This document shows, one piece after another, positions 1 to 64,000 of a stretch of 64,000 nucleotides of DNA. Origin of the DNA: Blastocatellia bacterium (GTDB lineage: Bacteria > Acidobacteriota > Blastocatellia > UBA7656); contig CAVXWP010000007.1 in NCBI GenBank assembly GCA_963765495.1, positions 512,001 to 576,000 on the forward strand, in the 5' to 3' direction. Within the stretch, counting starts at the first letter, position 1. Every line of letters starts with the position of its first letter. Both the position numbers and the translations under genes were made by a program. The notes beneath the pieces were generated by a model. The model did not search any database. It worked only from the letters and a program-made list of their open reading frames with translations, and had not been told where the DNA came from.

Positions 1-1
1 C

Positions 2-1183
2 TCGCGGATACTCTACAACTACAAGCCGCCATACACTGCAACCGCTGTCAAACGGCTCGAAGAAGCCGGAGCCGTTTTGATAGGCAAGACCAACTGCGAC
101 GAGTTCGCAATGGGTTCGTCGAATGAGAATTCGGCATACGGGCCGGTCAAGAATCCCTGGAACACCGAGCGCGTGCCCGGAGGGTCTTCGGGTGGCTCGG
201 CCGTGGCCGTGGCTGCGGGGATGGCTACAGGCGCTCTCGGGTCGGATACGGGCGGGTCTGTTCGCCAGCCCGCGTCTCTTTGTGGAGTTGTGGGGCTGAA
301 ACCAACTTATGGCCGCGTATCTCGCTACGGGTTGATCGCATTTGGCTCCTCGCTCGACCAGATAGGGCCGCTTGCAAACTCTGTCGAAGATGCGGCTCTT
401 CTGCTTCAAACAATCGCGGGCCACGATGCGAGCGATTCTACATCGAGCAAAATCGAGACTGGCGATTATGTAGCCCGGCTGGGGGAAGACGTGCGCGGAC
501 TGAGGGTAGGTGTGCCGCGCGAATATTACGGCGAAGGGCTTGACCCGGAAGTCAGAGAGCGTATCGAATCGGCCATAAAGAAATTCGAAGAGATGGGCGC
601 ACAGATCGTAGATGTCAGCCTGCCCAACACCGAATACGCGGTCCCCGTTTATTATCTGATCGCAACGGCGGAGGCCAGCGCGAACCTGGCGCGTTACGAC
701 GGAGTGCGCTACGGCTTTCGAGCCGAAGGCATATCGACGCTCAAGGAGATGTACAGCCGCACGCGCGATGAAGGCTTTGGCGCAGAAGTGAAGCGAAGAA
801 TTATGCTCGGCACCTACGCATTGTCGGCCGGGTATTATGACGCCTACTACGGCAAAGCCCAGAAGGTGCGTTCGCTCGTTGAGCGAGATTTTCGCGATGC
901 CTTTGCTTCCTGCGATGTGATTGCAACACCGACTTCGCCCACGCCCGCCTTTCGGCTCGGCGAAAAGACGGATGATCCGCTTGAGATGTATCTATCAGAC
1001 ATCTACACGATCACGGCAAATCTTGCGGGCGTGCCGGGTCTGACCGTGCCGTGCGGCTTCTCTTCTTCGGGGCTGCCTATTGGAATACAACTGATCGGAC
1101 GCCACTTCGATGAAGCGACTTTGTTAAAGGCGGGACACAACCTTGAGAAAGGGATGAGGGATTCAGGGAGGGATGAGGGATGA
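2..1183 (+). CDS. gatA: Asp/Glu-tRNA amidotransferase subunit A (5' truncated by window edge)
   Basis: Amidase signature [33 protein letters not shown] and [11 protein letters not shown]; frame is open from base 2 ([11 protein letters not shown]...). Confidence 0.96.
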
Positions 1184-1319
1184 GGGATGAGGGATGAATC
1201 GAACTTTTAGGAAACACTCTGATAAATGGTTACCCGCAATAATCGGTCTATGTCCCCAGATTCTTATTCATCCCTCATCCCTCATCCCTCATCCCTCATC
1301 CTTCATCCCTTCTTTCATC
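1151..1319. repeat. Inverted heptamer arrays (GGGATGA)n ... (TCATCCC)n between convergent genes
   Basis: GGGATGA units at 1151-1197 and the reverse-complement array at 1268-1319, about 70 nt apart. Confidence 0.9.
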
Positions 1320-3937
1320 GCTTCTCTGGCTGTCTCTATCAATTCCTGCAGGTTGATCGGTTTGGTGATATGCGCGAAGAATCCCGGACGGTGCCCGTTA
1401 CCGGAGTCGTCAAGCTGTTCGAATCCGGTCAGCGCAATGGCAGGCACGTGAGCGGTTTGGGGGCGTTTTCTCAACTCATCGAGCAGATCGTAGCCGTCCA
1501 TCTCAGGCATAGAAATATCTGAGAAAATAATATCGAAAACCCGTGTCTCGGCAATTTGCAGGGCTTCGGCGCCGCTCGTGGCCGTTTCGACTTTTGCTCC
1601 TTCGGCTTTCAGCAGATGGCGCAACATGTCTGTCGTGTCTCTGGAATCGTCTACGACCAGAATACGCTTGCCGTATAAGGCCCCCTCCGCGTTAAAGACG
1701 TCCGGCTGGGCGGATTTGTCGGCAGAGGTTTGGAGCGGGAACCTGACCACGAATCGCGCCCCGCGCCCTATGCCGTCTGAATGGGCATCCACGCGGCCTC
1801 CGTGGAGTTCGGCAAGCTGACGAACAAGCGCAAGCCCTATGCCCATCCCGCCGTGTCTGCGGACGGTGCTGGCATCGGCCTGACGGAACATGTCGAACAC
1901 ATAGGGCAAAAAATCCGGCTCAATGCCTTGCCCGTTGTCTTCTACGGTCAGCCGGGCATGCCCGGCCTCTCGCTCAAGTCTTATCATCACGCGGCCCTGG
2001 TCGGGAGTAAACTTGACGGCATTGTTCAACAAATTCCATGCGATCTGCTGAACGCGCACGGCGTCGGCGTTTATTACGAGCGGCTCCTTTGTGATGATCA
2101 TCATCAGTGTGATCTGTCTGGCTTTCGCATCGGCGCGCACGGTTTCGGCAGCGTCGGTGATGATCTGGCCCAGGGCAACCGGCTGGATATTTAATGCGAG
2201 CTTTCCGGTCTGGAATCGCGACAGGTCGAGCAGATCGGATACGAGTTGCGATTGCGCCAGCGCATTGCGATGAATGACTTCTATCGCTCGCTTGATCATG
2301 GGCGCTTTCTGCGCCTCGTCGTTGCGCGACAGAATCTCTGAATATCCAATAATGACGTTGAGCGGATTTCTCAACTCGTGCGAGAGCGTGGCGAGAAACT
2401 CGTCCTTTATCCGGCTGGCGCGCGACAACTCTTTAACAAGGGCGGCTGCGTCGAGCGCGGCGGCTATCTGATTTGAAATCACCTCCGCGATGTGAATGGT
2501 TGCCTCGTCGCAGGGCGGGTCGCTGTAGTGCCAGTACAACGAGACGACGCCAAGCAATTCCCCGCGCGCCCGCAAAGGGATGGAAAGCACTGACCGTATA
2601 GAGTCGCTGCCCGGTCTGTCATCGCTTTTCAGCCAGACGGGGTCCTGATTCAGATCTCGGATGAATAGTGATCGTTTTGCGCGCGCCGCCCGGGCGCTTG
2701 GAGAGGCTGAGTCTAAATTGAGATGTGTCAGGTTGCTCAACTGCCTGCGCCTTATCCGGTCATCCTCGTCGAGTTGCAGCCCGCATACTCCCTTTGAAGT
2801 GAGCCCGGGACCCTCGCGCTCGGATTCTTCAAGGAGCCAGAAGACGCCTCGCGGCGCTCTCGTCACGTGGCAGATGATTTCAATCAGCCTGTCATAGGTG
2901 GGCGTCTCCTGATTTGAAGCGAGCAGACCGACGCTCGCTTCTTCGAGCCGCAGCAGGGCTTCGGTGCGTTGCTCGGCTTCGTGGCGTGCGGCCTTCGCCT
3001 CTTCGTAGAGCCGGGAATTGATGAGCGCGATTGAAGCTGAATCGGCAAGCGCCTCAAGCAACTCTACTTCGCGGTCGCTCGCCCGGTGAATCTTTGCCCA
3101 GTAGACTCCAATCGCGCCCAGCGGTTTGTCCCGCTTCATCGGAACAATCGCAAGGCTCTTTACAAATGTCGCGCGGTAGTACTCTAAGGGTATGCGCTCG
3201 TCGGCGTAGATGTCTTCGACGATGGCAGGAACATGTTCTTTTACGGCCCAGCCGGAGATGCATTGATTTATATGAAATCGCTGCCCCCGCCAGAGCGGAG
3301 CTACGGCGTCTACATCGGCATAGTGGACCTCGTCTTTTTCAAGCAGGACAAAGCTTGCGCCGTTGGCGTTGACCAGATCGCGCGCCGCCCCGCAAACCAC
3401 TCTCATCACATCACCGAGATCGAGCAGAGCCGACAGTTTTCGGGTTACTTCGGCCAGCAGCGCGCTCTCACGCCGCCTCTGCTCGACTTCCATCTCGTGG
3501 AGCCGGGCGTTGCTGAGCGTGATCGCGGCCTGATCGGCGAGCGCCGCAAGCAACCACCGATCTTCTTCGGTCAGATCAGACGCGCAGGCGACGGCGAGCA
3601 ATCCGTTCAGCGAATTCTTGACCAGAACAGGGACCGCGGTCAGTGACCTATCGGGCGAACAGTCGATCAAACTGGAGAGTCTTTCCACCACCGATTCTTC
3701 CATCGGGGCAGAGAACCGGCTGGCCTTGTCCGCATCAATGCCTCTGGCGGCGCGGATGCGAAGCTGCCCCTCGTTGTCGGCAATCAGCAGCAGGCAATAT
3801 TGGGCGCTCACAAGTTCGCTCGCGTTTGTGACAATCAGGCGCAGTAGCTCATCGAAATCGAGCGAGGCTGTGATTGCGCGATTGATCTCCGTAAGACGTT
3901 TGAATCTCTCGATCCTTCTGGATTGTTCCAATGACAT
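1289..3937 (-). CDS. Hybrid sensor histidine kinase (3 GAF + HisKA + HATPase + REC)
   Basis: FLATLSHELRNPL H-box, NLLNNAVKFT N-box, DNGQG, GGMGIGL; C-terminal receiver VVDD...SDISMPEMDG; three GAF-like segments. Confidence 0.93.
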   Translation of the reverse strand: MSLEQSRRIERFKRLTEINRAITASLDFDELLRLIVTNASELVSAQYCLLLIADNEGQLRIRAARGIDADKASRFSAPMEESVVERLSSLIDCSPDRSLTAVPVLVKNSLNGLLAVACASDLTEEDRWLLAALADQAAITLSNARLHEMEVEQRRRESALLAEVTRKLSALLDLGDVMRVVCGAARDLVNANGASFVLLEKDEVHYADVDAVAPLWRGQRFHINQCISGWAVKEHVPAIVEDIYADERIPLEYYRATFVKSLAIVPMKRDKPLGAIGVYWAKIHRASDREVELLEALADSASIALINSRLYEEAKAARHEAEQRTEALLRLEEASVGLLASNQETPTYDRLIEIICHVTRAPRGVFWLLEESEREGPGLTSKGVCGLQLDEDDRIRRRQLSNLTHLNLDSASPSARAARAKRSLFIRDLNQDPVWLKSDDRPGSDSIRSVLSIPLRARGELLGVVSLYWHYSDPPCDEATIHIAEVISNQIAAALDAAALVKELSRASRIKDEFLATLSHELRNPLNVIIGYSEILSRNDEAQKAPMIKRAIEVIHRNALAQSQLVSDLLDLSRFQTGKLALNIQPVALGQIITDAAETVRADAKARQITLMMIITKEPLVINADAVRVQQIAWNLLNNAVKFTPDQGRVMIRLEREAGHARLTVEDNGQGIEPDFLPYVFDMFRQADASTVRRHGGMGIGLALVRQLAELHGGRVDAHSDGIGRGARFVVRFPLQTSADKSAQPDVFNAEGALYGKRILVVDDSRDTTDMLRHLLKAEGAKVETATSGAEALQIAETRVFDIIFSDISMPEMDGYDLLDELRKRPQTAHVPAIALTGFEQLDDSGNGHRPGFFAHITKPINLQELIETAREAMKEGMKDEG

Positions 3938-4044
3938 ATAATCAGGTTACCGGTTGGCATCCGCAATCCGCTCGGGCGTGATGCGGGACAGGTGATGAGC
4001 ATGCAGCGTCCAGCCGGAATTTATTATATCAGAGTCGGAGAATA

Positions 4045-5442
4045 TCACTCATTGATTTGGCGGGCATTTGTTACGACGACGCCTTCGGACGAAATCTCAA
4101 GCATGTGCTCACGCTGATCGTGGGCGCTGCCCCGCGTCTTGACGGTACGTATAATGCGGAGCATATCCAGGTCGGAAGTAAATTGAAGCAGCAGCACATT
4201 ATCGCTCATATTCGATACCTGTTCATTGCTGATCTGTTGAAAATCGAAGAGGCGGTCAAGCTCGAGCATCATCAGACAGGTCACGTTTTCGACGGCGCAC
4301 CACTGTGTCAGAGAGTATATGTAATCGGCGAAGCGATTATCATCGAGGCTGGAGCGCCGCAGATCTCCGAGCGCATCTATGACGACTCGCTTGATGCGGC
4401 CCTGGCGGATGCGTTGAAACAACTCCGAGGCAACGCTGTCGAGCTGCATCTCTACGGGCGAGCGATACATAAACTCGAATCTGTCTCCGCCCAGAATCTC
4501 ATCCGGGTTCCATCCGAAATTCTGCATGATTCGCGCAATCTGGACGGGATTCTCCTGAAAGCCTACGAATATGCCCGGTTCGCCTTCCTTCACACCCTCT
4601 CGTATGAAGTGCAGCCCGATGACGGTCTTGCCCGACCCCGTAGGGCCTGCCACAAGCGTAGAGCTTCCGCGCCAGAAGCCCCCTTCGATCATCTCGTCAA
4701 GCCCTGTGATTCCGGTCTTCAGGCGCTGAACAGCGGCGGAATAATCGGGGAAGCTCGAGGGGGTCAGCAGTCGGGGATAAACCTCGATGCCGCTGTGGCT
4801 GATCGAAAAAGCGTGCAGTCCGGAGATGGTCGCCGAACCGCGCAATTTTTCTATGCGCAGGAATCGCTGCTCGCGCGTGCCTATGTGTAGCTTGATGAGT
4901 TGGATCACTCCGTCTGCGATGGCGAATTCAGGCAACCGGGTCATCATCTCTTCCGCATACTCTCCTACCAGAAAACTCGTGCAGGAGTATGAAGTGAGCA
5001 CGCTTGCAAGATCGAATGCCAGCGACCGCCGATCTTCGGCGGTTGGGCGAAGATCGCTCAGGGCCTTGAACGAATCGATGATGATCATCTTCGGTCTGTG
5101 TTTGGCAATCATGTCCGTGATAATACCGGCGAGCGCCGAGGTGCCGTGCTGCTTGAGCATAATGCCCAGGTCTTCGAAGAATATGGATACGCCCACCTTG
5201 CCGGTATCGAAAAAATCGGATGTCTGGCCGTGTATGATAAATTTTTCGAGCGGCTCGGAAAGGGTGGAAAGATAGAGAGCCGGTCGCTCGGGTGTCGCAT
5301 TTGCGAAGGCCATCTGCTGCGCAAGAATCGTCTTGCCCGTACCCGGCGCGCCCATGATGATGTTGATCGAATTGGCGAGAAAACCGCCCCGTAATATGAA
5401 ATCAAGTTCCGGGCTACCCGTGCTGGTTCGTTCGTTACTCAT
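4045..5442 (-). CDS. KaiC-like double-domain RecA-family ATPase
   Basis: Two Walker A motifs (GAPGTGKT, GPTGSGKT), IIIDSF/VVIDAL Walker B, KLRGS/KTRGS; ATG at 5442 overlaps the upstream stop (ATGAGTAA). Confidence 0.9.
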   Translation of the reverse strand: MSNERTSTGSPELDFILRGGFLANSINIIMGAPGTGKTILAQQMAFANATPERPALYLSTLSEPLEKFIIHGQTSDFFDTGKVGVSIFFEDLGIMLKQHGTSALAGIITDMIAKHRPKMIIIDSFKALSDLRPTAEDRRSLAFDLASVLTSYSCTSFLVGEYAEEMMTRLPEFAIADGVIQLIKLHIGTREQRFLRIEKLRGSATISGLHAFSISHSGIEVYPRLLTPSSFPDYSAAVQRLKTGITGLDEMIEGGFWRGSSTLVAGPTGSGKTVIGLHFIREGVKEGEPGIFVGFQENPVQIARIMQNFGWNPDEILGGDRFEFMYRSPVEMQLDSVASELFQRIRQGRIKRVVIDALGDLRRSSLDDNRFADYIYSLTQWCAVENVTCLMMLELDRLFDFQQISNEQVSNMSDNVLLLQFTSDLDMLRIIRTVKTRGSAHDQREHMLEISSEGVVVTNARQINE

Positions 5443-5881
5443 GTAATTTGTCCTCAGCAAACAACATTTGCTCGGCGATCAATCTCTCAACGGATTTGAT
5501 GAGCCGCTCATCGCCAAGCGGTTTGAGCACAAAGGCATCTGCTCCTGCCTCGCGCGCCCGATCCTTTGCTTCCAGATGGCTGAAAATAAGCACCTTGATC
5601 GGGCGAGTCACGGGGTCGTTTTTAAGCTTGCGGCATAGACTCAGCCCGTCGAGTTTGGGAACCAATATTTCGCTCACAAGTATATCGGGTAAAAGCTCTC
5701 TTGCCCGTTCAAGAGCCGAAAGCCCGTCGGCGGTGAACTCTACGCTGTAGCCCGCCTGTTCGAGGAAGAAGCGTTCCAATCGCTGAACCACCGGGTTGCG
5801 CTCGACGACAAGGATCAGCGCGCGTCTCTCCAGAGTCGGGCGGGTGGGTGCTTTGTTATCGGCTTCTCCGGGCGATGACAT
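5435..5881 (-). CDS. Single-domain response regulator (atypical receiver)
   Basis: ILVVERN...PDILVSEILVPKLDGLSLC...FVLKP; Glu at the usual phospho-Asp position; start at 5881 is a choice. Confidence 0.85.
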   Translation of the reverse strand: MSSPGEADNKAPTRPTLERRALILVVERNPVVQRLERFFLEQAGYSVEFTADGLSALERARELLPDILVSEILVPKLDGLSLCRKLKNDPVTRPIKVLIFSHLEAKDRAREAGADAFVLKPLGDERLIKSVERLIAEQMLFAEDKLHE

Positions 5882-6034
5882 ATCTGACCTCTTGATCGAA
5901 ACGGGAACGAGCCTTGTCAAATAATTCTGATTTTGGAAGCGCTCGCCACTGGCAAGGGAGTGAAGTTTATACTATCGCGGCAGGAACTGACAATCTGAAA
6001 AAGATGAATGCCAGGAACCTTGAGGACTGACAAG

Positions 6035-6205
6035 CAGGGCCATTCAGTTTTCCAAAATAGAGGGTGAGAAAATAGAAATAGGCCGCGAATTTACGCGGAT
6101 ACGGCGGATGTTCACGGATCAGGTCATATAGAACCAAATCCGTGTAAATTCGCCCGATCCGCGTCCGTCCGCGGTCTATTTCTACTCACCCTACTTTGGA
6201 GTTTC
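6035..6205. mobile_element. MITE/REP-like composite palindromic element
   Basis: Starts CAGGGCCATTCAGTTTT (same end as the 10906 element) and contains an imperfect GAAATAGGCCGCG...CGCGGTCTATTTCT inverted repeat with CGGAT units. Confidence 0.7.
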
Positions 6206-6262
6206 GTTTGTACCCATCTTGTGCATTTCGATTTAGTGCCATTGATGCCGGATGCGGGCCGC

Positions 6263-7876
6263 TTATTGCACTGCGGCGTCGGCAGCCGGTTTTTTGTCGA
6301 CGACAAGCCGGTGGTCGAGATTGGCCACGCGCCAGCCCGTAGCAAAGACCATGCGCGTGATCCGCTCCATCTTCTGGAAATCGATCTTGTCAACGTCGTC
6401 GGTCGGACGATGATAATCCTCGTGAACTCCCGTGAAATAGAATATGATCGGGATGCCGTGCTTGGCATAGTTATAATGATCCGAGCGGTAATAGAACCTC
6501 TGCGGGTGGTTCTCGTCGTTGTATGTGTAGTCAAAATTCATGTGAGCCGTGTCTTTGTTTGTCTGCTCACTGATCTTATTCAACTCGGTCGAAAGCTTGT
6601 CTGCGCCGATGATATAGACCGAGTCCTTATCGGTCAATTCCTTATCGCTTGGTTTTGAGTCGTCCGGCGTGCGGGTGCGACCGATCATATCGATATTGAA
6701 GTCGGCTACCAGTTTCTCAAGCGGAACAACGGGTTTGTAATCGGTATTGTATGAGGACCCGAGCAGCCCCATCTCTTCACCCGTGTGAAATATGATGAGA
6801 ATCGACCGTTTTGGTCTCGGACTTATCGAGAGGGCTTCGGCTATTTCAAGCACTGCCACGGTGCCGCTGCCATCGTCATCTGCGCCGTTATAGATTTCAC
6901 CGTTCTTGCCGGTTTGCAGGTGGTCGTAATGCGCGCTGAAGACCACATATTGATCCTTCAGTTTTGGATCGGAGCCTTCGAGTATGCCTGCCACATTCTG
7001 AGCAGGCGGCGCTTCCTTGACCTCTACGCTCATATTGAGAGCGGCCTTGGCCGGAATCGCCATGGGTTTGAAGGCATCGCCGGAAGCTTTAGTAAAGAAG
7101 GCCTCTTCTTTGCCCATTGCTTCGGCAAGAGCTTTGACAAGCGCAGGGCCGGCCAGAACGGCCGGGAATTTGCTCCCCGCCTCAGCGCCCTTCGGCGGAA
7201 GGCTTGCACCCTGTCGGGTGGCAAACATTTTGACCCTCGGCCACATTGACAGCAGATTCGGGACTATGGCTATTCCGCCTATAGCGCCGTGCTTTATGGC
7301 CGCTTTCTCTCCGTGTTCATCCTCGCTGAGCTTTACATTCTTGAGAGGGTTTTCTATGCCGAGTATTACGACGATCTTCCCCTTCACATCCACGTTCGCG
7401 TAATCGTCGTGATTGTTTCCCGGCGAAGAGACTCCATAACCGACAAAGACCAGATCGCCGCTCAGGTTTGTGTTGACCGGCGATTGCGCGGCGAAATCGT
7501 CCGCATACTTGAATTCCTTCTTACCCCCTCCGACCGTCAGCGAAAGTTTTGTATTTTCAGAATCCACGTTGTTATAGCTGAGCGGCACTTTCTGAAAGAA
7601 TGAACCGCCTTCGGCCGCGCCGTGATAGCCGTAATGCTCCAGGCGCGAGGCCAGATAGCGCGCGGCTATCAGGTTCCCCTGGCTCAGGGTATATCGCCCG
7701 CCGAGTTCGTCGGAAGCGAGAAAGCTCAAATGCATTTTAAGATCGGCGGCCGTGATGCTCGATGTAGCTTCCGGCGACGGGAGCGGCATATTACTGGCGC
7801 TCGCAATCGGGGCCAGAGAGAGCGCCGTAAGCAAGACAACCGCAAACACCCTTTTTAACTGATTAGCTCTTTTCAT
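6263..7876 (-). CDS. Secreted M28 family aminopeptidase with PA domain
   Basis: Signal peptide; SAHYDH, NGADDDGSG, GEEMGLLGS, NIDMIGR, RSDHYNY, DYHRPTD motifs. Confidence 0.92.
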   Translation of the reverse strand: MKRANQLKRVFAVVLLTALSLAPIASASNMPLPSPEATSSITAADLKMHLSFLASDELGGRYTLSQGNLIAARYLASRLEHYGYHGAAEGGSFFQKVPLSYNNVDSENTKLSLTVGGGKKEFKYADDFAAQSPVNTNLSGDLVFVGYGVSSPGNNHDDYANVDVKGKIVVILGIENPLKNVKLSEDEHGEKAAIKHGAIGGIAIVPNLLSMWPRVKMFATRQGASLPPKGAEAGSKFPAVLAGPALVKALAEAMGKEEAFFTKASGDAFKPMAIPAKAALNMSVEVKEAPPAQNVAGILEGSDPKLKDQYVVFSAHYDHLQTGKNGEIYNGADDDGSGTVAVLEIAEALSISPRPKRSILIIFHTGEEMGLLGSSYNTDYKPVVPLEKLVADFNIDMIGRTRTPDDSKPSDKELTDKDSVYIIGADKLSTELNKISEQTNKDTAHMNFDYTYNDENHPQRFYYRSDHYNYAKHGIPIIFYFTGVHEDYHRPTDDVDKIDFQKMERITRMVFATGWRVANLDHRLVVDKKPAADAAVQ

Positions 7877-7970
7877 AAAACTCCTTTTGATGACGCCCGA
7901 TACGTGATTCCACTGTTAACGACAACTTGCAACTCTGGTAACTCACGAATCACATATCACGCATCGCGCG

Positions 7971-10742
7971 TCACTTCTTCACATTGCCGCGTTCGTCTAC
8001 GGGGCCGACGACCACGGTGGTCAATCTTTCCGGGTCGAGATATTTCCGCGCGACCCGCGTTATATCCGCGATTGTAACCGCGCGGATCAATTCGGGATAC
8101 TTCTCCAGATAGTCGAAGCCCAGGCCGTAGGTCTCTGCATCGACAAGGAATTCGGCTATCTGCGAATTGGTTTGAAAATCGAAAACGAAATTACCTGTCA
8201 AATATGCCTTCGCCGTCTCAAGCTCTTCTATAGTGACCGGCTCGGCGACTATGCGATGGATTTCGTGACGCAATCCCGAAACCGCCTTTTCAAGGTTTTC
8301 GGGTGCTGTGCCTATATAGGCGACAAAGCGCCCCGGATCAACACCGGCGCTCGCCGTGATGTTGCTGTATGTCGAATAGGCAAGCCCCTGCTCATCGCGA
8401 AGTATTCGAGGAATGCGCGAGGTAAAGCCGGGGCTTGAGCCTAAGATGGTATCGAGCACGAGCAGGGCGTAATAATCCGGGTTGCTGCGAGAGATGCCGA
8501 TGTGACCTATAAGAATGTTGACCTGTTCTTTAGGCGCGGCTACAAACCTCTCGATTGGTTTGGTCTGGCGGGTAGGTACCGGAGGCGGCGCGGGATTGAA
8601 CTCTTCCGCCTTTGCCCACGAGCCGAATGCTTCTTCGATCTTCTTTTTCAATTCGAGCGAATCTATATCGCCTACAATTGTCAGCACTGTGGCGTTGGGC
8701 ACATAGTAGCGCCGATAAAAATCGACCATATCATCCCTCGTCAACCGGCGAACCGTCTCTTCCAGTCCCACCGAGGGGCGATGTTGCGGATGCCCTTCAA
8801 ATACTATTTCGTTGAAGACATCCGAAGCCTGAACTCGCGGAACATCCAGCCTGCTTTTGAGTTGAGCGAGACGACGGTCGATATGCTGGCGGACTTTATC
8901 TTCCGGGAACGTAGCGTTTACGAGCAAATCGGCGATGATGTCGAGGCCGAGACCTACATCCTGAGATAGAAAAGCCGCCCGCGCACCGCTCTCCTGATAA
9001 TCTCCAAAGGTGGCGAGTCGGCCTCCGACCGACTCGACCGATTCGGCTATCTGCTCGGAAGTTCGGCTCTCGGTTCCCTCATCGATCAACTCTCCGACCA
9101 GAGAGGCGAGGCCCGACTTCGAATCGGGTTCGAATCTTGACCCGGCGCGCGCGATTGCGCTGATGGAGACCGAGGGCGTGGTGTGATTTTCCGAGAGCAG
9201 GACCGTCAGACCGTTAGCAAGTTCAAATCGCTCTACTTCAAGACGTGGCCGTGTGCTGTGACGGCTGTTTATTGATCGGTCATCTTTTCCCGGGGTATCG
9301 GGCGCGTGGGTTGAATTCTGCCCCGCGCCGGTTCTAAACGAAGCATTCTCCGAGATCGCGGATTCGGAATTTGAGGTTTGGGATTTGAGATTCGAGACAT
9401 CAGAGTCCGACTCTGATGTCTCGAATGAGTCTTCGTCTATCAAATAGCCGACCGTGCGATTGTCTTCGGTGAAATACTTTCGCGCAACGCGGGCAACCTC
9501 TTCGCCCCGGACCGCGTGAACCTCTGCGGTCAGCGCGTCGAGGTATTTATAACCCCGCGCGTATTCCGGTATGGACGGATGAAAAGCGATGGTTTCATAC
9601 TGTCCGAGCAGTATGGCCTGTTGCAGTGCGTCTTCGTGATTCAGCACGAGGCCCGCTTCGATCTGCCGTTTGGCGCGCTCAAGTTCGGCGCTCTCGACCG
9701 GCTCGCTTTTCAGTCGCTCTATCTCTTCATAGATGGCGCGCTCGACGGCTTCGAGTTCGAACCCGGGTTTCAACTCGGCCTGAATATAAAACAGCGAAGG
9801 GTCTATGTGATCGTGATAGCTTGCCCTGGCGAATGTGACCGACTGATCTCCTTCAACCAGACGCCGGTAAAGCCGCGATGTCTTGCCCGAAGAGAGCAGC
9901 GTCTCTACGATCTGTAGAGCGTGGGAATCGCTGTGGCCGACGGCGGGCGCGTGATAGCCTATCAAGAGGCGCTCGACGGGGGTCTCTTTTTTTACAACCA
10001 CGCGCTTTTCGCCGCGCTGCGGCGGCTCGACTATGGTGAGGTTCCTGACCTCAGGTGTTGCCGGGATGGAACCGAACAATTCGGTTACTTTTTCGACGAC
10101 TTCATCGGTGTTGAAATCGCCTACGATTACAAGCGACGCGTTTTGCGGATGATACCATTTGTCATAATAAGCCTTCATATCATCGGCCGTAGCCGCTTCC
10201 AGGTCTTCGAGCCACCCGACGGTCGGCCAGTGATAGGGGTGCTGGCGAAAGGCGGTCGCCCACACTTCGTTTTCAAGCGCCTCCCACGGGCCGTCAAGTC
10301 CTATGCGCAACTCTTCTTCGACTACACGTTTTTCGGGTTCGAACTCCTCTTCGGCAAACGTGGTATTGCGCATGCGGTTGGACTCTATTTCGAGGGCGGC
10401 CTGCCATCTGTCTGAGGCGAATGTAAAATAATAGGCGGTAAAATCCAGCCACGTGAAGGCATTGTTTGCCCCGCCGTTCTTTAGCGTTATCATATCTATC
10501 TCGCCCCGGCTGTAGCGATCTGTACCCTTAAAGAGCATATGTTCGAGGAAGTGCGATTTGCCGGTCTGTCCTAGCTCTTCGTTACGCGAGCCTACGCGGT
10601 ACCAGATGATCGTGGCGACCACGGGTTTGTCGTGAATCTCTTTTGTGATCAGCGTGAGCCCGTTTGGTAAAACCGTGCGAGTCACGCCGCGAGTGAGAAA
10701 AGATTGAAGCTGTGGTTCGATGTCTGATTCAGGAGTTTGCAT
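7971..10742 (-). CDS. M16 (pitrilysin/insulinase) zinc peptidase, fused double unit
   Basis: Inverted zinc motif HFLEH in the N half; second unit (LANGLTVLL...) lacks HxxEH; start uncertain (10742 or 10751). Confidence 0.92.
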   Translation of the reverse strand: MQTPESDIEPQLQSFLTRGVTRTVLPNGLTLITKEIHDKPVVATIIWYRVGSRNEELGQTGKSHFLEHMLFKGTDRYSRGEIDMITLKNGGANNAFTWLDFTAYYFTFASDRWQAALEIESNRMRNTTFAEEEFEPEKRVVEEELRIGLDGPWEALENEVWATAFRQHPYHWPTVGWLEDLEAATADDMKAYYDKWYHPQNASLVIVGDFNTDEVVEKVTELFGSIPATPEVRNLTIVEPPQRGEKRVVVKKETPVERLLIGYHAPAVGHSDSHALQIVETLLSSGKTSRLYRRLVEGDQSVTFARASYHDHIDPSLFYIQAELKPGFELEAVERAIYEEIERLKSEPVESAELERAKRQIEAGLVLNHEDALQQAILLGQYETIAFHPSIPEYARGYKYLDALTAEVHAVRGEEVARVARKYFTEDNRTVGYLIDEDSFETSESDSDVSNLKSQTSNSESAISENASFRTGAGQNSTHAPDTPGKDDRSINSRHSTRPRLEVERFELANGLTVLLSENHTTPSVSISAIARAGSRFEPDSKSGLASLVGELIDEGTESRTSEQIAESVESVGGRLATFGDYQESGARAAFLSQDVGLGLDIIADLLVNATFPEDKVRQHIDRRLAQLKSRLDVPRVQASDVFNEIVFEGHPQHRPSVGLEETVRRLTRDDMVDFYRRYYVPNATVLTIVGDIDSLELKKKIEEAFGSWAKAEEFNPAPPPVPTRQTKPIERFVAAPKEQVNILIGHIGISRSNPDYYALLVLDTILGSSPGFTSRIPRILRDEQGLAYSTYSNITASAGVDPGRFVAYIGTAPENLEKAVSGLRHEIHRIVAEPVTIEELETAKAYLTGNFVFDFQTNSQIAEFLVDAETYGLGFDYLEKYPELIRAVTIADITRVARKYLDPERLTTVVVGPVDERGNVKK

Positions 10743-10905
10743 AATAATCATATCTTGAACGAAATAATTGCTGCGACAGTTCTGCCTGAGTCCCCCTTTC
10801 ATAGTTATCTTGCTTTTAACGGGCAAGAATAAAAATTGTAGTTGGGGGCTTGAATAACTGTCAAACCCGCCACCTGAAAGAATGAGTTGAGAGTTGCCAC
10901 GGAGG

Positions 10906-11046
10906 CAGGGCCATTCAGTTTTTGACTTGCGAGTTGTATGCGACAAAATGTTTGCAGGTTAATACGAACGAAAGGCGAGTGGGAATAGGCCGGGACGGCC
11001 TATTTCTATTTTCCAATTCTACATTTTGGAAAACTGAATGGCCCTG
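10906..11046. mobile_element. MITE with 17-bp terminal inverted repeats and a probable 10-bp target-site duplication
   Basis: CAGGGCCATTCAGTTTT ... AAAACTGAATGGCCCTG flanked by GCCACGGAGG (10896-10905) and GCCACAGAGG (11047-11056). Confidence 0.75.
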
Positions 11047-11407
11047 GCCACAGAGGCACCGCAGACACAGAGATTTTTATTCTTTTCTCTGTGTCTTTGT
11101 ACCTCCGTGGCAACTCTTCTCTCTTAATAATCAGATACGCTTGAAAGCACCGCCTTAAAATTTGAGGGAAATCTAAGAGCCGAAGAGACTCGAACTCTAG
11201 TAAAGACTTGATTTCCGTCCCCTTGCTGTAGATACTTGAGCGTACTTGCGAGCCATCGGGTCATCAGTACAAATGTTGAGCTTTAAGTTTTGAAAAACCA
11301 TAGGAGCGAATCGCGCTTGTAGCGAGCCGGAGCCGGACGACAAGCGCGGCCATCGAGGAATATTACCTGATCATCCGCCTGAAGTTTGCGGCGCACGTAG
11401 GAGGCAA

Positions 11408-11776
11408 ATGACTAAGGCAGAACTAGTAGAAGAAGTGGCACGCGCGGCTGAGTTGAACAAGCGCGATGCCGAAGTGATAGTCGAGACTGTTTTCGATTCA
11501 ATCATCGGCGCACTGCACAAGGGCGAAAAGGTGGAACTGCGCGGATTTGGCAGCTTCCGCACTCGCGAGCGAGGCCCGCGCCGGGGAAGAAATCCGAAGA
11601 CGGGCGAGCCGGTAGATGTTCCGGCCAAGCGCGTGCCGTATTTCAAACCCGGCAAAGAGCTAAAAGAGTATTTTACCGACAAGCCGGACGGCGACCAGCA
11701 GACTCCTGGCGAAAGCGAGAGTGCTGCGGAAGCCGGCACACCCGACACGTCCAACAGCGGCGGCTTTGGCCTTTAA
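11408..11776 (+). CDS. HU/IHF-family DNA-binding protein (IHF beta-like) with acidic tail
   Basis: MTKAELVEEVA...VELRGFGSF...GRNPKTGE...PYFKPGKEL; GGAGG RBS. Confidence 0.95.
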   Translation: MTKAELVEEVARAAELNKRDAEVIVETVFDSIIGALHKGEKVELRGFGSFRTRERGPRRGRNPKTGEPVDVPAKRVPYFKPGKELKEYFTDKPDGDQQTPGESESAAEAGTPDTSNSGGFGL

Positions 11777-11862
11777 GCCACAGACCCGCCTGCCGATGCA
11801 ATGAACTATGGATAATGATACTTCACCTGTCATCATCCATAGTCCATCGTTTCGACAGCAGT

Positions 11863-12312
11863 TTACGGCGATCTGCTCCGCTTGAAATAGAAGATAAACG
11901 CCGCCACGAAAACCAGGATCGAGGACGCGAGCCCGAGCCAGTACCAGACGGTCCATTCGAGCGGAAATATCCCCGTTGCATGTCCCGTGTCGGTGCGCTC
12001 TTTGTACATCAGGAAGGCGCTCAACCCGCCGCCCACCGTGCCGCTCAGAGCATAAACGGATGGGATGCGATCCGAGATAAAGCGCATCAGCCCGAGCAGA
12101 AACACCAGAAACATCATAAGCGGAATGAGCCACAGCACCGGGCGTGTGTGTCGCGCCAGGTCAAACCCGCTTGCCGAGTCTCTGGATTGATCGCAGCCTG
12201 CCTGTATCCAGGGAAGAAAAAAACAGATCAGGGTGAACGATGCTGCGCTCAGGTTTACTCGTCGCGCTCCGTTCATATTCGCGCTCCTTTTATCCTTTGG
12301 CCGTCGCGCCAC
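11863..12312 (-). CDS. Hypothetical membrane protein (about 4 TM)
   Basis: CFFLPW...SGFDL motif and four hydrophobic segments; start uncertain. Confidence 0.7.
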   Translation of the reverse strand: MARRPKDKRSANMNGARRVNLSAASFTLICFFLPWIQAGCDQSRDSASGFDLARHTRPVLWLIPLMMFLVFLLGLMRFISDRIPSVYALSGTVGGGLSAFLMYKERTDTGHATGIFPLEWTVWYWLGLASSILVFVAAFIFYFKRSRSP

Positions 12313-12353
12313 AAAGCGGCTTACTCCTTTTAGTTTGAATCACACCCTGGCAA

Positions 12354-12382
12354 TTGACAAATCGATTGGCGGAAAATAGATT
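12354..12382 (+). promoter_or_regulatory. Sigma70-type promoter for the cytochrome c gene
   Basis: TTGACA-17 nt-TAGATT. Confidence 0.65.
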
Positions 12383-12423
12383 GATCCTGCCACTATATTC
12401 CTGCTGAAAAAAATGATGGAGGT

Positions 12424-12855
12424 TTGAGTGTGGGTAAAGTTATCACTGCGGTTGTATCGCTGTTGTTGGTGAGCGGGTTTGCAACATCCGGGGCTCAGCA
12501 GACGCAAAAGAGCCGTATCGCGCGAGGCAAATATCTGGTCGAGCAGGCGGCGATGTGCGTAGACTGCCATTCGCCGCGAAACGAGCGTGGCGAGTTTATA
12601 CGTGAACGGTGGCTTCAGGGCGCGCCGCTCGATTTTGCGCCCATTCATCCGATACCCGACTGGGCCGATCACGCGCCTTCGCTTGTCGGATTGCCGCCGG
12701 GTTGGACCGAGGCCGAAACTATCAAGACGCTTGAAACAGGCATAGCGCCTACGGGTAAGATGTTGCGCCCGCCTATGCCGCAGTACAGGATGTCGCGGGC
12801 TGATGCGTCGGCGATTGTGGCCTATTTGAAATCGCTAAAGAGAGCGGGCGACTGA
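12424..12855 (+). CDS. Exported monoheme c-type cytochrome
   Basis: Signal peptide, ARGKYLV, CVDCH heme motif, PPMP distal Met. Confidence 0.9.
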   Translation: MSVGKVITAVVSLLLVSGFATSGAQQTQKSRIARGKYLVEQAAMCVDCHSPRNERGEFIRERWLQGAPLDFAPIHPIPDWADHAPSLVGLPPGWTEAETIKTLETGIAPTGKMLRPPMPQYRMSRADASAIVAYLKSLKRAGD

Positions 12856-12911
12856 CTATGTCAAACGACAAGAGATAGGTAGAGATGAAATTGTGTGTGA
12901 AGTGTTGAACT

Positions 12912-12984
12912 TTTTAGACAGGATTGACAGGATTAGAAGAGAAACCCGTTGAATCCTTCAAAATCCCGTCAATCCTGTCTAAAA
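12912..12984. terminator. Inverted repeat (GACAGGATT family) between convergent genes; possible bidirectional terminator
   Basis: TTTTAGACAGGATTGACAGGATT ... AATCCCGTCAATCCTGTCTAAAA. Confidence 0.6.
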
Positions 12985-12995
12985 GTCGATCGCTA

Positions 12996-13226
12996 TCAGG
13001 CGCGGCCTGTGCCGTAGCAACTCCGGCCCGAAGACGAGCAGTTCCCCGGCTCCGCAAGTTTCCCGTCAGGCCCCAGACAGGTTTGGGTGTAGAGACACCA
13101 AAACAGCCCGTCATTGGTCGGGGGAACGTGCGGGTCGTGCTCGGCGAGGATGAATTGTCCCTTCCACCTGAGGCAATGGCAAAGGTCGGCGCGGTCCGTG
13201 CTGAATCGTTCGGCTTCTGTGATCAT
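12996..13226 (-). CDS. Small 6-Cys protein, last gene of the Mo-hydroxylase operon
   Basis: Starts 3 nt after the FAD subunit stop with AGGAG RBS; Cys at residues 16, 18, 44, 50, 63, 70. Confidence 0.75.
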   Translation of the reverse strand: MITEAERFSTDRADLCHCLRWKGQFILAEHDPHVPPTNDGLFWCLYTQTCLGPDGKLAEPGNCSSSGRSCYGTGRA

Positions 13227-13229
13227 CTC

Positions 13230-14213
13230 TTAACTCCTTCCCGCGGCCTTTAGTAGCGCGCGTTTGACCGCGACTCGCGCGAGTTGAATCTTGTAGGCAT
13301 TGCGGCCCAGACTCTTTGCGCTTGTCACCGCCGCATCGCCCGCTGCCTGAGCCGTCTCTTCGTTGATCTCCTTGCCCGCAAGTAGCTGTTCGGCTTCCCG
13401 CGCTCGCCACGGCCTCGGGGCCACGTGCCCCATCACTACCTGAGCGTCGCTCACCCGATTGCCTTTCATCTTGAGCACGACCGAAGCCGCAGCCAGCGGC
13501 CAGTCGAGCGCCTCTTTCTGGCGCACCTCATAAGTCGCGCTCTTTGCTCCTCCGGCCACAGGCACAAGGATGTCTGTTACAAACTCCCCCGGGCTCAAAT
13601 CGTGCTCGCGGTCCTTTTCAGTCATAGGCGTGACGAAGAAACGATCCATAGCCACTTCGCGCTGACCCTTCGGCCCGTAAATTCTGACCTTCGCGCCAAA
13701 GGCAATCAGCGCGGGCGCAAGGCTCGAAGGGTTCACAAAGTAGGCCGGACCCGCGTTGCCCAGTATCGCGTGATAGCGGTTATCGCCGCCCGGCACAAGC
13801 GCCTCGCCGTCTTTATCTATGGCGAGAATGCCGTAACCGGCCCGATAAAACCAGCACCTCGGGCGCTGGCACAGATCGCCGCCCACGGTTCCCATATTGC
13901 GAATCTGAGGGCTTGCGATGCCTTCGGCCGCGTGCGCGAGCGCCCGGTACTGACGGGCTACGACGGGCGTGTCGAGCAGTTCCTGAACAGTCGCGAGCGC
14001 GCCTATTCTGAGGCCGTTCGACCCGATGGTGATGCCGCGCAGTTCCTTGATCTCTTTTATGCTGACAAGACGTTTGGGGCTGACCACGTCATCCTTCATC
14101 AGCGAGAGCAGGTCGGTCCCTCCGGCCAGCACCTCCGCCTCGTCCCAGCTTTCGCCCAGTAACTTTACGGCTTGATCTTTTGTCGCAGGGTTTGCGTATT
14201 CAAATGCGCGCAT
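13230..14213 (-). CDS. Xanthine dehydrogenase family FAD-binding subunit (PaoB/YagS-like)
   Basis: LAGGTDL, IASPQIRNMGTVGG, VAPRPWR motifs. Confidence 0.92.
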   Translation of the reverse strand: MRAFEYANPATKDQAVKLLGESWDEAEVLAGGTDLLSLMKDDVVSPKRLVSIKEIKELRGITIGSNGLRIGALATVQELLDTPVVARQYRALAHAAEGIASPQIRNMGTVGGDLCQRPRCWFYRAGYGILAIDKDGEALVPGGDNRYHAILGNAGPAYFVNPSSLAPALIAFGAKVRIYGPKGQREVAMDRFFVTPMTEKDREHDLSPGEFVTDILVPVAGGAKSATYEVRQKEALDWPLAAASVVLKMKGNRVSDAQVVMGHVAPRPWRAREAEQLLAGKEINEETAQAAGDAAVTSAKSLGRNAYKIQLARVAVKRALLKAAGRS

Positions 14214-16347
14214 TGTTGCCTCCCTTCTCTTCGAGAGCCGCGAGCACTCGATCAGGTGTGAGCGGTAGCACAGGCACTCTCACCCCTATGGCGTTTGCAA
14301 CAGCATTCGAGATAGCGGCTCCGGGCGAGATCACGGGCGGCTCGCCGATGCCGATAACTCCGCGATCATCGTATTCCTTTGTCGTCATCATGTGGACCAC
14401 GAGTTCGCCTATGTCGCCGATGCCCGCCAGCTTGTAAAACTCCATGTTCGGATTCAGCATGCGACCCGTCTTTTGATCCATGATCTTCTCTTCATAGAGC
14501 GCGTAACAGACGCCCATAATCAGAGAGCCGTAGACCTGGCTTTCGGCGGTCTTGAGATCGATGATAAGACCGCAATCCTGAACGGCTACGAGCTTGTTGA
14601 TTTTGACTACGCCCGTCTCTATATCTACGGAAACATCGGCCATCTGCGCGCCGCCCACGCCGCTGCTGTTGAGGCGGCCCGGCCCGGGATTCTGACCGCG
14701 AACCGTGATCGGCATAGCGCCCATCTTTGCGCAAGCCTCTTTCCAGCTAAGACTCTGACCTGTGTTCCCAGCCACTCGAATGCGCCCGCCCACGGCTTCA
14801 AGCTCTTCGGGCTTTGCATTGAGCGCGGGCGCTACCTTGGCAAAGAGTTGCTCCAAAGCGTCCTGCGCGCCTCGACGAGTCGAGGCGCTCACGCCTCCGA
14901 TGGTAGTGCTGCCGCCCGACCCGCCCGATACGGGATAGCGGTTGTCGCCTATCATAAGCTTGATGGTTTCAAGCGGAAGGCCGAACGTGTCGGCGGCTAC
15001 GATCATAATCGCCGTGCGGGTGCCGGTCCCAAGGTCCTGCGTGCCCATCTTTATCTCTACCGAGCCGTCGGGCTGAATCGTCACATCGCATGCGCTGGCG
15101 TGACCGCCGCCGCCCCACGTGTGTATCGAAAGCCCGAGCCCGCGTTTCATATGACCGCTCGTTTTGTCGCCGCGTTGATGCCAGTTCTTTTTCCATCCGA
15201 TCAACTCGGCCGCTATGCCCAACTCTTCGCGATAGACCTCGCTGTTTCGCCCGGTCATCTCGATATTCTTCAGGAAGAAATCGAGCGGGTCCATTTCGAG
15301 TTTTGCCGCGAGGTCTTCGAGCGCGGCCATAGTTATCAGCGCCCCCTGCGGATGATTTGGAGCGCGCCAGGCGCGGGCCGGGCCTATGTGATTGACTATC
15401 GCCGTGTGCTGTTTGCGCTGGTTTGGAATGCTGAAGATATAAGGCAGAGGGGGAGAGCCGCCGCCGCCTACTCCACCCGTTCCCCACGACTCCGAATCCC
15501 ACGCCACGATCTCGCCGCTCTTTTTGGCCCCTACTTTCACGTGAGCGTAAGCCGAGGGGCGCGCTCCTGCCACCATCAATTCGGCATCGCGTTCGAGCAT
15601 AAACTTGACGGGTTTGCCGTCTGCAAGCTTCGACACATTTGCGCCTTCGATGCCCCAGCGGTCGGGTCCGAATTTGCTGCCAAAGCCTCCGCCTATGTGA
15701 TCCTGTTTGACCCGGATGTTCCCGGCAGGAATCTCAAGCGGCCCGGCCATCTGTCCAGCGATGCCCGAAACATTTTGCGTAGACATATGCACAAGCAGGT
15801 TCTTTTCGTCTTCCCATTCGGAAATCGAGCCGTGCGTTTCCAGACAGCAATGTGTGATTACCGGCACGCCATACGTGCCTTCGGCGACGACTTCGGCTTC
15901 GGCAAAGCCCTTTTGCGGGTCGCCTACCTTTTGCTCGGCGGTAGCCTTAGCCAGTTCGCCCGCCGCCTTCGGGTCGTCATCGAGCACCAGATGCGGTAGC
16001 ACCTCGTATGTGACTTTGACAGCGCGCGCGGCGTCTTCGGCCGTAGGCTCATCGACGGCCGCTATTGCCAGAATTTCATCGCCTGCCCACTGGATTTCGG
16101 TGCCCGGCCCCTGGGTTATCTTTATAGCTTTTACGCCGGGCATTCGTTCGGCCGCGCTTGTGTCTATGCTGATGACTTTTGCGTGCGCGTGCGGGCATCG
16201 GACTATCTTGCCCTGAAGCATAGCGGGCCGGTTCAGATCATAAGTGTATTTCGCGTGCCCCGAGACCTTTTCAGGTCCGTCAACGCGCGAGATGCGTTTG
16301 CCTATCAGCGACCGTTTCTCAGGTTCCGGCCATTTGTACTCAGCCAT
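14200..16347 (-). CDS. Xanthine dehydrogenase family molybdopterin-binding subunit
   Basis: RVDGPEKVSG, GGGFGSK, WRAP, QDLGTG, GGSGGS, GIGEPP; ATG at 16347 overlaps the 2Fe-2S gene end. Confidence 0.93.
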   Translation of the reverse strand: MAEYKWPEPEKRSLIGKRISRVDGPEKVSGHAKYTYDLNRPAMLQGKIVRCPHAHAKVISIDTSAAERMPGVKAIKITQGPGTEIQWAGDEILAIAAVDEPTAEDAARAVKVTYEVLPHLVLDDDPKAAGELAKATAEQKVGDPQKGFAEAEVVAEGTYGVPVITHCCLETHGSISEWEDEKNLLVHMSTQNVSGIAGQMAGPLEIPAGNIRVKQDHIGGGFGSKFGPDRWGIEGANVSKLADGKPVKFMLERDAELMVAGARPSAYAHVKVGAKKSGEIVAWDSESWGTGGVGGGGSPPLPYIFSIPNQRKQHTAIVNHIGPARAWRAPNHPQGALITMAALEDLAAKLEMDPLDFFLKNIEMTGRNSEVYREELGIAAELIGWKKNWHQRGDKTSGHMKRGLGLSIHTWGGGGHASACDVTIQPDGSVEIKMGTQDLGTGTRTAIMIVAADTFGLPLETIKLMIGDNRYPVSGGSGGSTTIGGVSASTRRGAQDALEQLFAKVAPALNAKPEELEAVGGRIRVAGNTGQSLSWKEACAKMGAMPITVRGQNPGPGRLNSSGVGGAQMADVSVDIETGVVKINKLVAVQDCGLIIDLKTAESQVYGSLIMGVCYALYEEKIMDQKTGRMLNPNMEFYKLAGIGDIGELVVHMMTTKEYDDRGVIGIGEPPVISPGAAISNAVANAIGVRVPVLPLTPDRVLAALEEKGGNNARI

Positions 16348-16975
16348 TTCGCCGCCCTCCCTTTCTGTGGCTCGCGGCCTCGGCGACCGCCGCGCGGATG
16401 CCCATATACGTCCCGCAGCGGCAGAGGTTGCCGCCCAGTCCTTTTTGAACCTCTTCGGGCGTTGGGTTGGGGTTTTTGTCCAGGAAAGCCTTGCAGGCGA
16501 CGACAAACCCCGGGGTGCAGAATCCGCATTGCTGCGCGTCGTTGTTTACAAAAGCCTGCTGAATCGGGTGCAGTTTGCCGCCCTCGGCCAGCCCCTCGAC
16601 CGTAGTGATCTGTTTCCCTTGAGCTTCGACGGCAAGCACCGTACACGAATAGACGGGCTTGCCGTCGAGCAGGACCGTGCAAGCGCCGCAGGTTGCGCGG
16701 TCGCATACGCGCTTTGCCCCCGTGACATCAAGCTCGTTTCGAAGCGCCTCAAGCAGGGTCACTCGCGGCTCTACCTCCGTCTGTCGTTTCAGCCCGTTAA
16801 TGGTGAGCGAGATGGGCATCTTTCCCGGTCCGTAAACCTTTACCTCCGCGCCGGCGACTTTGACTATTCGATAATTCATCACCAGCGGGACCGACAAAGA
16901 GATGCCCGATACTTTCAGGAAATTACGCCGAGACAGGCCCGCGCCCGTCTCTTTCTGCTTTTCATCATCACGCAT
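16340..16975 (-). CDS. 2Fe-2S subunit with twin-arginine signal (PaoA/YagT-like)
   Basis: SRRNFLK Tat motif; CDRATCGAC and QCGFC...NLCRC cluster motifs. Confidence 0.93.
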   Translation of the reverse strand: MRDDEKQKETGAGLSRRNFLKVSGISLSVPLVMNYRIVKVAGAEVKVYGPGKMPISLTINGLKRQTEVEPRVTLLEALRNELDVTGAKRVCDRATCGACTVLLDGKPVYSCTVLAVEAQGKQITTVEGLAEGGKLHPIQQAFVNNDAQQCGFCTPGFVVACKAFLDKNPNPTPEEVQKGLGGNLCRCGTYMGIRAAVAEAASHRKGGRRNG

Positions 16976-17011
16976 CCGTCGCCTCCAAGTTCTAACGCCT
17001 GCCCCGGCCTA

Positions 17012-17473
17012 TCAAGGCGCGGGCGCGGGCGTTTCTCTGAATTCCATTTCTTCGCGACAACAAGGACATGGCCCCGGCGCATACAACTTTATGTTGCAGA
17101 CTTCGCAAAAATAATAGATGTCATAGAGCTTGCCCTCCTTGATCGCTTGAACCTTTACTATTTCTAACTGGTCCTTCGCGTGAAGGCTGGCGGTAATTAG
17201 AAGCTCCCGCTGGCGCACTCTCTTATCCGTAAATATCGCGGCCATAGAATCGGTGGGTGAAAAGGTGTAAACCCGCGCGTCTTCGCCCACAAGGGCGAAC
17301 CTTTCGGGCGACTCCGGGCACTCGTCAAGGCGGTTGCCGCTCTGGTCCGTGCAGACGACTCTGCCCCGAACCTCTACCGGGCCGGATTTCTCTTCGGACT
17401 GACCGGCCGCCGCAAAAGGCGAGAGCAGAATCAACAGAAGCAATACCGAAAGAATGAGAGAGGGAAATCGCAT
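17012..17473 (-). CDS. Exported protein with C-terminal Cys-rich metal-binding motif
   Basis: Signal peptide; YFCEVC-x7-GPCPCC. Confidence 0.7.
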   Translation of the reverse strand: MRFPSLILSVLLLLILLSPFAAAGQSEEKSGPVEVRGRVVCTDQSGNRLDECPESPERFALVGEDARVYTFSPTDSMAAIFTDKRVRQRELLITASLHAKDQLEIVKVQAIKEGKLYDIYYFCEVCNIKLYAPGPCPCCREEMEFRETPAPAP

Positions 17474-17718
17474 GGCCTGCCGCTTCCTGAAAACTATGTT
17501 GTGAAGCTCTATGGTTACGGATGAGGCACAATCGCGCTCCGGGCATCATTGGAATCCCACTGGAAACGGATGCGCGTGAGCGTCAATCTATTTACGTCTT
17601 GGTTACTTTGCTTGCCTCGGCCAATACCTTATCACACGGGCATTTTAAGGCGCAACGATTGGGCAGGCAGCCATTAAAAGAGAATCTCGTTTGATCTTTC
17701 AAAAACCTGTTAATCCTG

Positions 17719-19029
17719 TCAAAGTATCAGGCCGTCAATTTCGTGCATCACGGCGCGAGCGGCCCGGTCAGGGCCCGGCTCGCCTTCGCGCTCAAGCAAC
17801 CGGCGCACGCGCTTCAGATCCTGACGCATTTGAGAAAGACGCGTGGGATTTGAAAGAATCATTTTGACCTCGCGCGCTATCCGCTCGCCCGTCACATCCT
17901 TCTGCATCAATTCGGGCACTATCTTTTGGCCCGCTATCAGATTCACCATGCCGAATGTATCCAGATGAATGAGAGGGCGAAGCAGCCTCCAACTGAGTTC
18001 CGACCCTCGATAGATGATAACCATAGGCGTGAGCGCGAGCGCCGTTTCAACCGTTGCCGTCCCGCTTGCAACGACCGCCATATCCGCGTGATGGAGCGTG
18101 TTATAGAGATCGCCTTCTATTATCCTCACATCCAAAGCGTCGCCCTGGCATCTCTCTTTTATCACCGTTTCGATCTGATCGCGGTCTATCGTAGACGCGA
18201 GCGGGATCAGGAATTGGAAATCCGAGATTTGAGATTTGAGATTTGAGGTTTGAGATTTGAAAGTTGAAATTTCAGACGACGGGTCATCCAAGAGCAGGCG
18301 CGCGGCATCGAGCATGGCAGGCAAATGGTAATGGACCTCTTTTTTTCTGCTGCCGGGAAGCAGCGCAAAGATCGGGCGCGTGGGGTCGAGCCTGTGCGCG
18401 CTGGTAAACTCATCTCTACCGACGCTCGAACGAACGGCGCTTACAAGAGGGTGGCCCACATATTCGACCTCGATTCCCACCCGTTCATAAAATTCTTTCT
18501 CAAACGGCAATATGACAAGCATGCGATTCACGTCGCGGCGGATCGCCCGCACGCGATACTGCTTCCAGGCCCACACCTGCGGGCTGATGTAATAGATTAT
18601 CCTGGTCCCTTTCGGGCGCAATCGTTTTGCCAGACGCAGATTGAAATCGGGCCAGTCTATCAGTATCACCGCAACGGGTCTTCGTTTGCGCGCGGCGGCA
18701 AGTAATCGGCGGTAAGCGCGATACAGCCTGCCGAGCGCCCCGGCCACTTCGAGCACTCCGATGATGCCCACATCGCGAGCATCAACAAGAGTCTCTACTC
18801 CGGCCCGGCGCATCTCCTCACCACCCGCCCCGAATATCTCGAAATCCGTCTCCGGGTATAGCCGCGTCAGTGCCTGCGCAAGCGCCGCCCCGTGCTTGTC
18901 GCCCGAGGCTTCGCCTGCAACCATCATTATGCGGAGCGGAGAGCGATTCGTGATTCGTGATTTGTGATTAGTTAGTGATTCGTGATTCGTGATTCGTGAT
19001 TCATGGTTTGTTTGTTTGTCTTCCGCCAT
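17719..19029 (-). CDS. lpxB: Lipid-A-disaccharide synthase
   Basis: VAGEASGD, IDWPDFN, YYISPQVWAW, VGHPL, LLPGSR, ASGTATVE; start uncertain. Confidence 0.95.
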   Translation of the reverse strand: MAEDKQTNHESRITNHESLTNHKSRITNRSPLRIMMVAGEASGDKHGAALAQALTRLYPETDFEIFGAGGEEMRRAGVETLVDARDVGIIGVLEVAGALGRLYRAYRRLLAAARKRRPVAVILIDWPDFNLRLAKRLRPKGTRIIYYISPQVWAWKQYRVRAIRRDVNRMLVILPFEKEFYERVGIEVEYVGHPLVSAVRSSVGRDEFTSAHRLDPTRPIFALLPGSRKKEVHYHLPAMLDAARLLLDDPSSEISTFKSQTSNLKSQISDFQFLIPLASTIDRDQIETVIKERCQGDALDVRIIEGDLYNTLHHADMAVVASGTATVETALALTPMVIIYRGSELSWRLLRPLIHLDTFGMVNLIAGQKIVPELMQKDVTGERIAREVKMILSNPTRLSQMRQDLKRVRRLLEREGEPGPDRAARAVMHEIDGLIL

Positions 19030-19090
19030 CTGCAATGTCCCCAGATCAATCACACCTTAACCCACAGTCACGAATCACAAATCACTAACT
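18945..19090. repeat. Inverted heptamer arrays (GATTCGT)n / (CACGAAT) overlapping the lpxB 5' end
   Basis: GATTCGT units at 18945-19004; CACGAATCACAAATCAC at about 19068-19090. Confidence 0.85.
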
Positions 19091-20141
19091 AATCATTCAG
19101 GTCCGACAATGATTCATTCAACCACTCATCGGTCAGGAGGTCTTCAAGCAGGGCCGTCCTTGCCTGATATCTTTCAATCAGGGTGTGCTCACGCAAACGC
19201 GGCATGACGGGCGGTATGGAATCTTCTATGGAGGGCTGGGTTTCAGGCCCCTGTTCGAGGAAATAATCCACCGTCTCTCCGAGCGCCCTCAGATATGATG
19301 TAGGCGAAAACCCGAGGTCGCGTCTTGCCGCCTGTATGTTGCAGGCGATGATTCGCCCGCCGGAAAAATAAGGGAAATGCAGGAGGTTGAAGCCAAGGCG
19401 TTCGAGCAGCCTTGAGGGGATGTGAACCATTTTCGCTTCCGCACCCGCTATCTGAGCGATGTTGTCTATGTGTTTATTGACGCTTATAAGATCGGGTTGC
19501 GACAGATTATAAGCCCGCCCGTCTACCTGGTCGGCTTCTAGCGCGTTGGCGAGCACTTCGGCCAGATCTTTCACATATATCGAATAAATAGGCGTTGCCC
19601 CGTAATTGGGCACGATCACCGGGTCGTCCGCTACTATCCGCTTCAGGTAATAATTCTCTCGCGACTTGCGATCTCGCGGGCCGAAAACGGCCGTAGGGCG
19701 AACGCTCACATAAGGAAACCCCGTCTTGGTATACGCCCATCTGAGGGCGCGCTCGCATTCGGCTTTGTCGTATGCGTAGCCCGCTCGCGGGTCTGTAATC
19801 AGAGGGTCGGATTCAGCCACAGGCATGGTTGTCTCGCGGCATACGGCCAGAGTGCTCAGGTGGACGAACCGCTTCAGCCTGCCTTCGAAAATCTTGATTG
19901 CGGCCTGAGTCTCTTCGCGGGTATAAGCGTTGATGTCTATTACGGCGTCAGGCCTGAGCGCGGGAAGGCGGGACATATCCTCGGGATTATGCCGGTCGCC
20001 TTTGATGAGCGTGATCTCTTGAATGAGACTGGAATGGGTTGTGCCGCGTGCAAAAACCGACACCTCATGGCCTCGCCGCAGCAGTTCTTTCACTGTGTGG
20101 TCGCCGATGTAGCCGGTCCCACCGATGACGAGAACTTTCAT
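19089..20141 (-). CDS. NAD-dependent epimerase/dehydratase (SDR) family protein
   Basis: GGTGYIG Rossmann motif, YAYDK (YxxxK), VRPTAVFGP. Confidence 0.88.
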   Translation of the reverse strand: MKVLVIGGTGYIGDHTVKELLRRGHEVSVFARGTTHSSLIQEITLIKGDRHNPEDMSRLPALRPDAVIDINAYTREETQAAIKIFEGRLKRFVHLSTLAVCRETTMPVAESDPLITDPRAGYAYDKAECERALRWAYTKTGFPYVSVRPTAVFGPRDRKSRENYYLKRIVADDPVIVPNYGATPIYSIYVKDLAEVLANALEADQVDGRAYNLSQPDLISVNKHIDNIAQIAGAEAKMVHIPSRLLERLGFNLLHFPYFSGGRIIACNIQAARRDLGFSPTSYLRALGETVDYFLEQGPETQPSIEDSIPPVMPRLREHTLIERYQARTALLEDLLTDEWLNESLSDLND

Positions 20142-20143
20142 AG

Positions 20144-20222
20144 AGGGGTCGGAGGTCAGAGGTCGGAGGTCGTGGCGGGCTTTTTTCAGCCGGCCTCTGA
20201 CCCCTGACCCCTGACCCCTGGC
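20144..20222. repeat. Inverted heptamer arrays (GGAGGTC/AGAGGTC) ... (TGACCCC)n
   Basis: Directly visible in the bamD-epimerase spacer. Confidence 0.8.
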
Positions 20223-20224
20223 TG

Positions 20225-21409
20225 CTAGGGATTTCGCAACAGTTTCGATCCGTTGTTATCGTTCTTCTTCTTGTCCTTCTTGTTTTTGCCCTTGTTCTTT
20301 TCGGGTGCGACCTGATCCTTTTGCGAATCGGGTGCGCCTGCTTTAACTTCTACATCCTGGCTGGCTCCCGTGGCGCGGCGAGGGCGAGCGTTTGGCTCAT
20401 TGCTTGTCGTGGCGGCATCGGGCGTGACGGCGGAATCGCTCTTAGGCGCGCCGCTCAACCCTTGCGCGCGGGCTACGATCTCTTCGGTTTCAAGATCGCG
20501 GTCTATTATCACGCCTTTGTTGGAAGTGTCTATCTTTGGGCCAAAGACAAATCCAAAGACACGCGAGGGCAGCCCCTTGCCTTCGGGAGGTCCGGCGGCG
20601 AGTTTGTCGGGGTTGGGCTCGGGAACCGGCAGCCCCCACTGCTTGAGCATCTCTTCGGCCTTTGGGCGATATTCCGAAAAAGGATAGCTCTGAATTATTC
20701 GCTCAAGATCGTGGCTGGCCGTAACGGTGTCTTCCTGATCGGCCATCGCCCTTGCATGCAGCCAGAGCGCCTCGTCAAAGAGCGAGAAATTCGGGTACTT
20801 GTTCAGAATCTCTTCCGTGCGTCCCTGCGTAGCCGGAGCCGCCTCGCGATGCTCATAATAGAAGCGGGCAACCTTCAGCTCGTGCATTGCCAGAATCTCC
20901 TGAACATCGGTCATCATGCCTTCGACATCTTCCTTCTTGTCGGTTCCCGGATAGCGTCTGAGCAATTCTTTCAGTTGTCGTTCGGCAAGCCGGGCGTGCG
21001 TTATATCGCGGTCAGGCGCAAGAACCTGTTTCAGATGCACTTCGGCCATCTTCATCATCACGTCATCGGCCAGCGCATCATCGGGGAAGAACTGAATCCA
21101 GTCGCGGTATTCGATTTCGGCCTGTGCCAATCCCTTCGACCCGCCTCCCAGATAGAACGAATCGGCGATGGCCAGCTTTGCAATACGCACCATAGGGCTT
21201 TCAGGATAGGTGTTCATCATAGTGTTCAACAGTATCCTGCCTTCGTCAAAGCGCCCTTTGCGAATCGCGTTTATGCCCGAGCGGAAAAGCTCCTGATCGC
21301 GTCCGGGTTTCGCCTCTTCAAGCGTTATCTGCTTTTTGGCTTTACCGCCGCAGGCGGCAAACGGGAGGCCAAGTGCCAGAGCTATTAGAATGATCTTTAC
21401 TGCCTTCAT
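20225..21409 (-). CDS. bamD: Outer membrane protein assembly lipoprotein BamD
   Basis: Lipobox FAAC; TPR helices, YPES, AKLAIADSFY, DRD, LAMHELKVARFY. Confidence 0.85.
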   Translation of the reverse strand: MKAVKIILIALALGLPFAACGGKAKKQITLEEAKPGRDQELFRSGINAIRKGRFDEGRILLNTMMNTYPESPMVRIAKLAIADSFYLGGGSKGLAQAEIEYRDWIQFFPDDALADDVMMKMAEVHLKQVLAPDRDITHARLAERQLKELLRRYPGTDKKEDVEGMMTDVQEILAMHELKVARFYYEHREAAPATQGRTEEILNKYPNFSLFDEALWLHARAMADQEDTVTASHDLERIIQSYPFSEYRPKAEEMLKQWGLPVPEPNPDKLAAGPPEGKGLPSRVFGFVFGPKIDTSNKGVIIDRDLETEEIVARAQGLSGAPKSDSAVTPDAATTSNEPNARPRRATGASQDVEVKAGAPDSQKDQVAPEKNKGKNKKDKKKNDNNGSKLLRNP

Positions 21410-21516
21410 AAAATCCTTAACCGGCTGCCGACACCATACGCCTTGCGGAGAGCGTGGCCGCCTTCTCCATTTCCTATTATTACGGACGGGATTGCCCTGC
21501 CGTAGATGAGCACGGG

Positions 21517-22182
21517 TTAAACTGTAAGCGGTTCCAACGCCTTCTGGCGGAGAGCGCGAGTAGCTTCCTCAGGGTTGTTGTTGAAGACTGCCGATCCGGC
21601 TACGAGCCATTCGCCGCCGTGACGGACTATCTCAGCAACATTCTCAACCACTACTCCGCCATCTACCTCTATGCGAACATCCAGGCCGCGACTATCAATC
21701 ATACCCCGCAGTCGACTTATTTTGTCAAGCGCGGTGCCGATGAACGACTGGCCTCCAAATCCCGGATTTACCGACATGACGAGCACATAATCTACCAGAG
21801 GCAGCACCTCTTCGACCGCGCAGACGGGTGTGCCCGGATTGAGCACTACGCCCGGACGGCAGCCGAGTTCGCGTATCGCCGTGAGCGTGCGGTGTATGTG
21901 GACGACCGCCTCTACGTGAACGGAGATCAGATTGGCTCCGGCCTTTGCGAGCGTGCCTATAAAACGGTCGGGGTCCGAGATCATCAGATGACAATCGAGC
22001 GGCAATTTTGTGACGCGCCGAACGGCCTCGACGACGAGAGGACCCATGGTGATGTTAGGCACAAAATGGCCGTCCATCACATCGATGTGGATGAGTCCTG
22101 CGCCGCCGCGCTCGGCAGCGCTGACCTGTTGGCCAAGCTGGGCGAAATCGGCCGATAAGATGGAAGGAGCTATTTCTACCAT
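21517..22182 (-). CDS. rpe: Ribulose-phosphate 3-epimerase
   Basis: [37 protein letters not shown]. Confidence 0.97.
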
Positions 22183-22197
22183 AACTGCCTCATTGTC

Positions 22198-22668
22198 TCA
22201 GAATGTTAATGTTAGTGAAGCCGCCGGAACATAATGTTTGAGAGGTAATTTTAGAGAGGCGCGCTCGCTCATTCGAGCCAGACCTCCTGAATCGAGCAAG
22301 CCCGGCAGGCTGCTTTTGTTTTGCGCGGGCCCCGTGCTTATTACTATGACGAGACTGGAATCTTTCTTGACGGATGAATTTGGGCCGGGTCTGGTTTCAA
22401 TCACCGTGTTGGCCGGGATCGTGTCATCGTTACGCCGTTGAATCTTGACTTTCAGACCGGCATCTTCGGCCATCTTCTGGGCCGCCGGCTCGGCCTGCCC
22501 TACGACATTCGGCACGCGCGTGTCGCCACTGCGAAACAGAGTATATATGGTGACGATCGCGCTAAGGAAAAAAGCGATGGCAAGGATCAGCACCATGCCA
22601 AGCCGGCGCGTAATGATCCATGCTATGCTGCTCTCTTTAAGCCGATTAACGCCCTGTGGGGAATTCAT
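22198..22668 (-). CDS. Membrane-anchored PASTA domain protein
   Basis: N-terminal TM, then VPNVVG...GLKV...VIETRPGPNSSVK...VISTGP. Confidence 0.85.
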   Translation of the reverse strand: MNSPQGVNRLKESSIAWIITRRLGMVLILAIAFFLSAIVTIYTLFRSGDTRVPNVVGQAEPAAQKMAEDAGLKVKIQRRNDDTIPANTVIETRPGPNSSVKKDSSLVIVISTGPAQNKSSLPGLLDSGGLARMSERASLKLPLKHYVPAASLTLTF

Positions 22669-22768
22669 CGAGCCAAGTCTAGCATTCGTATGATGTGGTT
22701 TTCAACCTTGTGAACCGGCTGTCGAGCGTAGATTCGAGCGGGCGTAAAGGGGAGTCGCAAATCCGCAC

Positions 22769-22945
22769 TCAATGAAAAAAGCCTATCATCCTTGCTTCGT
22801 GCTCAAGAGAAGCCGAAGACATCCACAGAAGCGATAACAACCCATACAGCCCGATGACAAATACGAAAAACATGATCAGATAGTAGAAGAACGCCACGAG
22901 TTTCAGCGAGCGCTCGTGCGTGATTGTCTCCTTTGAGTTTTCCAT
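22769..22945 (-). CDS. Small membrane protein
   Basis: About 58-61 aa ORF with one long hydrophobic helix. Confidence 0.5.
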   Translation of the reverse strand: MENSKETITHERSLKLVAFFYYLIMFFVFVIGLYGLLSLLWMSSASLEHEARMIGFFH

Positions 22946-23068
22946 CAGAATCACCTTTCAATTGCATCTTAATTTACGCCCCTTACTACGACCGGCATGT
23001 TTCAAGCGGATTCGTGAAATTGAGTCCGATCCGTGGGAATTGAGATCCGGGCAGTAGAACCAGGTAGT

Positions 23069-23146
23069 AGAACTAGGCCACGGATGCGGCGGGTTATGAC
23101 TGATCCAATTCGCGTTGGTCTGTTTGACCCGCATCATCCGTGGTCT
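23069..23146. repeat. CGGAT-family palindromic element
   Basis: TAGGCCACGGATGCGGCGGG ... CCCGCATCATCCGTGGTCT. Confidence 0.7.
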
Positions 23147-23252
23147 GAACCAGGCGCTCTTGATTCAAATACATCGCTACTGGTCTCTAATGATTTTGAT
23201 TCAGATTCGCCCGTCTATTAAGGACGTAAAGCGAAGGTGGGATTTTGCATGA

Positions 23253-23450
<198 letters not shown>

Positions 23451-23456
<6 letters not shown>

Positions 23457-23762
23457 TTTGACGCTCTGCCACATGCGATTGAACCATCCGCCTTCTTCTT
23501 CGCGCTCGCGGACCTGTTCCAGTTCGCCTGCATCGAGCCAGACGCCGTTGCATTTGTTGCATCGGTCTATCATCACCTCTTCATAGGCGATCTCTACAAG
23601 CTTGCCGTCGCATCTTGGGCATTGTAGCATCGCCGCCTCGGCAGCTTTGGCCTGCTCTTCTTCGGCACGTTTTGCGCGCACCTTTTCAATGGCCTCCTGT
23701 TCCTTGCGCCGAAAATACTCTTCTTCGAGCGCCTTTTTACGGTCATCCCATGATCCTGACAT
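23451..23762 (-). CDS. Zinc-ribbon (zf-TFIIB-like) protein
   Basis: ALEEEYFRR; CPRC...IDRCNKCNGVWLDAGELE. Confidence 0.88.
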
Positions 23763-23823
23763 TTCACTTTTCTCCTCTTATGAATTTCCAAACAACTGAA
23801 AAAATAACGAGATCAACTCTCTT

Positions 23824-24852
23824 CTAATGCTCTTCGGCAAGTTTGACGATTCGATCAATCGTTTTCTTATCATCGGGCAGCAATCCCGGTTCAACGAGTC
23901 GCGGCGTCAATATCGCCCAGTTCTTATCCATAGCAAAAACGCGTTTGAACAGAGGGAACGATTCATCAACTCGCCCCATGTTCACAAGCGCCACGGCGTG
24001 CCAGTAGACCATTTCCGCGTTGTCGGGGGCAAGGCGGGCAGCCGCGCCGTATTCCTCAAGCGCCCGCTCGTTGTCTTTGTGCTCGACTGCAAGATCGCCT
24101 TCGTTCATGTGATTGTAGGCTCGCTGCAAAACCAGCAACCGGCTCAATTCTTTCAACGGGTCCGGGCTGTCATCGACTCTCAGATCGAATATTCGATCCG
24201 CCCACGCGCGTCCCGTAGGCTTGCCCGTGACTACGATAATCGCCGCCGATTGTTTCCCTCTTATATCACCGCCCGCGGCCTGCGCGGCCTCAAGCGCGGC
24301 CATCATTCGGTCGGCCAGATCGCCTTTCGTCGTCTCGAAAGCCTCAGCCATCGCGGGCCACACCTTTTCGTTCAGCATCAAATTGGCCTGCACAGAATAG
24401 TCTTTGCCTGTCTTGTGGCCTGCGGCCTGTATGCACTTCGCTCCGGTGTGAGCCATCACCCGTCCCTCGGCATCAATCATCGCGACCTGACGAACATCGC
24501 GCCCCTCATCGGCGGCAAGCAACCCCTTTAAGGCGTCGGGCGCGCTGCGGCCCGCGCGCATCAAATCCAATCCCAGCTTGCCGTAGCTCGGATCGACAAA
24601 CGACTGCGTAGCAACCGCACCGACACCGGCTTCGGCCCAGGGCACAGTAGTGCCTACGTCGAACCAGTGCGACTGTACAGCTACGCCGATCTGCCCCGTA
24701 GCCGGATCACGAGCCACGATCGAAAAAGTATGCACCGGACGCAACGGTCGGTGCGCCTGATCTTTGGTCTGTGCTGCCGCATCTTTCGACAGGCTCAAAG
24801 CCGCTATGAGCACCGCGATTATAAGCATCACTTTCTTGAGCATATATTTCAT
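23824..24852 (-). CDS. Exported DUF1028 (Ntn-hydrolase-like) protein with C-terminal TPR
   Basis: Signal peptide, HTFSIVARD, GVGAVATQS, GGDIRGKQSAA, DLRVDD; GAGGTGGAG RBS. Confidence 0.88.
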   Translation of the reverse strand: MKYMLKKVMLIIAVLIAALSLSKDAAAQTKDQAHRPLRPVHTFSIVARDPATGQIGVAVQSHWFDVGTTVPWAEAGVGAVATQSFVDPSYGKLGLDLMRAGRSAPDALKGLLAADEGRDVRQVAMIDAEGRVMAHTGAKCIQAAGHKTGKDYSVQANLMLNEKVWPAMAEAFETTKGDLADRMMAALEAAQAAGGDIRGKQSAAIIVVTGKPTGRAWADRIFDLRVDDSPDPLKELSRLLVLQRAYNHMNEGDLAVEHKDNERALEEYGAAARLAPDNAEMVYWHAVALVNMGRVDESFPLFKRVFAMDKNWAILTPRLVEPGLLPDDKKTIDRIVKLAEEH

Positions 24853-24877
24853 ATTCTCCACCTCTTTGAAATAGTAA

Positions 24878-24985
24878 GCAGTAGGCAGTAGGCAGTTGAT
24901 ACTGAACTGACAACTACAAAGAGAGCACGGCGTATGCATATGAATAGGTGGTATCCAACTCCGTTACTGCCTACTGCCTACTGCT
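24878..24985. repeat. Inverted heptamer arrays (AGGCAGT) ... (ACTGCCT)
   Basis: Same unit as at 23270 and 59570. Confidence 0.85.
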
Positions 24986-26584
24986 CACTATTTCAATCGC
25001 GCCCTGTTCGCGGCGCGCTCTGAGGACTTTTTTATCGAATTTGCCTACGCTGGTCTTTGGGACTTCTTCGATAAAGGCCCATCGTTCGGGAACCCACCAT
25101 TTTGCTACGCGATCAGAGAGAAAGGCGCGCAATTGATCGGCTGAGACTTCGCTGCCCTCCTTCAAGACGACGCAAGCCAGAGGGCGCTCGTCCCACCTGT
25201 CGTCGGGCACGGCTATGACGGCGGCTTCGATTATGTCTGGGTGAGCCATGATCTCGTTTTCAAGCTCTACGGTTGAAATCCACTCGCCGCCCGATTTGAT
25301 GACATCCTTTGCGCGGTCGGTGATCTGGATAAAGCCCTTTGAGTTCATCGTGCCTACATCGCCCGTCCTGAGCCAGCCGTCGTGAAATTTCTCGGGCGTA
25401 TCGTCGCCGTAATAAGCAGCCGTCACCCACGGCCCCCGGACTTCGATCTCGCCTACGGACTGGCCGTCCCACGGCAGGACTTTTTCTCCGTCAACGATTC
25501 GCAACTCGACGCCGAAGCAGACCCGCCCGTTCTTTGCGCGCCATTCCATCCTCTCGTCTTGCGGAACGGTTTTAGGAGGATGCGCGATTGCCGCAAGCGG
25601 GCTTGTTTCCGTCATCCCCCACGCCTGAATTATCCTGACGCCGTAATGCTGCTGAAATTTTTCCATAAGGCTTCGCGGCACGGCAGACCCTCCGCAGGCG
25701 ATCATCCTGAACGACGACAGATCAACGTCTTTGCCCTCGATGTAGCGGAGCATCTCATTCCAGATAGCGGGAACCGCGCCTGAAAACGTAGGCCGTTCCA
25801 AAGCGATCAATCTGCACATAGGCTCGGCCTGAAGGAAGCGGTCGGGCATTACGAAATCAGAGCCGGTCAGCCACCCGGCGTAAGGCAGTCCCCACGCGTT
25901 TGCGTGAAACATAGGCACGATGAGCAGGATGCGGTCGTCCTGACTAAGCCCGAACGCGGCCCCTGTGCATGCGCCCATCGAGTGCAGATAACAGGAGCGG
26001 TGGCTATAGACTACGCCTTTCGGATTGCCCGTAGTCCCGCTCGTATAGCACATCGCCGCAGCCGCGCGTTCGTCAATCTCGGGCCATTCAAAACCGAGTT
26101 GTTCGGCTGCGAGCAACTCCTCGTAGCGGAGCACCTCGCCAAGCGCGCCCGCATCCGAGTCACCGATTACGATGAAGTGCTCGACGGTTTTCAGATCGGG
26201 AGCAACGCGGGCAAGCATCGGGACAAGCGACTCGTCCACGATGATAACGCGGTCTTCGGCGTGATTTATGATGTAGGTCAATTGATCGGGGAAGAGGCGA
26301 ATATTGAGAGTATGAAGGACCGCGCCCATGCTCGGAACCGCGAGGTACGCTTCGAGGTGTTCCTGATTATTCCAGCAGAAAGTGGCTACGCGGTCGCCGG
26401 GACGTATGCCGAGGCGAAAAAGCGCGGCGGCTAGGCGTTCGCTTCTATCGCCGGTTTCAGCGAAGGAGGCGCGGCGCGAGCCTTCGCCCTGAAAAGTGAC
26501 GACCTGACTGTCTGCATAGACGTGTCTTCCGTGATTAAAGATCGAGTTGATCGTAAGCGGCCTGTCCTGCATAGTGCTCTGCAT
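24971..26584 (-). CDS. Fatty-acid--CoA ligase (AlkK/DmdB-like AMP-binding enzyme)
   Basis: [60 protein letters not shown]. Confidence 0.93.
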
Positions 26585-26723
26585 CGCGGTATTCCTCCTA
26601 TGTGAATTGACCTGCCGGACCCGTGATTTTGCGTGTAGGGCATTATCTTAAAGGAGCCGCGATAGAGCAAGCTGAAGGCGCGGAATGTGATGCAGCAGCG
26701 CAAAGGTGAGACGATATTTTGAA

Positions 26724-27353
26724 TCACTGCCCGGCGTTTTCCAACTTTTTTTCAAGCAGTATCAAGTTGTCTTGAGCACCTCTGGTATATGGATGATCGT
26801 CGCTCAGGAATTCGCGAAAGATTTTCAATGAGCGTTCGAATAGAACCTTAGCTCCGTCAATATCCTCTTGTTCTTGCAGTACCAAGCCGAGATTGTTGAT
26901 GTCAATAGCAACGTCCGGATGTTCAGAGCCATATACGACCTCATCAATGGCGAGGGCGCGCTCACGCTTTACGCCATTGAGCAGAGCAGGTTTCGCGGCT
27001 GCTTCGTCAAGCTTTAACAGATCAATATAAACGATAGGATGCAGCAATCCTTTGGTTTCGAATTCGCGGACGCGCACAGGTAACAGCTTGCCTTCTTTGC
27101 CCGTAGGGTCTTTGGCAAACGCGGCGGCCCATTCCGATTGTGTGTAAAGCGCCGCAAGATAATCCGGTGAAAGTACGGCTATCGTGCGTTCGGCTCCGGC
27201 TGCTGCGCGGTCCATCTCAAGGACGAAGTTTGAACCGGCAGGGAAGTCCCATTCCTGAAATATGACCGTGTATTTTTCTTCTTCCAGTATCCACGCGATC
27301 CACCTGCCCCACAGTTTATCCGCTTTGTTGTAGCTGATGAAAAAATCCGCCAT
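26724..27353 (-). CDS. TIR-domain protein with two C-terminal TPR motifs (possibly internally deleted)
   Basis: DFFISY...D...WIAWILE, AVLSPDY...SEW, LLPVRV; then ERALAIDEVVYGSEHPDVAIDINNLG TPR. Confidence 0.85.
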   Translation of the reverse strand: MADFFISYNKADKLWGRWIAWILEEEKYTVIFQEWDFPAGSNFVLEMDRAAAGAERTIAVLSPDYLAALYTQSEWAAAFAKDPTGKEGKLLPVRVREFETKGLLHPIVYIDLLKLDEAAAKPALLNGVKRERALAIDEVVYGSEHPDVAIDINNLGLVLQEQEDIDGAKVLFERSLKIFREFLSDDHPYTRGAQDNLILLEKKLENAGQ

Positions 27354-27478
27354 CGCATTCTTCCGCGTTTGAGACGTTCGACTATTAGCGCCTGCTACCG
27401 TAGCACAAACCGCCTAACGCGACAATGCGCTCTTTCGGCGTCAAACGTATTGAATGTTAATGTGAACCTGAGGCAGTT

Positions 27479-27590
27479 GGAAATAGGCGGCGGATGCGGC
27501 GGATGCGGCGGATCTACGCGGATTAAACCATATAAGGTCAGATCCGCGAAAATCCGCCGCATCCGCGTCATCCGTGGCCTATTTCTACTT
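27479..27590. repeat. CGGAT-family palindromic (REP/MITE-like) element
   Basis: GAAATAGGCGCGGATGCGGCGGAT ... ATCCGCCGCATCCGCGTCATCCGTGGCCTATTTC. Confidence 0.8.
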
Positions 27591-27627
27591 TTCCGACTAT
27601 TCTCTTGCGGGATGAGTTAAGACGGCC

Positions 27628-28869
27628 TTACGCCTCGCTCACTTTTCTTTCCTTGCGCGAAGGGAAGAGCGCAAACAACAGCAGGACCGCGAGCGCCGAT
27701 AGCGCGGCCCCGAAAACGAATGTAGCCCACGAGCCTATTTGATCCCACAGCAGACCGCCTATGTAACTCGCCGCGATCTGCGTCACTCCGATCACCGTAG
27801 AATAAATCCCTATCGCCGTAGCCCGGCCCGCGCTTCCGGCAGTGTCTACGGCCATAGCCTTTGCCACGCCGTCGGTCAGGGCGGGGAAGAGTCCGTATAT
27901 CGCAAACAGCGGCCACACCATCCACGCCTGATTCGCAAACGCAAAACCTAAGTAAGCCGCCGCGTATATCGCATAGCCGATGATCAAAAGATTTCGACGC
28001 CCGAAGCGGTCGCTTGCGCTACCGGCTGGCATCGAGGCAGCCGCCGCTACGGCGTTGTATAGAGCGTATGCCAGTATGGTCAGGCTTGTTGAAAGCCCTA
28101 TCTGCTCGGAGCGCAAAATCAAAAACGCATTGGCTGAATTCGCAAGCCCGAGTAGCCCGATTATCACAAGCAGTTTTCTGTATTCGCGTGTAGTTCCGGC
28201 AAGCGAAAGTCTCAGGCTTTTTGCGCCCGTCACTATATCGCTGCGCCGCTCTCGAATAGCCAGAATCAAGAGCGCCGCGACCGTTGCCGGTATGGCCGAG
28301 ATCATAAAGATCGAGCGCGCATCAAGCCCCGCCCAGTTGAGCAGCATCAGCCCCGCAATAGGCCCAAAGACAGCGCCCGTCGAATCCATTGCGCGCTCGA
28401 AGCCGAATGCCTTGCCTCGCTGTTTTTCATCCGTGCTCTCGGCGAGCAGTGCGTCTCGCGGCGCGCCGCGTATACCCTTTCCGAAACGGTCGGCGAATCG
28501 CGCTCCAAGGACTACGGGCCAGCTACCGGCAAACGCTATCATCGGGCGCGATACGGCCGTAAGCACATAGCCCGCAAACGCCACGGGTTTTCGCCTGCCT
28601 ATTCGATCCGATATCCACCCCGATATGCCTGAGATGATGCTGGCCGTGCCTACGGCGATGCCTTCTATCAAACCTACGGCGGTCGCGGGCGCGTTTAGAG
28701 TCTGCGTGAGAAAGATAGGCAGTATCGGATAGACCATCTCCGAACTTATGTCGGCAAGCAGGCTGACAAGCCCGATTATGACGGCGCTGCGGGATAGAAC
28801 AGATGCGGAGACAGGATGATCTCTCCGCGTCTCTTCTTCGCGTGTATCGGTTTTTTCTCTATTTTTCAT
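27628..28869 (-). CDS. MFS transporter
   Basis: About 12 TM; DISSEM, SDRIGRRK, RFADRFGKGIRGAPRDALL, SDRFGRR. Confidence 0.92.
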   Translation of the reverse strand: MKNREKTDTREEETRRDHPVSASVLSRSAVIIGLVSLLADISSEMVYPILPIFLTQTLNAPATAVGLIEGIAVGTASIISGISGWISDRIGRRKPVAFAGYVLTAVSRPMIAFAGSWPVVLGARFADRFGKGIRGAPRDALLAESTDEKQRGKAFGFERAMDSTGAVFGPIAGLMLLNWAGLDARSIFMISAIPATVAALLILAIRERRSDIVTGAKSLRLSLAGTTREYRKLLVIIGLLGLANSANAFLILRSEQIGLSTSLTILAYALYNAVAAAASMPAGSASDRFGRRNLLIIGYAIYAAAYLGFAFANQAWMVWPLFAIYGLFPALTDGVAKAMAVDTAGSAGRATAIGIYSTVIGVTQIAASYIGGLLWDQIGSWATFVFGAALSALAVLLLFALFPSRKERKVSEA

Positions 28870-30697
28870 CAAGCGTAAGGTTGGCGATGAAATACCACGA
28901 GCCGGAAAGGTCAACGTTTATGTTGCCTACGCGTTTGCGCGCTATGACTACGTTGGATGGATACCAGAGGTAAATCTGAGGCAACTGCTCGGCGACCGCT
29001 TTTTGAATTTTTGAATAAATCTCTTTCTTAACGGCTCGATCAGTTGCGCGCTCGGCCTCGATTATCCAGTTGTCCACCTGCGCATCGCAATAACGCATGC
29101 GATTCTGGCCGCCTCGCCCCGTGAGCAGGCTCGATATGTCGAAATACAATTGCTTCTTTGCTTGCGCGTTTGCGCTCGCGTTTATCTCGGCGGCCTGAGC
29201 GGCGAGCCGCACTACTTCGGGGTCCGCGCAGTAGTCGCGTCGAGCGAGTATCGCGTCAAGCTTATCGAATAAAGGTTTCATCTGGGCCGGGTCTGTGGTT
29301 GCGCGCAGGGCGGTTATGGCGCTCGTAAATTCGGGGTTCTGGTACCGGCTGTGATAGACGAATTGAAATACGTCGGTGCTTTGATTTGCGCCTATGCTTC
29401 TGAGGTAATACAGGTCGAACTGCCCTTTTGTGATTCGATCCATCATGGTCGCAAATTCAAGCGAATCGAGCGTGAGCCCGATGCCTACGCGGCGTAGCTG
29501 ATCCTGCAAAATCGCGCCGATGTTGCGCGACAACTGGTTTGTCGTCGTCAACAGATTGATTTCCAGACGAGTCTGCGGCCCGTCGCCGTCCGGGTCTTTG
29601 AATCCCGCCTCATCGAGCAGTTGTTTTGCTCGCTCGGGGTCGAAGTTGTAGACGGGTATCTCCGACTCGTAGGCCCAGTGCCGGGGTGGAAGGATCGCGT
29701 CGGCCTTGCGCGCCTGATCGCGGAGCAGGCGATGAATTATCACCTCGCGGTCGAGGGCAAAAGCCACGGCCTGCCGCAGTTTTTGATTTGCAAGCAGAGA
29801 GTCTTTCGAAAGATTCAGACCCAGATAATCGATGTTTGTGCCGTCGCTTATGTGCACATTTATGTCGCTGCGATTGCCGAGCGCGCGGATGGTTTCGGGG
29901 TCAAACTGCGCGTTATAAGCGAGGTCGGTTTCGCCGCTCATCAACTCGGCCTGTCTCGTGCTGTTGTCGCCGACCACGGTGACATTGACGCGGGGAATCT
30001 TTGGAGCGCCGCCCCAGTAATCGGCGTTCGCTTCGAGCTTGAGCGGCTGGCCCTCGCTGTAAGAGATAAACTTGTACGGACCGCTTCCGACGGGGTTGTT
30101 GATGATGTCGGGGCCTGCGCCTTCGGGGATTATGCCGATGGCGGGCAGGTTATCAATCAGCGTATAAAACGGCTCGCTTGTGTGAAAGACGGCCGTGAGC
30201 GGGTCGGGCGTGTCTACGGATGTGATGCGGTCGAACCCGGCGCGAAGCGGCGATTTGAGCGCAGGCGAAACCAGCGTCTCGAATGTGTATTTCACATCGG
30301 CCGAGGTGAGGGGTTTGCCGTTATGAAACTTCACATCGGGCCGCAGATGAAAAGTAAACGTCTTGAAATCCGTGGGCGGGTCGAAACTCGCAAGCGACGG
30401 GACAAATTCGAAGTTATCGTTTTTGACTACGAGCGTGTCGTAGACGAGTTGCATTATGCGGGCCGAGATACCGTTACCGGCTGAAAACCTCGGGTCGAAT
30501 CCGCGAGGCGGGGCCTCGATGGCTACGACAAGCGTGCCCGGTTCTCCGCCGCGACGACACGCCGCAGACGGTAGAACGCTCGTCATCAAAACCGAAAGCG
30601 CGATTATGAGTTTCAGACGGAGTGAGCGGTCGTTGCGGCTTGAGGTCTTGGATCGAAGATGAGCAGGACCGGGATTGAACGCCTCGGGTAATTTCAT
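28859..30697 (-). CDS. Family 5 (peptide/nickel) ABC substrate-binding lipoprotein
   Basis: SAAC lipobox, LVYDTLV, FHLRPDVKFHNG, PVGSGPYKF, LRQAVAFALDR; start uncertain. Confidence 0.9.
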   Translation of the reverse strand: MKLPEAFNPGPAHLRSKTSSRNDRSLRLKLIIALSVLMTSVLPSAACRRGGEPGTLVVAIEAPPRGFDPRFSAGNGISARIMQLVYDTLVVKNDNFEFVPSLASFDPPTDFKTFTFHLRPDVKFHNGKPLTSADVKYTFETLVSPALKSPLRAGFDRITSVDTPDPLTAVFHTSEPFYTLIDNLPAIGIIPEGAGPDIINNPVGSGPYKFISYSEGQPLKLEANADYWGGAPKIPRVNVTVVGDNSTRQAELMSGETDLAYNAQFDPETIRALGNRSDINVHISDGTNIDYLGLNLSKDSLLANQKLRQAVAFALDREVIIHRLLRDQARKADAILPPRHWAYESEIPVYNFDPERAKQLLDEAGFKDPDGDGPQTRLEINLLTTTNQLSRNIGAILQDQLRRVGIGLTLDSLEFATMMDRITKGQFDLYYLRSIGANQSTDVFQFVYHSRYQNPEFTSAITALRATTDPAQMKPLFDKLDAILARRDYCADPEVVRLAAQAAEINASANAQAKKQLYFDISSLLTGRGGQNRMRYCDAQVDNWIIEAERATDRAVKKEIYSKIQKAVAEQLPQIYLWYPSNVVIARKRVGNINVDLSGSWYFIANLTLDEK

Positions 30698-30737
30698 CAC
30701 TTGAAAGATAGATGTCTCCTGCCCGCCGCCTGTCGGC

Positions 30738-31820
30738 TCATTTCGAGTGCTGCAACACGAGGTTGAGTTCTGCCACGCGCTCGCGAATGCGCGCAACCGA
30801 CATCTCGCTCAGCGAGAGCGGCGGCGACACCATAGACTTGACGCGCGCGATGTGATCGAAGGCGCGGCTTATGTGAGTGTTGTTTATTCGGTTCTGGCGC
30901 GCCGCCTCGATCATTGCCCGCCACGCGATGTCTATGCGGTCGGCCGAGCCTGAAACAATCGCCATGTCGTTGCCCGCTTCGATTGCCATCACAGCCGCTT
31001 CCGGCAGATCGCGCGTAGAGCGAACCGCGCCCATCTCAAGGTTGTCGGCTATAGCAAGCCCGCGATAGCCAAGTTCATCGCGCAGGAAGCCGTTTACTAC
31101 GTTCTTTGAGAGCGAAGCCGGAAGCGCAGCCGGTCCGTCCAGCGCCGGATAGTGGGCGTGGCCTACGATGACGCTGGTCAGCCGCGCATTGATCTTGCTG
31201 AAGAGTTCGGTATAAGGCGCGACTTCCTGTTTTTGCAATTCGTCGCGCGAGCGATCAATAGTCGGCAACGCGTTTTGCGGGTCTTCACGCGCTGCGCCGA
31301 GACCCGGAAAATGTTTCCCTATTCCGATGATGCCGCCGCGCTGGAGCCCTTCCAGGTATGCGCCCGCGAGCCTCACGACCTCTGCCACGGTGTTTCCGAG
31401 ATAGCGCCCTTTGAGCCCGTTTTCCGCCGAATCGTTTCGCGCGATGTCGAGCACGGGCGCGAGGTTTATGTTGCAGCCGAGCGTGCGCAGGGCTTCGGCT
31501 GTGATCTCTCCGAAACGGGCCGAAATCGAGGCGTCATCGGAGGCGCGCAGGTGGTCGGCCGAGGGCAAAGGCGAGAAAATCTCTTTCAGCGGATCAACGC
31601 GCCCGCCTTCCTGGGCTATGGCGATAAAGGGGGGCACGTTTATAATCTGCCGTATGGCAGATGTGAGTTCGTGCGCCTGCTGTGCGCTCTCTATGTTGCG
31701 GCCTTCGAGCAGGATGCCGCCGGGTTGAACCGTTTCCAGCAACTCGCGGGTTGAGGCGTCCATTTCGCTGCCCGGCAGACTGATTAATAGTAGCTGTCCG
31801 ATTCTGTGTTCTAATTCCAT
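30738..31820 (-). CDS. GH3 NagZ-like beta-N-acetylhexosaminidase (degenerate motifs)
   Basis: QEGGRV, NLAPVLD, KHFPGLG, LRDELGYRG, ADNLEMGA. Confidence 0.85.
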   Translation of the reverse strand: MELEHRIGQLLLISLPGSEMDASTRELLETVQPGGILLEGRNIESAQQAHELTSAIRQIINVPPFIAIAQEGGRVDPLKEIFSPLPSADHLRASDDASISARFGEITAEALRTLGCNINLAPVLDIARNDSAENGLKGRYLGNTVAEVVRLAGAYLEGLQRGGIIGIGKHFPGLGAAREDPQNALPTIDRSRDELQKQEVAPYTELFSKINARLTSVIVGHAHYPALDGPAALPASLSKNVVNGFLRDELGYRGLAIADNLEMGAVRSTRDLPEAAVMAIEAGNDMAIVSGSADRIDIAWRAMIEAARQNRINNTHISRAFDHIARVKSMVSPPLSLSEMSVARIRERVAELNLVLQHSK

Positions 31821-31926
31821 ATCGTTTTATAGAAACCGGGTATGCCTTTCAAAGCGATCCTCTCTCGAAACGACTCTCGTCCCCGCCCTCAAAATAGATG
31901 ATGATGATACCAGTTCGGATCGAGAC

Positions 31927-32973
31927 CTATTGATCTTCAAACAACGCCCTCAAACTCAGATCATAAGGTTCGCGGGCCACGCCCCGGTCGGTGATTATCG
32001 CAGAGACATAGCGGTGCGGGGTCACATCGAAAGCCGGGTTGGCCACTTCAACTCCATCCGGCGAGATCTGATTGCCCTTTATATGTGTGACCTCTTCATC
32101 GGAACGCAGTTCGATAGGAATCTGCTCGCCGGAATTCAGCTTCAGATCCACGGTTGAAAGCGGCGCGGCCACGTAAAACGGGATGTTGTTTTCGTGCGCG
32201 GCGACGGCAACCATATATGTGCCGATCTTGTTGGCCACATCGCCGTTTGCGGCTATGCGGTCAGCGCCTACGACAACGCAATCGACCTCGCCCGACTTCA
32301 GGAAATGTCCGGCCATCCCGTCCGTGATTACGGTGACAGGGATATTATCCTTATTTAGTTCCCAGGCCGTGAGGCGAGCGCCCTGAAGAAAGGGGCGCGT
32401 TTCATCGGCTATCACCCGCACGCGCTTGCCCGCTTCGACCGCCGCGCGAATCACGCCAAGCGCGGTGCCGAACCCGGCTGTCGCCAGCGCGCCCGCGTTG
32501 CAATGTGTCAGCACCGTTGCTTCGTCGGGTATTAGCTCGGCTCCGAACCCGCCCATGCGGCGATTGCTTTCGATGTCTTCGCGGTGAACCGCGCGAGCCT
32601 CTTCGATGAGTCGCTCTTTGATCTCTTCTACGGAAGCGCCTTCGCGTTTTGCCCGGCTAAAGATCCAGCGCATACGCTCCACGCCCCAGAAGAGGTTGAC
32701 CGCCGTGGGCCGCGTCCTGAGAATCCGGTCGCATATCTGTTCGAATTCGGGTTCGAAATCTTCTATCGAGGCGGCGGCGGAATTCTTTGCGCCGATGGCG
32801 ACTCCCATCGCCGCTGCCACTCCTATAGCCGGCGCTCCGCGCACAACCATGTCTTCTATTGCGCGGGCCACTTCTTCGTGGGACTTGAAGACCGGGTATA
32901 ATTCCTCTGTAGGCAACAGGCGCTGATCAATCATCACTACGCCTTCGTCTGTCCATTCAATAGTTTTTATCAT
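31927..32973 (-). CDS. mtnA: S-methyl-5-thioribose-1-phosphate isomerase
   Basis: [53 protein letters not shown]. Confidence 0.95.
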
Positions 32974-33348
32974 CGTCGCAAAGGATAATAGCCAATGGCA
33001 GCGCAGATTGGCAACAAATTGGCAGCGATGTCTTTTGTCGGGGAGGGAGAAGACAGAGGCGTTAACTTCTCGGGAAACTCCTGGCGTGCTCCGGGTACTT
33101 GGCGTATGGGCGAGAAATAGTTGCGCGCAAAGTCGCACAGTCGCACAGCACAAAAAGCTTTTTCACAAGCCAATCAGTCGATTCCTGCGACGCGGCTATG
33201 GATGTTGCCGGGTGGGTTGCCATCAACGGTGAAAAAGAATTTTGCCCGGGCTGTTATCAAGGTTATTATCACAGTGAACGGTTCGAATTTGAGATCTCGA
33301 ATCTCAGAGCCGATAACGTACTAATCTGAATAATGAGGTCAGCCGGTT

Positions 33349-33792
33349 ATGAGCATGATTTCCGCAAGCCACGAAGACGCGCAATTGATACTGAGACTCT
33401 ACGAGTTGCGCCGCGAAGAGAAGATGCGAGAGGCCCGCGAATGGTATGGAAAGAGCTTCTCTCCGCGTTCCATAGATGATTTAAAGGCGCTTTTCAGCAC
33501 TCCCGGCCAGGAGAACGCCTACTTCAGAATGGTTGTATCCTACTGGGACATGGCCGCCTCCTTTATAGTTCACGGAGTTCTCAACGGCGAGCTTTTTCTT
33601 GAATCAGGCAACGAGATGCTTTATGTCTGGGCAAAGATCGAACCCCTGATTCCCCAGATACGAGAGGTGATCGGTCTTCCGAGCTTTCTATCGAACATCG
33701 AACAGGCCATCGAAATCATCCCCGGCGCGCCCGATAGAGTGCACTTCCTCCGCGAGCGCATCGAGCGAAGCAAGCTCTCGTCAACCGAGTAG
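33349..33792 (+). CDS. Hypothetical protein (DUF4760-like)
   Basis: DAQLILRLYELRREEKMREAREW...VVSYWDMAAS pattern. Confidence 0.65.
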   Translation: MSMISASHEDAQLILRLYELRREEKMREAREWYGKSFSPRSIDDLKALFSTPGQENAYFRMVVSYWDMAASFIVHGVLNGELFLESGNEMLYVWAKIEPLIPQIREVIGLPSFLSNIEQAIEIIPGAPDRVHFLRERIERSKLSSTE

Positions 33793-33932
33793 TCCGGGAA
33801 ATCATTTCTCTTGCGCCTCCCGCCTTCGCAATTGTATATTACGAGGCGGGCAGGGACCCCTTGCCTGACCTCCCCCTACAGAATACGGCCCCTCTGATAA
33901 TCGTCCAAAATATCGAGCCAGAGGATTCAGTA

Positions 33933-34706
33933 ATGAGATCAGTAGCAGTCGCCTTGTTGACAGTTGTTTTGCTGACCGCCGCCGTGTCAGCCGGAACCGC
34001 CCAGGCGCAGAAAGCGCCCGCCTCACCTGCCGAAACAGTGATCAATTTTTACCGCGCTCTCAAACAGAAGCATTACCAGGAAGGGTTCCGCCACTCGGTC
34101 TACAGGGGGGCCGTCGAGGGGCTGACCGCTGCGGAGCTAAAGGACCTGGAAGATGATTTCGCCAGCACCTTTTCGGCAATCCCGGAAAAGATCGAGTCGC
34201 GCGGCGAGCAGATAACCGGAGAGACGGCTGTCGTCTTCCTGAAATTCGAAGGGATCGAAGAGGCGCAGCCGGTGGGACTGATTCGCGCAAACGGCGAGTG
34301 GCTCGTAGGCGATAAGGCGGCGCTCGATATGGTCAAGGCTCAGGGCACGGCCTTCTTTTTCAACACGCGAATGCAGGTTAATGAACAAGAGGCGTTTCAG
34401 ATGCTCCAGCGAATGATCGGCGTGGAATTGCTTTACTCTCGAAAATTCGAGGGCCGCGTTGCCACGATTGAAGAACTGGTAAAACTCAACGGCCTGCCCG
34501 CAGACATACAGGGCGGCGAATCGAGCGGCTACAGATTCACATTGACGGTGAGCGCGGACGGGAAATCATTCTTTGCGACCGCCACGCCGATGGTCTACGG
34601 CAAGAGCGGGCGAGTATCGTTTTACGCAGATCCGAACGGCGTGCGCGGCGAAGACATGCGAGGCCAACTGGCCGGCCTTAACTCACCGCTTTACCAGCCG
34701 AAATAG
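33933..34706 (+). CDS. Exported hypothetical protein (NTF2/DUF4878-like N domain, DUF2950/pilin-like C domain)
   Basis: GAGGA RBS, signal peptide AQA, SPAETVINFY, SGYRFTL...ATPMVYGKSGRVSFY. Confidence 0.65.
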   Translation: MRSVAVALLTVVLLTAAVSAGTAQAQKAPASPAETVINFYRALKQKHYQEGFRHSVYRGAVEGLTAAELKDLEDDFASTFSAIPEKIESRGEQITGETAVVFLKFEGIEEAQPVGLIRANGEWLVGDKAALDMVKAQGTAFFFNTRMQVNEQEAFQMLQRMIGVELLYSRKFEGRVATIEELVKLNGLPADIQGGESSGYRFTLTVSADGKSFFATATPMVYGKSGRVSFYADPNGVRGEDMRGQLAGLNSPLYQPK

Positions 34707-34824
34707 CCCGGGCGAGGGCCGGTTGGCGATGCTACTATCAGTTCTAAAATCGACCGCCGGGACAACCTGCAAAATTCCTGATCTCTGTTGCCTGCAAGTC
34801 AAAAACTCAACGGCCCTGAGTGTC

Positions 34825-34854
34825 TTGACTCAATGTTCATAAATAAGCTAGATT
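34825..34854 (+). promoter_or_regulatory. Sigma70-type promoter upstream of C25 gene 1
   Basis: TTGACT-18 nt-TAGATT. Confidence 0.55.
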
Positions 34855-35002
34855 TCGTGCCGCTCTAAGTGGGGATAAACCGTTTTATTTCTTTCAGGTG
34901 AAATAAAGATAGTCAGGGGGGAAGAATCTGCTATTGCCGGGTTTTATAGCCACCTGAGCGGCTCTCTACATTTAAGTTTCAGTATTCAGTCGGAGGATCA
35001 AA

Positions 35003-38000
35003 ATGAAACCGCATTCACGCTCGCTTTGGATTGCTTTGTTTCTGGTAGCTTTATTTACAATGGTATCGATGGGCGGAGTTGTTCCCGTACGGGTTAGCGC
35101 TCATGGCCCTCAAGGTCAGTCAACCAAACCAGCGCCGCAAAAGGGCGTCGCACCAAAAGAAGATTCCGATGAAGGGGAAGACCCCGACTTGCCCCGTTTC
35201 GCAAACGGCAAGGTGGATAAAGAGGCTTATATGAGGGCCAGACAGGATAATATAAGCCTGATTCGGGGAGTTGATCTGAACGGCAAATTCGATCCGTCCC
35301 TGCGCGTCAAGGCCATACGCCAACTGGAATTGCAGGCAGCGGCAAATGCGCCTGTAATCACCACGGCGGCGTGGACACAGATCGGCCCGGCTCCTATCCC
35401 CAACGGACAGACACAGACGACGACGACCGCCGTGAGCGGGCGCGTCACGGTTGTGGAGATTGATCCGACAAATTCAAGCCGGCTTTATGTAGGCACGGCT
35501 CAAGGCGGCGTCTATCGCTCGCTTGACGGCGGCACGACATGGGCTGCGATATTCGACGGCGCTCAATCGCTCGCCATCGGCGCGCTTGCGCTTGTTCCTA
35601 CCGACCCGACCACGCTTTATGTAGGCACGGGCGAAGCAAACGGCTCGTGCGACAGCTTTGCCGGTGTCGGGTTGTATCGCATAGATACTGTGACGACCAC
35701 TCCTGTGCTTGTAGGCCCGATAAACCCGGTTCGCAACTACAACGATGCCGGGGGCAATCCGCAGAGCGTACCCGCTTTCAACGGGCGCAGCATAAGCAAA
35801 ATACTTGTAAACCCGACCGATCCCGGCTCGCTTCTTGTCGGGACCGCTGGCGGAGTCATAGGAATCGGTTGCGACTCACCGCTCGGCGGCGCGGTTCCGC
35901 CTCTTTCAACGAGAGGGCTTTATCGGCTGGCGAATGCGGACGGCGACCCCGCAGGAGTAACGGTTGAGAAGATACCTGTTGCCACGACCGCGGTTGCGGG
36001 CGGATGTTTCGATCTTCCCTGCACGGCAAATCGCAGCGTAAACGATATGGTCTATGATCCGGCGGACACCAATATCCTGACGCTGTGGCTGAACGGAATA
36101 AACGTATCGGGTGACGGAGGCATATGGCGTTCGACAAACGCGCAGTCCGCCTCTCCGACCTTCACGCAGGTCTTTACCACGACGGCCACAAGCACCTCGA
36201 ACGGCAGAGGGGTCTTTGCCATTTACAAGCAGGGCGCAAACCCTACGGTCATTTATGAAGGAAGCGGGGAAGCAAGCACGGGCGGAACGCTCTGCAACAG
36301 TTCCGCAAACCAGGGGGCGCTCAGAAGATCGACCGACGGCGGCGCTACGTGGTCTGCAAAGCTTCCGGGCGGCGGCGGTTTCTGCGGCGGGCAATGTTTC
36401 TATAATCTCGGCCTCGCGGTAGTTCCCGGCGCGACCACCGCTACGGATACGGTTTATGTGGCAGGAAACGTGCAGAGCGCAAACTGCGCGAAGCTGCTGG
36501 GGAAATCGCTTGACGGCGCTGCGACCGTTTTTGCCAATCTCGATAACGGTCTGCACGCCGATACCCATGTGGTTAAGATCGATCCCAACAACTCTTCGGT
36601 TATCTATCACGGCAATGACGGCGGGATATACAAATCAACAAACGCCGCAGCTTCGTGGACCAGCCTCAACAACACAGGCTTTCACGCCACGCAGTTTCAG
36701 AGCATAGCCACGCATCCTACTGATCAGTTTTATACCATCGGCGGCACGCAGGATAACGGGACGGAATTTCTACAGCCGACCAATATCTGGACGCGCGCCG
36801 ATGCCGGGGACGGCGGCTTTGCCATGATAGATCAGAACGCGGTCAATACGACCAATGTGACGATGTATCACACCTACTTCAATCAGGCCGGAACTCAGAT
36901 AGGCTATGCCCGCGCTACGACAGCGGGCGGAGCCTGGTCGTTTCTCGGCTGCTCAGGGTCGGGAACCACAAGAGGCATCAGTTGCACAAACACGGTGAAT
37001 TTCTATGCGCCGACGGCTCTTGGGCCGGGAAGCCCGAACGTAGTCTATCTCGGCACCGACCGCCTCTATCGCTCTACCGATACGGGCAACAACAACACAA
37101 TAGTCAGCCAGGCGCCGCTTGTGAGCGGCGTGCCCATAAGCAGCATAGCCATTTCGCCGTTGAGCGACCTTGTGCGCGTAGTGGGTCTCAACGACGGCTC
37201 GCTTTTTTACACGACTACCGGGTCATCTACGCTGACAAATTTAGACCCGTCAAACATGATCCCGAATAAATATGTGGGGCGAATAAAAGTCGATCCGAAT
37301 AACAGCAACACGGTTTATATCGCGCTCGCTGGCTACACGGGCGCTACTACGCCGGACAACTCGCATGTGTGGAAGGTGACAAACCTGAGCACGACCCCTG
37401 TGATAACCGCGATCAACGGATCGGGACCTGACGCCCTGCCCGATGTTCCTGTGAACGGCTTTGTGGTTGACCCGGTCAACTCGAACGTGCTCTATGCCGG
37501 GACCGACATAGGTGTTTACAGATCAACGGACGCGGGGGCCAACTGGATGCCGTTTGGCACGGGGCTTCCGATAGTCGCTGTTTTCGATATGGAAATAGCG
37601 CAGAAGGGGACCACCTCTGAAATCCTGCGAATCGCAACGCACGGTCGCGGAATGTGGGAGATTTCGCTTGCCCCGACGCTTGCCAAAGTAGTCGATATAA
37701 ATGCCAGCCGCTTTGATGACGGGCGCGTGCTCGTAGAGTGGCAGACCGGCAGCGAGGTGAACAACCTCGGCTTCAATATTTATCGCGAGCAGGACGGCCA
37801 GCGCATTCGCGTGACTCCGCAACTCGTCGCAGGCGCGGCGCTCGTAACAGGTGCGGGAAGGTCACTGCTTTCAGGCCATACATATCAGTGGGCGGATATC
37901 CCGCCCGCAAATGCCAGAAAGGTGAGCTACTGGCTTGAAGACGTAGACCTCAACGGCCAGAGTTCGTGGACCGGGCCTATTGAGATAAAGCTCGCTCACG

Positions 38001-40159
38001 GCAAGAAATCCGACATAGATCTCAGGTCGGTGACGTTGGGCAGCCTCGGTATGCATCAGGCGCAGGTGACGGGCGGGGTCGGAACCGAGATAGCAGAGCG
38101 AGCGGCGGAAGTTCGAACGCTCACCCCGGCAGCTCAGGCTTCTCAGACCGCGATTGCTTCCGCCCCAGCCGTAAAGATCGGTGTGAAGCAGGAGGGCTGG
38201 TACAGGGTTAGTATGGCCGAACTCCTCGCGGCGGGGCTCAACCCGAATGCCGATCCTCGCAATCTGAAGGTTTTTGTAGACGGTCAGGAAATCCCAATCG
38301 TAGTCAAGAACGCGCCGTCCGGCTCGCCCGATGCGGTTGAATTTTACGCAGTAGGTCTGGATTCCGTCTCATCCAATATCCGCACCTACTGGGTAGTGGC
38401 GACAGATACCCCGGGGCTGAGGATCAGTCCTCAATCGGGCAAGGCCGGGACAATTACGGCGGGAAGCTTCCCCTACACCGTTCAAAGAAAGGATCGGACC
38501 ATATACTTTTCGGCGCTAAAAAACGGCGAGAAAGAGAATTTCTTTGGCCCGGTCGTTTCATCATCACCAATAGACCAGACGCTCACGCTCACGCATGTAG
38601 CTCAATCCGACGCTTCGGCCACGCTCGAAGTAGCTATGCAGGGCGTGACCCGACTGGCGCACGCGGTTACGATAACGCTCAACGGTGAGGCTGTGGGAAC
38701 GCTGAATTTTGCCGGGCAGGCTGCCGGGGTTGCCCGCCTCTCGATTCCGCAATCGAAACTGAAGGAAGGAAGCAACATCGTTCGGTTGACGGGCGGAAGT
38801 TCCGGCCAGGACGTGAGCCTCATCGATTCGATCAGCATCACCTATCAGCACAGCTATATCGCCGATAGCGATGCGCTTCAGCTCACGGCTGAGGCCGGTC
38901 GCCAGATTACTATAGACGGGTTCACGAGCGCATCGGTACGGGTCGTGGATGCCACCAACCCCGATTCCGTTCAGGAACTGGCCGCAACGGTCAAATCCGG
39001 CAAGTCGGGATTTTCCGTCACGGCCACTGCTCAAGGGTCGGGGGATCGCACTCTTCTGGCCTTTGGCGATTCGCAGGTAAGGCATCCGGTCTCGATTGTT
39101 TACAACCAGCCCTCGAACTGGCGGCAGTCAACTACAAGCGCTGACCTGATTATCATCACACGTCAGGATTTCATGACGAGCGTGCAGCCGCTTGTCAGCG
39201 CAAGACAGAATCAGGGGCTTTCTGTGGCTGTCGTCGATGTCGAGGACATCTATGATGAATTCAGCTTTGGCCATAAATCGCCGCAGGCGCTCAAGGATTT
39301 CATACTCTACGCGAGAAATTCCTGGGCAACGCCCGCTCGTTTTGCGCTGCTTGTCGGCGACGGCAGCTTCGATCCGAAGGACTATCTCGGCTATGGAAAT
39401 GCGGACCTCGTGCCGAGCAAACTCATAGACTCTCAGTTTGTAGAGACTGCCTCCGACGACTGGTATGCCGACTCAAACGAAGACGGTCTGGCGGAAATAG
39501 CCGTGGGACGTCTGCCGGTTCGCACCGCTCAGGAGGCCGCCGTTATGATTTCAAAGATCGTAGCCTTTGACCGCCAGGGAGTCACAAATTCGGTGTTGCT
39601 GGTCTCCGACAGCAACGACGGCTATAACTTTGAAGCCGCCAGCGCGCAGGTTCGAGGCATCATACCCGCCGGGATCAATGTGGAGCAGATTGACAGAGGG
39701 CAGGTGGGAACCCTTACGGCAAAGAGCCAGTTGATCGACGCAATAGCGCGAGGACAGAAGATAGTCAATTACACGGGGCACGGAAACGCGACCATTTGGA
39801 GAGATAATCTTCTGACGGCAGCAGACGCCAGAAAGCTGACCAACCGCACCCATCTGCCGCTGTTTGTTACGATGTCGTGTTTGAACGGGTATTATCAAGA
39901 CCCGGTGCTCGACTCGCTGGCCGAATCGCTGATGAAGGCCGAACGCGGCGGAGCCGTTGCCGTGTGGGCTTCATCGGGACTGACCGAGCCAAGCGGTCAG
40001 GTGGTTATGGATCGTCAGGTATTTCAGTTTATCCTGAACTCCACCGGCTCAGGGATGCGTCTGGGAGAAGCCGTTCTTGGAGCGAAGGCTTCCGTATATG
40101 ACGGCGATCTTCGCCGTACGTGGATACTTTTCGGCGACCCGACGATGAGGCTAAGATAA
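35003..40159 (+). CDS. Secreted BNR/Asp-box beta-propeller passenger + Ig-like + C25 peptidase domain protein (C25-1)
   Basis: Signal peptide; repeated RSxDGGxTW Asp boxes, GGTQDNG, ATHGRG; C-terminal IYDEFSFG, GRLP, YTGHG, MSCLNG, LFGDP. Confidence 0.9.
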   Translation: MKPHSRSLWIALFLVALFTMVSMGGVVPVRVSAHGPQGQSTKPAPQKGVAPKEDSDEGEDPDLPRFANGKVDKEAYMRARQDNISLIRGVDLNGKFDPSLRVKAIRQLELQAAANAPVITTAAWTQIGPAPIPNGQTQTTTTAVSGRVTVVEIDPTNSSRLYVGTAQGGVYRSLDGGTTWAAIFDGAQSLAIGALALVPTDPTTLYVGTGEANGSCDSFAGVGLYRIDTVTTTPVLVGPINPVRNYNDAGGNPQSVPAFNGRSISKILVNPTDPGSLLVGTAGGVIGIGCDSPLGGAVPPLSTRGLYRLANADGDPAGVTVEKIPVATTAVAGGCFDLPCTANRSVNDMVYDPADTNILTLWLNGINVSGDGGIWRSTNAQSASPTFTQVFTTTATSTSNGRGVFAIYKQGANPTVIYEGSGEASTGGTLCNSSANQGALRRSTDGGATWSAKLPGGGGFCGGQCFYNLGLAVVPGATTATDTVYVAGNVQSANCAKLLGKSLDGAATVFANLDNGLHADTHVVKIDPNNSSVIYHGNDGGIYKSTNAAASWTSLNNTGFHATQFQSIATHPTDQFYTIGGTQDNGTEFLQPTNIWTRADAGDGGFAMIDQNAVNTTNVTMYHTYFNQAGTQIGYARATTAGGAWSFLGCSGSGTTRGISCTNTVNFYAPTALGPGSPNVVYLGTDRLYRSTDTGNNNTIVSQAPLVSGVPISSIAISPLSDLVRVVGLNDGSLFYTTTGSSTLTNLDPSNMIPNKYVGRIKVDPNNSNTVYIALAGYTGATTPDNSHVWKVTNLSTTPVITAINGSGPDALPDVPVNGFVVDPVNSNVLYAGTDIGVYRSTDAGANWMPFGTGLPIVAVFDMEIAQKGTTSEILRIATHGRGMWEISLAPTLAKVVDINASRFDDGRVLVEWQTGSEVNNLGFNIYREQDGQRIRVTPQLVAGAALVTGAGRSLLSGHTYQWADIPPANARKVSYWLEDVDLNGQSSWTGPIEIKLAHGKKSDIDLRSVTLGSLGMHQAQVTGGVGTEIAERAAEVRTLTPAAQASQTAIASAPAVKIGVKQEGWYRVSMAELLAAGLNPNADPRNLKVFVDGQEIPIVVKNAPSGSPDAVEFYAVGLDSVSSNIRTYWVVATDTPGLRISPQSGKAGTITAGSFPYTVQRKDRTIYFSALKNGEKENFFGPVVSSSPIDQTLTLTHVAQSDASATLEVAMQGVTRLAHAVTITLNGEAVGTLNFAGQAAGVARLSIPQSKLKEGSNIVRLTGGSSGQDVSLIDSISITYQHSYIADSDALQLTAEAGRQITIDGFTSASVRVVDATNPDSVQELAATVKSGKSGFSVTATAQGSGDRTLLAFGDSQVRHPVSIVYNQPSNWRQSTTSADLIIITRQDFMTSVQPLVSARQNQGLSVAVVDVEDIYDEFSFGHKSPQALKDFILYARNSWATPARFALLVGDGSFDPKDYLGYGNADLVPSKLIDSQFVETASDDWYADSNEDGLAEIAVGRLPVRTAQEAAVMISKIVAFDRQGVTNSVLLVSDSNDGYNFEAASAQVRGIIPAGINVEQIDRGQVGTLTAKSQLIDAIARGQKIVNYTGHGNATIWRDNLLTAADARKLTNRTHLPLFVTMSCLNGYYQDPVLDSLAESLMKAERGGAVAVWASSGLTEPSGQVVMDRQVFQFILNSTGSGMRLGEAVLGAKASVYDGDLRRTWILFGDPTMRLR

Positions 40160-40193
40160 GGTCTCCGCTCATATCCGGCGGTTAAACGATCTG

Positions 40194-40235
40194 GGGCTGA
40201 AAATGCGGTTTTAGCTGCATTTTCAGCCCTTTTTT
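40194..40235 (+). terminator. Rho-independent terminator
   Basis: GGGCTGAAAATGC ... GCATTTTCAGCCC followed by a T run. Confidence 0.85.
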
Positions 40236-40331
40236 ATTCGAGTCGAAAACCCTTGAGGGGCTTTCTATCTATGCCGCCTCAAAAAGAGCCCAATAAAAAG
40301 CTTTCAACAGGGAAAACCGGGGATTTTCTGC

Positions 40332-40360
40332 TTGACTTAAATTTACGACAAGCATAAATT
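40332..40360 (+). promoter_or_regulatory. Sigma70-type promoter upstream of C25 gene 2
   Basis: TTGACT-17 nt-TAAATT, about 410 nt before the ATG. Confidence 0.55.
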
Positions 40361-40771
40361 AGCCTCCATCAAGGGGAAGCAGTAACCAATTCAGTATGAG
40401 TATTCAAGAGCGAACAAGGGTCTTCTTGCTGAGGGCGGCCTTTCAGCCTCAGCTTACGGGTTGAAGACTAAGACACACCTTATTTTTAGTCGGTCATGAA
40501 AGACCGGCTTGAAGTTTGATTCAACTTAACAATCTGTTTTTGTAAGGCAGCTTTGCGCTGCGCCTGATACGTCAGTTTCTCGTTTTGAGGCTCCGGCTTG
40601 GCATCGGTTTAGCCCGACAGCCACAGGCAACACGCCGGGTGATGATCAGCCGCTGGCCGCGATGTAGAAACTGTATATCGGCGAGTTGGGTGGTGGCGTT
40701 CCTTATCAAATGGGATAGGAGCTAACTGCTAATGAATAACATATCGAGAAGAGATTAATGGAGAGTCCCCA

Positions 40772-43700
40772 ATGAAGATATCAAAGAAGAATTTGACACT
40801 GAAAAAATCGAGTGGACGGCTGATCGTCGCCACAACATTGATGTTTTTCTTATCAGTCATATTTTATCCAGTGACGCAGGGCCAGAATGGGTCGCAGGGC
40901 CAGAATGTAATCGAGCGCGCAACTGCGACGCTTGATGGGTCCGCGCTTGAAAGTGGAAAGAAGGCCCAGGCCTCAAGGGGACTGGGTGAAAGCGGCGCTA
41001 AAGGCTCGGGGGTCTCCGGCTCCGGCTCCGGCTCAGCCACTAAGCAGTCTCCAAACGTGGGCGAAGTTGCCAGTAATTACACCTTTGCCACAAATACCAC
41101 CGCGTCGCTTACCGATATGAGCACCGGCACAACTCAATTGCTCGGGCCAAACATTGACGACACCGCTTCGGCGCTCACCAATATCGGGTTTGACTTCTAT
41201 TTTCAGGGGGCGCGCTTCAGCCAGTTCTCGATCAATGAGAACGGCGTGTTTCGTCTAGGCGCAACCGCGCAGAGTTCTACTCCCTACAAGCCGCTTGCGC
41301 AGGCCGGTATTCCGATCATCACCGCTTACGGCGCAGACCAGCGGACGCACGCCGGAGACGGCAAAGTGCATTTCAAGGTGACCGGCTCGGCCCCGAACCG
41401 CGTGCTGACGGTTGAATGGCTCAACAACCAGGCCAATTTCAACACGGGCGGGACGGCAGACCTCACCTATCAGGTCAGACTCTATGAAACGACCGGCGTG
41501 ATCGAACTCGTCTACGGCAGCATGACGATGAGCGCTGCCGGGGCGGCCGATGCCAATTCAAGAGACCCGAACATCGGGTTTTCTTCGAGCAACACGGTCG
41601 GGACGGTCGGCTCTGTGACCGCCGCGCAAAGCGGCACACCCGCGCCGACATTCGACGGGACATCGGCCACAGCGGTGGCGAATCTTTATACGGCTGGCGC
41701 GATCACGGTGCTTACCTCTGCTACTAACGGCTCAAGGCGGATTTTTAGTTTCACGCCACCGACACCGACCGCGCCGACCGGCTTAAATTTCACCGGCGTC
41801 GCCCCGACCGCGATGATGCTCAACTGGACGGATTCACCAAATGAAACCATCTATGCCATATACCGCTCAACCGATGGCACAAACTTCACCTTCGACGGCA
41901 CGGCGGCACAGAACGCGACCTCATACGCGGCGTCGGGTTTGAATCCCAGCACGACTTATTTCTGGCGCGTGTTTGCCGTATCCGAAGGCGCGTTGAGCAC
42001 GGCGCTATCGGGCAGCCAGATGACATCGCCTGCCGGAATCGTTATGTCAACGGCTGCCGGCGGCAATTGGAGCAACCCGGCGACGTGGGTCGGGGGCAGC
42101 GTTCCTATCGCCAGCGACAATGTGACGATAGTTGACGGCGCGACCGTAACGATTGACACGGCGGCCGTAGCTTTGAACGTCACCGTAGGGCAGGGATCAT
42201 CCGGCATCTTGCAGTACGAGACTACGACGGCCCGCACGCTCACCGTTGGGCAGTCAGTGGTGGTATCGGCAGGAGGCACTTTCCAATCAGCCGCGACCGG
42301 CACCGTTACCACGCACGTTCTTTCGGTCGGAACGGATTTGACAAACAACGGCAATATTGATTTCAGCACCAACAGCAACACGGCGGGCGCGGGCATCACC
42401 TTTACCGGCGCAAACGACGCATCCTTTACCCTCGGCGCTGCCAGCACTACCGACTTCAAACAGACCGCTGGCGTCACCTTAAATAAGGGAACCAACAACA
42501 CGCCGGTTCTGACCTTCCTGCCCGGCGGCACAGTCACCGTATTGGGCGCTAATGCGGTCGGTTTCCTCACTATCACAAACGGCACGTTCAAGCTGTCGGG
42601 TGCCAATACATTCAGTAACCCGGTCTTTAACGCGGCGGCTTATTCGATTCCCGCGACGGGCGGATTCTGGATGAACAATGCCAACGCCACCGTCGTCGGG
42701 CTGAACGGCACGTCCACCCTTACGGGTATGTTCAGAATGTCGCAAGGCACGTTCAACATAGGCATCGCCACAGGCAACTCGATGGGCTTTGCTACGGGCA
42801 GTAACATTCTTGTGGAAGGGGGCGCAATAAACGCCACAGGCCGATTCGCCGTGTCGGCTTCAACCAGTGTCATTACCTACAATCAATCCGGCGGTACGAT
42901 CACTGTTTGCACCATCGGTAATGCCTCGACCACTCTCGCCAATTTCGACCTGGGAACCGCCATCGGGTCTACCGTTAACATAACCGGCGGCACGATCATC
43001 GTTCAACTCGCGAACACGGGAGGGTCCGGCCCGCGCGATTATCGCCATCAAGCCGGTACGACCGGGATTTTGAGCGTGACGGCGGGGACATTGCAACTGG
43101 GCAATGCCGCGTCAGGCGCAGCAAAGGCGTTCAACATCGCCGGTGTGCTTCCGAACCTTGTACTGAATAATGCCTCGGCCAATCATTCGGCGACCTTCCT
43201 GGCCCCGGTAGCCTTCAACAACATCTCGCTCGACATCACAATCAACACGGGCAATACGCTGAACATCGGCAACAATGTGTTTCTGATGAACGGGGCTACG
43301 TTAACCAATAATGGAACCTTGACCGCGAACGGAGCGAGTTCCAATTTTGTCTGGTTTCTGACGACGGCTCCGCAGATGTATACCGGCAGCGGCACGGTCA
43401 CAGCGCCGGTGACCAATTTCGCCATACAGTCAGACATGGGGCTGACCATTGACCCGGCCTCGTCCAACATCGTGGTCGGCGCAATCCGATTGTTCAGCGG
43501 CAATCTGATCAATTCCAACAAGATCACGCTAGGCAACGGCGGCGCTACCACAGGCATAGTGCAAATCGGCAATACGACTACGCCGACCGCAGCCGGAACT
43601 TTCGATGTGCCGTTTACCTTCAACCTCGGCACGGGCGGCGAAACGGTATCCTACTTGAGGACGACCTTGACCAGGACTACAGGGCCGGAGATCAATCCGA

Positions 43701-46700
43701 CCCGCACGCTCACGAGCATGACCTATGACGACAACGATGTTACCCATAGTCTGACCATCGCGGGCGGCGATCTCACGCTTGCAAGCGCCGCGACGGCGCT
43801 GACTTTGACAAACGGGCATATCCTCACCGGGGCCAATACTTTGATCCTGTCTTCCGGCACGGCCACTGTGACGCGAACAAACGGTTTCGTAGACGGCAAT
43901 TTCAGAAAGACCTACGCGGCGGCGGTCAACAAGACGTTCGAGGTGGGAACGGCCAACGGATTTTCGCCCGTAGCGGTCAACGCAACGGCCGGGACGTTCC
44001 CGGCTACGTTTACCGTAAAGGCGGTGCAGGGGCCGCAGCCCAATATCCTGTCGCCTCAACTGGCGCTGCAAAGATACTGGGTCCTCGACACCGCAGGAAT
44101 TACGACCGCCGATTTGACGTTCAACTATCTCGACCCGACCGACATCCCTGTCTCGGCTACCGAGGCGAATTTCGTCATCTTCAAGTATGACGGCGCGTTT
44201 ACAATGCCCGGCGGCACGGTCAACACCGCGGCCAATACGGCAAACATTACCGGCGTCATGTCGTTTTCAGACTGGACGCTTGCCGAACCGACCGCGCCTA
44301 CCGCTATCCAACTGGCGAGCTTCAGGGCCAGCAGCTATGACGCGGAGACGACCGGCGGCGGCGCTTCCGCTTCGAAGCGGAAATCGGGCGTCCTCATCGA
44401 ATGGAGAACCGGATTTGAGGTCGCCAACCTCGGCTTTAACATCTACAGACAGGAAGGCGAGAACCGCGTGCGGGTCAACCCCGATCTGATAGCGGGCTCG
44501 GCGCTGTTTGTAGGCGGCTCGACCGCATTGACCGCCGGACGCAGCTACAATTGGCGCGATCTCGGGTCGCGTGCCGGAGCAAACACCGATTACTGGCTCG
44601 AAGAGATCGACCTCAACGGCCAGAGCATCTGGCACGGTCCTGTAAGACCGACGCCTTCATCGGGCAGGCAGTTGTCATCGCTCGCCTCAGGCGACTCGAA
44701 GACGATGAGCGAGGTAAGCACCGAAACGGCCCGCTCGGGCGTGACCCGCCCCGTCGAGCAGTTCGCGCAATCGAGTAAATTCACAACCGCCCAGAAGAAG
44801 GCGCAACTTACCCTCGCGGGACAATCTGCGGTTAAAATAAGCGTGAGGCAGGCGGGCTATTACAGAGTCGGCCAGCCTGAATTGATCGCGGCCGGAATCA
44901 ACCCTTCGGTCGATCCGCGCCTGTTGCAGTTGAGCGTCAACGGGCAGGAAGTGCCGATCAGAGTGAGCGGAGAAAGTGACGGTCACTTCGATGCCGAGGA
45001 CGCGGTCGAGTTTTACGGCACGGGCGTAAACACGGCCTCAACGGATGCCCGCGTTTACTGGCTTGTGGCGGGGGCTCAGGCGGGCCGCCGCATTCAACCC
45101 GTGAGCGACGAGGGGACGGTCGAGTCGGGCAGCGGCTTTGCCTATACGGTTGAGCGCAGAGACCGCACGGTCTATTTCTCGGCGCTCAGAAACGGAGAGG
45201 CCGAGAACTTCTTTGGCGCGGTCCTTGCGCGCGATGCCGTGGATCAGACGCTCGCAGTCGAGCATCTGGACGGAGCGGGCGAGCAGGCGACGATTGAGGT
45301 CGCAGTGCAGGGAGTCACGCAGGTTCCGCACCGTGTCGGTGTCGAGATCAACGGCGAGTATGCCGGAGAAATGCTGTTTTACGGGCAAGCGGAAGGCAGA
45401 GGCACGTTTGCCGTATCGCATTCCTCGTTGAAAGAAGGCGATAACACGGTCAGGCTCGAATCGCGCGGCGGCCAAAATGATGTGAGCCTTGTGAATTACA
45501 TCAGGCTCACCTATCAGCACACCTTCATGGCTACGGACAATCTGTTGCGCGTGAATGCTTCGGGCAATCAGGAGGTGAGCATCAATGGATTCAGCACGTC
45601 AGATATTCGAGTGCTTGATGTCACCGACCCCGATAACGTTCAGGAAGTGCAGGGAAGCATAAAACGGGTGAAGGCGACTTATCAGGTGACCGTAGGCGTA
45701 CCGGGCGCGGGGGCGCGAAGTCTGCTTGCGATTGCCGAAGATCGGTTCGACGCTTCGGCGGCGGTTGTAGCAAATCAGCCTTCGAGCTTGCGGCAGCCGA
45801 AGAATGGAGCCGACCTGCTTATCATTACGCGAGCGGAATTCATCCCCGCCCTCGATCCGCTGGTTGCGCTGCGCCAGAGCCAGAAACTCGCCGTGGCGGT
45901 CATAGATATAGAAGACATCTATGATGAGTTTAGCTTCGGGCAGAAGTCGCCCGAGGCGGTCAGAGATTTCCTTGCCTATACGCGGGCAAGCTGGAAGAGG
46001 AAGCCGCAATATCTGCTCCTGGCAGGAGATTCCAGCTTCGATGCGAAGAATTATCTTGGGCTGGGAGATTACGATCTGGTTCCGTCGAAGCTTCTCGATA
46101 CTGTCTATCTCGAAACGGCGTCGGATGACTGGCTGGCGGATTTTGACGGAGACGGGCTGGCCGATATGGCCGTAGGCCGTTTGCCTTTCCGCTCTGTGGA
46201 TGAGGCGACCAGACTGGTATCAAAGATAGTCGGATATGAGAAGAAGGGAAGCTCGGCCTCGGTGCTGCTTGTAGCCGACCTGCCCGACGGGTACAACTTC
46301 GGGGAAACCAACGATCAGTTGAAGACGCTTGTTCCCGGAAACATTCGCGTTGTGGATGTGCGGCGCGGCGTAGACGATGATGCGACTACGAGGCAAAGGT
46401 TGATTGATGCTATCAACCAGGGTCAGAAGGTAGTCAATTACGTCGGGCATGGTTCGGTGACACTGTGGAGGGGCGACCTTCTGACATCGGATGATGTGAA
46501 TCAGTTAACAAACGCCGACAGATTGCCGTTGTTTGTGACGATGACGTGTCTGAACGGATACTTCCAGGACCCGACGCTTGATTCGTTGGCCGAGACCCTT
46601 TTGAAGGCCGAGCGCGGAGGAGCTATAGCCGTGTGGGCATCAAGCGGAATGACGATACCGGGAGATCAATCGTTGATGGATCGCGAGATGTTTAGAACGT

Positions 46701-46825
46701 TGTTTGGCACACCCGCCGGGCAGCGTCTGGGCGACCTGACGGTTAAAGCAAAGGCGGCGACCGGAGACAAAGACGTTCGGCAAACGTGGATACTGTTTGG
46801 CGATCCAAGCATGAGATTGAAATAA
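40772..46825 (+). CDS. Secreted adhesin-like protein: Fn3 + beta-helix passenger + Ig-like + C25 peptidase domain (C25-2)
   Basis: Fn3 (LNWTD...YAASGLNPSTTYFWRVFA), GNWSNPATW, Thr/Gly/Asn-rich beta-strand repeats; YVGHG, MTCLNG, LFGDP. Confidence 0.9.
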   Translation: MKISKKNLTLKKSSGRLIVATTLMFFLSVIFYPVTQGQNGSQGQNVIERATATLDGSALESGKKAQASRGLGESGAKGSGVSGSGSGSATKQSPNVGEVASNYTFATNTTASLTDMSTGTTQLLGPNIDDTASALTNIGFDFYFQGARFSQFSINENGVFRLGATAQSSTPYKPLAQAGIPIITAYGADQRTHAGDGKVHFKVTGSAPNRVLTVEWLNNQANFNTGGTADLTYQVRLYETTGVIELVYGSMTMSAAGAADANSRDPNIGFSSSNTVGTVGSVTAAQSGTPAPTFDGTSATAVANLYTAGAITVLTSATNGSRRIFSFTPPTPTAPTGLNFTGVAPTAMMLNWTDSPNETIYAIYRSTDGTNFTFDGTAAQNATSYAASGLNPSTTYFWRVFAVSEGALSTALSGSQMTSPAGIVMSTAAGGNWSNPATWVGGSVPIASDNVTIVDGATVTIDTAAVALNVTVGQGSSGILQYETTTARTLTVGQSVVVSAGGTFQSAATGTVTTHVLSVGTDLTNNGNIDFSTNSNTAGAGITFTGANDASFTLGAASTTDFKQTAGVTLNKGTNNTPVLTFLPGGTVTVLGANAVGFLTITNGTFKLSGANTFSNPVFNAAAYSIPATGGFWMNNANATVVGLNGTSTLTGMFRMSQGTFNIGIATGNSMGFATGSNILVEGGAINATGRFAVSASTSVITYNQSGGTITVCTIGNASTTLANFDLGTAIGSTVNITGGTIIVQLANTGGSGPRDYRHQAGTTGILSVTAGTLQLGNAASGAAKAFNIAGVLPNLVLNNASANHSATFLAPVAFNNISLDITINTGNTLNIGNNVFLMNGATLTNNGTLTANGASSNFVWFLTTAPQMYTGSGTVTAPVTNFAIQSDMGLTIDPASSNIVVGAIRLFSGNLINSNKITLGNGGATTGIVQIGNTTTPTAAGTFDVPFTFNLGTGGETVSYLRTTLTRTTGPEINPTRTLTSMTYDDNDVTHSLTIAGGDLTLASAATALTLTNGHILTGANTLILSSGTATVTRTNGFVDGNFRKTYAAAVNKTFEVGTANGFSPVAVNATAGTFPATFTVKAVQGPQPNILSPQLALQRYWVLDTAGITTADLTFNYLDPTDIPVSATEANFVIFKYDGAFTMPGGTVNTAANTANITGVMSFSDWTLAEPTAPTAIQLASFRASSYDAETTGGGASASKRKSGVLIEWRTGFEVANLGFNIYRQEGENRVRVNPDLIAGSALFVGGSTALTAGRSYNWRDLGSRAGANTDYWLEEIDLNGQSIWHGPVRPTPSSGRQLSSLASGDSKTMSEVSTETARSGVTRPVEQFAQSSKFTTAQKKAQLTLAGQSAVKISVRQAGYYRVGQPELIAAGINPSVDPRLLQLSVNGQEVPIRVSGESDGHFDAEDAVEFYGTGVNTASTDARVYWLVAGAQAGRRIQPVSDEGTVESGSGFAYTVERRDRTVYFSALRNGEAENFFGAVLARDAVDQTLAVEHLDGAGEQATIEVAVQGVTQVPHRVGVEINGEYAGEMLFYGQAEGRGTFAVSHSSLKEGDNTVRLESRGGQNDVSLVNYIRLTYQHTFMATDNLLRVNASGNQEVSINGFSTSDIRVLDVTDPDNVQEVQGSIKRVKATYQVTVGVPGAGARSLLAIAEDRFDASAAVVANQPSSLRQPKNGADLLIITRAEFIPALDPLVALRQSQKLAVAVIDIEDIYDEFSFGQKSPEAVRDFLAYTRASWKRKPQYLLLAGDSSFDAKNYLGLGDYDLVPSKLLDTVYLETASDDWLADFDGDGLADMAVGRLPFRSVDEATRLVSKIVGYEKKGSSASVLLVADLPDGYNFGETNDQLKTLVPGNIRVVDVRRGVDDDATTRQRLIDAINQGQKVVNYVGHGSVTLWRGDLLTSDDVNQLTNADRLPLFVTMTCLNGYFQDPTLDSLAETLLKAERGGAIAVWASSGMTIPGDQSLMDREMFRTLFGTPAGQRLGDLTVKAKAATGDKDVRQTWILFGDPSMRLK

Positions 46826-46835
46826 GATAACCCGG

Positions 46836-46902
46836 TTTGACAGGACTTACGGGATTAAAAAGATCAGGAGAAAATCTTTTTGAATCCCCTACGTCCTGTC
46901 AA
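46836..46902. terminator. GACAGGA-family inverted repeat between convergent genes
   Basis: TTGACAGGAC ... GTCCTGTCAA. Confidence 0.6.
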
Positions 46903-46959
46903 CCCCGGATTTCATTTACGCATTCCCAATAAACGGAGGTTGGTTTAATCTCTACGGGT

Positions 46960-47367
46960 TTAATGGGGCTGGATGCCGGAAGGGTTACAGGTCATCTCGA
47001 TGACGGTGTATTGCTTCTTTAGCCTTTCAAGCTCTTTACTCTGCTGATCCAGAATCTCCAAATAATCGGCGGGTGGATTGCCCCAGCATCCCGCGAGCCT
47101 GTAAAAGCGAATCTCTCTGCCGGTCCGGTCAACGAGTTTGCCAGGATCGCATCGCGCTTTCATCTCCGTCAATTTGTCTCGGACGGATATCTGTTTGATC
47201 GCGCCCGTCTCTTTCCCGGGCTTTGCGTCTTCGGTCGAGACGATGTCGGAAAGTTTTATATCAGGCGGAAGACAATCCTGGAGCGACTCCTGATTTTTGT
47301 GGCACGTCGTCATAGGAAGGCTCAACCCGAGCCAGAGCGCGAAACTGAGAGCGGCAAACAATTGCAT
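46960..47367 (-). CDS. Exported hypothetical protein with four spaced Cys in the mature region
   Basis: GGAGG RBS, signal-like N terminus, CLPP, ARC, GCWGNPPADY, MTCNPSG. Confidence 0.7.
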   Translation of the reverse strand: MQLFAALSFALWLGLSLPMTTCHKNQESLQDCLPPDIKLSDIVSTEDAKPGKETGAIKQISVRDKLTEMKARCDPGKLVDRTGREIRFYRLAGCWGNPPADYLEILDQQSKELERLKKQYTVIEMTCNPSGIQPH

Positions 47368-47595
47368 GATATTCCTCCCGGCGTGCTGGTCATGTGTCTT
47401 TATATATGCCAGGGTCGGGCGCGGTCAATGTGCGGTCAATTTCTTGTGGAAGGGGGTAAATATATTCGACGCGGAAATACATGCGAGGAGCTTTGAAAGA
47501 CAAAGGCTCACAGCGAAAGCTATAGATTTTTGATGGCTGCATGCCTTAGTGATAAATCATCCTTTTTGTGGTGCTGAAATCCTTACTATATACCC

Positions 47596-47625
47596 TTGAC
47601 GAATGGCACAGGCTGGAAGTAGGAT
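47596..47625 (+). promoter_or_regulatory. Sigma70-type promoter upstream of C25 gene 3
   Basis: TTGACG-18 nt-TAGGAT. Confidence 0.5.
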
Positions 47626-47919
47626 AGCGCCACACCAGTGATTGTTGAGTTGAGGAGGCTTTTTCAAGACCTGTAACCTGGGATTATGCTCTGCTGATTA
47701 CAATACAAAAGCAAATCGCGTCGGTTTTGAAATGCTAAATAAATATCTGTGAGTTTTGCGGGCCGGAAATGCGCTGGTTTTACTTGAATCCATCAGTGGA
47801 AATAGCTCTGATAGGTATAACCGAGGATTTGCTCGGATTGAGCGCGAATCCTTCGAAGAACTGGCGCTGAATCTTCCGGGTTTCGTTAAGGCATAAATAG
47901 CATCAAGAGGAGACATAGA

Positions 47920-50900
47920 ATGAGGGTTTCAATAAAGCGCGCAAGGCATTTGGGAAGTCTGGCAATTATTGTTGTTGGATTGGCAGGCTGGCTGGTTTTG
48001 CCGGGACTTTTAGGCCGGGCTACAACATCCGCTCATATCGGCGAACAGGGGTTGTCAAAGGGAGCACAGGTAGAGGCCGGACTCGACCCCCAACGCCAAA
48101 AAGCGCTTGAGAACCTCTATGCTCAATTTACGGCAGGCGCACCTTTTTCAAGAGAGGAATCCAATATCCTGACCAGATTTGGCGCAGGTGAGAAGATATA
48201 CGATCTTGAGGCCGATATAGTAATCTCTCGCGCGCTTTACGCTTATTACATTCTGGGCAAGGCATTGACGCGTGATCAGCAGGTTTTGCTCGACAGGTAC
48301 AGTTCAGCCGTTGCGCACCGAAACACCGATATAGCCGACCTGAAAGAACAGCTACAGCAGCGGCGCAAGGCTGCCGCCGCAAATGCGCCGCCTCGGACGA
48401 CACCCGAAGTTGCGCCCGCAAATGACACCTGCGCAGGCGCTCAGGTTGTTCCCGCCGCCGGGCCGTTTCCTTTTCTGACTACAACCGTCGATATCACCGA
48501 CGCGACAGGCACAAATGAACCGGCGCTCCCTACGTGCACGTCACCGGCATCGCCTCCCGATCCGACCGTTGTCACGCGAGGCGTCTGGTACACCTTTACT
48601 CCGTCAGCGACGGCAACCTACACCCTGGCCACCTGCGCGGAAGCGCCCACCGCTACGACGGTTGACGATACGGTTATGGCAATCTACACCTCCACGGGAG
48701 GTTGCGCCGGTCCGTTCACTCAGTTGGCGAATGATTCCGGGGATATTGACGGGTGTAACGACGACAGTTGCGTCACTTTACAATCATCATTGCAATCGCA
48801 AATAACGACGCGTCTCAATGCGAGCACTACATATTACATCGTGATCTCGCTTTATGGCTCAGACCCACCAATAACGGGCATGACAAATGTCCAGATGAGA
48901 ATTACCAAAGAGAACCCTCCTGTAAATGACACATGCGCGACAGCGCCTTCGCTATCGCTCAATACGCCTGTCACAGGGTCTTTAATAGCAGCGCAAAATG
49001 ATTATCAACTAAATAATTCAGGTTGTTTTTCAGGCGTAGGGCAGACGCCGTCAACCGCAGCGGGTCGCGATGTGGTCTATTCTTTCACAGCGCCTTCGGC
49101 GGGTACCTACTCATTCAGAGTTACAAAATATAACGGCAGCGAGAGCGATCTGGTTATGTATGCCGCAAGCACCTGTCCGGCGGCAACGCCCGGAACCCCT
49201 GTAACCGTTAGCGGTTGTCTGGGCGCATCCAATCGGTTCGTTTCCGATTTCTTTGGAGGCCCATTCTCTTCGGAGGAAATTACTTGTCTTTCGCTTACTG
49301 CGAGCCAGCAGATCTTCATATTCGTAGACCAGGATAGTTTGAGCACGGGCAGCACTTTTACCATCGAAGCGAACCAGTGTGTTCGCGAAACCGAGGCGAA
49401 TAATACTCCTGCCACAGCCAATCCTTTCGTATGCGGTATAGAAGGAAGTATTACTCCGGCAGGAGATGCGGATTTTTATTCTCTGGGGACATTTACGTCC
49501 GGCTCGCGTCTGTTTGCGCTGGTTGATGGCGTGGCCGCCAACGGGGACGATTTCGATCTGCGCGTGACCACAACCACCGACACACTTGAGTACGACGATA
49601 TAGATTCAACCGAAGCCTTTGGCGATAACTCGGGAACCGTTGCGGGTACGCCTCTAACGAGCGCGGCAACGTTTCTGAGGGTGAGCTATTTCGATCCCTC
49701 AACGGCGAGCGAGCCATATCGTGTGTACGCGGCGGTGCAACCTCCAATCGCTTCGGCTACTTCGGAAACCGAGCCGAACAACACAATAGGAACTGCCAAT
49801 TCGGCTGCGAATAACTATTTCACTGGAACGTTGAGCGGCCCGTCGCCATCGACCGATATAGACATCTATAGCTTCACGGGGCAGGCCGGAGACCTGGTAT
49901 TCATCGGTCTGGATGGCGACCCGCTTCGAAACAACACTCCGATCAATGCCAGGCTGGCATTGCTGGACTCGTCCGGCAACTTAATACTTGAAGTCAACAA
50001 CAACAATTCTTTTTCAAATACGACTTCGGGTGCGGGCAGCCTGACATCAACGACACCAAATTCGCCTGCCGAGTCTATCGTATTTCGGGTGATGACAGGA
50101 GGCACTTATTACGCGAGAGTAGCAATTGATTCATTCGCCACCGGAGCGGTTGCAAGCGGAGATTATCTGCTTTCGATAGCAAAGAATTGTACGACAGGCC
50201 CTTCGGTCAGCAATTCAATATCAGGGACGATCTCTTATTGCATCGACAACTCAAAGAAAGTCCCCAACGCCACCGTCCAGACTACCAGCGGTTCCCCTTC
50301 CGCTTCCACTACTACTAACGCCTCCGGCTTCTATCAACTCGATAACCTCGGCACTGGCCCTTACACCGTTGCTCCTTCCAAAACCGGTGCCGTCTCCGGC
50401 ATCTCTGCTCAGGATATCGGTATCCTCCGCCGCCTCGCCGCTGGCATCGATACCCCCACTCCCTGTCAATCCATCGCTGGCGATACAGATAACAACGGCT
50501 CGCTCGGCGCCCAGGACATCGGCTTCCTTCGAAGATTTGTCGCTCAACTTACTACCACTGGCATCACTGGCTCCTGGAAATTCTCTCCCGCCTCTAGGAG
50601 TTATCCCTCGCTTGTTTCAAATCAAACAAACCAGGATTACGATGCCTTGCTGATCGGAGATGTTGACGGCAACTGGACCCCCGCTGCTCCTGATCCTGCT
50701 TCATTTCAGAAGAGTCAGGCTCCTTCGGCCACTAACCTTGCCCTCTCTTTGCCCAGTGTCGTTGCTCCTCCCGGTTCTACTGATGTCTCTATCCCGGTCA
50801 TGGTTAACGGCACTCTCACAAACGGCGATTTCGTTTTGGGCTACACAATCGAGATCAGTTTCGATCCCAGCGTGCTGGTTCCACATTCGCCCTCATTCAA

Positions 50901-53667
50901 CACGACAGGGACGGTCTCATCGACCGGGGTCGTCACAGAGAACACGGGTGTGTCGGGGAGGCTCCGACTTGTGGTCGATTTCCAGAATCCGCTGATATTC
51001 ACAGGGCAGCAGACGCTGATAATATTGAGGTTCGATGTGGTAGGGACACAGGGACAGATGAGCGGGCTCAACTGGTTCTTCACGGAATTTGGGAGCGGCC
51101 CACCTGCCGTCACCACCACGACTACAAACGGCAACTTCACCGTCACAAGCCCCACTGCCGTAAAAGTCGATGCCTTCAAGGCCACGGGCTTTGACAAGGG
51201 CGTATATCTCCAGTGGCAGACCGGGTTTGAATCTACTAACCTCGGCTTCAACATCTATCGCCAGCAGGCGGGCAAACTCTCTCTTGTTACGCCTGAAATA
51301 TTGGCCGGGTCGGCGCTTTTGACAGGTGACACGCCCTTGCTTGCCGGGCGGAAATATTCGTGGTGGGATAATTCACCCGATAGTAAACAGGACGCGCTCT
51401 ATTATCTGGAAGACATTGACCTCAACGGCACAAGGAGCCTGCACGGGCCGATAGTTGCAACCAGAGCATCAGGCAATCCGCCTGCTGGCTCTCGGGCCGA
51501 GTTGTTGAGCCGGATGGGCAGAGGCAAGGCTACAATCAGCGACTACGTCGCTTCCTCCTCCCCTGGCAGCGCCCAACTGGCAACCGTTTCCTCAAAGAAA
51601 GGATTACAAAACTCCAGGCGAGAGACAGTGCCTGTTGATCTGGCGACCTCCTCTGCCATAAAGATGTGGATAGGCAATAGCGGGCTCTATCGCCTCACTC
51701 AGCCGCAACTGCTGAGCGCCGGCCTCGATTCCGGGATAGATCCGCGACTCTTGCAGATGTATGTCGACGGGCAGGAGGTTCCAATCCTTGTCACTGGCCA
51801 GGAGGACGGAAGATTTGATGCCACGGACACAGTGGAATTCTACGCTTCGGCAATCGACAGCCCGTTCACCTCGAAGCGGGTCTACTGGCTTGTGGCAGGG
51901 ACAGTGGCGGGAAGACGGATAACAAAAGTGACGAGTCCCGGGAAGGGGCAGAGCAACGCTAGTTTTACCTCGACCCTGGAGCGACGAGACAAGACGATCT
52001 ACTTTTCGAGTTTGAGGAACGGGGATGAGGAGAACTTCTTTGGGCCGGTCATAGCCTCGCAGGAAGTCGATCAGTCGATAGATGTGAAAGATATGGCAGC
52101 GGGAGGAGGAACTGGGGCAGTGCTTGAAGTGGGATTACAGGGAGTAAGTGCGGTCAACCATCGAGTAAAAGTGAGGTTGAACGGGACGGAGTTGGGAGAG
52201 GTAGATTACAGTGGGCAGGGAGCAGGAGTAGGGAGATTCACACTCTCAAGCGGGCAACTGGTGGAAGGAAGAAACGACATCAAGATGGAGGGGGTGGGAA
52301 CAGGAGGAGATGTGAGCCTGGCCGAGTATGTGAGAGTGAGCTATGAGAGGAGGTACAAGGCGGAAGGAGATGAGTTGAGATTCCGAGCAGAGGGGGGCCA
52401 GGAGGTAAAGATAGGAGGGTTCACAAGCGAACGGATACGAGTATTTGATGTAACGGAGGAAGGGAATGTAGTGGAGATAGGAGGAGCGATAGAAGAGAGC
52501 GGGAACGGGTATGAGATAGGGATCAAGGTAGGAGGAGCAGGAGAGAGAGAGATGATGGCGATAGAGGAAGGGGAGGTGAGAGAGGTAGGAGAGATGAGAA
52601 AGAACGAGGCGTCGAAGCTGAGAGCGACGAGCCAGGGAGCGGACCTGTTGATAATCACGACGGGAGAGATGGGAGGAAGTCTGGAAGGGTTGAAGGCGCT
52701 GAGACAGAGTCAGGGGATGGCGGTAGCGATAGTGAAGGTGGAAGACATCTATGACGAGTTCAGCCAGGGAGAGAAGACGCCGTATGCGATAAGAGAATTT
52801 CTGATATATGCGAAGAGGAACTGGAAGAGGAAGCCGGGATATGTGTTGATGGGAGGGGATGCGAGTTACGACCCGAAGAATTATCTGGGAGCGGGGGAAT
52901 GGGATCTGGTGCCGACGAAGTTGGTGGACACGGCGTATCTGGAGACGGCCTCAGATGAATGGATGGTGGACGAGGATGGAGACGGGATAGGAGAGATGGC
53001 GATAGGGCGACTGCCGATAAGGAGCGAGGAAGAAGGGATGAGGATGGTAGGGAAGATAATGAGTTATGAGAGAGGAGTATCGAGGAGGAGTGTGTTATTG
53101 GTATCGGATGCGAATGATGGATACAACTTTGAGCAGGCGAACGAAGAGTTGAAGGGGATGATACCGAAGGGGACGAGGATAGAAGAGGTAAAGAGGGGGC
53201 AGATGAGCGAGGAGGAAGCGAGGGCGAGGGTGATAGGAGGGATAAACGAAGGGCAGGCGATAGTGAGTTATGCAGGGCACGGGTCGGTGGATATATGGAG
53301 AGGAGAGATATTGAGGAGCGAGGATGGAGAGATAATGAGGAATGGTAATCAGTTGAGTGTATTTCTGATGATGACGTGTTTGAACGGATATTTTGAGGAT
53401 CCGATGTTGGAGAGTTTGGGAGAGGCGATGATGAAGGCGGAGAGGGGAGGAGCGGTAGCGGTATGGGGGTCGAGCGGGATGTGTGAAGCGGGAGAGCAGG
53501 CGGCAGTGAGCAAGGAGATGATGAGGGAGCTAAACAGTGTGGAGGGGTTGACGAAGAAGAAGGTGACGATAGGAGAAGCGGCGAGGAGGGCGAAGGGGAG
53601 GATAGGAGATGTGGATGTAAGGAGGACGTACGTGTTGTTGGGAGACCCGACTATGCGCCTCAGATAA
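47920..53667 (+). CDS. Secreted protein: PxNDTC and ETExNN (PPC-like) repeats + dockerin-like + cohesin-like + Ig-like + C25 peptidase domain (C25-3)
   Basis: GAGGAG RBS; PANDTC/PVNDTC, ETEANN/ETEPNN; GDTDNNGSLGAQD; ISFDPSVL; YAGHG, MTCLNG, LLGDP. Confidence 0.9.
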   Translation: MRVSIKRARHLGSLAIIVVGLAGWLVLPGLLGRATTSAHIGEQGLSKGAQVEAGLDPQRQKALENLYAQFTAGAPFSREESNILTRFGAGEKIYDLEADIVISRALYAYYILGKALTRDQQVLLDRYSSAVAHRNTDIADLKEQLQQRRKAAAANAPPRTTPEVAPANDTCAGAQVVPAAGPFPFLTTTVDITDATGTNEPALPTCTSPASPPDPTVVTRGVWYTFTPSATATYTLATCAEAPTATTVDDTVMAIYTSTGGCAGPFTQLANDSGDIDGCNDDSCVTLQSSLQSQITTRLNASTTYYIVISLYGSDPPITGMTNVQMRITKENPPVNDTCATAPSLSLNTPVTGSLIAAQNDYQLNNSGCFSGVGQTPSTAAGRDVVYSFTAPSAGTYSFRVTKYNGSESDLVMYAASTCPAATPGTPVTVSGCLGASNRFVSDFFGGPFSSEEITCLSLTASQQIFIFVDQDSLSTGSTFTIEANQCVRETEANNTPATANPFVCGIEGSITPAGDADFYSLGTFTSGSRLFALVDGVAANGDDFDLRVTTTTDTLEYDDIDSTEAFGDNSGTVAGTPLTSAATFLRVSYFDPSTASEPYRVYAAVQPPIASATSETEPNNTIGTANSAANNYFTGTLSGPSPSTDIDIYSFTGQAGDLVFIGLDGDPLRNNTPINARLALLDSSGNLILEVNNNNSFSNTTSGAGSLTSTTPNSPAESIVFRVMTGGTYYARVAIDSFATGAVASGDYLLSIAKNCTTGPSVSNSISGTISYCIDNSKKVPNATVQTTSGSPSASTTTNASGFYQLDNLGTGPYTVAPSKTGAVSGISAQDIGILRRLAAGIDTPTPCQSIAGDTDNNGSLGAQDIGFLRRFVAQLTTTGITGSWKFSPASRSYPSLVSNQTNQDYDALLIGDVDGNWTPAAPDPASFQKSQAPSATNLALSLPSVVAPPGSTDVSIPVMVNGTLTNGDFVLGYTIEISFDPSVLVPHSPSFNTTGTVSSTGVVTENTGVSGRLRLVVDFQNPLIFTGQQTLIILRFDVVGTQGQMSGLNWFFTEFGSGPPAVTTTTTNGNFTVTSPTAVKVDAFKATGFDKGVYLQWQTGFESTNLGFNIYRQQAGKLSLVTPEILAGSALLTGDTPLLAGRKYSWWDNSPDSKQDALYYLEDIDLNGTRSLHGPIVATRASGNPPAGSRAELLSRMGRGKATISDYVASSSPGSAQLATVSSKKGLQNSRRETVPVDLATSSAIKMWIGNSGLYRLTQPQLLSAGLDSGIDPRLLQMYVDGQEVPILVTGQEDGRFDATDTVEFYASAIDSPFTSKRVYWLVAGTVAGRRITKVTSPGKGQSNASFTSTLERRDKTIYFSSLRNGDEENFFGPVIASQEVDQSIDVKDMAAGGGTGAVLEVGLQGVSAVNHRVKVRLNGTELGEVDYSGQGAGVGRFTLSSGQLVEGRNDIKMEGVGTGGDVSLAEYVRVSYERRYKAEGDELRFRAEGGQEVKIGGFTSERIRVFDVTEEGNVVEIGGAIEESGNGYEIGIKVGGAGEREMMAIEEGEVREVGEMRKNEASKLRATSQGADLLIITTGEMGGSLEGLKALRQSQGMAVAIVKVEDIYDEFSQGEKTPYAIREFLIYAKRNWKRKPGYVLMGGDASYDPKNYLGAGEWDLVPTKLVDTAYLETASDEWMVDEDGDGIGEMAIGRLPIRSEEEGMRMVGKIMSYERGVSRRSVLLVSDANDGYNFEQANEELKGMIPKGTRIEEVKRGQMSEEEARARVIGGINEGQAIVSYAGHGSVDIWRGEILRSEDGEIMRNGNQLSVFLMMTCLNGYFEDPMLESLGEAMMKAERGGAVAVWGSSGMCEAGEQAAVSKEMMRELNSVEGLTKKKVTIGEAARRAKGRIGDVDVRRTYVLLGDPTMRLR

Positions 53668-53783
53668 CGGCTCTGACATTTTGAAAAGAGCGGATTATGC
53701 AAAGCAGGTTTGTATTTTGACGAATGGGGGATGTGGTATTGTCTGTTCTGGATTTACCTCGGCATAAAGTGAGAACCACCTGA

Positions 53784-54608
53784 ATGGAGAAAATTGACCG
53801 CCTGGGCTGGGCGGATGGGATCTCTTTTACCTCCTATGGTGTGCGGATAGGTATTAGAGTAAACAGGACCGAAGCTCTTGAGCGCATAAAAGAGCATTTG
53901 CCTCCGGGATGGAAGTTCTCGCGGGCAAAGATCGTTGATCGGTTGTATTCGCTCATAATTGGCGGCTCGGGAGCGAAGCCTAATGTCCGCCGCTTCAATA
54001 TACTTTATGCCGATCTGTTAAAGATCGCTCGAACGCTCGATCTGGATGCTGTGCTTGATACGCTCGAATCGGATTTGCAGCTTTATGTTGCAGAAGAGGC
54101 GCGTCGGAGAGTCTTTGTGCATGCGGGCGTCGTCGCATGGGACGGGCAGGCCATAGTAATCCCCGGACGCAGCCATTCGGGGAAGACCACTCTGGTGACG
54201 GAATTCGTGCGAGCCGGAGCAGTTTATTATTCGGATGAATATGCAGTACTCGATCAACAGGGGCGCGTCCATCCTTATCCTCGCCCGCTTGGAATAAGGG
54301 AAGGCGACTCCAGCAAACAGACAAAATATCCTGTGGAAGAGATAGGCGGTAGGGCCGGGATTAAGCCCTTGCCAGTTGGAATGGTGGTGGTAAGCAAGTA
54401 TAGAAATGGGGCGCGGTGGCGGCCTCGTAAACTGACTCCCGGGCAGGGGGCGCTGGCTTTACTCGACAATACGGTCTCTGCCCGCAGACAGCCGGAAAAG
54501 GCCCTTTCAGCCTTCAAACACATAGTGCCTCAGGCGGTTGTGCTTAAGGGCGAAAGAGGTGAAGCCAGCGAGGTTGTTAACTCGATATTAACTAGGATAA
54601 TGGCTTGA
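53784..54608 (+). CDS. HPr kinase-related P-loop kinase
   Basis: FVHAGVV, PGRSHSGKTTL, YYSDEYA, PYPRPL. Confidence 0.88.
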   Translation: MEKIDRLGWADGISFTSYGVRIGIRVNRTEALERIKEHLPPGWKFSRAKIVDRLYSLIIGGSGAKPNVRRFNILYADLLKIARTLDLDAVLDTLESDLQLYVAEEARRRVFVHAGVVAWDGQAIVIPGRSHSGKTTLVTEFVRAGAVYYSDEYAVLDQQGRVHPYPRPLGIREGDSSKQTKYPVEEIGGRAGIKPLPVGMVVVSKYRNGARWRPRKLTPGQGALALLDNTVSARRQPEKALSAFKHIVPQAVVLKGERGEASEVVNSILTRIMA

Positions 54609-54625
54609 ATTATTAAAGGTTTTGA

Positions 54626-54655
54626 TTGACTTTTTCAGGCATTACGTTGTATAAC
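54626..54655 (+). promoter_or_regulatory. Sigma70-type promoter for the PqqD-peptide gene
   Basis: TTGACT-18 nt-TATAAC, then GGAGAG RBS. Confidence 0.65.
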
Positions 54656-54708
54656 CCAAGCACGTGAAAAACGATGCTTATAGCTGCTTTTAAGCTCATG
54701 GAGAGTAT

Positions 54709-55188
54709 ATGAAGAATACAGATCAAGTTTTACCGCTCGCTCGGAAGGACGGACTGGTTGTTCAAGAGTTACCTGATGAAGTATTAATCTATGATTTAGA
54801 TCGACATAAAGCTCATTGCCTCAATCCAACTGCTGCTCTTGTCTGGAATCATTGCGACGGCCAGATGACTATGACCGAGATGATAGGTATCCTGAAGGAA
54901 GAAACACACTCTCCAATAGATGAGGATGTGGTGTGGCTGGCTCTTGATCAATTAGCCAAAACCCATCTGTTATCTGAGCAGGTAATCCGGCCTACAGGAA
55001 GCGGGAAACTCAATCGAAGAGACGTGATGCGACGCATAGGCTGGGCAGCGGCAGTGGCACTTCCACTGGTCACAAGCATCGTCGCCCCATCTGCGGTTCA
55101 GGCCGTGACCTGTAGAGCACCCGGACAACCCTGCACTACAGGCGTGCAATGCTGTTCAGGTGTGTGCAACACTACAACGTGCGCGTAG
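54709..55188 (+). CDS. PqqD/RRE domain fused to a twin-arginine signal and a 6-Cys peptide (putative RiPP precursor)
   Basis: VVQELPDEVLIYD...HCLNPTAALVWNHCDG...ALDQL (PqqD pattern); NRRDVMRR + hydrophobic stretch + AVQA; VTCRAPGQPCTTGVQCCSGVCNTTTCA. Confidence 0.88.
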   Translation: MKNTDQVLPLARKDGLVVQELPDEVLIYDLDRHKAHCLNPTAALVWNHCDGQMTMTEMIGILKEETHSPIDEDVVWLALDQLAKTHLLSEQVIRPTGSGKLNRRDVMRRIGWAAAVALPLVTSIVAPSAVQAVTCRAPGQPCTTGVQCCSGVCNTTTCA

Positions 55189-55257
55189 TCCGAATACGCC
55201 GTCTATCAACTGACATTATCGGCTGCTGCCTCTATCGGTGAGTGAAGGTCTATCTTC

Positions 55258-56328
55258 ATGGTCGAGGCCGACGCAGATAATTCACTTGGAGAACAGGTTT
55301 CAGCCGTCCTTACTGGAGCCTGGCGTTGTGATCCTCCTGTTCCCGACTTTTCAGTTCGAGAATTGAGTGAAGTCGCTCCCCTGCTTTTAGGGTCCGGGGG
55401 AGCGGCTTTGGGCTGGTGGCGAGTTCGCCTATCTCATCTTAAAGACTCTCCTGCGGCGCTGGAACTGCAACACGCCTATCGCATTCATACGTTGAATTCC
55501 TTTGTGCACGAACGGGCGATAAAAGAGGTTTTCGCGCTCTTGCGCTCGGCGGGGATCGAGCCTGTGCTCGTTAAAGGCTGGGCGATTGCCCGCCTCTATC
55601 CTGAAAAATGTCTCCGCCCTTACGGAGACCTCGACCTTTGCTTTCGGCCCGAACAATACGAGCAGGCTTCGGATGTGCTGGAGAGTCCCGAGGGCAGGCA
55701 TTACAACGTAGACGCGCACGAAGGGTTTGCCAAACTCGACGATTACAGCGTAGACGAATTGTACAGTCGTTCCGAGTTGATAGCTCTGGATAACATCGAA
55801 GTGCGCGTGTTGGGGCCTGAAGATCATCTTCGCATTCTGTGCGTGCACCTGCTCAGGCATGGGGCGTTTCGGCCTTCGTGGTTGTGCGACATCGCGGTGG
55901 CGCTCGAAAATCGACCCGCCGACTTCGATTGGAATCGATGTCTTGGAAAAGAGACCCGAAAGGCCGGCTGGGTTGTCTCATCGCTCGCTCTTGCCCATAG
56001 ATTACTGGGCGCGAGAGTGGATGATACTCCGGCAGCGGGCGCAAGCGCGCGGCTTCCGTCCTGGCTGGTTGCGCACGTCCTCAAGCAATGGGAAGCCCCC
56101 TATCCGGCGCTCTACCCGCCGATGAGTTATTATCCCCCGTTGATTACTTACTTCCGTCATCCGGCTGGATTTCTGAAGGCTCTTCGCAAGCGATGGCCCG
56201 ACCCGCTTGAGGCTACGATAAGATTGGAAAGACCGATAGATGAAGCCCCGCGGCTCCCTTATCAGATAGGTTATTGTCTCTTGCGATTAAAGAACTTTCT
56301 GGCGAGCCTGCTGAAATCATCCGAATGA
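55258..56328 (+). CDS. Nucleotidyltransferase family protein (NTP_transf_5-like)
   Basis: GIEPVLVKGWAIARLYP...RPYGDLDL, VDAH, LGPEDHL..LCVH, WLCDIA. Confidence 0.88.
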   Translation: MVEADADNSLGEQVSAVLTGAWRCDPPVPDFSVRELSEVAPLLLGSGGAALGWWRVRLSHLKDSPAALELQHAYRIHTLNSFVHERAIKEVFALLRSAGIEPVLVKGWAIARLYPEKCLRPYGDLDLCFRPEQYEQASDVLESPEGRHYNVDAHEGFAKLDDYSVDELYSRSELIALDNIEVRVLGPEDHLRILCVHLLRHGAFRPSWLCDIAVALENRPADFDWNRCLGKETRKAGWVVSSLALAHRLLGARVDDTPAAGASARLPSWLVAHVLKQWEAPYPALYPPMSYYPPLITYFRHPAGFLKALRKRWPDPLEATIRLERPIDEAPRLPYQIGYCLLRLKNFLASLLKSSE

Positions 56329-56441
56329 TGCGTAAAGAGTGAAGAGTGATGCGTGCCTTTCAGGCAATCAACTGTTAACCATCTCATCGCTGACTTCATA
56401 AATCACGAATCACGTATCGCTCCTCACTCTTTACATTTCAT

Positions 56442-57758
56442 CTAATCTGCCGCGCTTGCCTTCTCCGTGATTATTGATGTCGATTCGAACAGAAGCGACT
56501 GCAAGAGGAGCGAATCGTGGAAGGATGAGTATATATCCTCAAACTCATCCTGCAACTGAGTGGCATATTCTGCCGGATATGATCTTTCGACCTCCTGTTT
56601 TATCTGCTCAATCGAAAGACCCCGCAAAAGGCACCGGAGTATGAACAAACAATCCTCATCGAAGTAGTCCATACCGAGTATATTTGGCTCTGCCGATCCC
56701 AGCACTTTCGTGGTTGAAAACTCCATCACCCAATCGGCAACCGTGTCGACAGAATCCTTTTCGGGAAAGCGTTGCTTGACCAGATCGAGGATCATCTCTC
56801 TTTGCGGCACGTTCAGCAGCAACGCCATAAAGAATCGGTGGTCGCTTTCGGTCAAATAGGCCCTTCGTCTCGACATATTTAACTGTCTCTGGAGTTCGGC
56901 AAAGACCCGGGGAACAATATCCATCAACTGCCCATGCTTGAGGCGGGCCTTTTCGAGCAGCTTATTGAAGCGTTCTCTGCCGGTCGAAAGCTGAAATATG
57001 CGTTCCATCTCGTCGGAGGTCAGGTGTTGAAATGCCGTATAGAGTATCGAAAAAGAGGTGTGAAAATCTGAGTGAGCGATCATCTCACTGATCATGGAAT
57101 CGGCGTCCTGATGCTTCATCCTGAGGAGCAGGGCGGCGCTCTGAACCTTCTTTGTGGATGAGATTTCAGCAAAGAAAGGATTCGAGGCAATATAAGGTTT
57201 CAGATATTCAAACTGCGGCAACACGCCGGGGGTTTGATAGGTTCTGATTGTGATAGTCGTCGATGGTCTGTCAAGATGAAACAGCGAGTGTATGTAGCGG
57301 TCGCCGGGCAATATCTTTCTGATCTGGCCCTTCTTCAGCAACTCGACCTCCTTAAAAACAGTCTGCCCGACCTGAAGATGAGAGTTTATCTCAACCTCCC
57401 GGTTGAATCCGTACTGGCTGTGGATGCTCGACCCGGAGAGCACCTGAAAGGCCCCTGAAAAGGCGTGCTGATGGATGCTTGTGGTTCCATCGAGCCAGTA
57501 ATAGATATCTATATAAAACCGTGGTCCGCTATAGAGCGTGATCGGGGGGTCGCCGAAACGGGCGTCAATGTCTTGCTGCGGAGGAATCTGTATGGCTTTG
57601 CCAAGCCACTCGATTATGTTCCAGGGGTCGACCTGCTCGCTCGGATTGGTTTCGGCGAGCGCCTGCGCAGCAATGTCGGGGAATATATCTTCGTTATAAT
57701 TTTTGTCTCTCCATCGCTGTTCTACAAGCGATCCGAGTCTCTGAAAAAAGTCCATCAT
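56442..57758 (-). CDS. Cupin-fold (cysteine-dioxygenase-like) metalloprotein with helical C-terminal domain
   Basis: YYWLDGTTSIHQHAFSGAFQVLSG ... YIHSLFH; GGAGG RBS. Confidence 0.7.
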   Translation of the reverse strand: MMDFFQRLGSLVEQRWRDKNYNEDIFPDIAAQALAETNPSEQVDPWNIIEWLGKAIQIPPQQDIDARFGDPPITLYSGPRFYIDIYYWLDGTTSIHQHAFSGAFQVLSGSSIHSQYGFNREVEINSHLQVGQTVFKEVELLKKGQIRKILPGDRYIHSLFHLDRPSTTITIRTYQTPGVLPQFEYLKPYIASNPFFAEISSTKKVQSAALLLRMKHQDADSMISEMIAHSDFHTSFSILYTAFQHLTSDEMERIFQLSTGRERFNKLLEKARLKHGQLMDIVPRVFAELQRQLNMSRRRAYLTESDHRFFMALLLNVPQREMILDLVKQRFPEKDSVDTVADWVMEFSTTKVLGSAEPNILGMDYFDEDCLFILRCLLRGLSIEQIKQEVERSYPAEYATQLQDEFEDIYSSFHDSLLLQSLLFESTSIITEKASAAD

Positions 57759-57856
57759 CCTACCTCCAGAAGTTCCTTTGGCTGAGGAAGAATATCTCTA
57801 ATCTCGATTGCTGGCAACAAGGCGATGAGTATTGGCCGGGCGATTTTTTTATGGTA

Positions 57857-57886
57857 TTGACAATTGGGAAATGCCCACATTATGCT
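57857..57886 (+). promoter_or_regulatory. Sigma70-type promoter for the polysaccharide operon
   Basis: TTGACA-18 nt-TATGCT. Confidence 0.55.
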
Positions 57887-58295
57887 TTTTCGCGCTTTAG
57901 GTTTCCGAACAAGATGAGGTCGCCAGGAGCGATCAGGGGTGCAGATAAGATCAAAGCTTTTGGAGAAGTATTGTTCGTCTCACCTTAGGAAGCGCGCGCG
58001 GAGAAATCCAGGAAAATTGAAGAGAATGGAGACTCGCAGATTGTGCTTGTCTGTCGAGCGTCCTTGATGATTCCAGAATTTGCTCGTAACATCTCAGCAT
58101 CAAACTCCCCCTTAAGAACTCATAAGGATGCTGTTTTGACAAACTGAATTGCCGTCGTGTCGGCTTCCCTCGCGGGCTTACCTTTCAAAGGGCGTAGCCT
58201 GCTCAAAACGCCGCAATACGAAGGGTAATTTTCGACTGCCCCCAGGCCCGGCCCATTCGATCAATGATCAGGTTCCTCAGGAAATCGTAATACTA

Positions 58296-59582
58296 ATGAC
58301 CCTGGAAATATCTCTAAAAAAGGCGACAGCCAGGATTGCCCTGATGGGGGCCGCCGCCGCTTTGTTTTGTCTGCTTTCCGTATTGATAATTTCCAATTTC
58401 ATTACGGGAATAATGGCCGACGAGCGTATCAAGGTGAATCGCGGGCTTCTGGCCTCGACAATCATATATTTTCCGAATTCGGCCCGTTTGCAGGCCCGGC
58501 TTGCGCAGGTTGAGCTGGCGGAGCCTGACCGCGATCTTTCCGTAGCCGAAGCTCACGCCCGGCGTGCAATCGCGCTTTTGCCGGATAATTACAAGCCCCG
58601 GCTTTTACTTGCTTCAATCGAAGAATTGAAGGGGGATCGCGACTCCGCCGAGCTCTCCTTGCGCGAGGCGGTTCGGCTCGCACCACACAATCGAGAGGTC
58701 CACTACCGACTGGCTAATCTGCTGCTGAGAGAAGGCAAACTTGACGAATCGGTTGAAGAGTTTCGCCTGACGACCGAAGCCAATCCCTCTCTTCTTCCCG
58801 CGACGCTCGATCTCGTATGGCGGGCCACGGGTGGCGATACGGAAGCGGTGAAAAAGATCGCGGGCACAGATGTGAAAGCGAGGCTCGCGCTCGCTCAATT
58901 TCTCGTCAATCAATCGCGCGCAGATGACGCGGCAACGGTTTTCGACGGCCTCGACCGCTCGACGCAGATGGATGCGCCAGAGACCGCTCCTTTCCTCAAT
59001 TCGCTCATCGCAAAGGGGGAGGGAGGGGTTGCGCGAAGGATTTGGGGTGAATTGCTGGGAGGCAGCCGCACAGGCGCGCTCGTTTCAAACGGCGGATTTG
59101 AAGACGACATCCTCAAGAACTTCGATCAATTCGACTGGGCTATTTCGCGCAGCGAATACGCACGCATTCTTATAGACACTCGCCTGGCGCACGGCGGGAC
59201 GCGTTCGCTTAAGATAGATTTCACAGGCCGGGATACGACCCGACTCGATAACGAGATTCGCCAGCTTGTAATGGTCAACGCGGGAGTCCGATACAGATTG
59301 GAGTGCTACGCAAGAACAGAGGAGCTTGTCACGCCCGAAGGACCGCGCGTGGTTGTGACAGACAAGTCGAACAACTGGCTGGCCTCTTCCGCGCCCCTTG
59401 CTTCGGGGACGAGCGACTGGCAGCGAATCGCGATTGAGTTTGCCGCTCCATCAGGCGACATAGGGGATAAACCCGGCGGGCAGATGGTTTACATCTCGAT
59501 CAAACGAAAGCCTGAATTCAGCTATGACGATCCTACACGGGGAAGCGTCTGGTTTGACGATTTCTTAATCAGTAGGCAGTAG
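58296..59582 (+). CDS. Membrane-anchored TPR + carbohydrate-binding (CBM4/9-like) protein
   Basis: N-terminal TM, TPRs (AVRLAPHN...YRLANLLLREG), LVSNGGFE...VWFDDF. Confidence 0.8.
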   Translation: MTLEISLKKATARIALMGAAAALFCLLSVLIISNFITGIMADERIKVNRGLLASTIIYFPNSARLQARLAQVELAEPDRDLSVAEAHARRAIALLPDNYKPRLLLASIEELKGDRDSAELSLREAVRLAPHNREVHYRLANLLLREGKLDESVEEFRLTTEANPSLLPATLDLVWRATGGDTEAVKKIAGTDVKARLALAQFLVNQSRADDAATVFDGLDRSTQMDAPETAPFLNSLIAKGEGGVARRIWGELLGGSRTGALVSNGGFEDDILKNFDQFDWAISRSEYARILIDTRLAHGGTRSLKIDFTGRDTTRLDNEIRQLVMVNAGVRYRLECYARTEELVTPEGPRVVVTDKSNNWLASSAPLASGTSDWQRIAIEFAAPSGDIGDKPGGQMVYISIKRKPEFSYDDPTRGSVWFDDFLISRQ

Positions 59583-59705
59583 GCAGTAGGCAGTTATAGG
59601 AATCGGGTACCAACTACTCATATTCATATCCGGCTTCTACCTCTATCTGATCCGGTTTAACTTGATTTACCGCTTTATAACTGCCTACTGCCTACTGCCT
59701 ACTGC
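59570..59705. repeat. Inverted heptamer arrays (AGGCAGT)n ... (ACTGCCT)n
   Basis: Arrays at 59570-59594 and 59680-59705. Confidence 0.88.
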
Positions 59706-59722
59706 TTATAGCGGCTCTGATT

Positions 59723-60910
59723 GTGATCGGCCTTGCGCAGAGCGTGGCATTTACGGACGGCGACGGCCGCAGGGTGAGCCTCTCGATGAATGTAGATGCT
59801 ACTCGCCCGGCGGTGATGGTGATGTTTTTTCTGCTGGTTTCGTTTATAATTGCTCGGAACTTTGTTGCTACACGCGAGCGGGTAGGTTCACTGGCCAGCT
59901 TCCTCGTATTCTACGGACTGGCCATGTCGGTATTTGCGCTGATTCAACATTTTGCCTGGGATGGTCGGTTCTATTGGTTGAGGCCGACCGATCAGGGAAC
60001 GGTATTCGGACCGTTTGTCAATCGCAATCACTATGCCGGCTACATAGAGATGCTGGCCCCGATTCCGGTTGCGCTCATAATCACTCGCGGCGTGAGCCGG
60101 GAATCGTGGGCGCTCTACGGTTTTGCAGCCGCGATCATGGGTATATCGGTGATTGTTACCCTCTCGCGAGGAGGCACAATCAGCCTAATCTCAGGAATGG
60201 TGTTTCTGGCGATTGCGAGCGCCCGGCTCAATAAAAGGAACGAAGGTAAAACAGTGACGGACGCAAAAGCGCCTGCAAAACGGCACTTTTCATCCTTCAA
60301 GCGCGTCGGGGTTGTTGCTTTCATCAGTATTGCGGTCCTTGCGGGCGTGATCTGGATAGGAGCCGAAGCGGTTCTGAATCGCGCGGTCGAGACTCTGAAT
60401 ACGGTTCGGAAAAGCGAAACTCAGATCCTGAGCCGCACAGGGATTTGGAAAGATACGTGGGCGATGATTCGCGCCAATCCGGTTATGGGAGTAGGTATCG
60501 GCGCTTACGAAGCAGTTTACCCTATGTATGGTCGCGGCGACGGCACTATGATAGTAGATTATGCGCACAATGATTATTTGCAGGTGCTCTCGGATACGGG
60601 CATCATTGGCGGATTTGTCGCGCTCTGTTTCCTCGGGCTGATCTTTCGCGCGATCAGGCGAGGGGCTGAAAATAATGATCCTCTTCTGAGAGGAGCAGCG
60701 CTTGGCGGCGGCGCGTCCATTTTTTCGATCCTCGTTCATAGTTTATTTGACTTCAATCTGCAAATACCATCTAATGCTTTGCTGTTTCTGGTTCTTGCTG
60801 CCGTGGTCTCGTCAGTCGGCGCGCTTGAAGGCGCGAGCGAACTGACGAAGGCGGGGCAGCCGGCTGTCGCGATTGATACGACCGGCCTTCATACAGGAGT
60901 ACGATCATGA
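59723..60910 (+). CDS. O-antigen ligase/Wzy_C family membrane protein (5' end unclear)
   Basis: GPFVNRNHYAGY, TLSRGG, RTGIW, PVMGVGIG, AHNDYLQ, HSLFDFNL. Confidence 0.88.
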   Translation: MIGLAQSVAFTDGDGRRVSLSMNVDATRPAVMVMFFLLVSFIIARNFVATRERVGSLASFLVFYGLAMSVFALIQHFAWDGRFYWLRPTDQGTVFGPFVNRNHYAGYIEMLAPIPVALIITRGVSRESWALYGFAAAIMGISVIVTLSRGGTISLISGMVFLAIASARLNKRNEGKTVTDAKAPAKRHFSSFKRVGVVAFISIAVLAGVIWIGAEAVLNRAVETLNTVRKSETQILSRTGIWKDTWAMIRANPVMGVGIGAYEAVYPMYGRGDGTMIVDYAHNDYLQVLSDTGIIGGFVALCFLGLIFRAIRRGAENNDPLLRGAALGGGASIFSILVHSLFDFNLQIPSNALLFLVLAAVVSSVGALEGASELTKAGQPAVAIDTTGLHTGVRS

Positions 60911-62016
60911 GATTTAGAACTGAAAGAATGCCGACACAAGTTTTCCGGTTATTTGTTTTGTCAGTAATTTTGTTTGCGCCCGCAGGCGGCATATCCTTTT
61001 CTCAACAGCGCGAGCACCCTCAGCAGATGCGGCCCCCGTCTCAGTCGATCACCGATCCCCTGCCTGCGCCAAGCATCCTTGTCTCTCCCGACGAGGATTA
61101 CCGCATAGGCCCGGCCGATGTGATCGAGATACAGATAGAGGATGCGCCGGAGCTTTCTAATACCTGGCGCGTGAGCGCAAACGGCACCGTCTCGATGCCT
61201 TATCTGGATAGCGTGAAGGCGGAAGGCAAGTCGCCCGTGGAGCTTGAGAAATTCATAGCCGACGGATTGCGCGGTCGCTATTTGAAAGACCCGCAGGTCC
61301 ACGTTCTGGTCAAACAGATCAACAGCCGGTCATTTTTTATTCAAGGTTCTGTTCGGCGTCCGGGCGTATATCAGATAGAGGGTCGCCCGTCGCTGCTAAA
61401 GCTCATCACAGTCGCCGGAGGACTGGCCGACAGTCATGGCTCTACCGCTTTCATCATCAGCGAGAAAAAGCCAAAGAGAGACGAAGGCGCAGAAACCGTT
61501 GATGCGGCTCCGGCAAAAGAGATATTGCAGACATCCGGGCAGAGATCCGACGGTAAGATTGAAAATGCTGATGCAGGCGCGGATTATGATCTCAAGACCG
61601 TAAACATCAGCGGGTTGCTCAGAGGCCGTTTCAATCAGAACATGTATCTTGATCCCGGAGATATAGTAAATATCCCGCCGCTCGATGTCTTTTTCGTGGC
61701 GGGCGAAGTAAACGCGCCGGGGTCGTTTCCCCTGAAAGAAGGCACGACCTTGCGGCAGGCGGTCTCTCTGGCTCAAGGCACGACTTTCAATGCTGCCGGA
61801 AGCGAGGGAGTCATCTTCCGCGAAGACCTGGCCACCGGGCAGCGCAACGAAATCAAGGTTGATATCGGCGAAGTTATGAGAGGCAAAAAGGAAGATATAC
61901 AGATACAGGCAAACGATATAATCATAGTCCCAAACAGCCGGTTCAAATCCGTAGGCAACGCATTGCTCAGGGCCTTCGGACTCGGAACGGCTCAACGCGG
62001 GCCTTATCGTTATTGA
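60907..62016 (+). CDS. Polysaccharide export protein (Wza/OPX, SLBB repeats)
   Basis: YRIGPADVIEI, VSANGTVSMPY, YLKDPQV, GSVRRPG, GEVNAPG. Confidence 0.92.
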   Translation: MRFRTERMPTQVFRLFVLSVILFAPAGGISFSQQREHPQQMRPPSQSITDPLPAPSILVSPDEDYRIGPADVIEIQIEDAPELSNTWRVSANGTVSMPYLDSVKAEGKSPVELEKFIADGLRGRYLKDPQVHVLVKQINSRSFFIQGSVRRPGVYQIEGRPSLLKLITVAGGLADSHGSTAFIISEKKPKRDEGAETVDAAPAKEILQTSGQRSDGKIENADAGADYDLKTVNISGLLRGRFNQNMYLDPGDIVNIPPLDVFFVAGEVNAPGSFPLKEGTTLRQAVSLAQGTTFNAAGSEGVIFREDLATGQRNEIKVDIGEVMRGKKEDIQIQANDIIIVPNSRFKSVGNALLRAFGLGTAQRGPYRY

Positions 62017-62120
62017 TGCTTGCGGGACTGTTATTTTCGAGAGCGCGGGCAGAGGTGCGCGCTCTCGTATCCACTTAACACAATCATTTTAGTAATGAGC
62101 GGTCATATCGGAGAACCCCG

Positions 62121-64000
62121 ATGGATAAAGAAAGATTCGAATTAGAAAAGCTCCCAATAGATACGGAACACAAAGAGATAGGCGGGCTGCGCCCGCGCTA
62201 CGCGAGCGCAGGTTATGGTTACGGAAGTAATTACGGCGTGGACGAAGGCAAAATCCATGTGCGCGAACTGTGGCGAACAATCCGCAAGCGCAAATGGATG
62301 ATCCTCACGCTGATCCTCGTCATTACTACGCTTGTAACTATCGAGATGTATCGGACCAGGAATACCTATCAGGCAAGCGCCTTGATAGAGATAGGCAAAG
62401 ACAGCGCCTCGCTTGGAAAGACCGGCAGCCTCTTCGGAGACGATTACGACCCGTATTATATGGTCAATATAAAGACGAAGATGCTCTCGCTACAGAGCCG
62501 GTCATTGATGGAAAGCGTGGTCACAAGTCTCAATCTCGACCAGAACCCGAAATTTCTGGAAGCGGGTCGAAAGAAATCCTTCTGGGGGGGGATAAAATCA
62601 ATAGCCGCCAGAGTGGGTCTCGGAAGCCCGGAAGACAACAAAAATCTTGATGATGAGAAGTTCGACGTTCAATCCGACATGACCGAACAGGAGGCCGAAG
62701 AGAAACGACGCGAAGCCTGCGTCACTATACTTCAGGCAACCTTGAACGTAGAGCCGATTCGCGAGACGAAAGCCATCAGAATTTCATACACGCACGCCGA
62801 CCCTGAGATCGCGCAGGCGGTCACAAACAGCATCGCCGAAAACTTCCTGAACAACAATTTCCAGTCCAAGACCGAGAAATTCACGAGGACGGCCAAGTGG
62901 CTTGACGAACAAACGAACCGCCTCAAGGCTCAGGTCGAAAAGGCCGAACAGGCGCTTGCAAACTACACTCGCGAAAGAGGAATCTTTTCGACCGACGGGA
63001 AAGATGCGACCCTGACTACCGACAAGCTTTCGCGTCTGCACGAGCAGGCTATGCGGGCCGAAACCGACCGCATGCTGAAGCAATCGCTTTACGAAGAGGT
63101 CAAGCAGGGCCGCGTTCAGCAACTCCCCGAAGCCTTCGCCGACATGGTTTACAAATCGTCTCCGAAGATGGCCGAGCTTCAAAGACAACTCGGAGAACTT
63201 GAAGCCAACGCCGCCGAACTCGGCGTAAAGTTTGGTCCCGACAACCCGCAGGTCAGAGAGGTGAAGGGGCGAATAGAGGCCATCAAAGAACAGATAGCTC
63301 AAAACAGCACCTCGCTCGAAGCGAAGGTTCGAAACGATTATGAGCGTGCCTTGCGCGACGAGCAGATGCTTAAAAACGCCCTGACGCAGGCAAAAGGCGA
63401 AGCCATACAGCAGAATCAGGATGCTATTCAATTCAATATTCTGAAGCAGGACGTAGACACGGCTAAGACGCTTTACACGGAATTTCTGGGCAAGACCAGC
63501 CAGGCAAACGCCCAGATAGCCGAGCAGTACAACAACCTGAAGGTGATCGAGCCCGCGCAGTTGCCTCACTCAGCGGTCGGCCCCCGGCGTATGCTCATGA
63601 TTATGGCCAGTTTTATGTTGAGTCTGGCCGTCGGCGTGGGGCTGGCGTTCTTCCTCGAATATCTGGACAACACAATCAAGACGGTCGAAGACGTGAGCCG
63701 CTACACGCAGCTACCCGCCCTGAGCGTAATACCGGCAGCGACCGGAAACGGCATTCGCCGCCTTTCATCCAAAGGGAGAAAGCGGATCGCCACCGCGAAT
63801 CTTGAGAATGCGGGCGGCAACTCTCAACTCGTGGCGCTCGATACCCGATCATCTGCCGCCGAAGCCTATCGCGTATTGCGTACGTCGGTGCTGTTGTCGG
63901 CTGCCGGGCACCCGCCAAAGACCATACTCGTCACAAGCGGGCAGCCGGGCGAGGGCAAGACCACGACCGTAGTCAACACGGCCATCTCGCTTGCGCAACT
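62121..64000 (+). CDS. Polysaccharide co-polymerase/tyrosine autokinase (Wzc/GumC), 3' truncated by window edge
   Basis: Not in the ORF track; read by hand as MDKERFELEK...ELWRTIRKRKW, TM, coiled coil, TM, AEAYRVLRT, Walker A GQPGEGKTT near 63940. Confidence 0.92.
   Translation, partial: MDKERFELEKLPIDTEHKEIGGLRPRYASAGYGYGSNYGVDEGKIHVRELWRTIRKRKWMILTLILVITTLVTIEMYRTRNTYQASALIEIGKDSASLGKTGSLFGDDYDPYYMVNIKTKMLSLQSRSLMESVVTSLNLDQNPKFLEAGRKKSFWGGIKSIAARVGLGSPEDNKNLDDEKFDVQSDMTEQEAEEKRREACVTILQATLNVEPIRETKAIRISYTHADPEIAQAVTNSIAENFLNNNFQSKTEKFTRTAKWLDEQTNRLKAQVEKAEQALANYTRERGIFSTDGKDATLTTDKLSRLHEQAMRAETDRMLKQSLYEEVKQGRVQQLPEAFADMVYKSSPKMAELQRQLGELEANAAELGVKFGPDNPQVREVKGRIEAIKEQIAQNSTSLEAKVRNDYERALRDEQMLKNALTQAKGEAIQQNQDAIQFNILKQDVDTAKTLYTEFLGKTSQANAQIAEQYNNLKVIEPAQLPHSAVGPRRMLMIMASFMLSLAVGVGLAFFLEYLDNTIKTVEDVSRYTQLPALSVIPAATGNGIRRLSSKGRKRIATANLENAGGNSQLVALDTRSSAAEAYRVLRTSVLLSAAGHPPKTILVTSGQPGEGKTTTVVNTAISLAQ

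Follow-up and report, generated by a model that had tools for sequence, protein, structure and literature searches.

RiPP recognition elements (RREs) such as PqqD and the B1 proteins of lasso peptide systems occur either as discrete proteins or as parts of enzymes, and the precursor that they bind is a separate molecule. According to a 2025 RRE survey, 21% of the PF05402 proteins exceed the length of discrete RREs without having another Pfam domain, and these were left unanalysed there. In the lasso systems of paeninodin and pseudomycoidin, as reviewed, an HPr-kinase homologue phosphorylates the precursor and a nucleotidyltransferase then glycosylates it. FecR, a class V twin-arginine translocation (Tat) substrate, is described in a review as a folded N-terminal domain followed by an internal Tat signal and an exported C-terminal domain, and this placing of the signal is limited there to the FecR-type class.

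The window analysed here, a stretch of 64,000 nucleotides of contig CAVXWP010000007.1 from a Blastocatellia bacterium, contains an open reading frame, PQK, whose RRE is, in contrast to the known ones, fused upstream of a signal and a Cys-rich peptide. The features of this gene are:

54709..55188, + strand: whole ORF (PQK), ATG start, 159 aa, with RRE domain, internal Tat-like signal and six-Cys tail
54709..54993, + strand: PqqD-type RiPP recognition element, residues 1-95 (Pfam PqqD, AF2, Foldseek; rough dN/dS 0.10)
54994..55011, + strand: variable linker, residues 96-101 (majority-residue frequency 0.24; rough dN/dS 0.27, taken over residues 91-100/101)
55012..55104, + strand: twin-arginine-type signal, residues 102-132 (RR motif, h-region, -3/-1 site; rough dN/dS 0.07)
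55105..55185, + strand: 27-aa tail, residues 133-159, C-x6-C-x5-CC-x3-C-x4-C, predicted inhibitor-cystine-knot mini-protein
54626..54655, + strand: TTGACT-18 nt-TATAAC, with hexamers at 54626-54631 and 54650-54655, no better than chance

The ORF was verified in the window sequence as first described, and is preceded by GGAG at 54700-54703, 5 nt before the ATG. As read from the sequence, the existence of the ORF, its PqqD domain, the signal stretch and the Cys spacing of the tail are far above chance, and the three-part composition proposed in the preliminary description was confirmed by the sequence, by Pfam and by 1483 relatives. These analyses suggest that PQK joins a peptide-binding chaperone domain, a mid-chain export signal and a spider-toxin-like six-cysteine mini-protein, all of them predicted. 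The claim that the gene has its own TTGACT/TATAAC promoter was not supported: the hexamers are present, but a scan of positions 53600-56500 gave 3 promoter-like sites, compared to 2.6 +/- 1.7 in shuffled sequence. The TTGACT/TATAAC pair itself was missing from the scan list because the scan accepts a second hexamer only when it ends in T. A search of sequencing runs listed no RNA run for PQK and one soil-metagenome DNA run. Judged by titles and abstract openings, the layout was undescribed in the literature on RRE/PqqD combined with knottin, cysteine-rich, twin-arginine or Blastocatellia; no paper was found for PqqD with cysteine-rich and Acidobacteria, or for 'HprK-related kinase'. Look-ups of terms in two RRE-Finder papers brought up nothing on such a layout, and their supplementary tables may list members.

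The Pfam PqqD model (PF05402) matched residues 24-75 (E=5.4e-7; 30.3 bits, exceeding the cut-off of 23.4), and was found at E<=1e-3 in 106/106 aligned relatives. The AF2 model of this region showed strands at residues 16-20, 25-29 and 34-38, followed by helices at 40-47, 55-66 and 72-84, with a pLDDT of 82-89 in the first model and of 93-98 with the deep alignment. The top Foldseek match of the predicted domain was TbiB1 (5v1v_A; TM 0.75 on target, E=5.2e-4), and the best matches were lasso B1 RREs, PqqD, and the RRE domains of TigE, ThcOx, sactipeptide synthases and NisB. The AF2 model and the Foldseek matches thus both present the three-strand, three-helix (winged-helix-like) RRE fold, and the assignment of residues 1-95 to an RRE, made earlier from the sequence pattern, was upheld by the Pfam match above cut-off, the AF2 model and the similarity to TbiB1. 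Within the signal segment, the AF2 models placed a beta strand at residues 121-124/125, and with the deeper alignment the pLDDT of residues 101-130 rose from 54-66 to 77-80 and the pTM from 0.64 to 0.75. The strand and the rise in pLDDT suggest, as a hint from modelling, that the signal segment docks within PQK. A complex prediction of the RRE (1-95) against residues 96-159 with 106-row alignments, run without controls, scored 0.30 against a mark of 0.32 and weighs neither for nor against such docking.

Residues 102-132, NRRDVMRRIGWAAAVALPLVTSIVAPSAVQA, are similar to a twin-arginine signal that ends in a site for signal peptidase, and comprise N-R-R-D-V-M-R-R, the h-region IGWAAAVALPLVTSIV, and Pro, Val and Ala at -6, -3 and -1 of the putative cleavage site. 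The twin Arg, hydrophobic core and AxA-type site noted in the preliminary description recur across the family: RR followed by at least 13 uncharged residues was found in 152/153 proteins, position -1 is A/S/G in 99/106 relatives, position -3 is A/V/S/I/L in 97/106, and Pro stands at -6 in 102/106. In the set of 153 proteins, S/T/N precedes the RR and R/K stands at +5, giving the family motif [S/T/N]RR[E/D/Q][L/V/A/M][V/I/L/M][R/K]; in 48/106 relatives, RR and the first Cys are 32 residues apart. The segment therefore has the parts of a Tat signal, namely an S/T-R-R-x-F-L-K-like motif, an h-region and an A-x-A-type site, from which cleavage by signal peptidase I after Ala132 is suggested; its position is not N-terminal, since a folded domain precedes the RR (residues 103-104). 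The Tat model TIGR01409 scored 14.9-15.1 bits on the window protein, under the curated cut-off of 16.7, and 13.3-15.4 bits in 4/5 proteins tested. When all six frames of the 7.3-Mb genome were scanned with this model, 47 hits were obtained, 23 of them above cut-off; two of the three PQK paralogues were among the 47 (ranks 30 and 33) and the third was absent from them. The genome encodes TatC in one copy (219 bits). By hand calculation the h-region has a mean Kyte-Doolittle value of about 2.1; at this fairly high hydrophobicity, the Sec route or a membrane anchor is possible instead of Tat. The uncharged stretch runs from Gly111 to Val133 (23 residues), and its h-region is broken by two Pro and by Thr-Ser, with no continuous helix there in the AF2 models. 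The residues preceding the first tail Cys are A-[A/V]-[S/T/N], which the lipobox pattern does not accommodate, and a lipoprotein reading was rejected on this basis. The internal Tat signal of FecR, as reviewed, is a precedent that the preliminary description did not mention.

The tail, VTCRAPGQPCTTGVQCCSGVCNTTTCA, carries six Cys in the C-C-CC-C-C knottin framework, together with 6 Thr and 1 Ser; both this composition and the spacing C-x6-C-x5-CC-x3-C-x4-C at 55105-55185 were read from the sequence exactly as had been reported. Its pLDDT was 82-88, and 92-95 with the deeper alignment. With model 1, Foldseek aligned the tail locally to 5fzv (rmsd 0.5 A over 25 columns, 40% identity) and to 1hvw (0.8 A), at a whole-chain E of about 0.9; with model 2, no knottin structures were among the top 50 matches. 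The PQK family profile matched the spider venom peptides 5fzw/5fzv (U3-SYTX-Sth1h/a) with E=0.015/0.024, and G-x-P-C and CC-x-G-x-C are common to these peptides and the PQK tails. The tail of the window protein passed no Pfam cut-off (Toxin_29, 19.1 vs 25). Among the relatives, UPF0506 was found at E<=1e-3 in 10/106 and Omega-toxin in 3/106; the four relatives scanned singly (P0005, P0009, P0013, P0043) were all above the UPF0506 cut-off, and P0005 passed both UPF0506 (25.1/23.2) and Omega-toxin (23.5/22). The earlier comparison to knottins was thus supported in silico by AF2 and Foldseek with model 1, by the family profile and by the relatives passing these cut-offs. Of 152 proteins, 147 have an even number of tail Cys, 2 an odd number and 3 none, as would suit export and disulfide pairing; the most frequent number is six (76/152), so that tail Cys numbers are not multiples of four, and 96/152 proteins have six or ten. 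The predicted fold suggests that the tail is an inhibitor cystine knot mini-protein, in which the six Cys would form the disulfides.

At E<=1e-3, the 1483 relatives of PQK (87-279 aa) matched over near full length. The best 120 share 55-67% identity with it, in almost every case across 89-100% of the length, and the relatives come mainly from Blastocatellia/Pyrinomonadaceae records; representative clusters were covered for the best 150 of 6200. NCBI labels relatives as 'PqqD family peptide modification chaperone'. Both Arg, Pro119, VTS, Pro127, Ala132 and the six tail Cys are invariant in 26 aligned relatives. The majority-residue frequency was 0.63 in the RRE, 0.65 in the h-region, 0.69 in the c-region, 0.24 in the linker and 0.39 in the non-Cys positions of the tail. 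The dN/dS values, which are rough because dS is near saturation (about 0.9-1.8), were 0.10 for the RRE, 0.07 for the signal, 0.27 for the linker and 0.35 for the non-Cys tail; the whole-tail value of 0.19 indicates purifying selection, and the signal is the most constrained segment of PQK. Judged by these alignments, the conservation of the signal segment far exceeds the needs of a generic signal. Tail length and pattern vary across the wider family, where the expectation of a conserved RRE and RR region with variable Cys tails was met; among close relatives it was not, the tail being fairly conserved there. A profile search with the C-terminal half returned only 25 short proteins, nearly all of them N-truncated fragments of the full form, and a single-sequence search found no free-standing signal+knottin genes. 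P0276 (68 aa) and P0285 (67 aa, with a degraded tail) are possibly RRE-less forms. Within the family, as far as its sequences go, the RRE-signal-tail fusion is the rule.

The neighbourhood of PQK in the window consists of:

53784..54608, + strand: 274-aa P-loop kinase related to HprK, immediately upstream of PQK (TIGR04352 HprK_rel_A)
55258..56328, + strand: 356-aa protein of the NTP_transf_5 nucleotidyltransferase family, immediately downstream of PQK (PF14907, E=2.6e-28)
47920..53667, + strand: giant secreted protein of 1915 aa, ending in a Peptidase_C25 domain at residues 1577-1914 (PF01364, E=1.6e-74)
35003-40159, + strand: giant C25 gene, 1718 aa, C25 domain at C7:551149-552153 (window 39149-40153)
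40772-46825, + strand: giant C25 gene, 2017 aa, C25 domain at C7:557818-558819 (window 45818-46819)
56442..57758, - strand: conserved hypothetical protein, 438 aa, without Pfam or NCBIfam family, of uncertain membership in the system
58149..62016, + strand: exopolysaccharide genes (PrsT-like TPR protein, Wzy_C O-antigen-ligase-like protein, Wza-like Poly_export/SLBB protein)

The kinase matched TIGR04352 with E=2.8e-16 and 59.4 bits, under the cut-off of 200, and neither it nor the nucleotidyltransferase had useful sequence relatives in the PDB. An HprK-like kinase adjoins 37/89 PQK family genes and an NTP_transf_5 gene 47/89, and the knottin consensus is the same with or without them, no tail differences being seen between the two kinds of loci; the proposed recruitment of the flanking enzymes by the RRE is thus not supported. 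The C-terminal residue of the tail is not conserved as Ser across the family. The steadiest partner is the C25 gene, which lies at most two genes away from 51/89 family genes, and in 21/89 a C25 neighbour is present without an adjacent kinase or nucleotidyltransferase. C25-PQK units are found repeated in tandem, and the two further giant C25 genes of the window (35003..46825) are arranged in tandem. The Peptidase_C25 giant just upstream of PQK was missing from the preliminary description. TPR, Wzy_C and Poly_export genes also adjoin PQK relatives in many loci, FecR-domain genes are present in 15/82 loci, and the 438-aa hypothetical follows the nucleotidyltransferase gene in 4/82; it belongs to cluster 21, and in Atlas to unnamed clusters. 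Neither a B2 protease nor a lasso cyclase was among the window neighbours scanned or the ten annotated recurrent neighbour clusters (82 loci), and a lasso peptide cluster was rejected for the missing B2 and C genes. No radical-SAM or other tailoring enzyme besides the kinase and nucleotidyltransferase was seen among the neighbours scanned or clustered, nor were other small precursor genes seen near PQK. A 43-aa ORF between PqqD and kinase in L089 was considered as a hidden precursor and rejected, as L090 has nothing similar.

As a whole, the earlier interpretation, in which a precursor with a built-in RRE recruits the flanking enzymes and releases an exported knottin, is partly supported. The explanation that we prefer, tentatively and with somewhat less than even confidence, is that PQK is a pre-pro-knottin whose RRE and signal form a leader handled in the cytoplasm, with the tail exported and cut off after Ala132. 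The order would be pro-signal-mature, an unusual pre-pro-peptide, in which residues 1-95, with their predicted PqqD-type fold, would be kept in the cytoplasm, while residues 102-132, judged by their motifs and conservation, would act as an internal Tat-type signal that inserts as a hairpin and carries the tail over the cytoplasmic membrane. On the same grounds, signal peptidase I would cleave after Ala132, so that RRE and signal make up one leader of 132 residues, and the tail would be oxidised outside the cytoplasm into a three-disulfide inhibitor cystine knot of the predicted fold. Since the signal is as conserved as the RRE, has an invariant P-x-V-T-S...P and is under the strongest purifying selection, we infer a specific recognition of this segment ahead of export, with docking as a strand on PQK's own RRE as the likeliest form. 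The layout would suit a RiPP precursor, with a leader bound by an RRE and the core at the C-terminus. Such docking would hold the precursor, which the kinase and NTP_transf_5 enzyme may receive in loci having them, and the released knottin may partner the co-transcribed giant Peptidase_C25 extracellularly as inhibitor, cofactor or substrate. A bolder extension, which we consider unlikely, is that the RRE clamps itself on P-x-V-T-S-I-V-A-P and delays Tat export until the kinase and NTP_transf_5 enzyme have acted, that the knottin is a dedicated extracellular inhibitor or activator of C25, that its likeness to spider omega-toxins reflects shared ancestry or deep convergence, and that soil Blastocatellia hold thousands of such knots.

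FecR, in which an internal Tat signal has been described before, is uncleaved, and an anchored, uncleaved PQK is therefore a serious rival. PQK might be a bitopic membrane protein of the FecR ('class V' Tat) type with a cytoplasmic RRE, a membrane span at residues 111-132 and the knottin tethered on the outer face, serving as a tethered C25 inhibitor or receptor, or as a transmembrane adaptor that conveys an outside event to the inner peptide-binding domain; this reading is somewhat unlikely, but is the main rival. The 23 uncharged residues from Gly111 to Val133 are long enough for a membrane span, the conservation of the hydrophobic segment is more typical of a functional transmembrane helix than of a signal peptide, the tight C25 linkage suits a protease partner at the membrane, and FecR-domain genes occur in 15/82 loci. 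Against anchoring, the c-region is nearly perfect for signal peptidase I (99/106, 97/106 and 102/106 at -1, -3 and -6), the first Cys stands 3 residues past Ala132 and leaves no linker between membrane and knot, and the h-region, with its two Pro and Thr-Ser, is not a continuous helix in AF2. The latter models also show segment 101-130 packed on the rest of the chain and not as a free helix, which, along with the sub-threshold Tat score, would suit a PQK that stays in the cytoplasm with the hydrophobic segment as an RRE-bound strand and the Cys tail binding metal. This is very improbable: six or ten Cys (96/152) misfit Cys4 sites, both the sequence and the predicted fold of the tail resemble those of secreted disulfide knots, and the family conserves RR motif, h-region and AxA site jointly.

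It is also quite unlikely, if less remote than a metal-binding tail, that PQK is a trans-acting RRE chaperone of a kinase/nucleotidyltransferase/C25 pathway whose substrate lies elsewhere, for example in a segment of the C25 giant, with signal and tail as a lineage-specific add-on for placing or regulating it. Elsewhere among the acidobacterial families, PqqD is found as a discrete protein of ~100 aa that lacks RR, signal and tail; its gene has an HprK-like kinase and a C25 gene as neighbours in G117 and G174, and immediately follows a C25 gene in G129, so that the RRE may serve another substrate; the window kinase and RRE are distantly related to the NCBIfam HPr-rel-A pair, where PqqD is separate, and the NCBI name of the relatives likewise speaks of a chaperone. 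This reading is opposed by the in-frame even-Cys tail in 147/152 relatives and its dN/dS of 0.19, a rough value, and by the 21/89 genes with a C25 neighbour and neither enzyme adjacent, so that the fusion protein functions without kinase or nucleotidyltransferase nearby. Further small precursor genes were not seen either, the candidate ORF of L089 being absent in L090. A division into two products, with a classical 53-aa pre-peptide (MRRIGW...) started internally at Met107 (ATG at 55027) and the full-length protein supplying the RRE in trans, has very little probability. An RRE-less 53-aa ORF with the same start position does exist in L086, from a genome of the same family (4032-4193; stop 13 codons upstream), and start-capable codons are present at position 106 in 62/89 and at position 107 in 47/89 genes, but the start is not conserved (Met107 in 28/106) and short free-standing forms are rare, the 25 short matches being nearly all fragments. 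The RR Arg codons have no enrichment of AGG/AGA that might form a ribosome-binding site, and this double use of the codons was rejected.

To our knowledge, inhibitor-cystine-knot mini-proteins have hitherto been a hallmark of animals, plants and fungi. If PQK is indeed a pre-pro-knottin, there would be a large bacterial family of such knots, with the 132-residue leader as a genetic handle and thousands of tail variants as scaffolds. RiPP logic would gain a recognition element built into its substrate, and a cleavable internal Tat signal behind a folded domain would join Tat biology. The pairing with C25 would be a first lead on the role and control of the abundant acidobacterial giant peptidases, and the treatment of 'long PqqD proteins' in genome mining, 21% of PF05402 in the survey, would change.

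Compared to the known systems, PQK shares with discrete RREs (PqqD and lasso B1 proteins, e.g. TbiB1) the Pfam family and the predicted fold, and the lasso B1 proteins, its best structural matches, have been solved with their leader peptides. In 5v1v and 6jx3 the leader pairs with strand beta3 of the RRE, to which residues 34-38 correspond in PQK. Kinase, PqqD-like protein and nucleotidyltransferase lie side by side in the window, likewise recalling HPr-rel-A (TIGR04352 kinase and TIGR04353 PqqD) and the lasso tailoring pair. The HPr-rel-A cut-offs were, however, not reached (kinase 59 vs 200; PqqD 17-21 vs 35 in four relatives tested), and the TIGR04353 PqqD model gave no hit for the window protein. 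As reviewed, lasso kinases target a C-terminal Ser, whereas PQK tails have no conserved C-terminal Ser and their loci no lasso machinery. The part order and predicted topology of PQK are those of FecR-type class V Tat substrates; the FecR signal is described as non-cleaved and is followed by a large sensor domain, whereas the c-region of PQK has a conserved -3/-1 site and a knot passenger of 27 aa.

The C-C-CC-C-C framework with like spacing is shared by PQK with spider U3-scytotoxins, the omega-atracotoxin family and O-superfamily conotoxins, and its predicted backbone is within 0.5-0.8 A of animal ICK toxins over 25 columns (model 1). PQK and conotoxin precursors both have a variable mature part behind a conserved pre-pro part, but animal ICK toxins are ordered signal-pro-mature and the bacterial PQK pro-signal-mature, with the RRE as the predicted pro part. 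In the staphopain/staphostatin system a cysteine peptidase is co-transcribed with a dedicated partner, and the small PQK gene similarly comes directly after a cysteine peptidase gene of the same orientation and has been duplicated together with it. Unlike staphopain, the peptidase next to PQK belongs to clan CD, family C25, and ends secreted proteins of 1000-2000 aa, and its PQK partner is predicted to be exported.

The open reading frame PQK, whose product joins an RRE domain, an internal Tat-like signal and a six-cysteine tail, had been preliminarily described as a candidate RiPP precursor with a built-in RRE, which would be exported by Tat as a modified knottin. The sequence details of that description were all correct, including the Asn102-Ala132 stretch as written. 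PQK is flanked by genes of an HprK-related kinase and of an NTP_transf_5 nucleotidyltransferase, and lies downstream of large secreted proteins ending in a Peptidase_C25 domain (C25 giants):

35003-40159, forward strand: first of three tandem C25 giants, secreted, 1718 aa, terminal Peptidase_C25
40772-46825, forward strand: second C25 giant, secreted, 2017 aa, terminal Peptidase_C25
47920-53667, forward strand: third C25 giant, secreted, 1915 aa, directly upstream of the kinase; the last 340 residues are Peptidase_C25 (E=1.6e-74)
53784-54608, forward strand: HprK-related kinase, 274 aa, upstream of PQK (TIGR04352 E=2.8e-16, far under the model's cut-off)
54709-55188, forward strand: PQK, 159 residues, with GGAG 5 nt 5' of the ATG
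55105-55185, forward strand: PQK tail, 27 residues, C-x6-C-x5-CC-x3-C-x4-C, with six Thr and one Ser
55258-56328, forward strand: NTP_transf_5 protein, 356 aa, downstream of PQK (PF14907 E=2.6e-28)
56442-57758, reverse strand: hypothetical protein, 438 aa, downstream, without Pfam or NCBIfam family

Exopolysaccharide genes (TPR, Wzy_C, Poly_export) are also found downstream of PQK, and the genes that precede position 33.9 kb of the window have unrelated housekeeping roles. Gene neighbourhoods were analysed at 82 loci, of which 79 were fetched and the other three are the PQK loci of the window's genome, the window included; together they hold 89 family genes. The 438-aa hypothetical comes after the nucleotidyltransferase gene in four of these loci (the window, L030, L032 and L038), and its Atlas clusters are unnamed and come from Acidobacteriota and Verrucomicrobiota.

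The window PQK passed the Pfam PqqD cut-off. AlphaFold2 modelling with 26 relatives yielded a domain of three strands and three helices (pLDDT 82-89), and with 106 relatives the RRE reached pLDDT 93-98 (model mean 89.7, pTM 0.75). The top Foldseek matches were lasso-peptide B1 proteins whose solved structures include their leaders, TbiB1 (5v1v_A) showing a TM of 0.75 on the target and E-values of 1.6e-3 and 5.2e-4 with the two PQK models. PqqD and RRE domains from TigE, TruD/ThcOx, sactipeptide synthases and NisB followed. Within the RRE, His36, Cys37 (54817-54819, in K-A-H-C-L-N) and Cys49 (54853-54855, in H-C-D-G) do not vary among 26 close relatives, and both cysteines are kept in at least 90% of 106 relatives.

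With a threshold of E<=1e-3, a word-indexed search revealed 1483 proteins. Its best 120 matches had lengths of 142-170 aa and identities of 55-67% and, with few exceptions, were near-full-length, the named ones being 'PqqD family peptide modification chaperone' of Blastocatellia or Pyrinomonadaceae. Exhaustive search of representative clusters gave 6200 at E<=1e-3, the weaker of which will include plain PqqD proteins, 3966 at 1e-10 and 325 at 1e-30. A search of species-representative genomes confirmed 298 stretches, and the 79 loci fetched were nearly all titled Blastocatellia, Pyrinomonadaceae or Acidobacteriota. An even sample of the phylum (301 genomes) contained a match at E<=1e-10 in 35 genomes; within the same class 14 of the 26 sampled genomes had one, and elsewhere a handful of full-length ones occurred. 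The window's genome carries three copies: the second (161 aa) adjoins a C25 gene, while the third (P0272; G000:C2; locus L085, 8497-9090, reverse strand) has 197 aa, a 10-Cys tail of about 60 residues and kinase and nucleotidyltransferase genes on its flanks, with no C25 gene within the 17-kb stretch.

Fusion of RRE, signal and tail is the rule in the family, and a search with the C-terminal half returned only 25 short proteins, nearly all of them fragments starting inside the RRE. A clear case of an RRE-less ORF, of 53 aa, in a same-family genome (L086, 4032-4193, forward strand; G221:C3) starts at the equivalent of Met107 and contains the second basic pair, the h-region, AQA and a knottin with six cysteines; its start is preceded by a stop, 13 codons away, and by a 923-aa ORF. 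This ORF represents either an independent precursor or the remnant of a gene in decay.

Residue conservation and dN/dS were compared along the protein as follows.

Constraint along PQK (dN/dS from 30 independent pairs; values are rough, dS being near saturation)
RRE: majority-residue frequency 0.63; dN/dS 0.10
Linker: majority-residue frequency 0.24; dN/dS 0.27
RR region: majority-residue frequency 0.55
h-region: majority-residue frequency 0.65
c-region: majority-residue frequency 0.69
Signal as a whole (102-132): dN/dS 0.07
Tail, all positions: majority-residue frequency 0.51; dN/dS 0.19
Tail, non-Cys positions: majority-residue frequency 0.39; dN/dS 0.35

No other part of PQK is as constrained as the signal segment, which would not be expected of a generic signal peptide and is the main reason for proposing that this segment is specifically recognised. 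The survey of signals and tails comprised 153 proteins (the best 150 of the 6200 cluster representatives and the genome's three copies), and 152 of them have an RR with 13 or more uncharged residues after it. The RR was preceded by S, T or N in 139 and followed by E, D or Q at +1, hydrophobic residues at +2 and +3 and R or K at +4 (131/153), a pattern that matches the Tat consensus in shape. Among the 106 aligned rows, the predicted cut site had A, S or G at -1 in 99, A, V, S, I or L at -3 in 97 and Pro at -6 in 102, and in 48 rows RR and the first Cys were 32 residues apart.

The PQK signal departs from formal Tat criteria in two respects, position and score. The NCBIfam Tat-signal model gave 13.3-15.4 bits in four of five proteins tested, narrowly missing the cut-off of 16.7, and when all six frames of the entire 7.3-Mb genome, which encodes TatC, were scanned, it gave 47 matches at E<=10 (23 above cut-off), among which the window PQK ranked 33 and one of its two paralogues 30, the third copy being absent from the 47. 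Codons able to start translation (ATG/GTG/TTG) are common near the RR: of the 89 genes, 47 have one at codon 101, 62 at codon 106 and 47 at codon 107 (window 55009-55029 for these codons). For part of the family, initiation inside the gene could conceivably create a classical N-terminal signal.

The tail was modelled with pLDDT 82-88 from 26 relatives and 92-95 from 106. With model 1, Foldseek superposed it on the spider knottins 5fzv (rmsd 0.5 A, 25 columns, 40% identity) and 1hvw (0.8 A), a conotoxin also being among the matches; the whole-chain E-values were poor (0.9-1.9), as expected since only 25 residues matched, and these hits were missing from the top 50 with model 2. Independently of structure, the family profile matched the spider venom peptides U3-SYTX-Sth1h (E=0.015) and Sth1a (E=0.024), with the six cysteines, G-x-P-C and CC-x-G-x-C in register in the U3-SYTX alignment. 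Among the 106 relatives, Pfam matches at E<=1e-3 were UPF0506 in 10 and Omega-toxin in 3; in single scans, four of four relatives passed the UPF0506 cut-off and the relative P0005 also that of Omega-toxin, and the window tail passed no Pfam cut-off (Toxin_29, 19.1 vs 25). The knottin (ICK) consensus is kept among close relatives of the window PQK. The expectation of a conserved RRE and RR with variable tails held at family scale: among 152 proteins, tails span about 20-100 residues (extremes 6 and 158) and carry 2 to 14 cysteines; 147 have an even number, 2 an odd number and 3 none, six being commonest. As counts are even and six is commonest, disulfides fit better than Cys4 metal sites.

Genomic context analyses revealed, as lower bounds because an antisense ORF displaced the family gene from the gene call in three loci, a C25 giant at most two genes away from 51 of the 89 PQK genes, an adjacent nucleotidyltransferase in 47, an adjacent kinase in 37 and both in 29; 11 had none of the three within two genes, three of these lying at a contig start. 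The following layouts recur:

C25 > kinase > PQK > nucleotidyltransferase > TPR > Wzy > Wza, as in the window
GT4-Wzy-TPR-FecR-TPR > kinase > PQK > nucleotidyltransferase > C25 > C25
C25 > PQK alone, gaps 17-58 nt, adjoined by unrelated Lon/Hsp20 genes on the other strand
tandem C25 > PQK units, two or three

The minimal unit is therefore C25 and PQK, and the tail consensus is unchanged with or without kinase and nucleotidyltransferase. C25 occurs in 131 of the 301 sampled genomes (including the unpublished G152), and the window's genome has 11 C25 domains versus three PQK genes, so the pairing is not one-to-one. In the FecR layout (L015, L019, L022-L025, L029, L030, L032, L033, L044, L051, L059 and L074), two TPR genes just upstream of kinase and PQK enclose the gene of a FecR-domain protein (about 215 aa), which is of interest because the published case of an internal Tat signal is FecR.

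Three genomes of other acidobacterial families carry a discrete PqqD of about 100 aa that lacks signal and tail. In G117 (L089) and G174 (L090) it adjoins C25 and an HprK-like kinase (389-404 aa, Hpr_kinase_C under cut-off); in G129 (L088) it directly follows a C25 gene and precedes an ATP-sulfurylase/APS-kinase gene. The link between RRE, kinase and C25 thus extends beyond the fusion. The complete fusion, with an 8-Cys tail, also occurs outside the class in G059, where a C25 gene directly precedes it. Relatives in G028 (L093, 918-1733, forward strand) and G199 (L092, 1671-2681, forward strand) combine RRE, RR and h-region with other tails, one Cys-free, of about 19 residues and rich in Ser/Thr/Gly/Pro after an A-x-A-type site, the other with two Cys and then a long polar stretch.

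What the computation shows is the three-part architecture, its conservation, its likeness to Tat signals and knottins and its gene linkage. In the route proposed, the RRE would remain in the cytoplasm, the internal signal would take the tail out, signal peptidase I would cleave after Ala132 and the tail would form three disulfides outside. Export of the tail is probable, and Tat is slightly favoured over Sec. An internal signal behind a folded domain is feasible, given that a recent Tat review defines a class of just this topology (FecR), albeit an uncleaved one, and given the Rieske papers. Cleavage of PQK is rather likely. Residues 121-124/125 were modelled as a strand, and with the deeper alignment the confidence for residues 101-130 increased from 54-66 to 77-80; the models faintly hint that the RRE may bind its own signal. 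Recognition of the leader by its own RRE is possible, if doubtful, and tailoring by kinase and nucleotidyltransferase more doubtful still. The whole chain, counted right if export, cleavage and leader role hold, stands a little short of even chances.

According to reviews, lasso-peptide homologues of the HPr kinase and nucleotidyltransferase phosphorylate and then glycosylate a C-terminal Ser of the precursor, whereas PQK lacks this target, its last residue being mostly Ala, Val, Thr or Leu. The locus is not a lasso cluster, as no B2 or C gene was present among the scanned neighbours in the window or in the ten annotated recurrent neighbour clusters of the 82 loci; by library cut-offs, the locus is not a member of the NCBIfam HPr-rel-A system. 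Full-text searches on this architecture and term look-ups in RRE papers gave no description of a protein that joins an RRE to a signal peptide and a cystine-knot peptide, though supplementary files could list family members. Each part of PQK is of a known kind, and the combination is undescribed in the literature searched. The family falls in a class that a 2025 RRE survey leaves unexplained, the 21% of PF05402 members that exceed a discrete RRE in length yet have no second domain.
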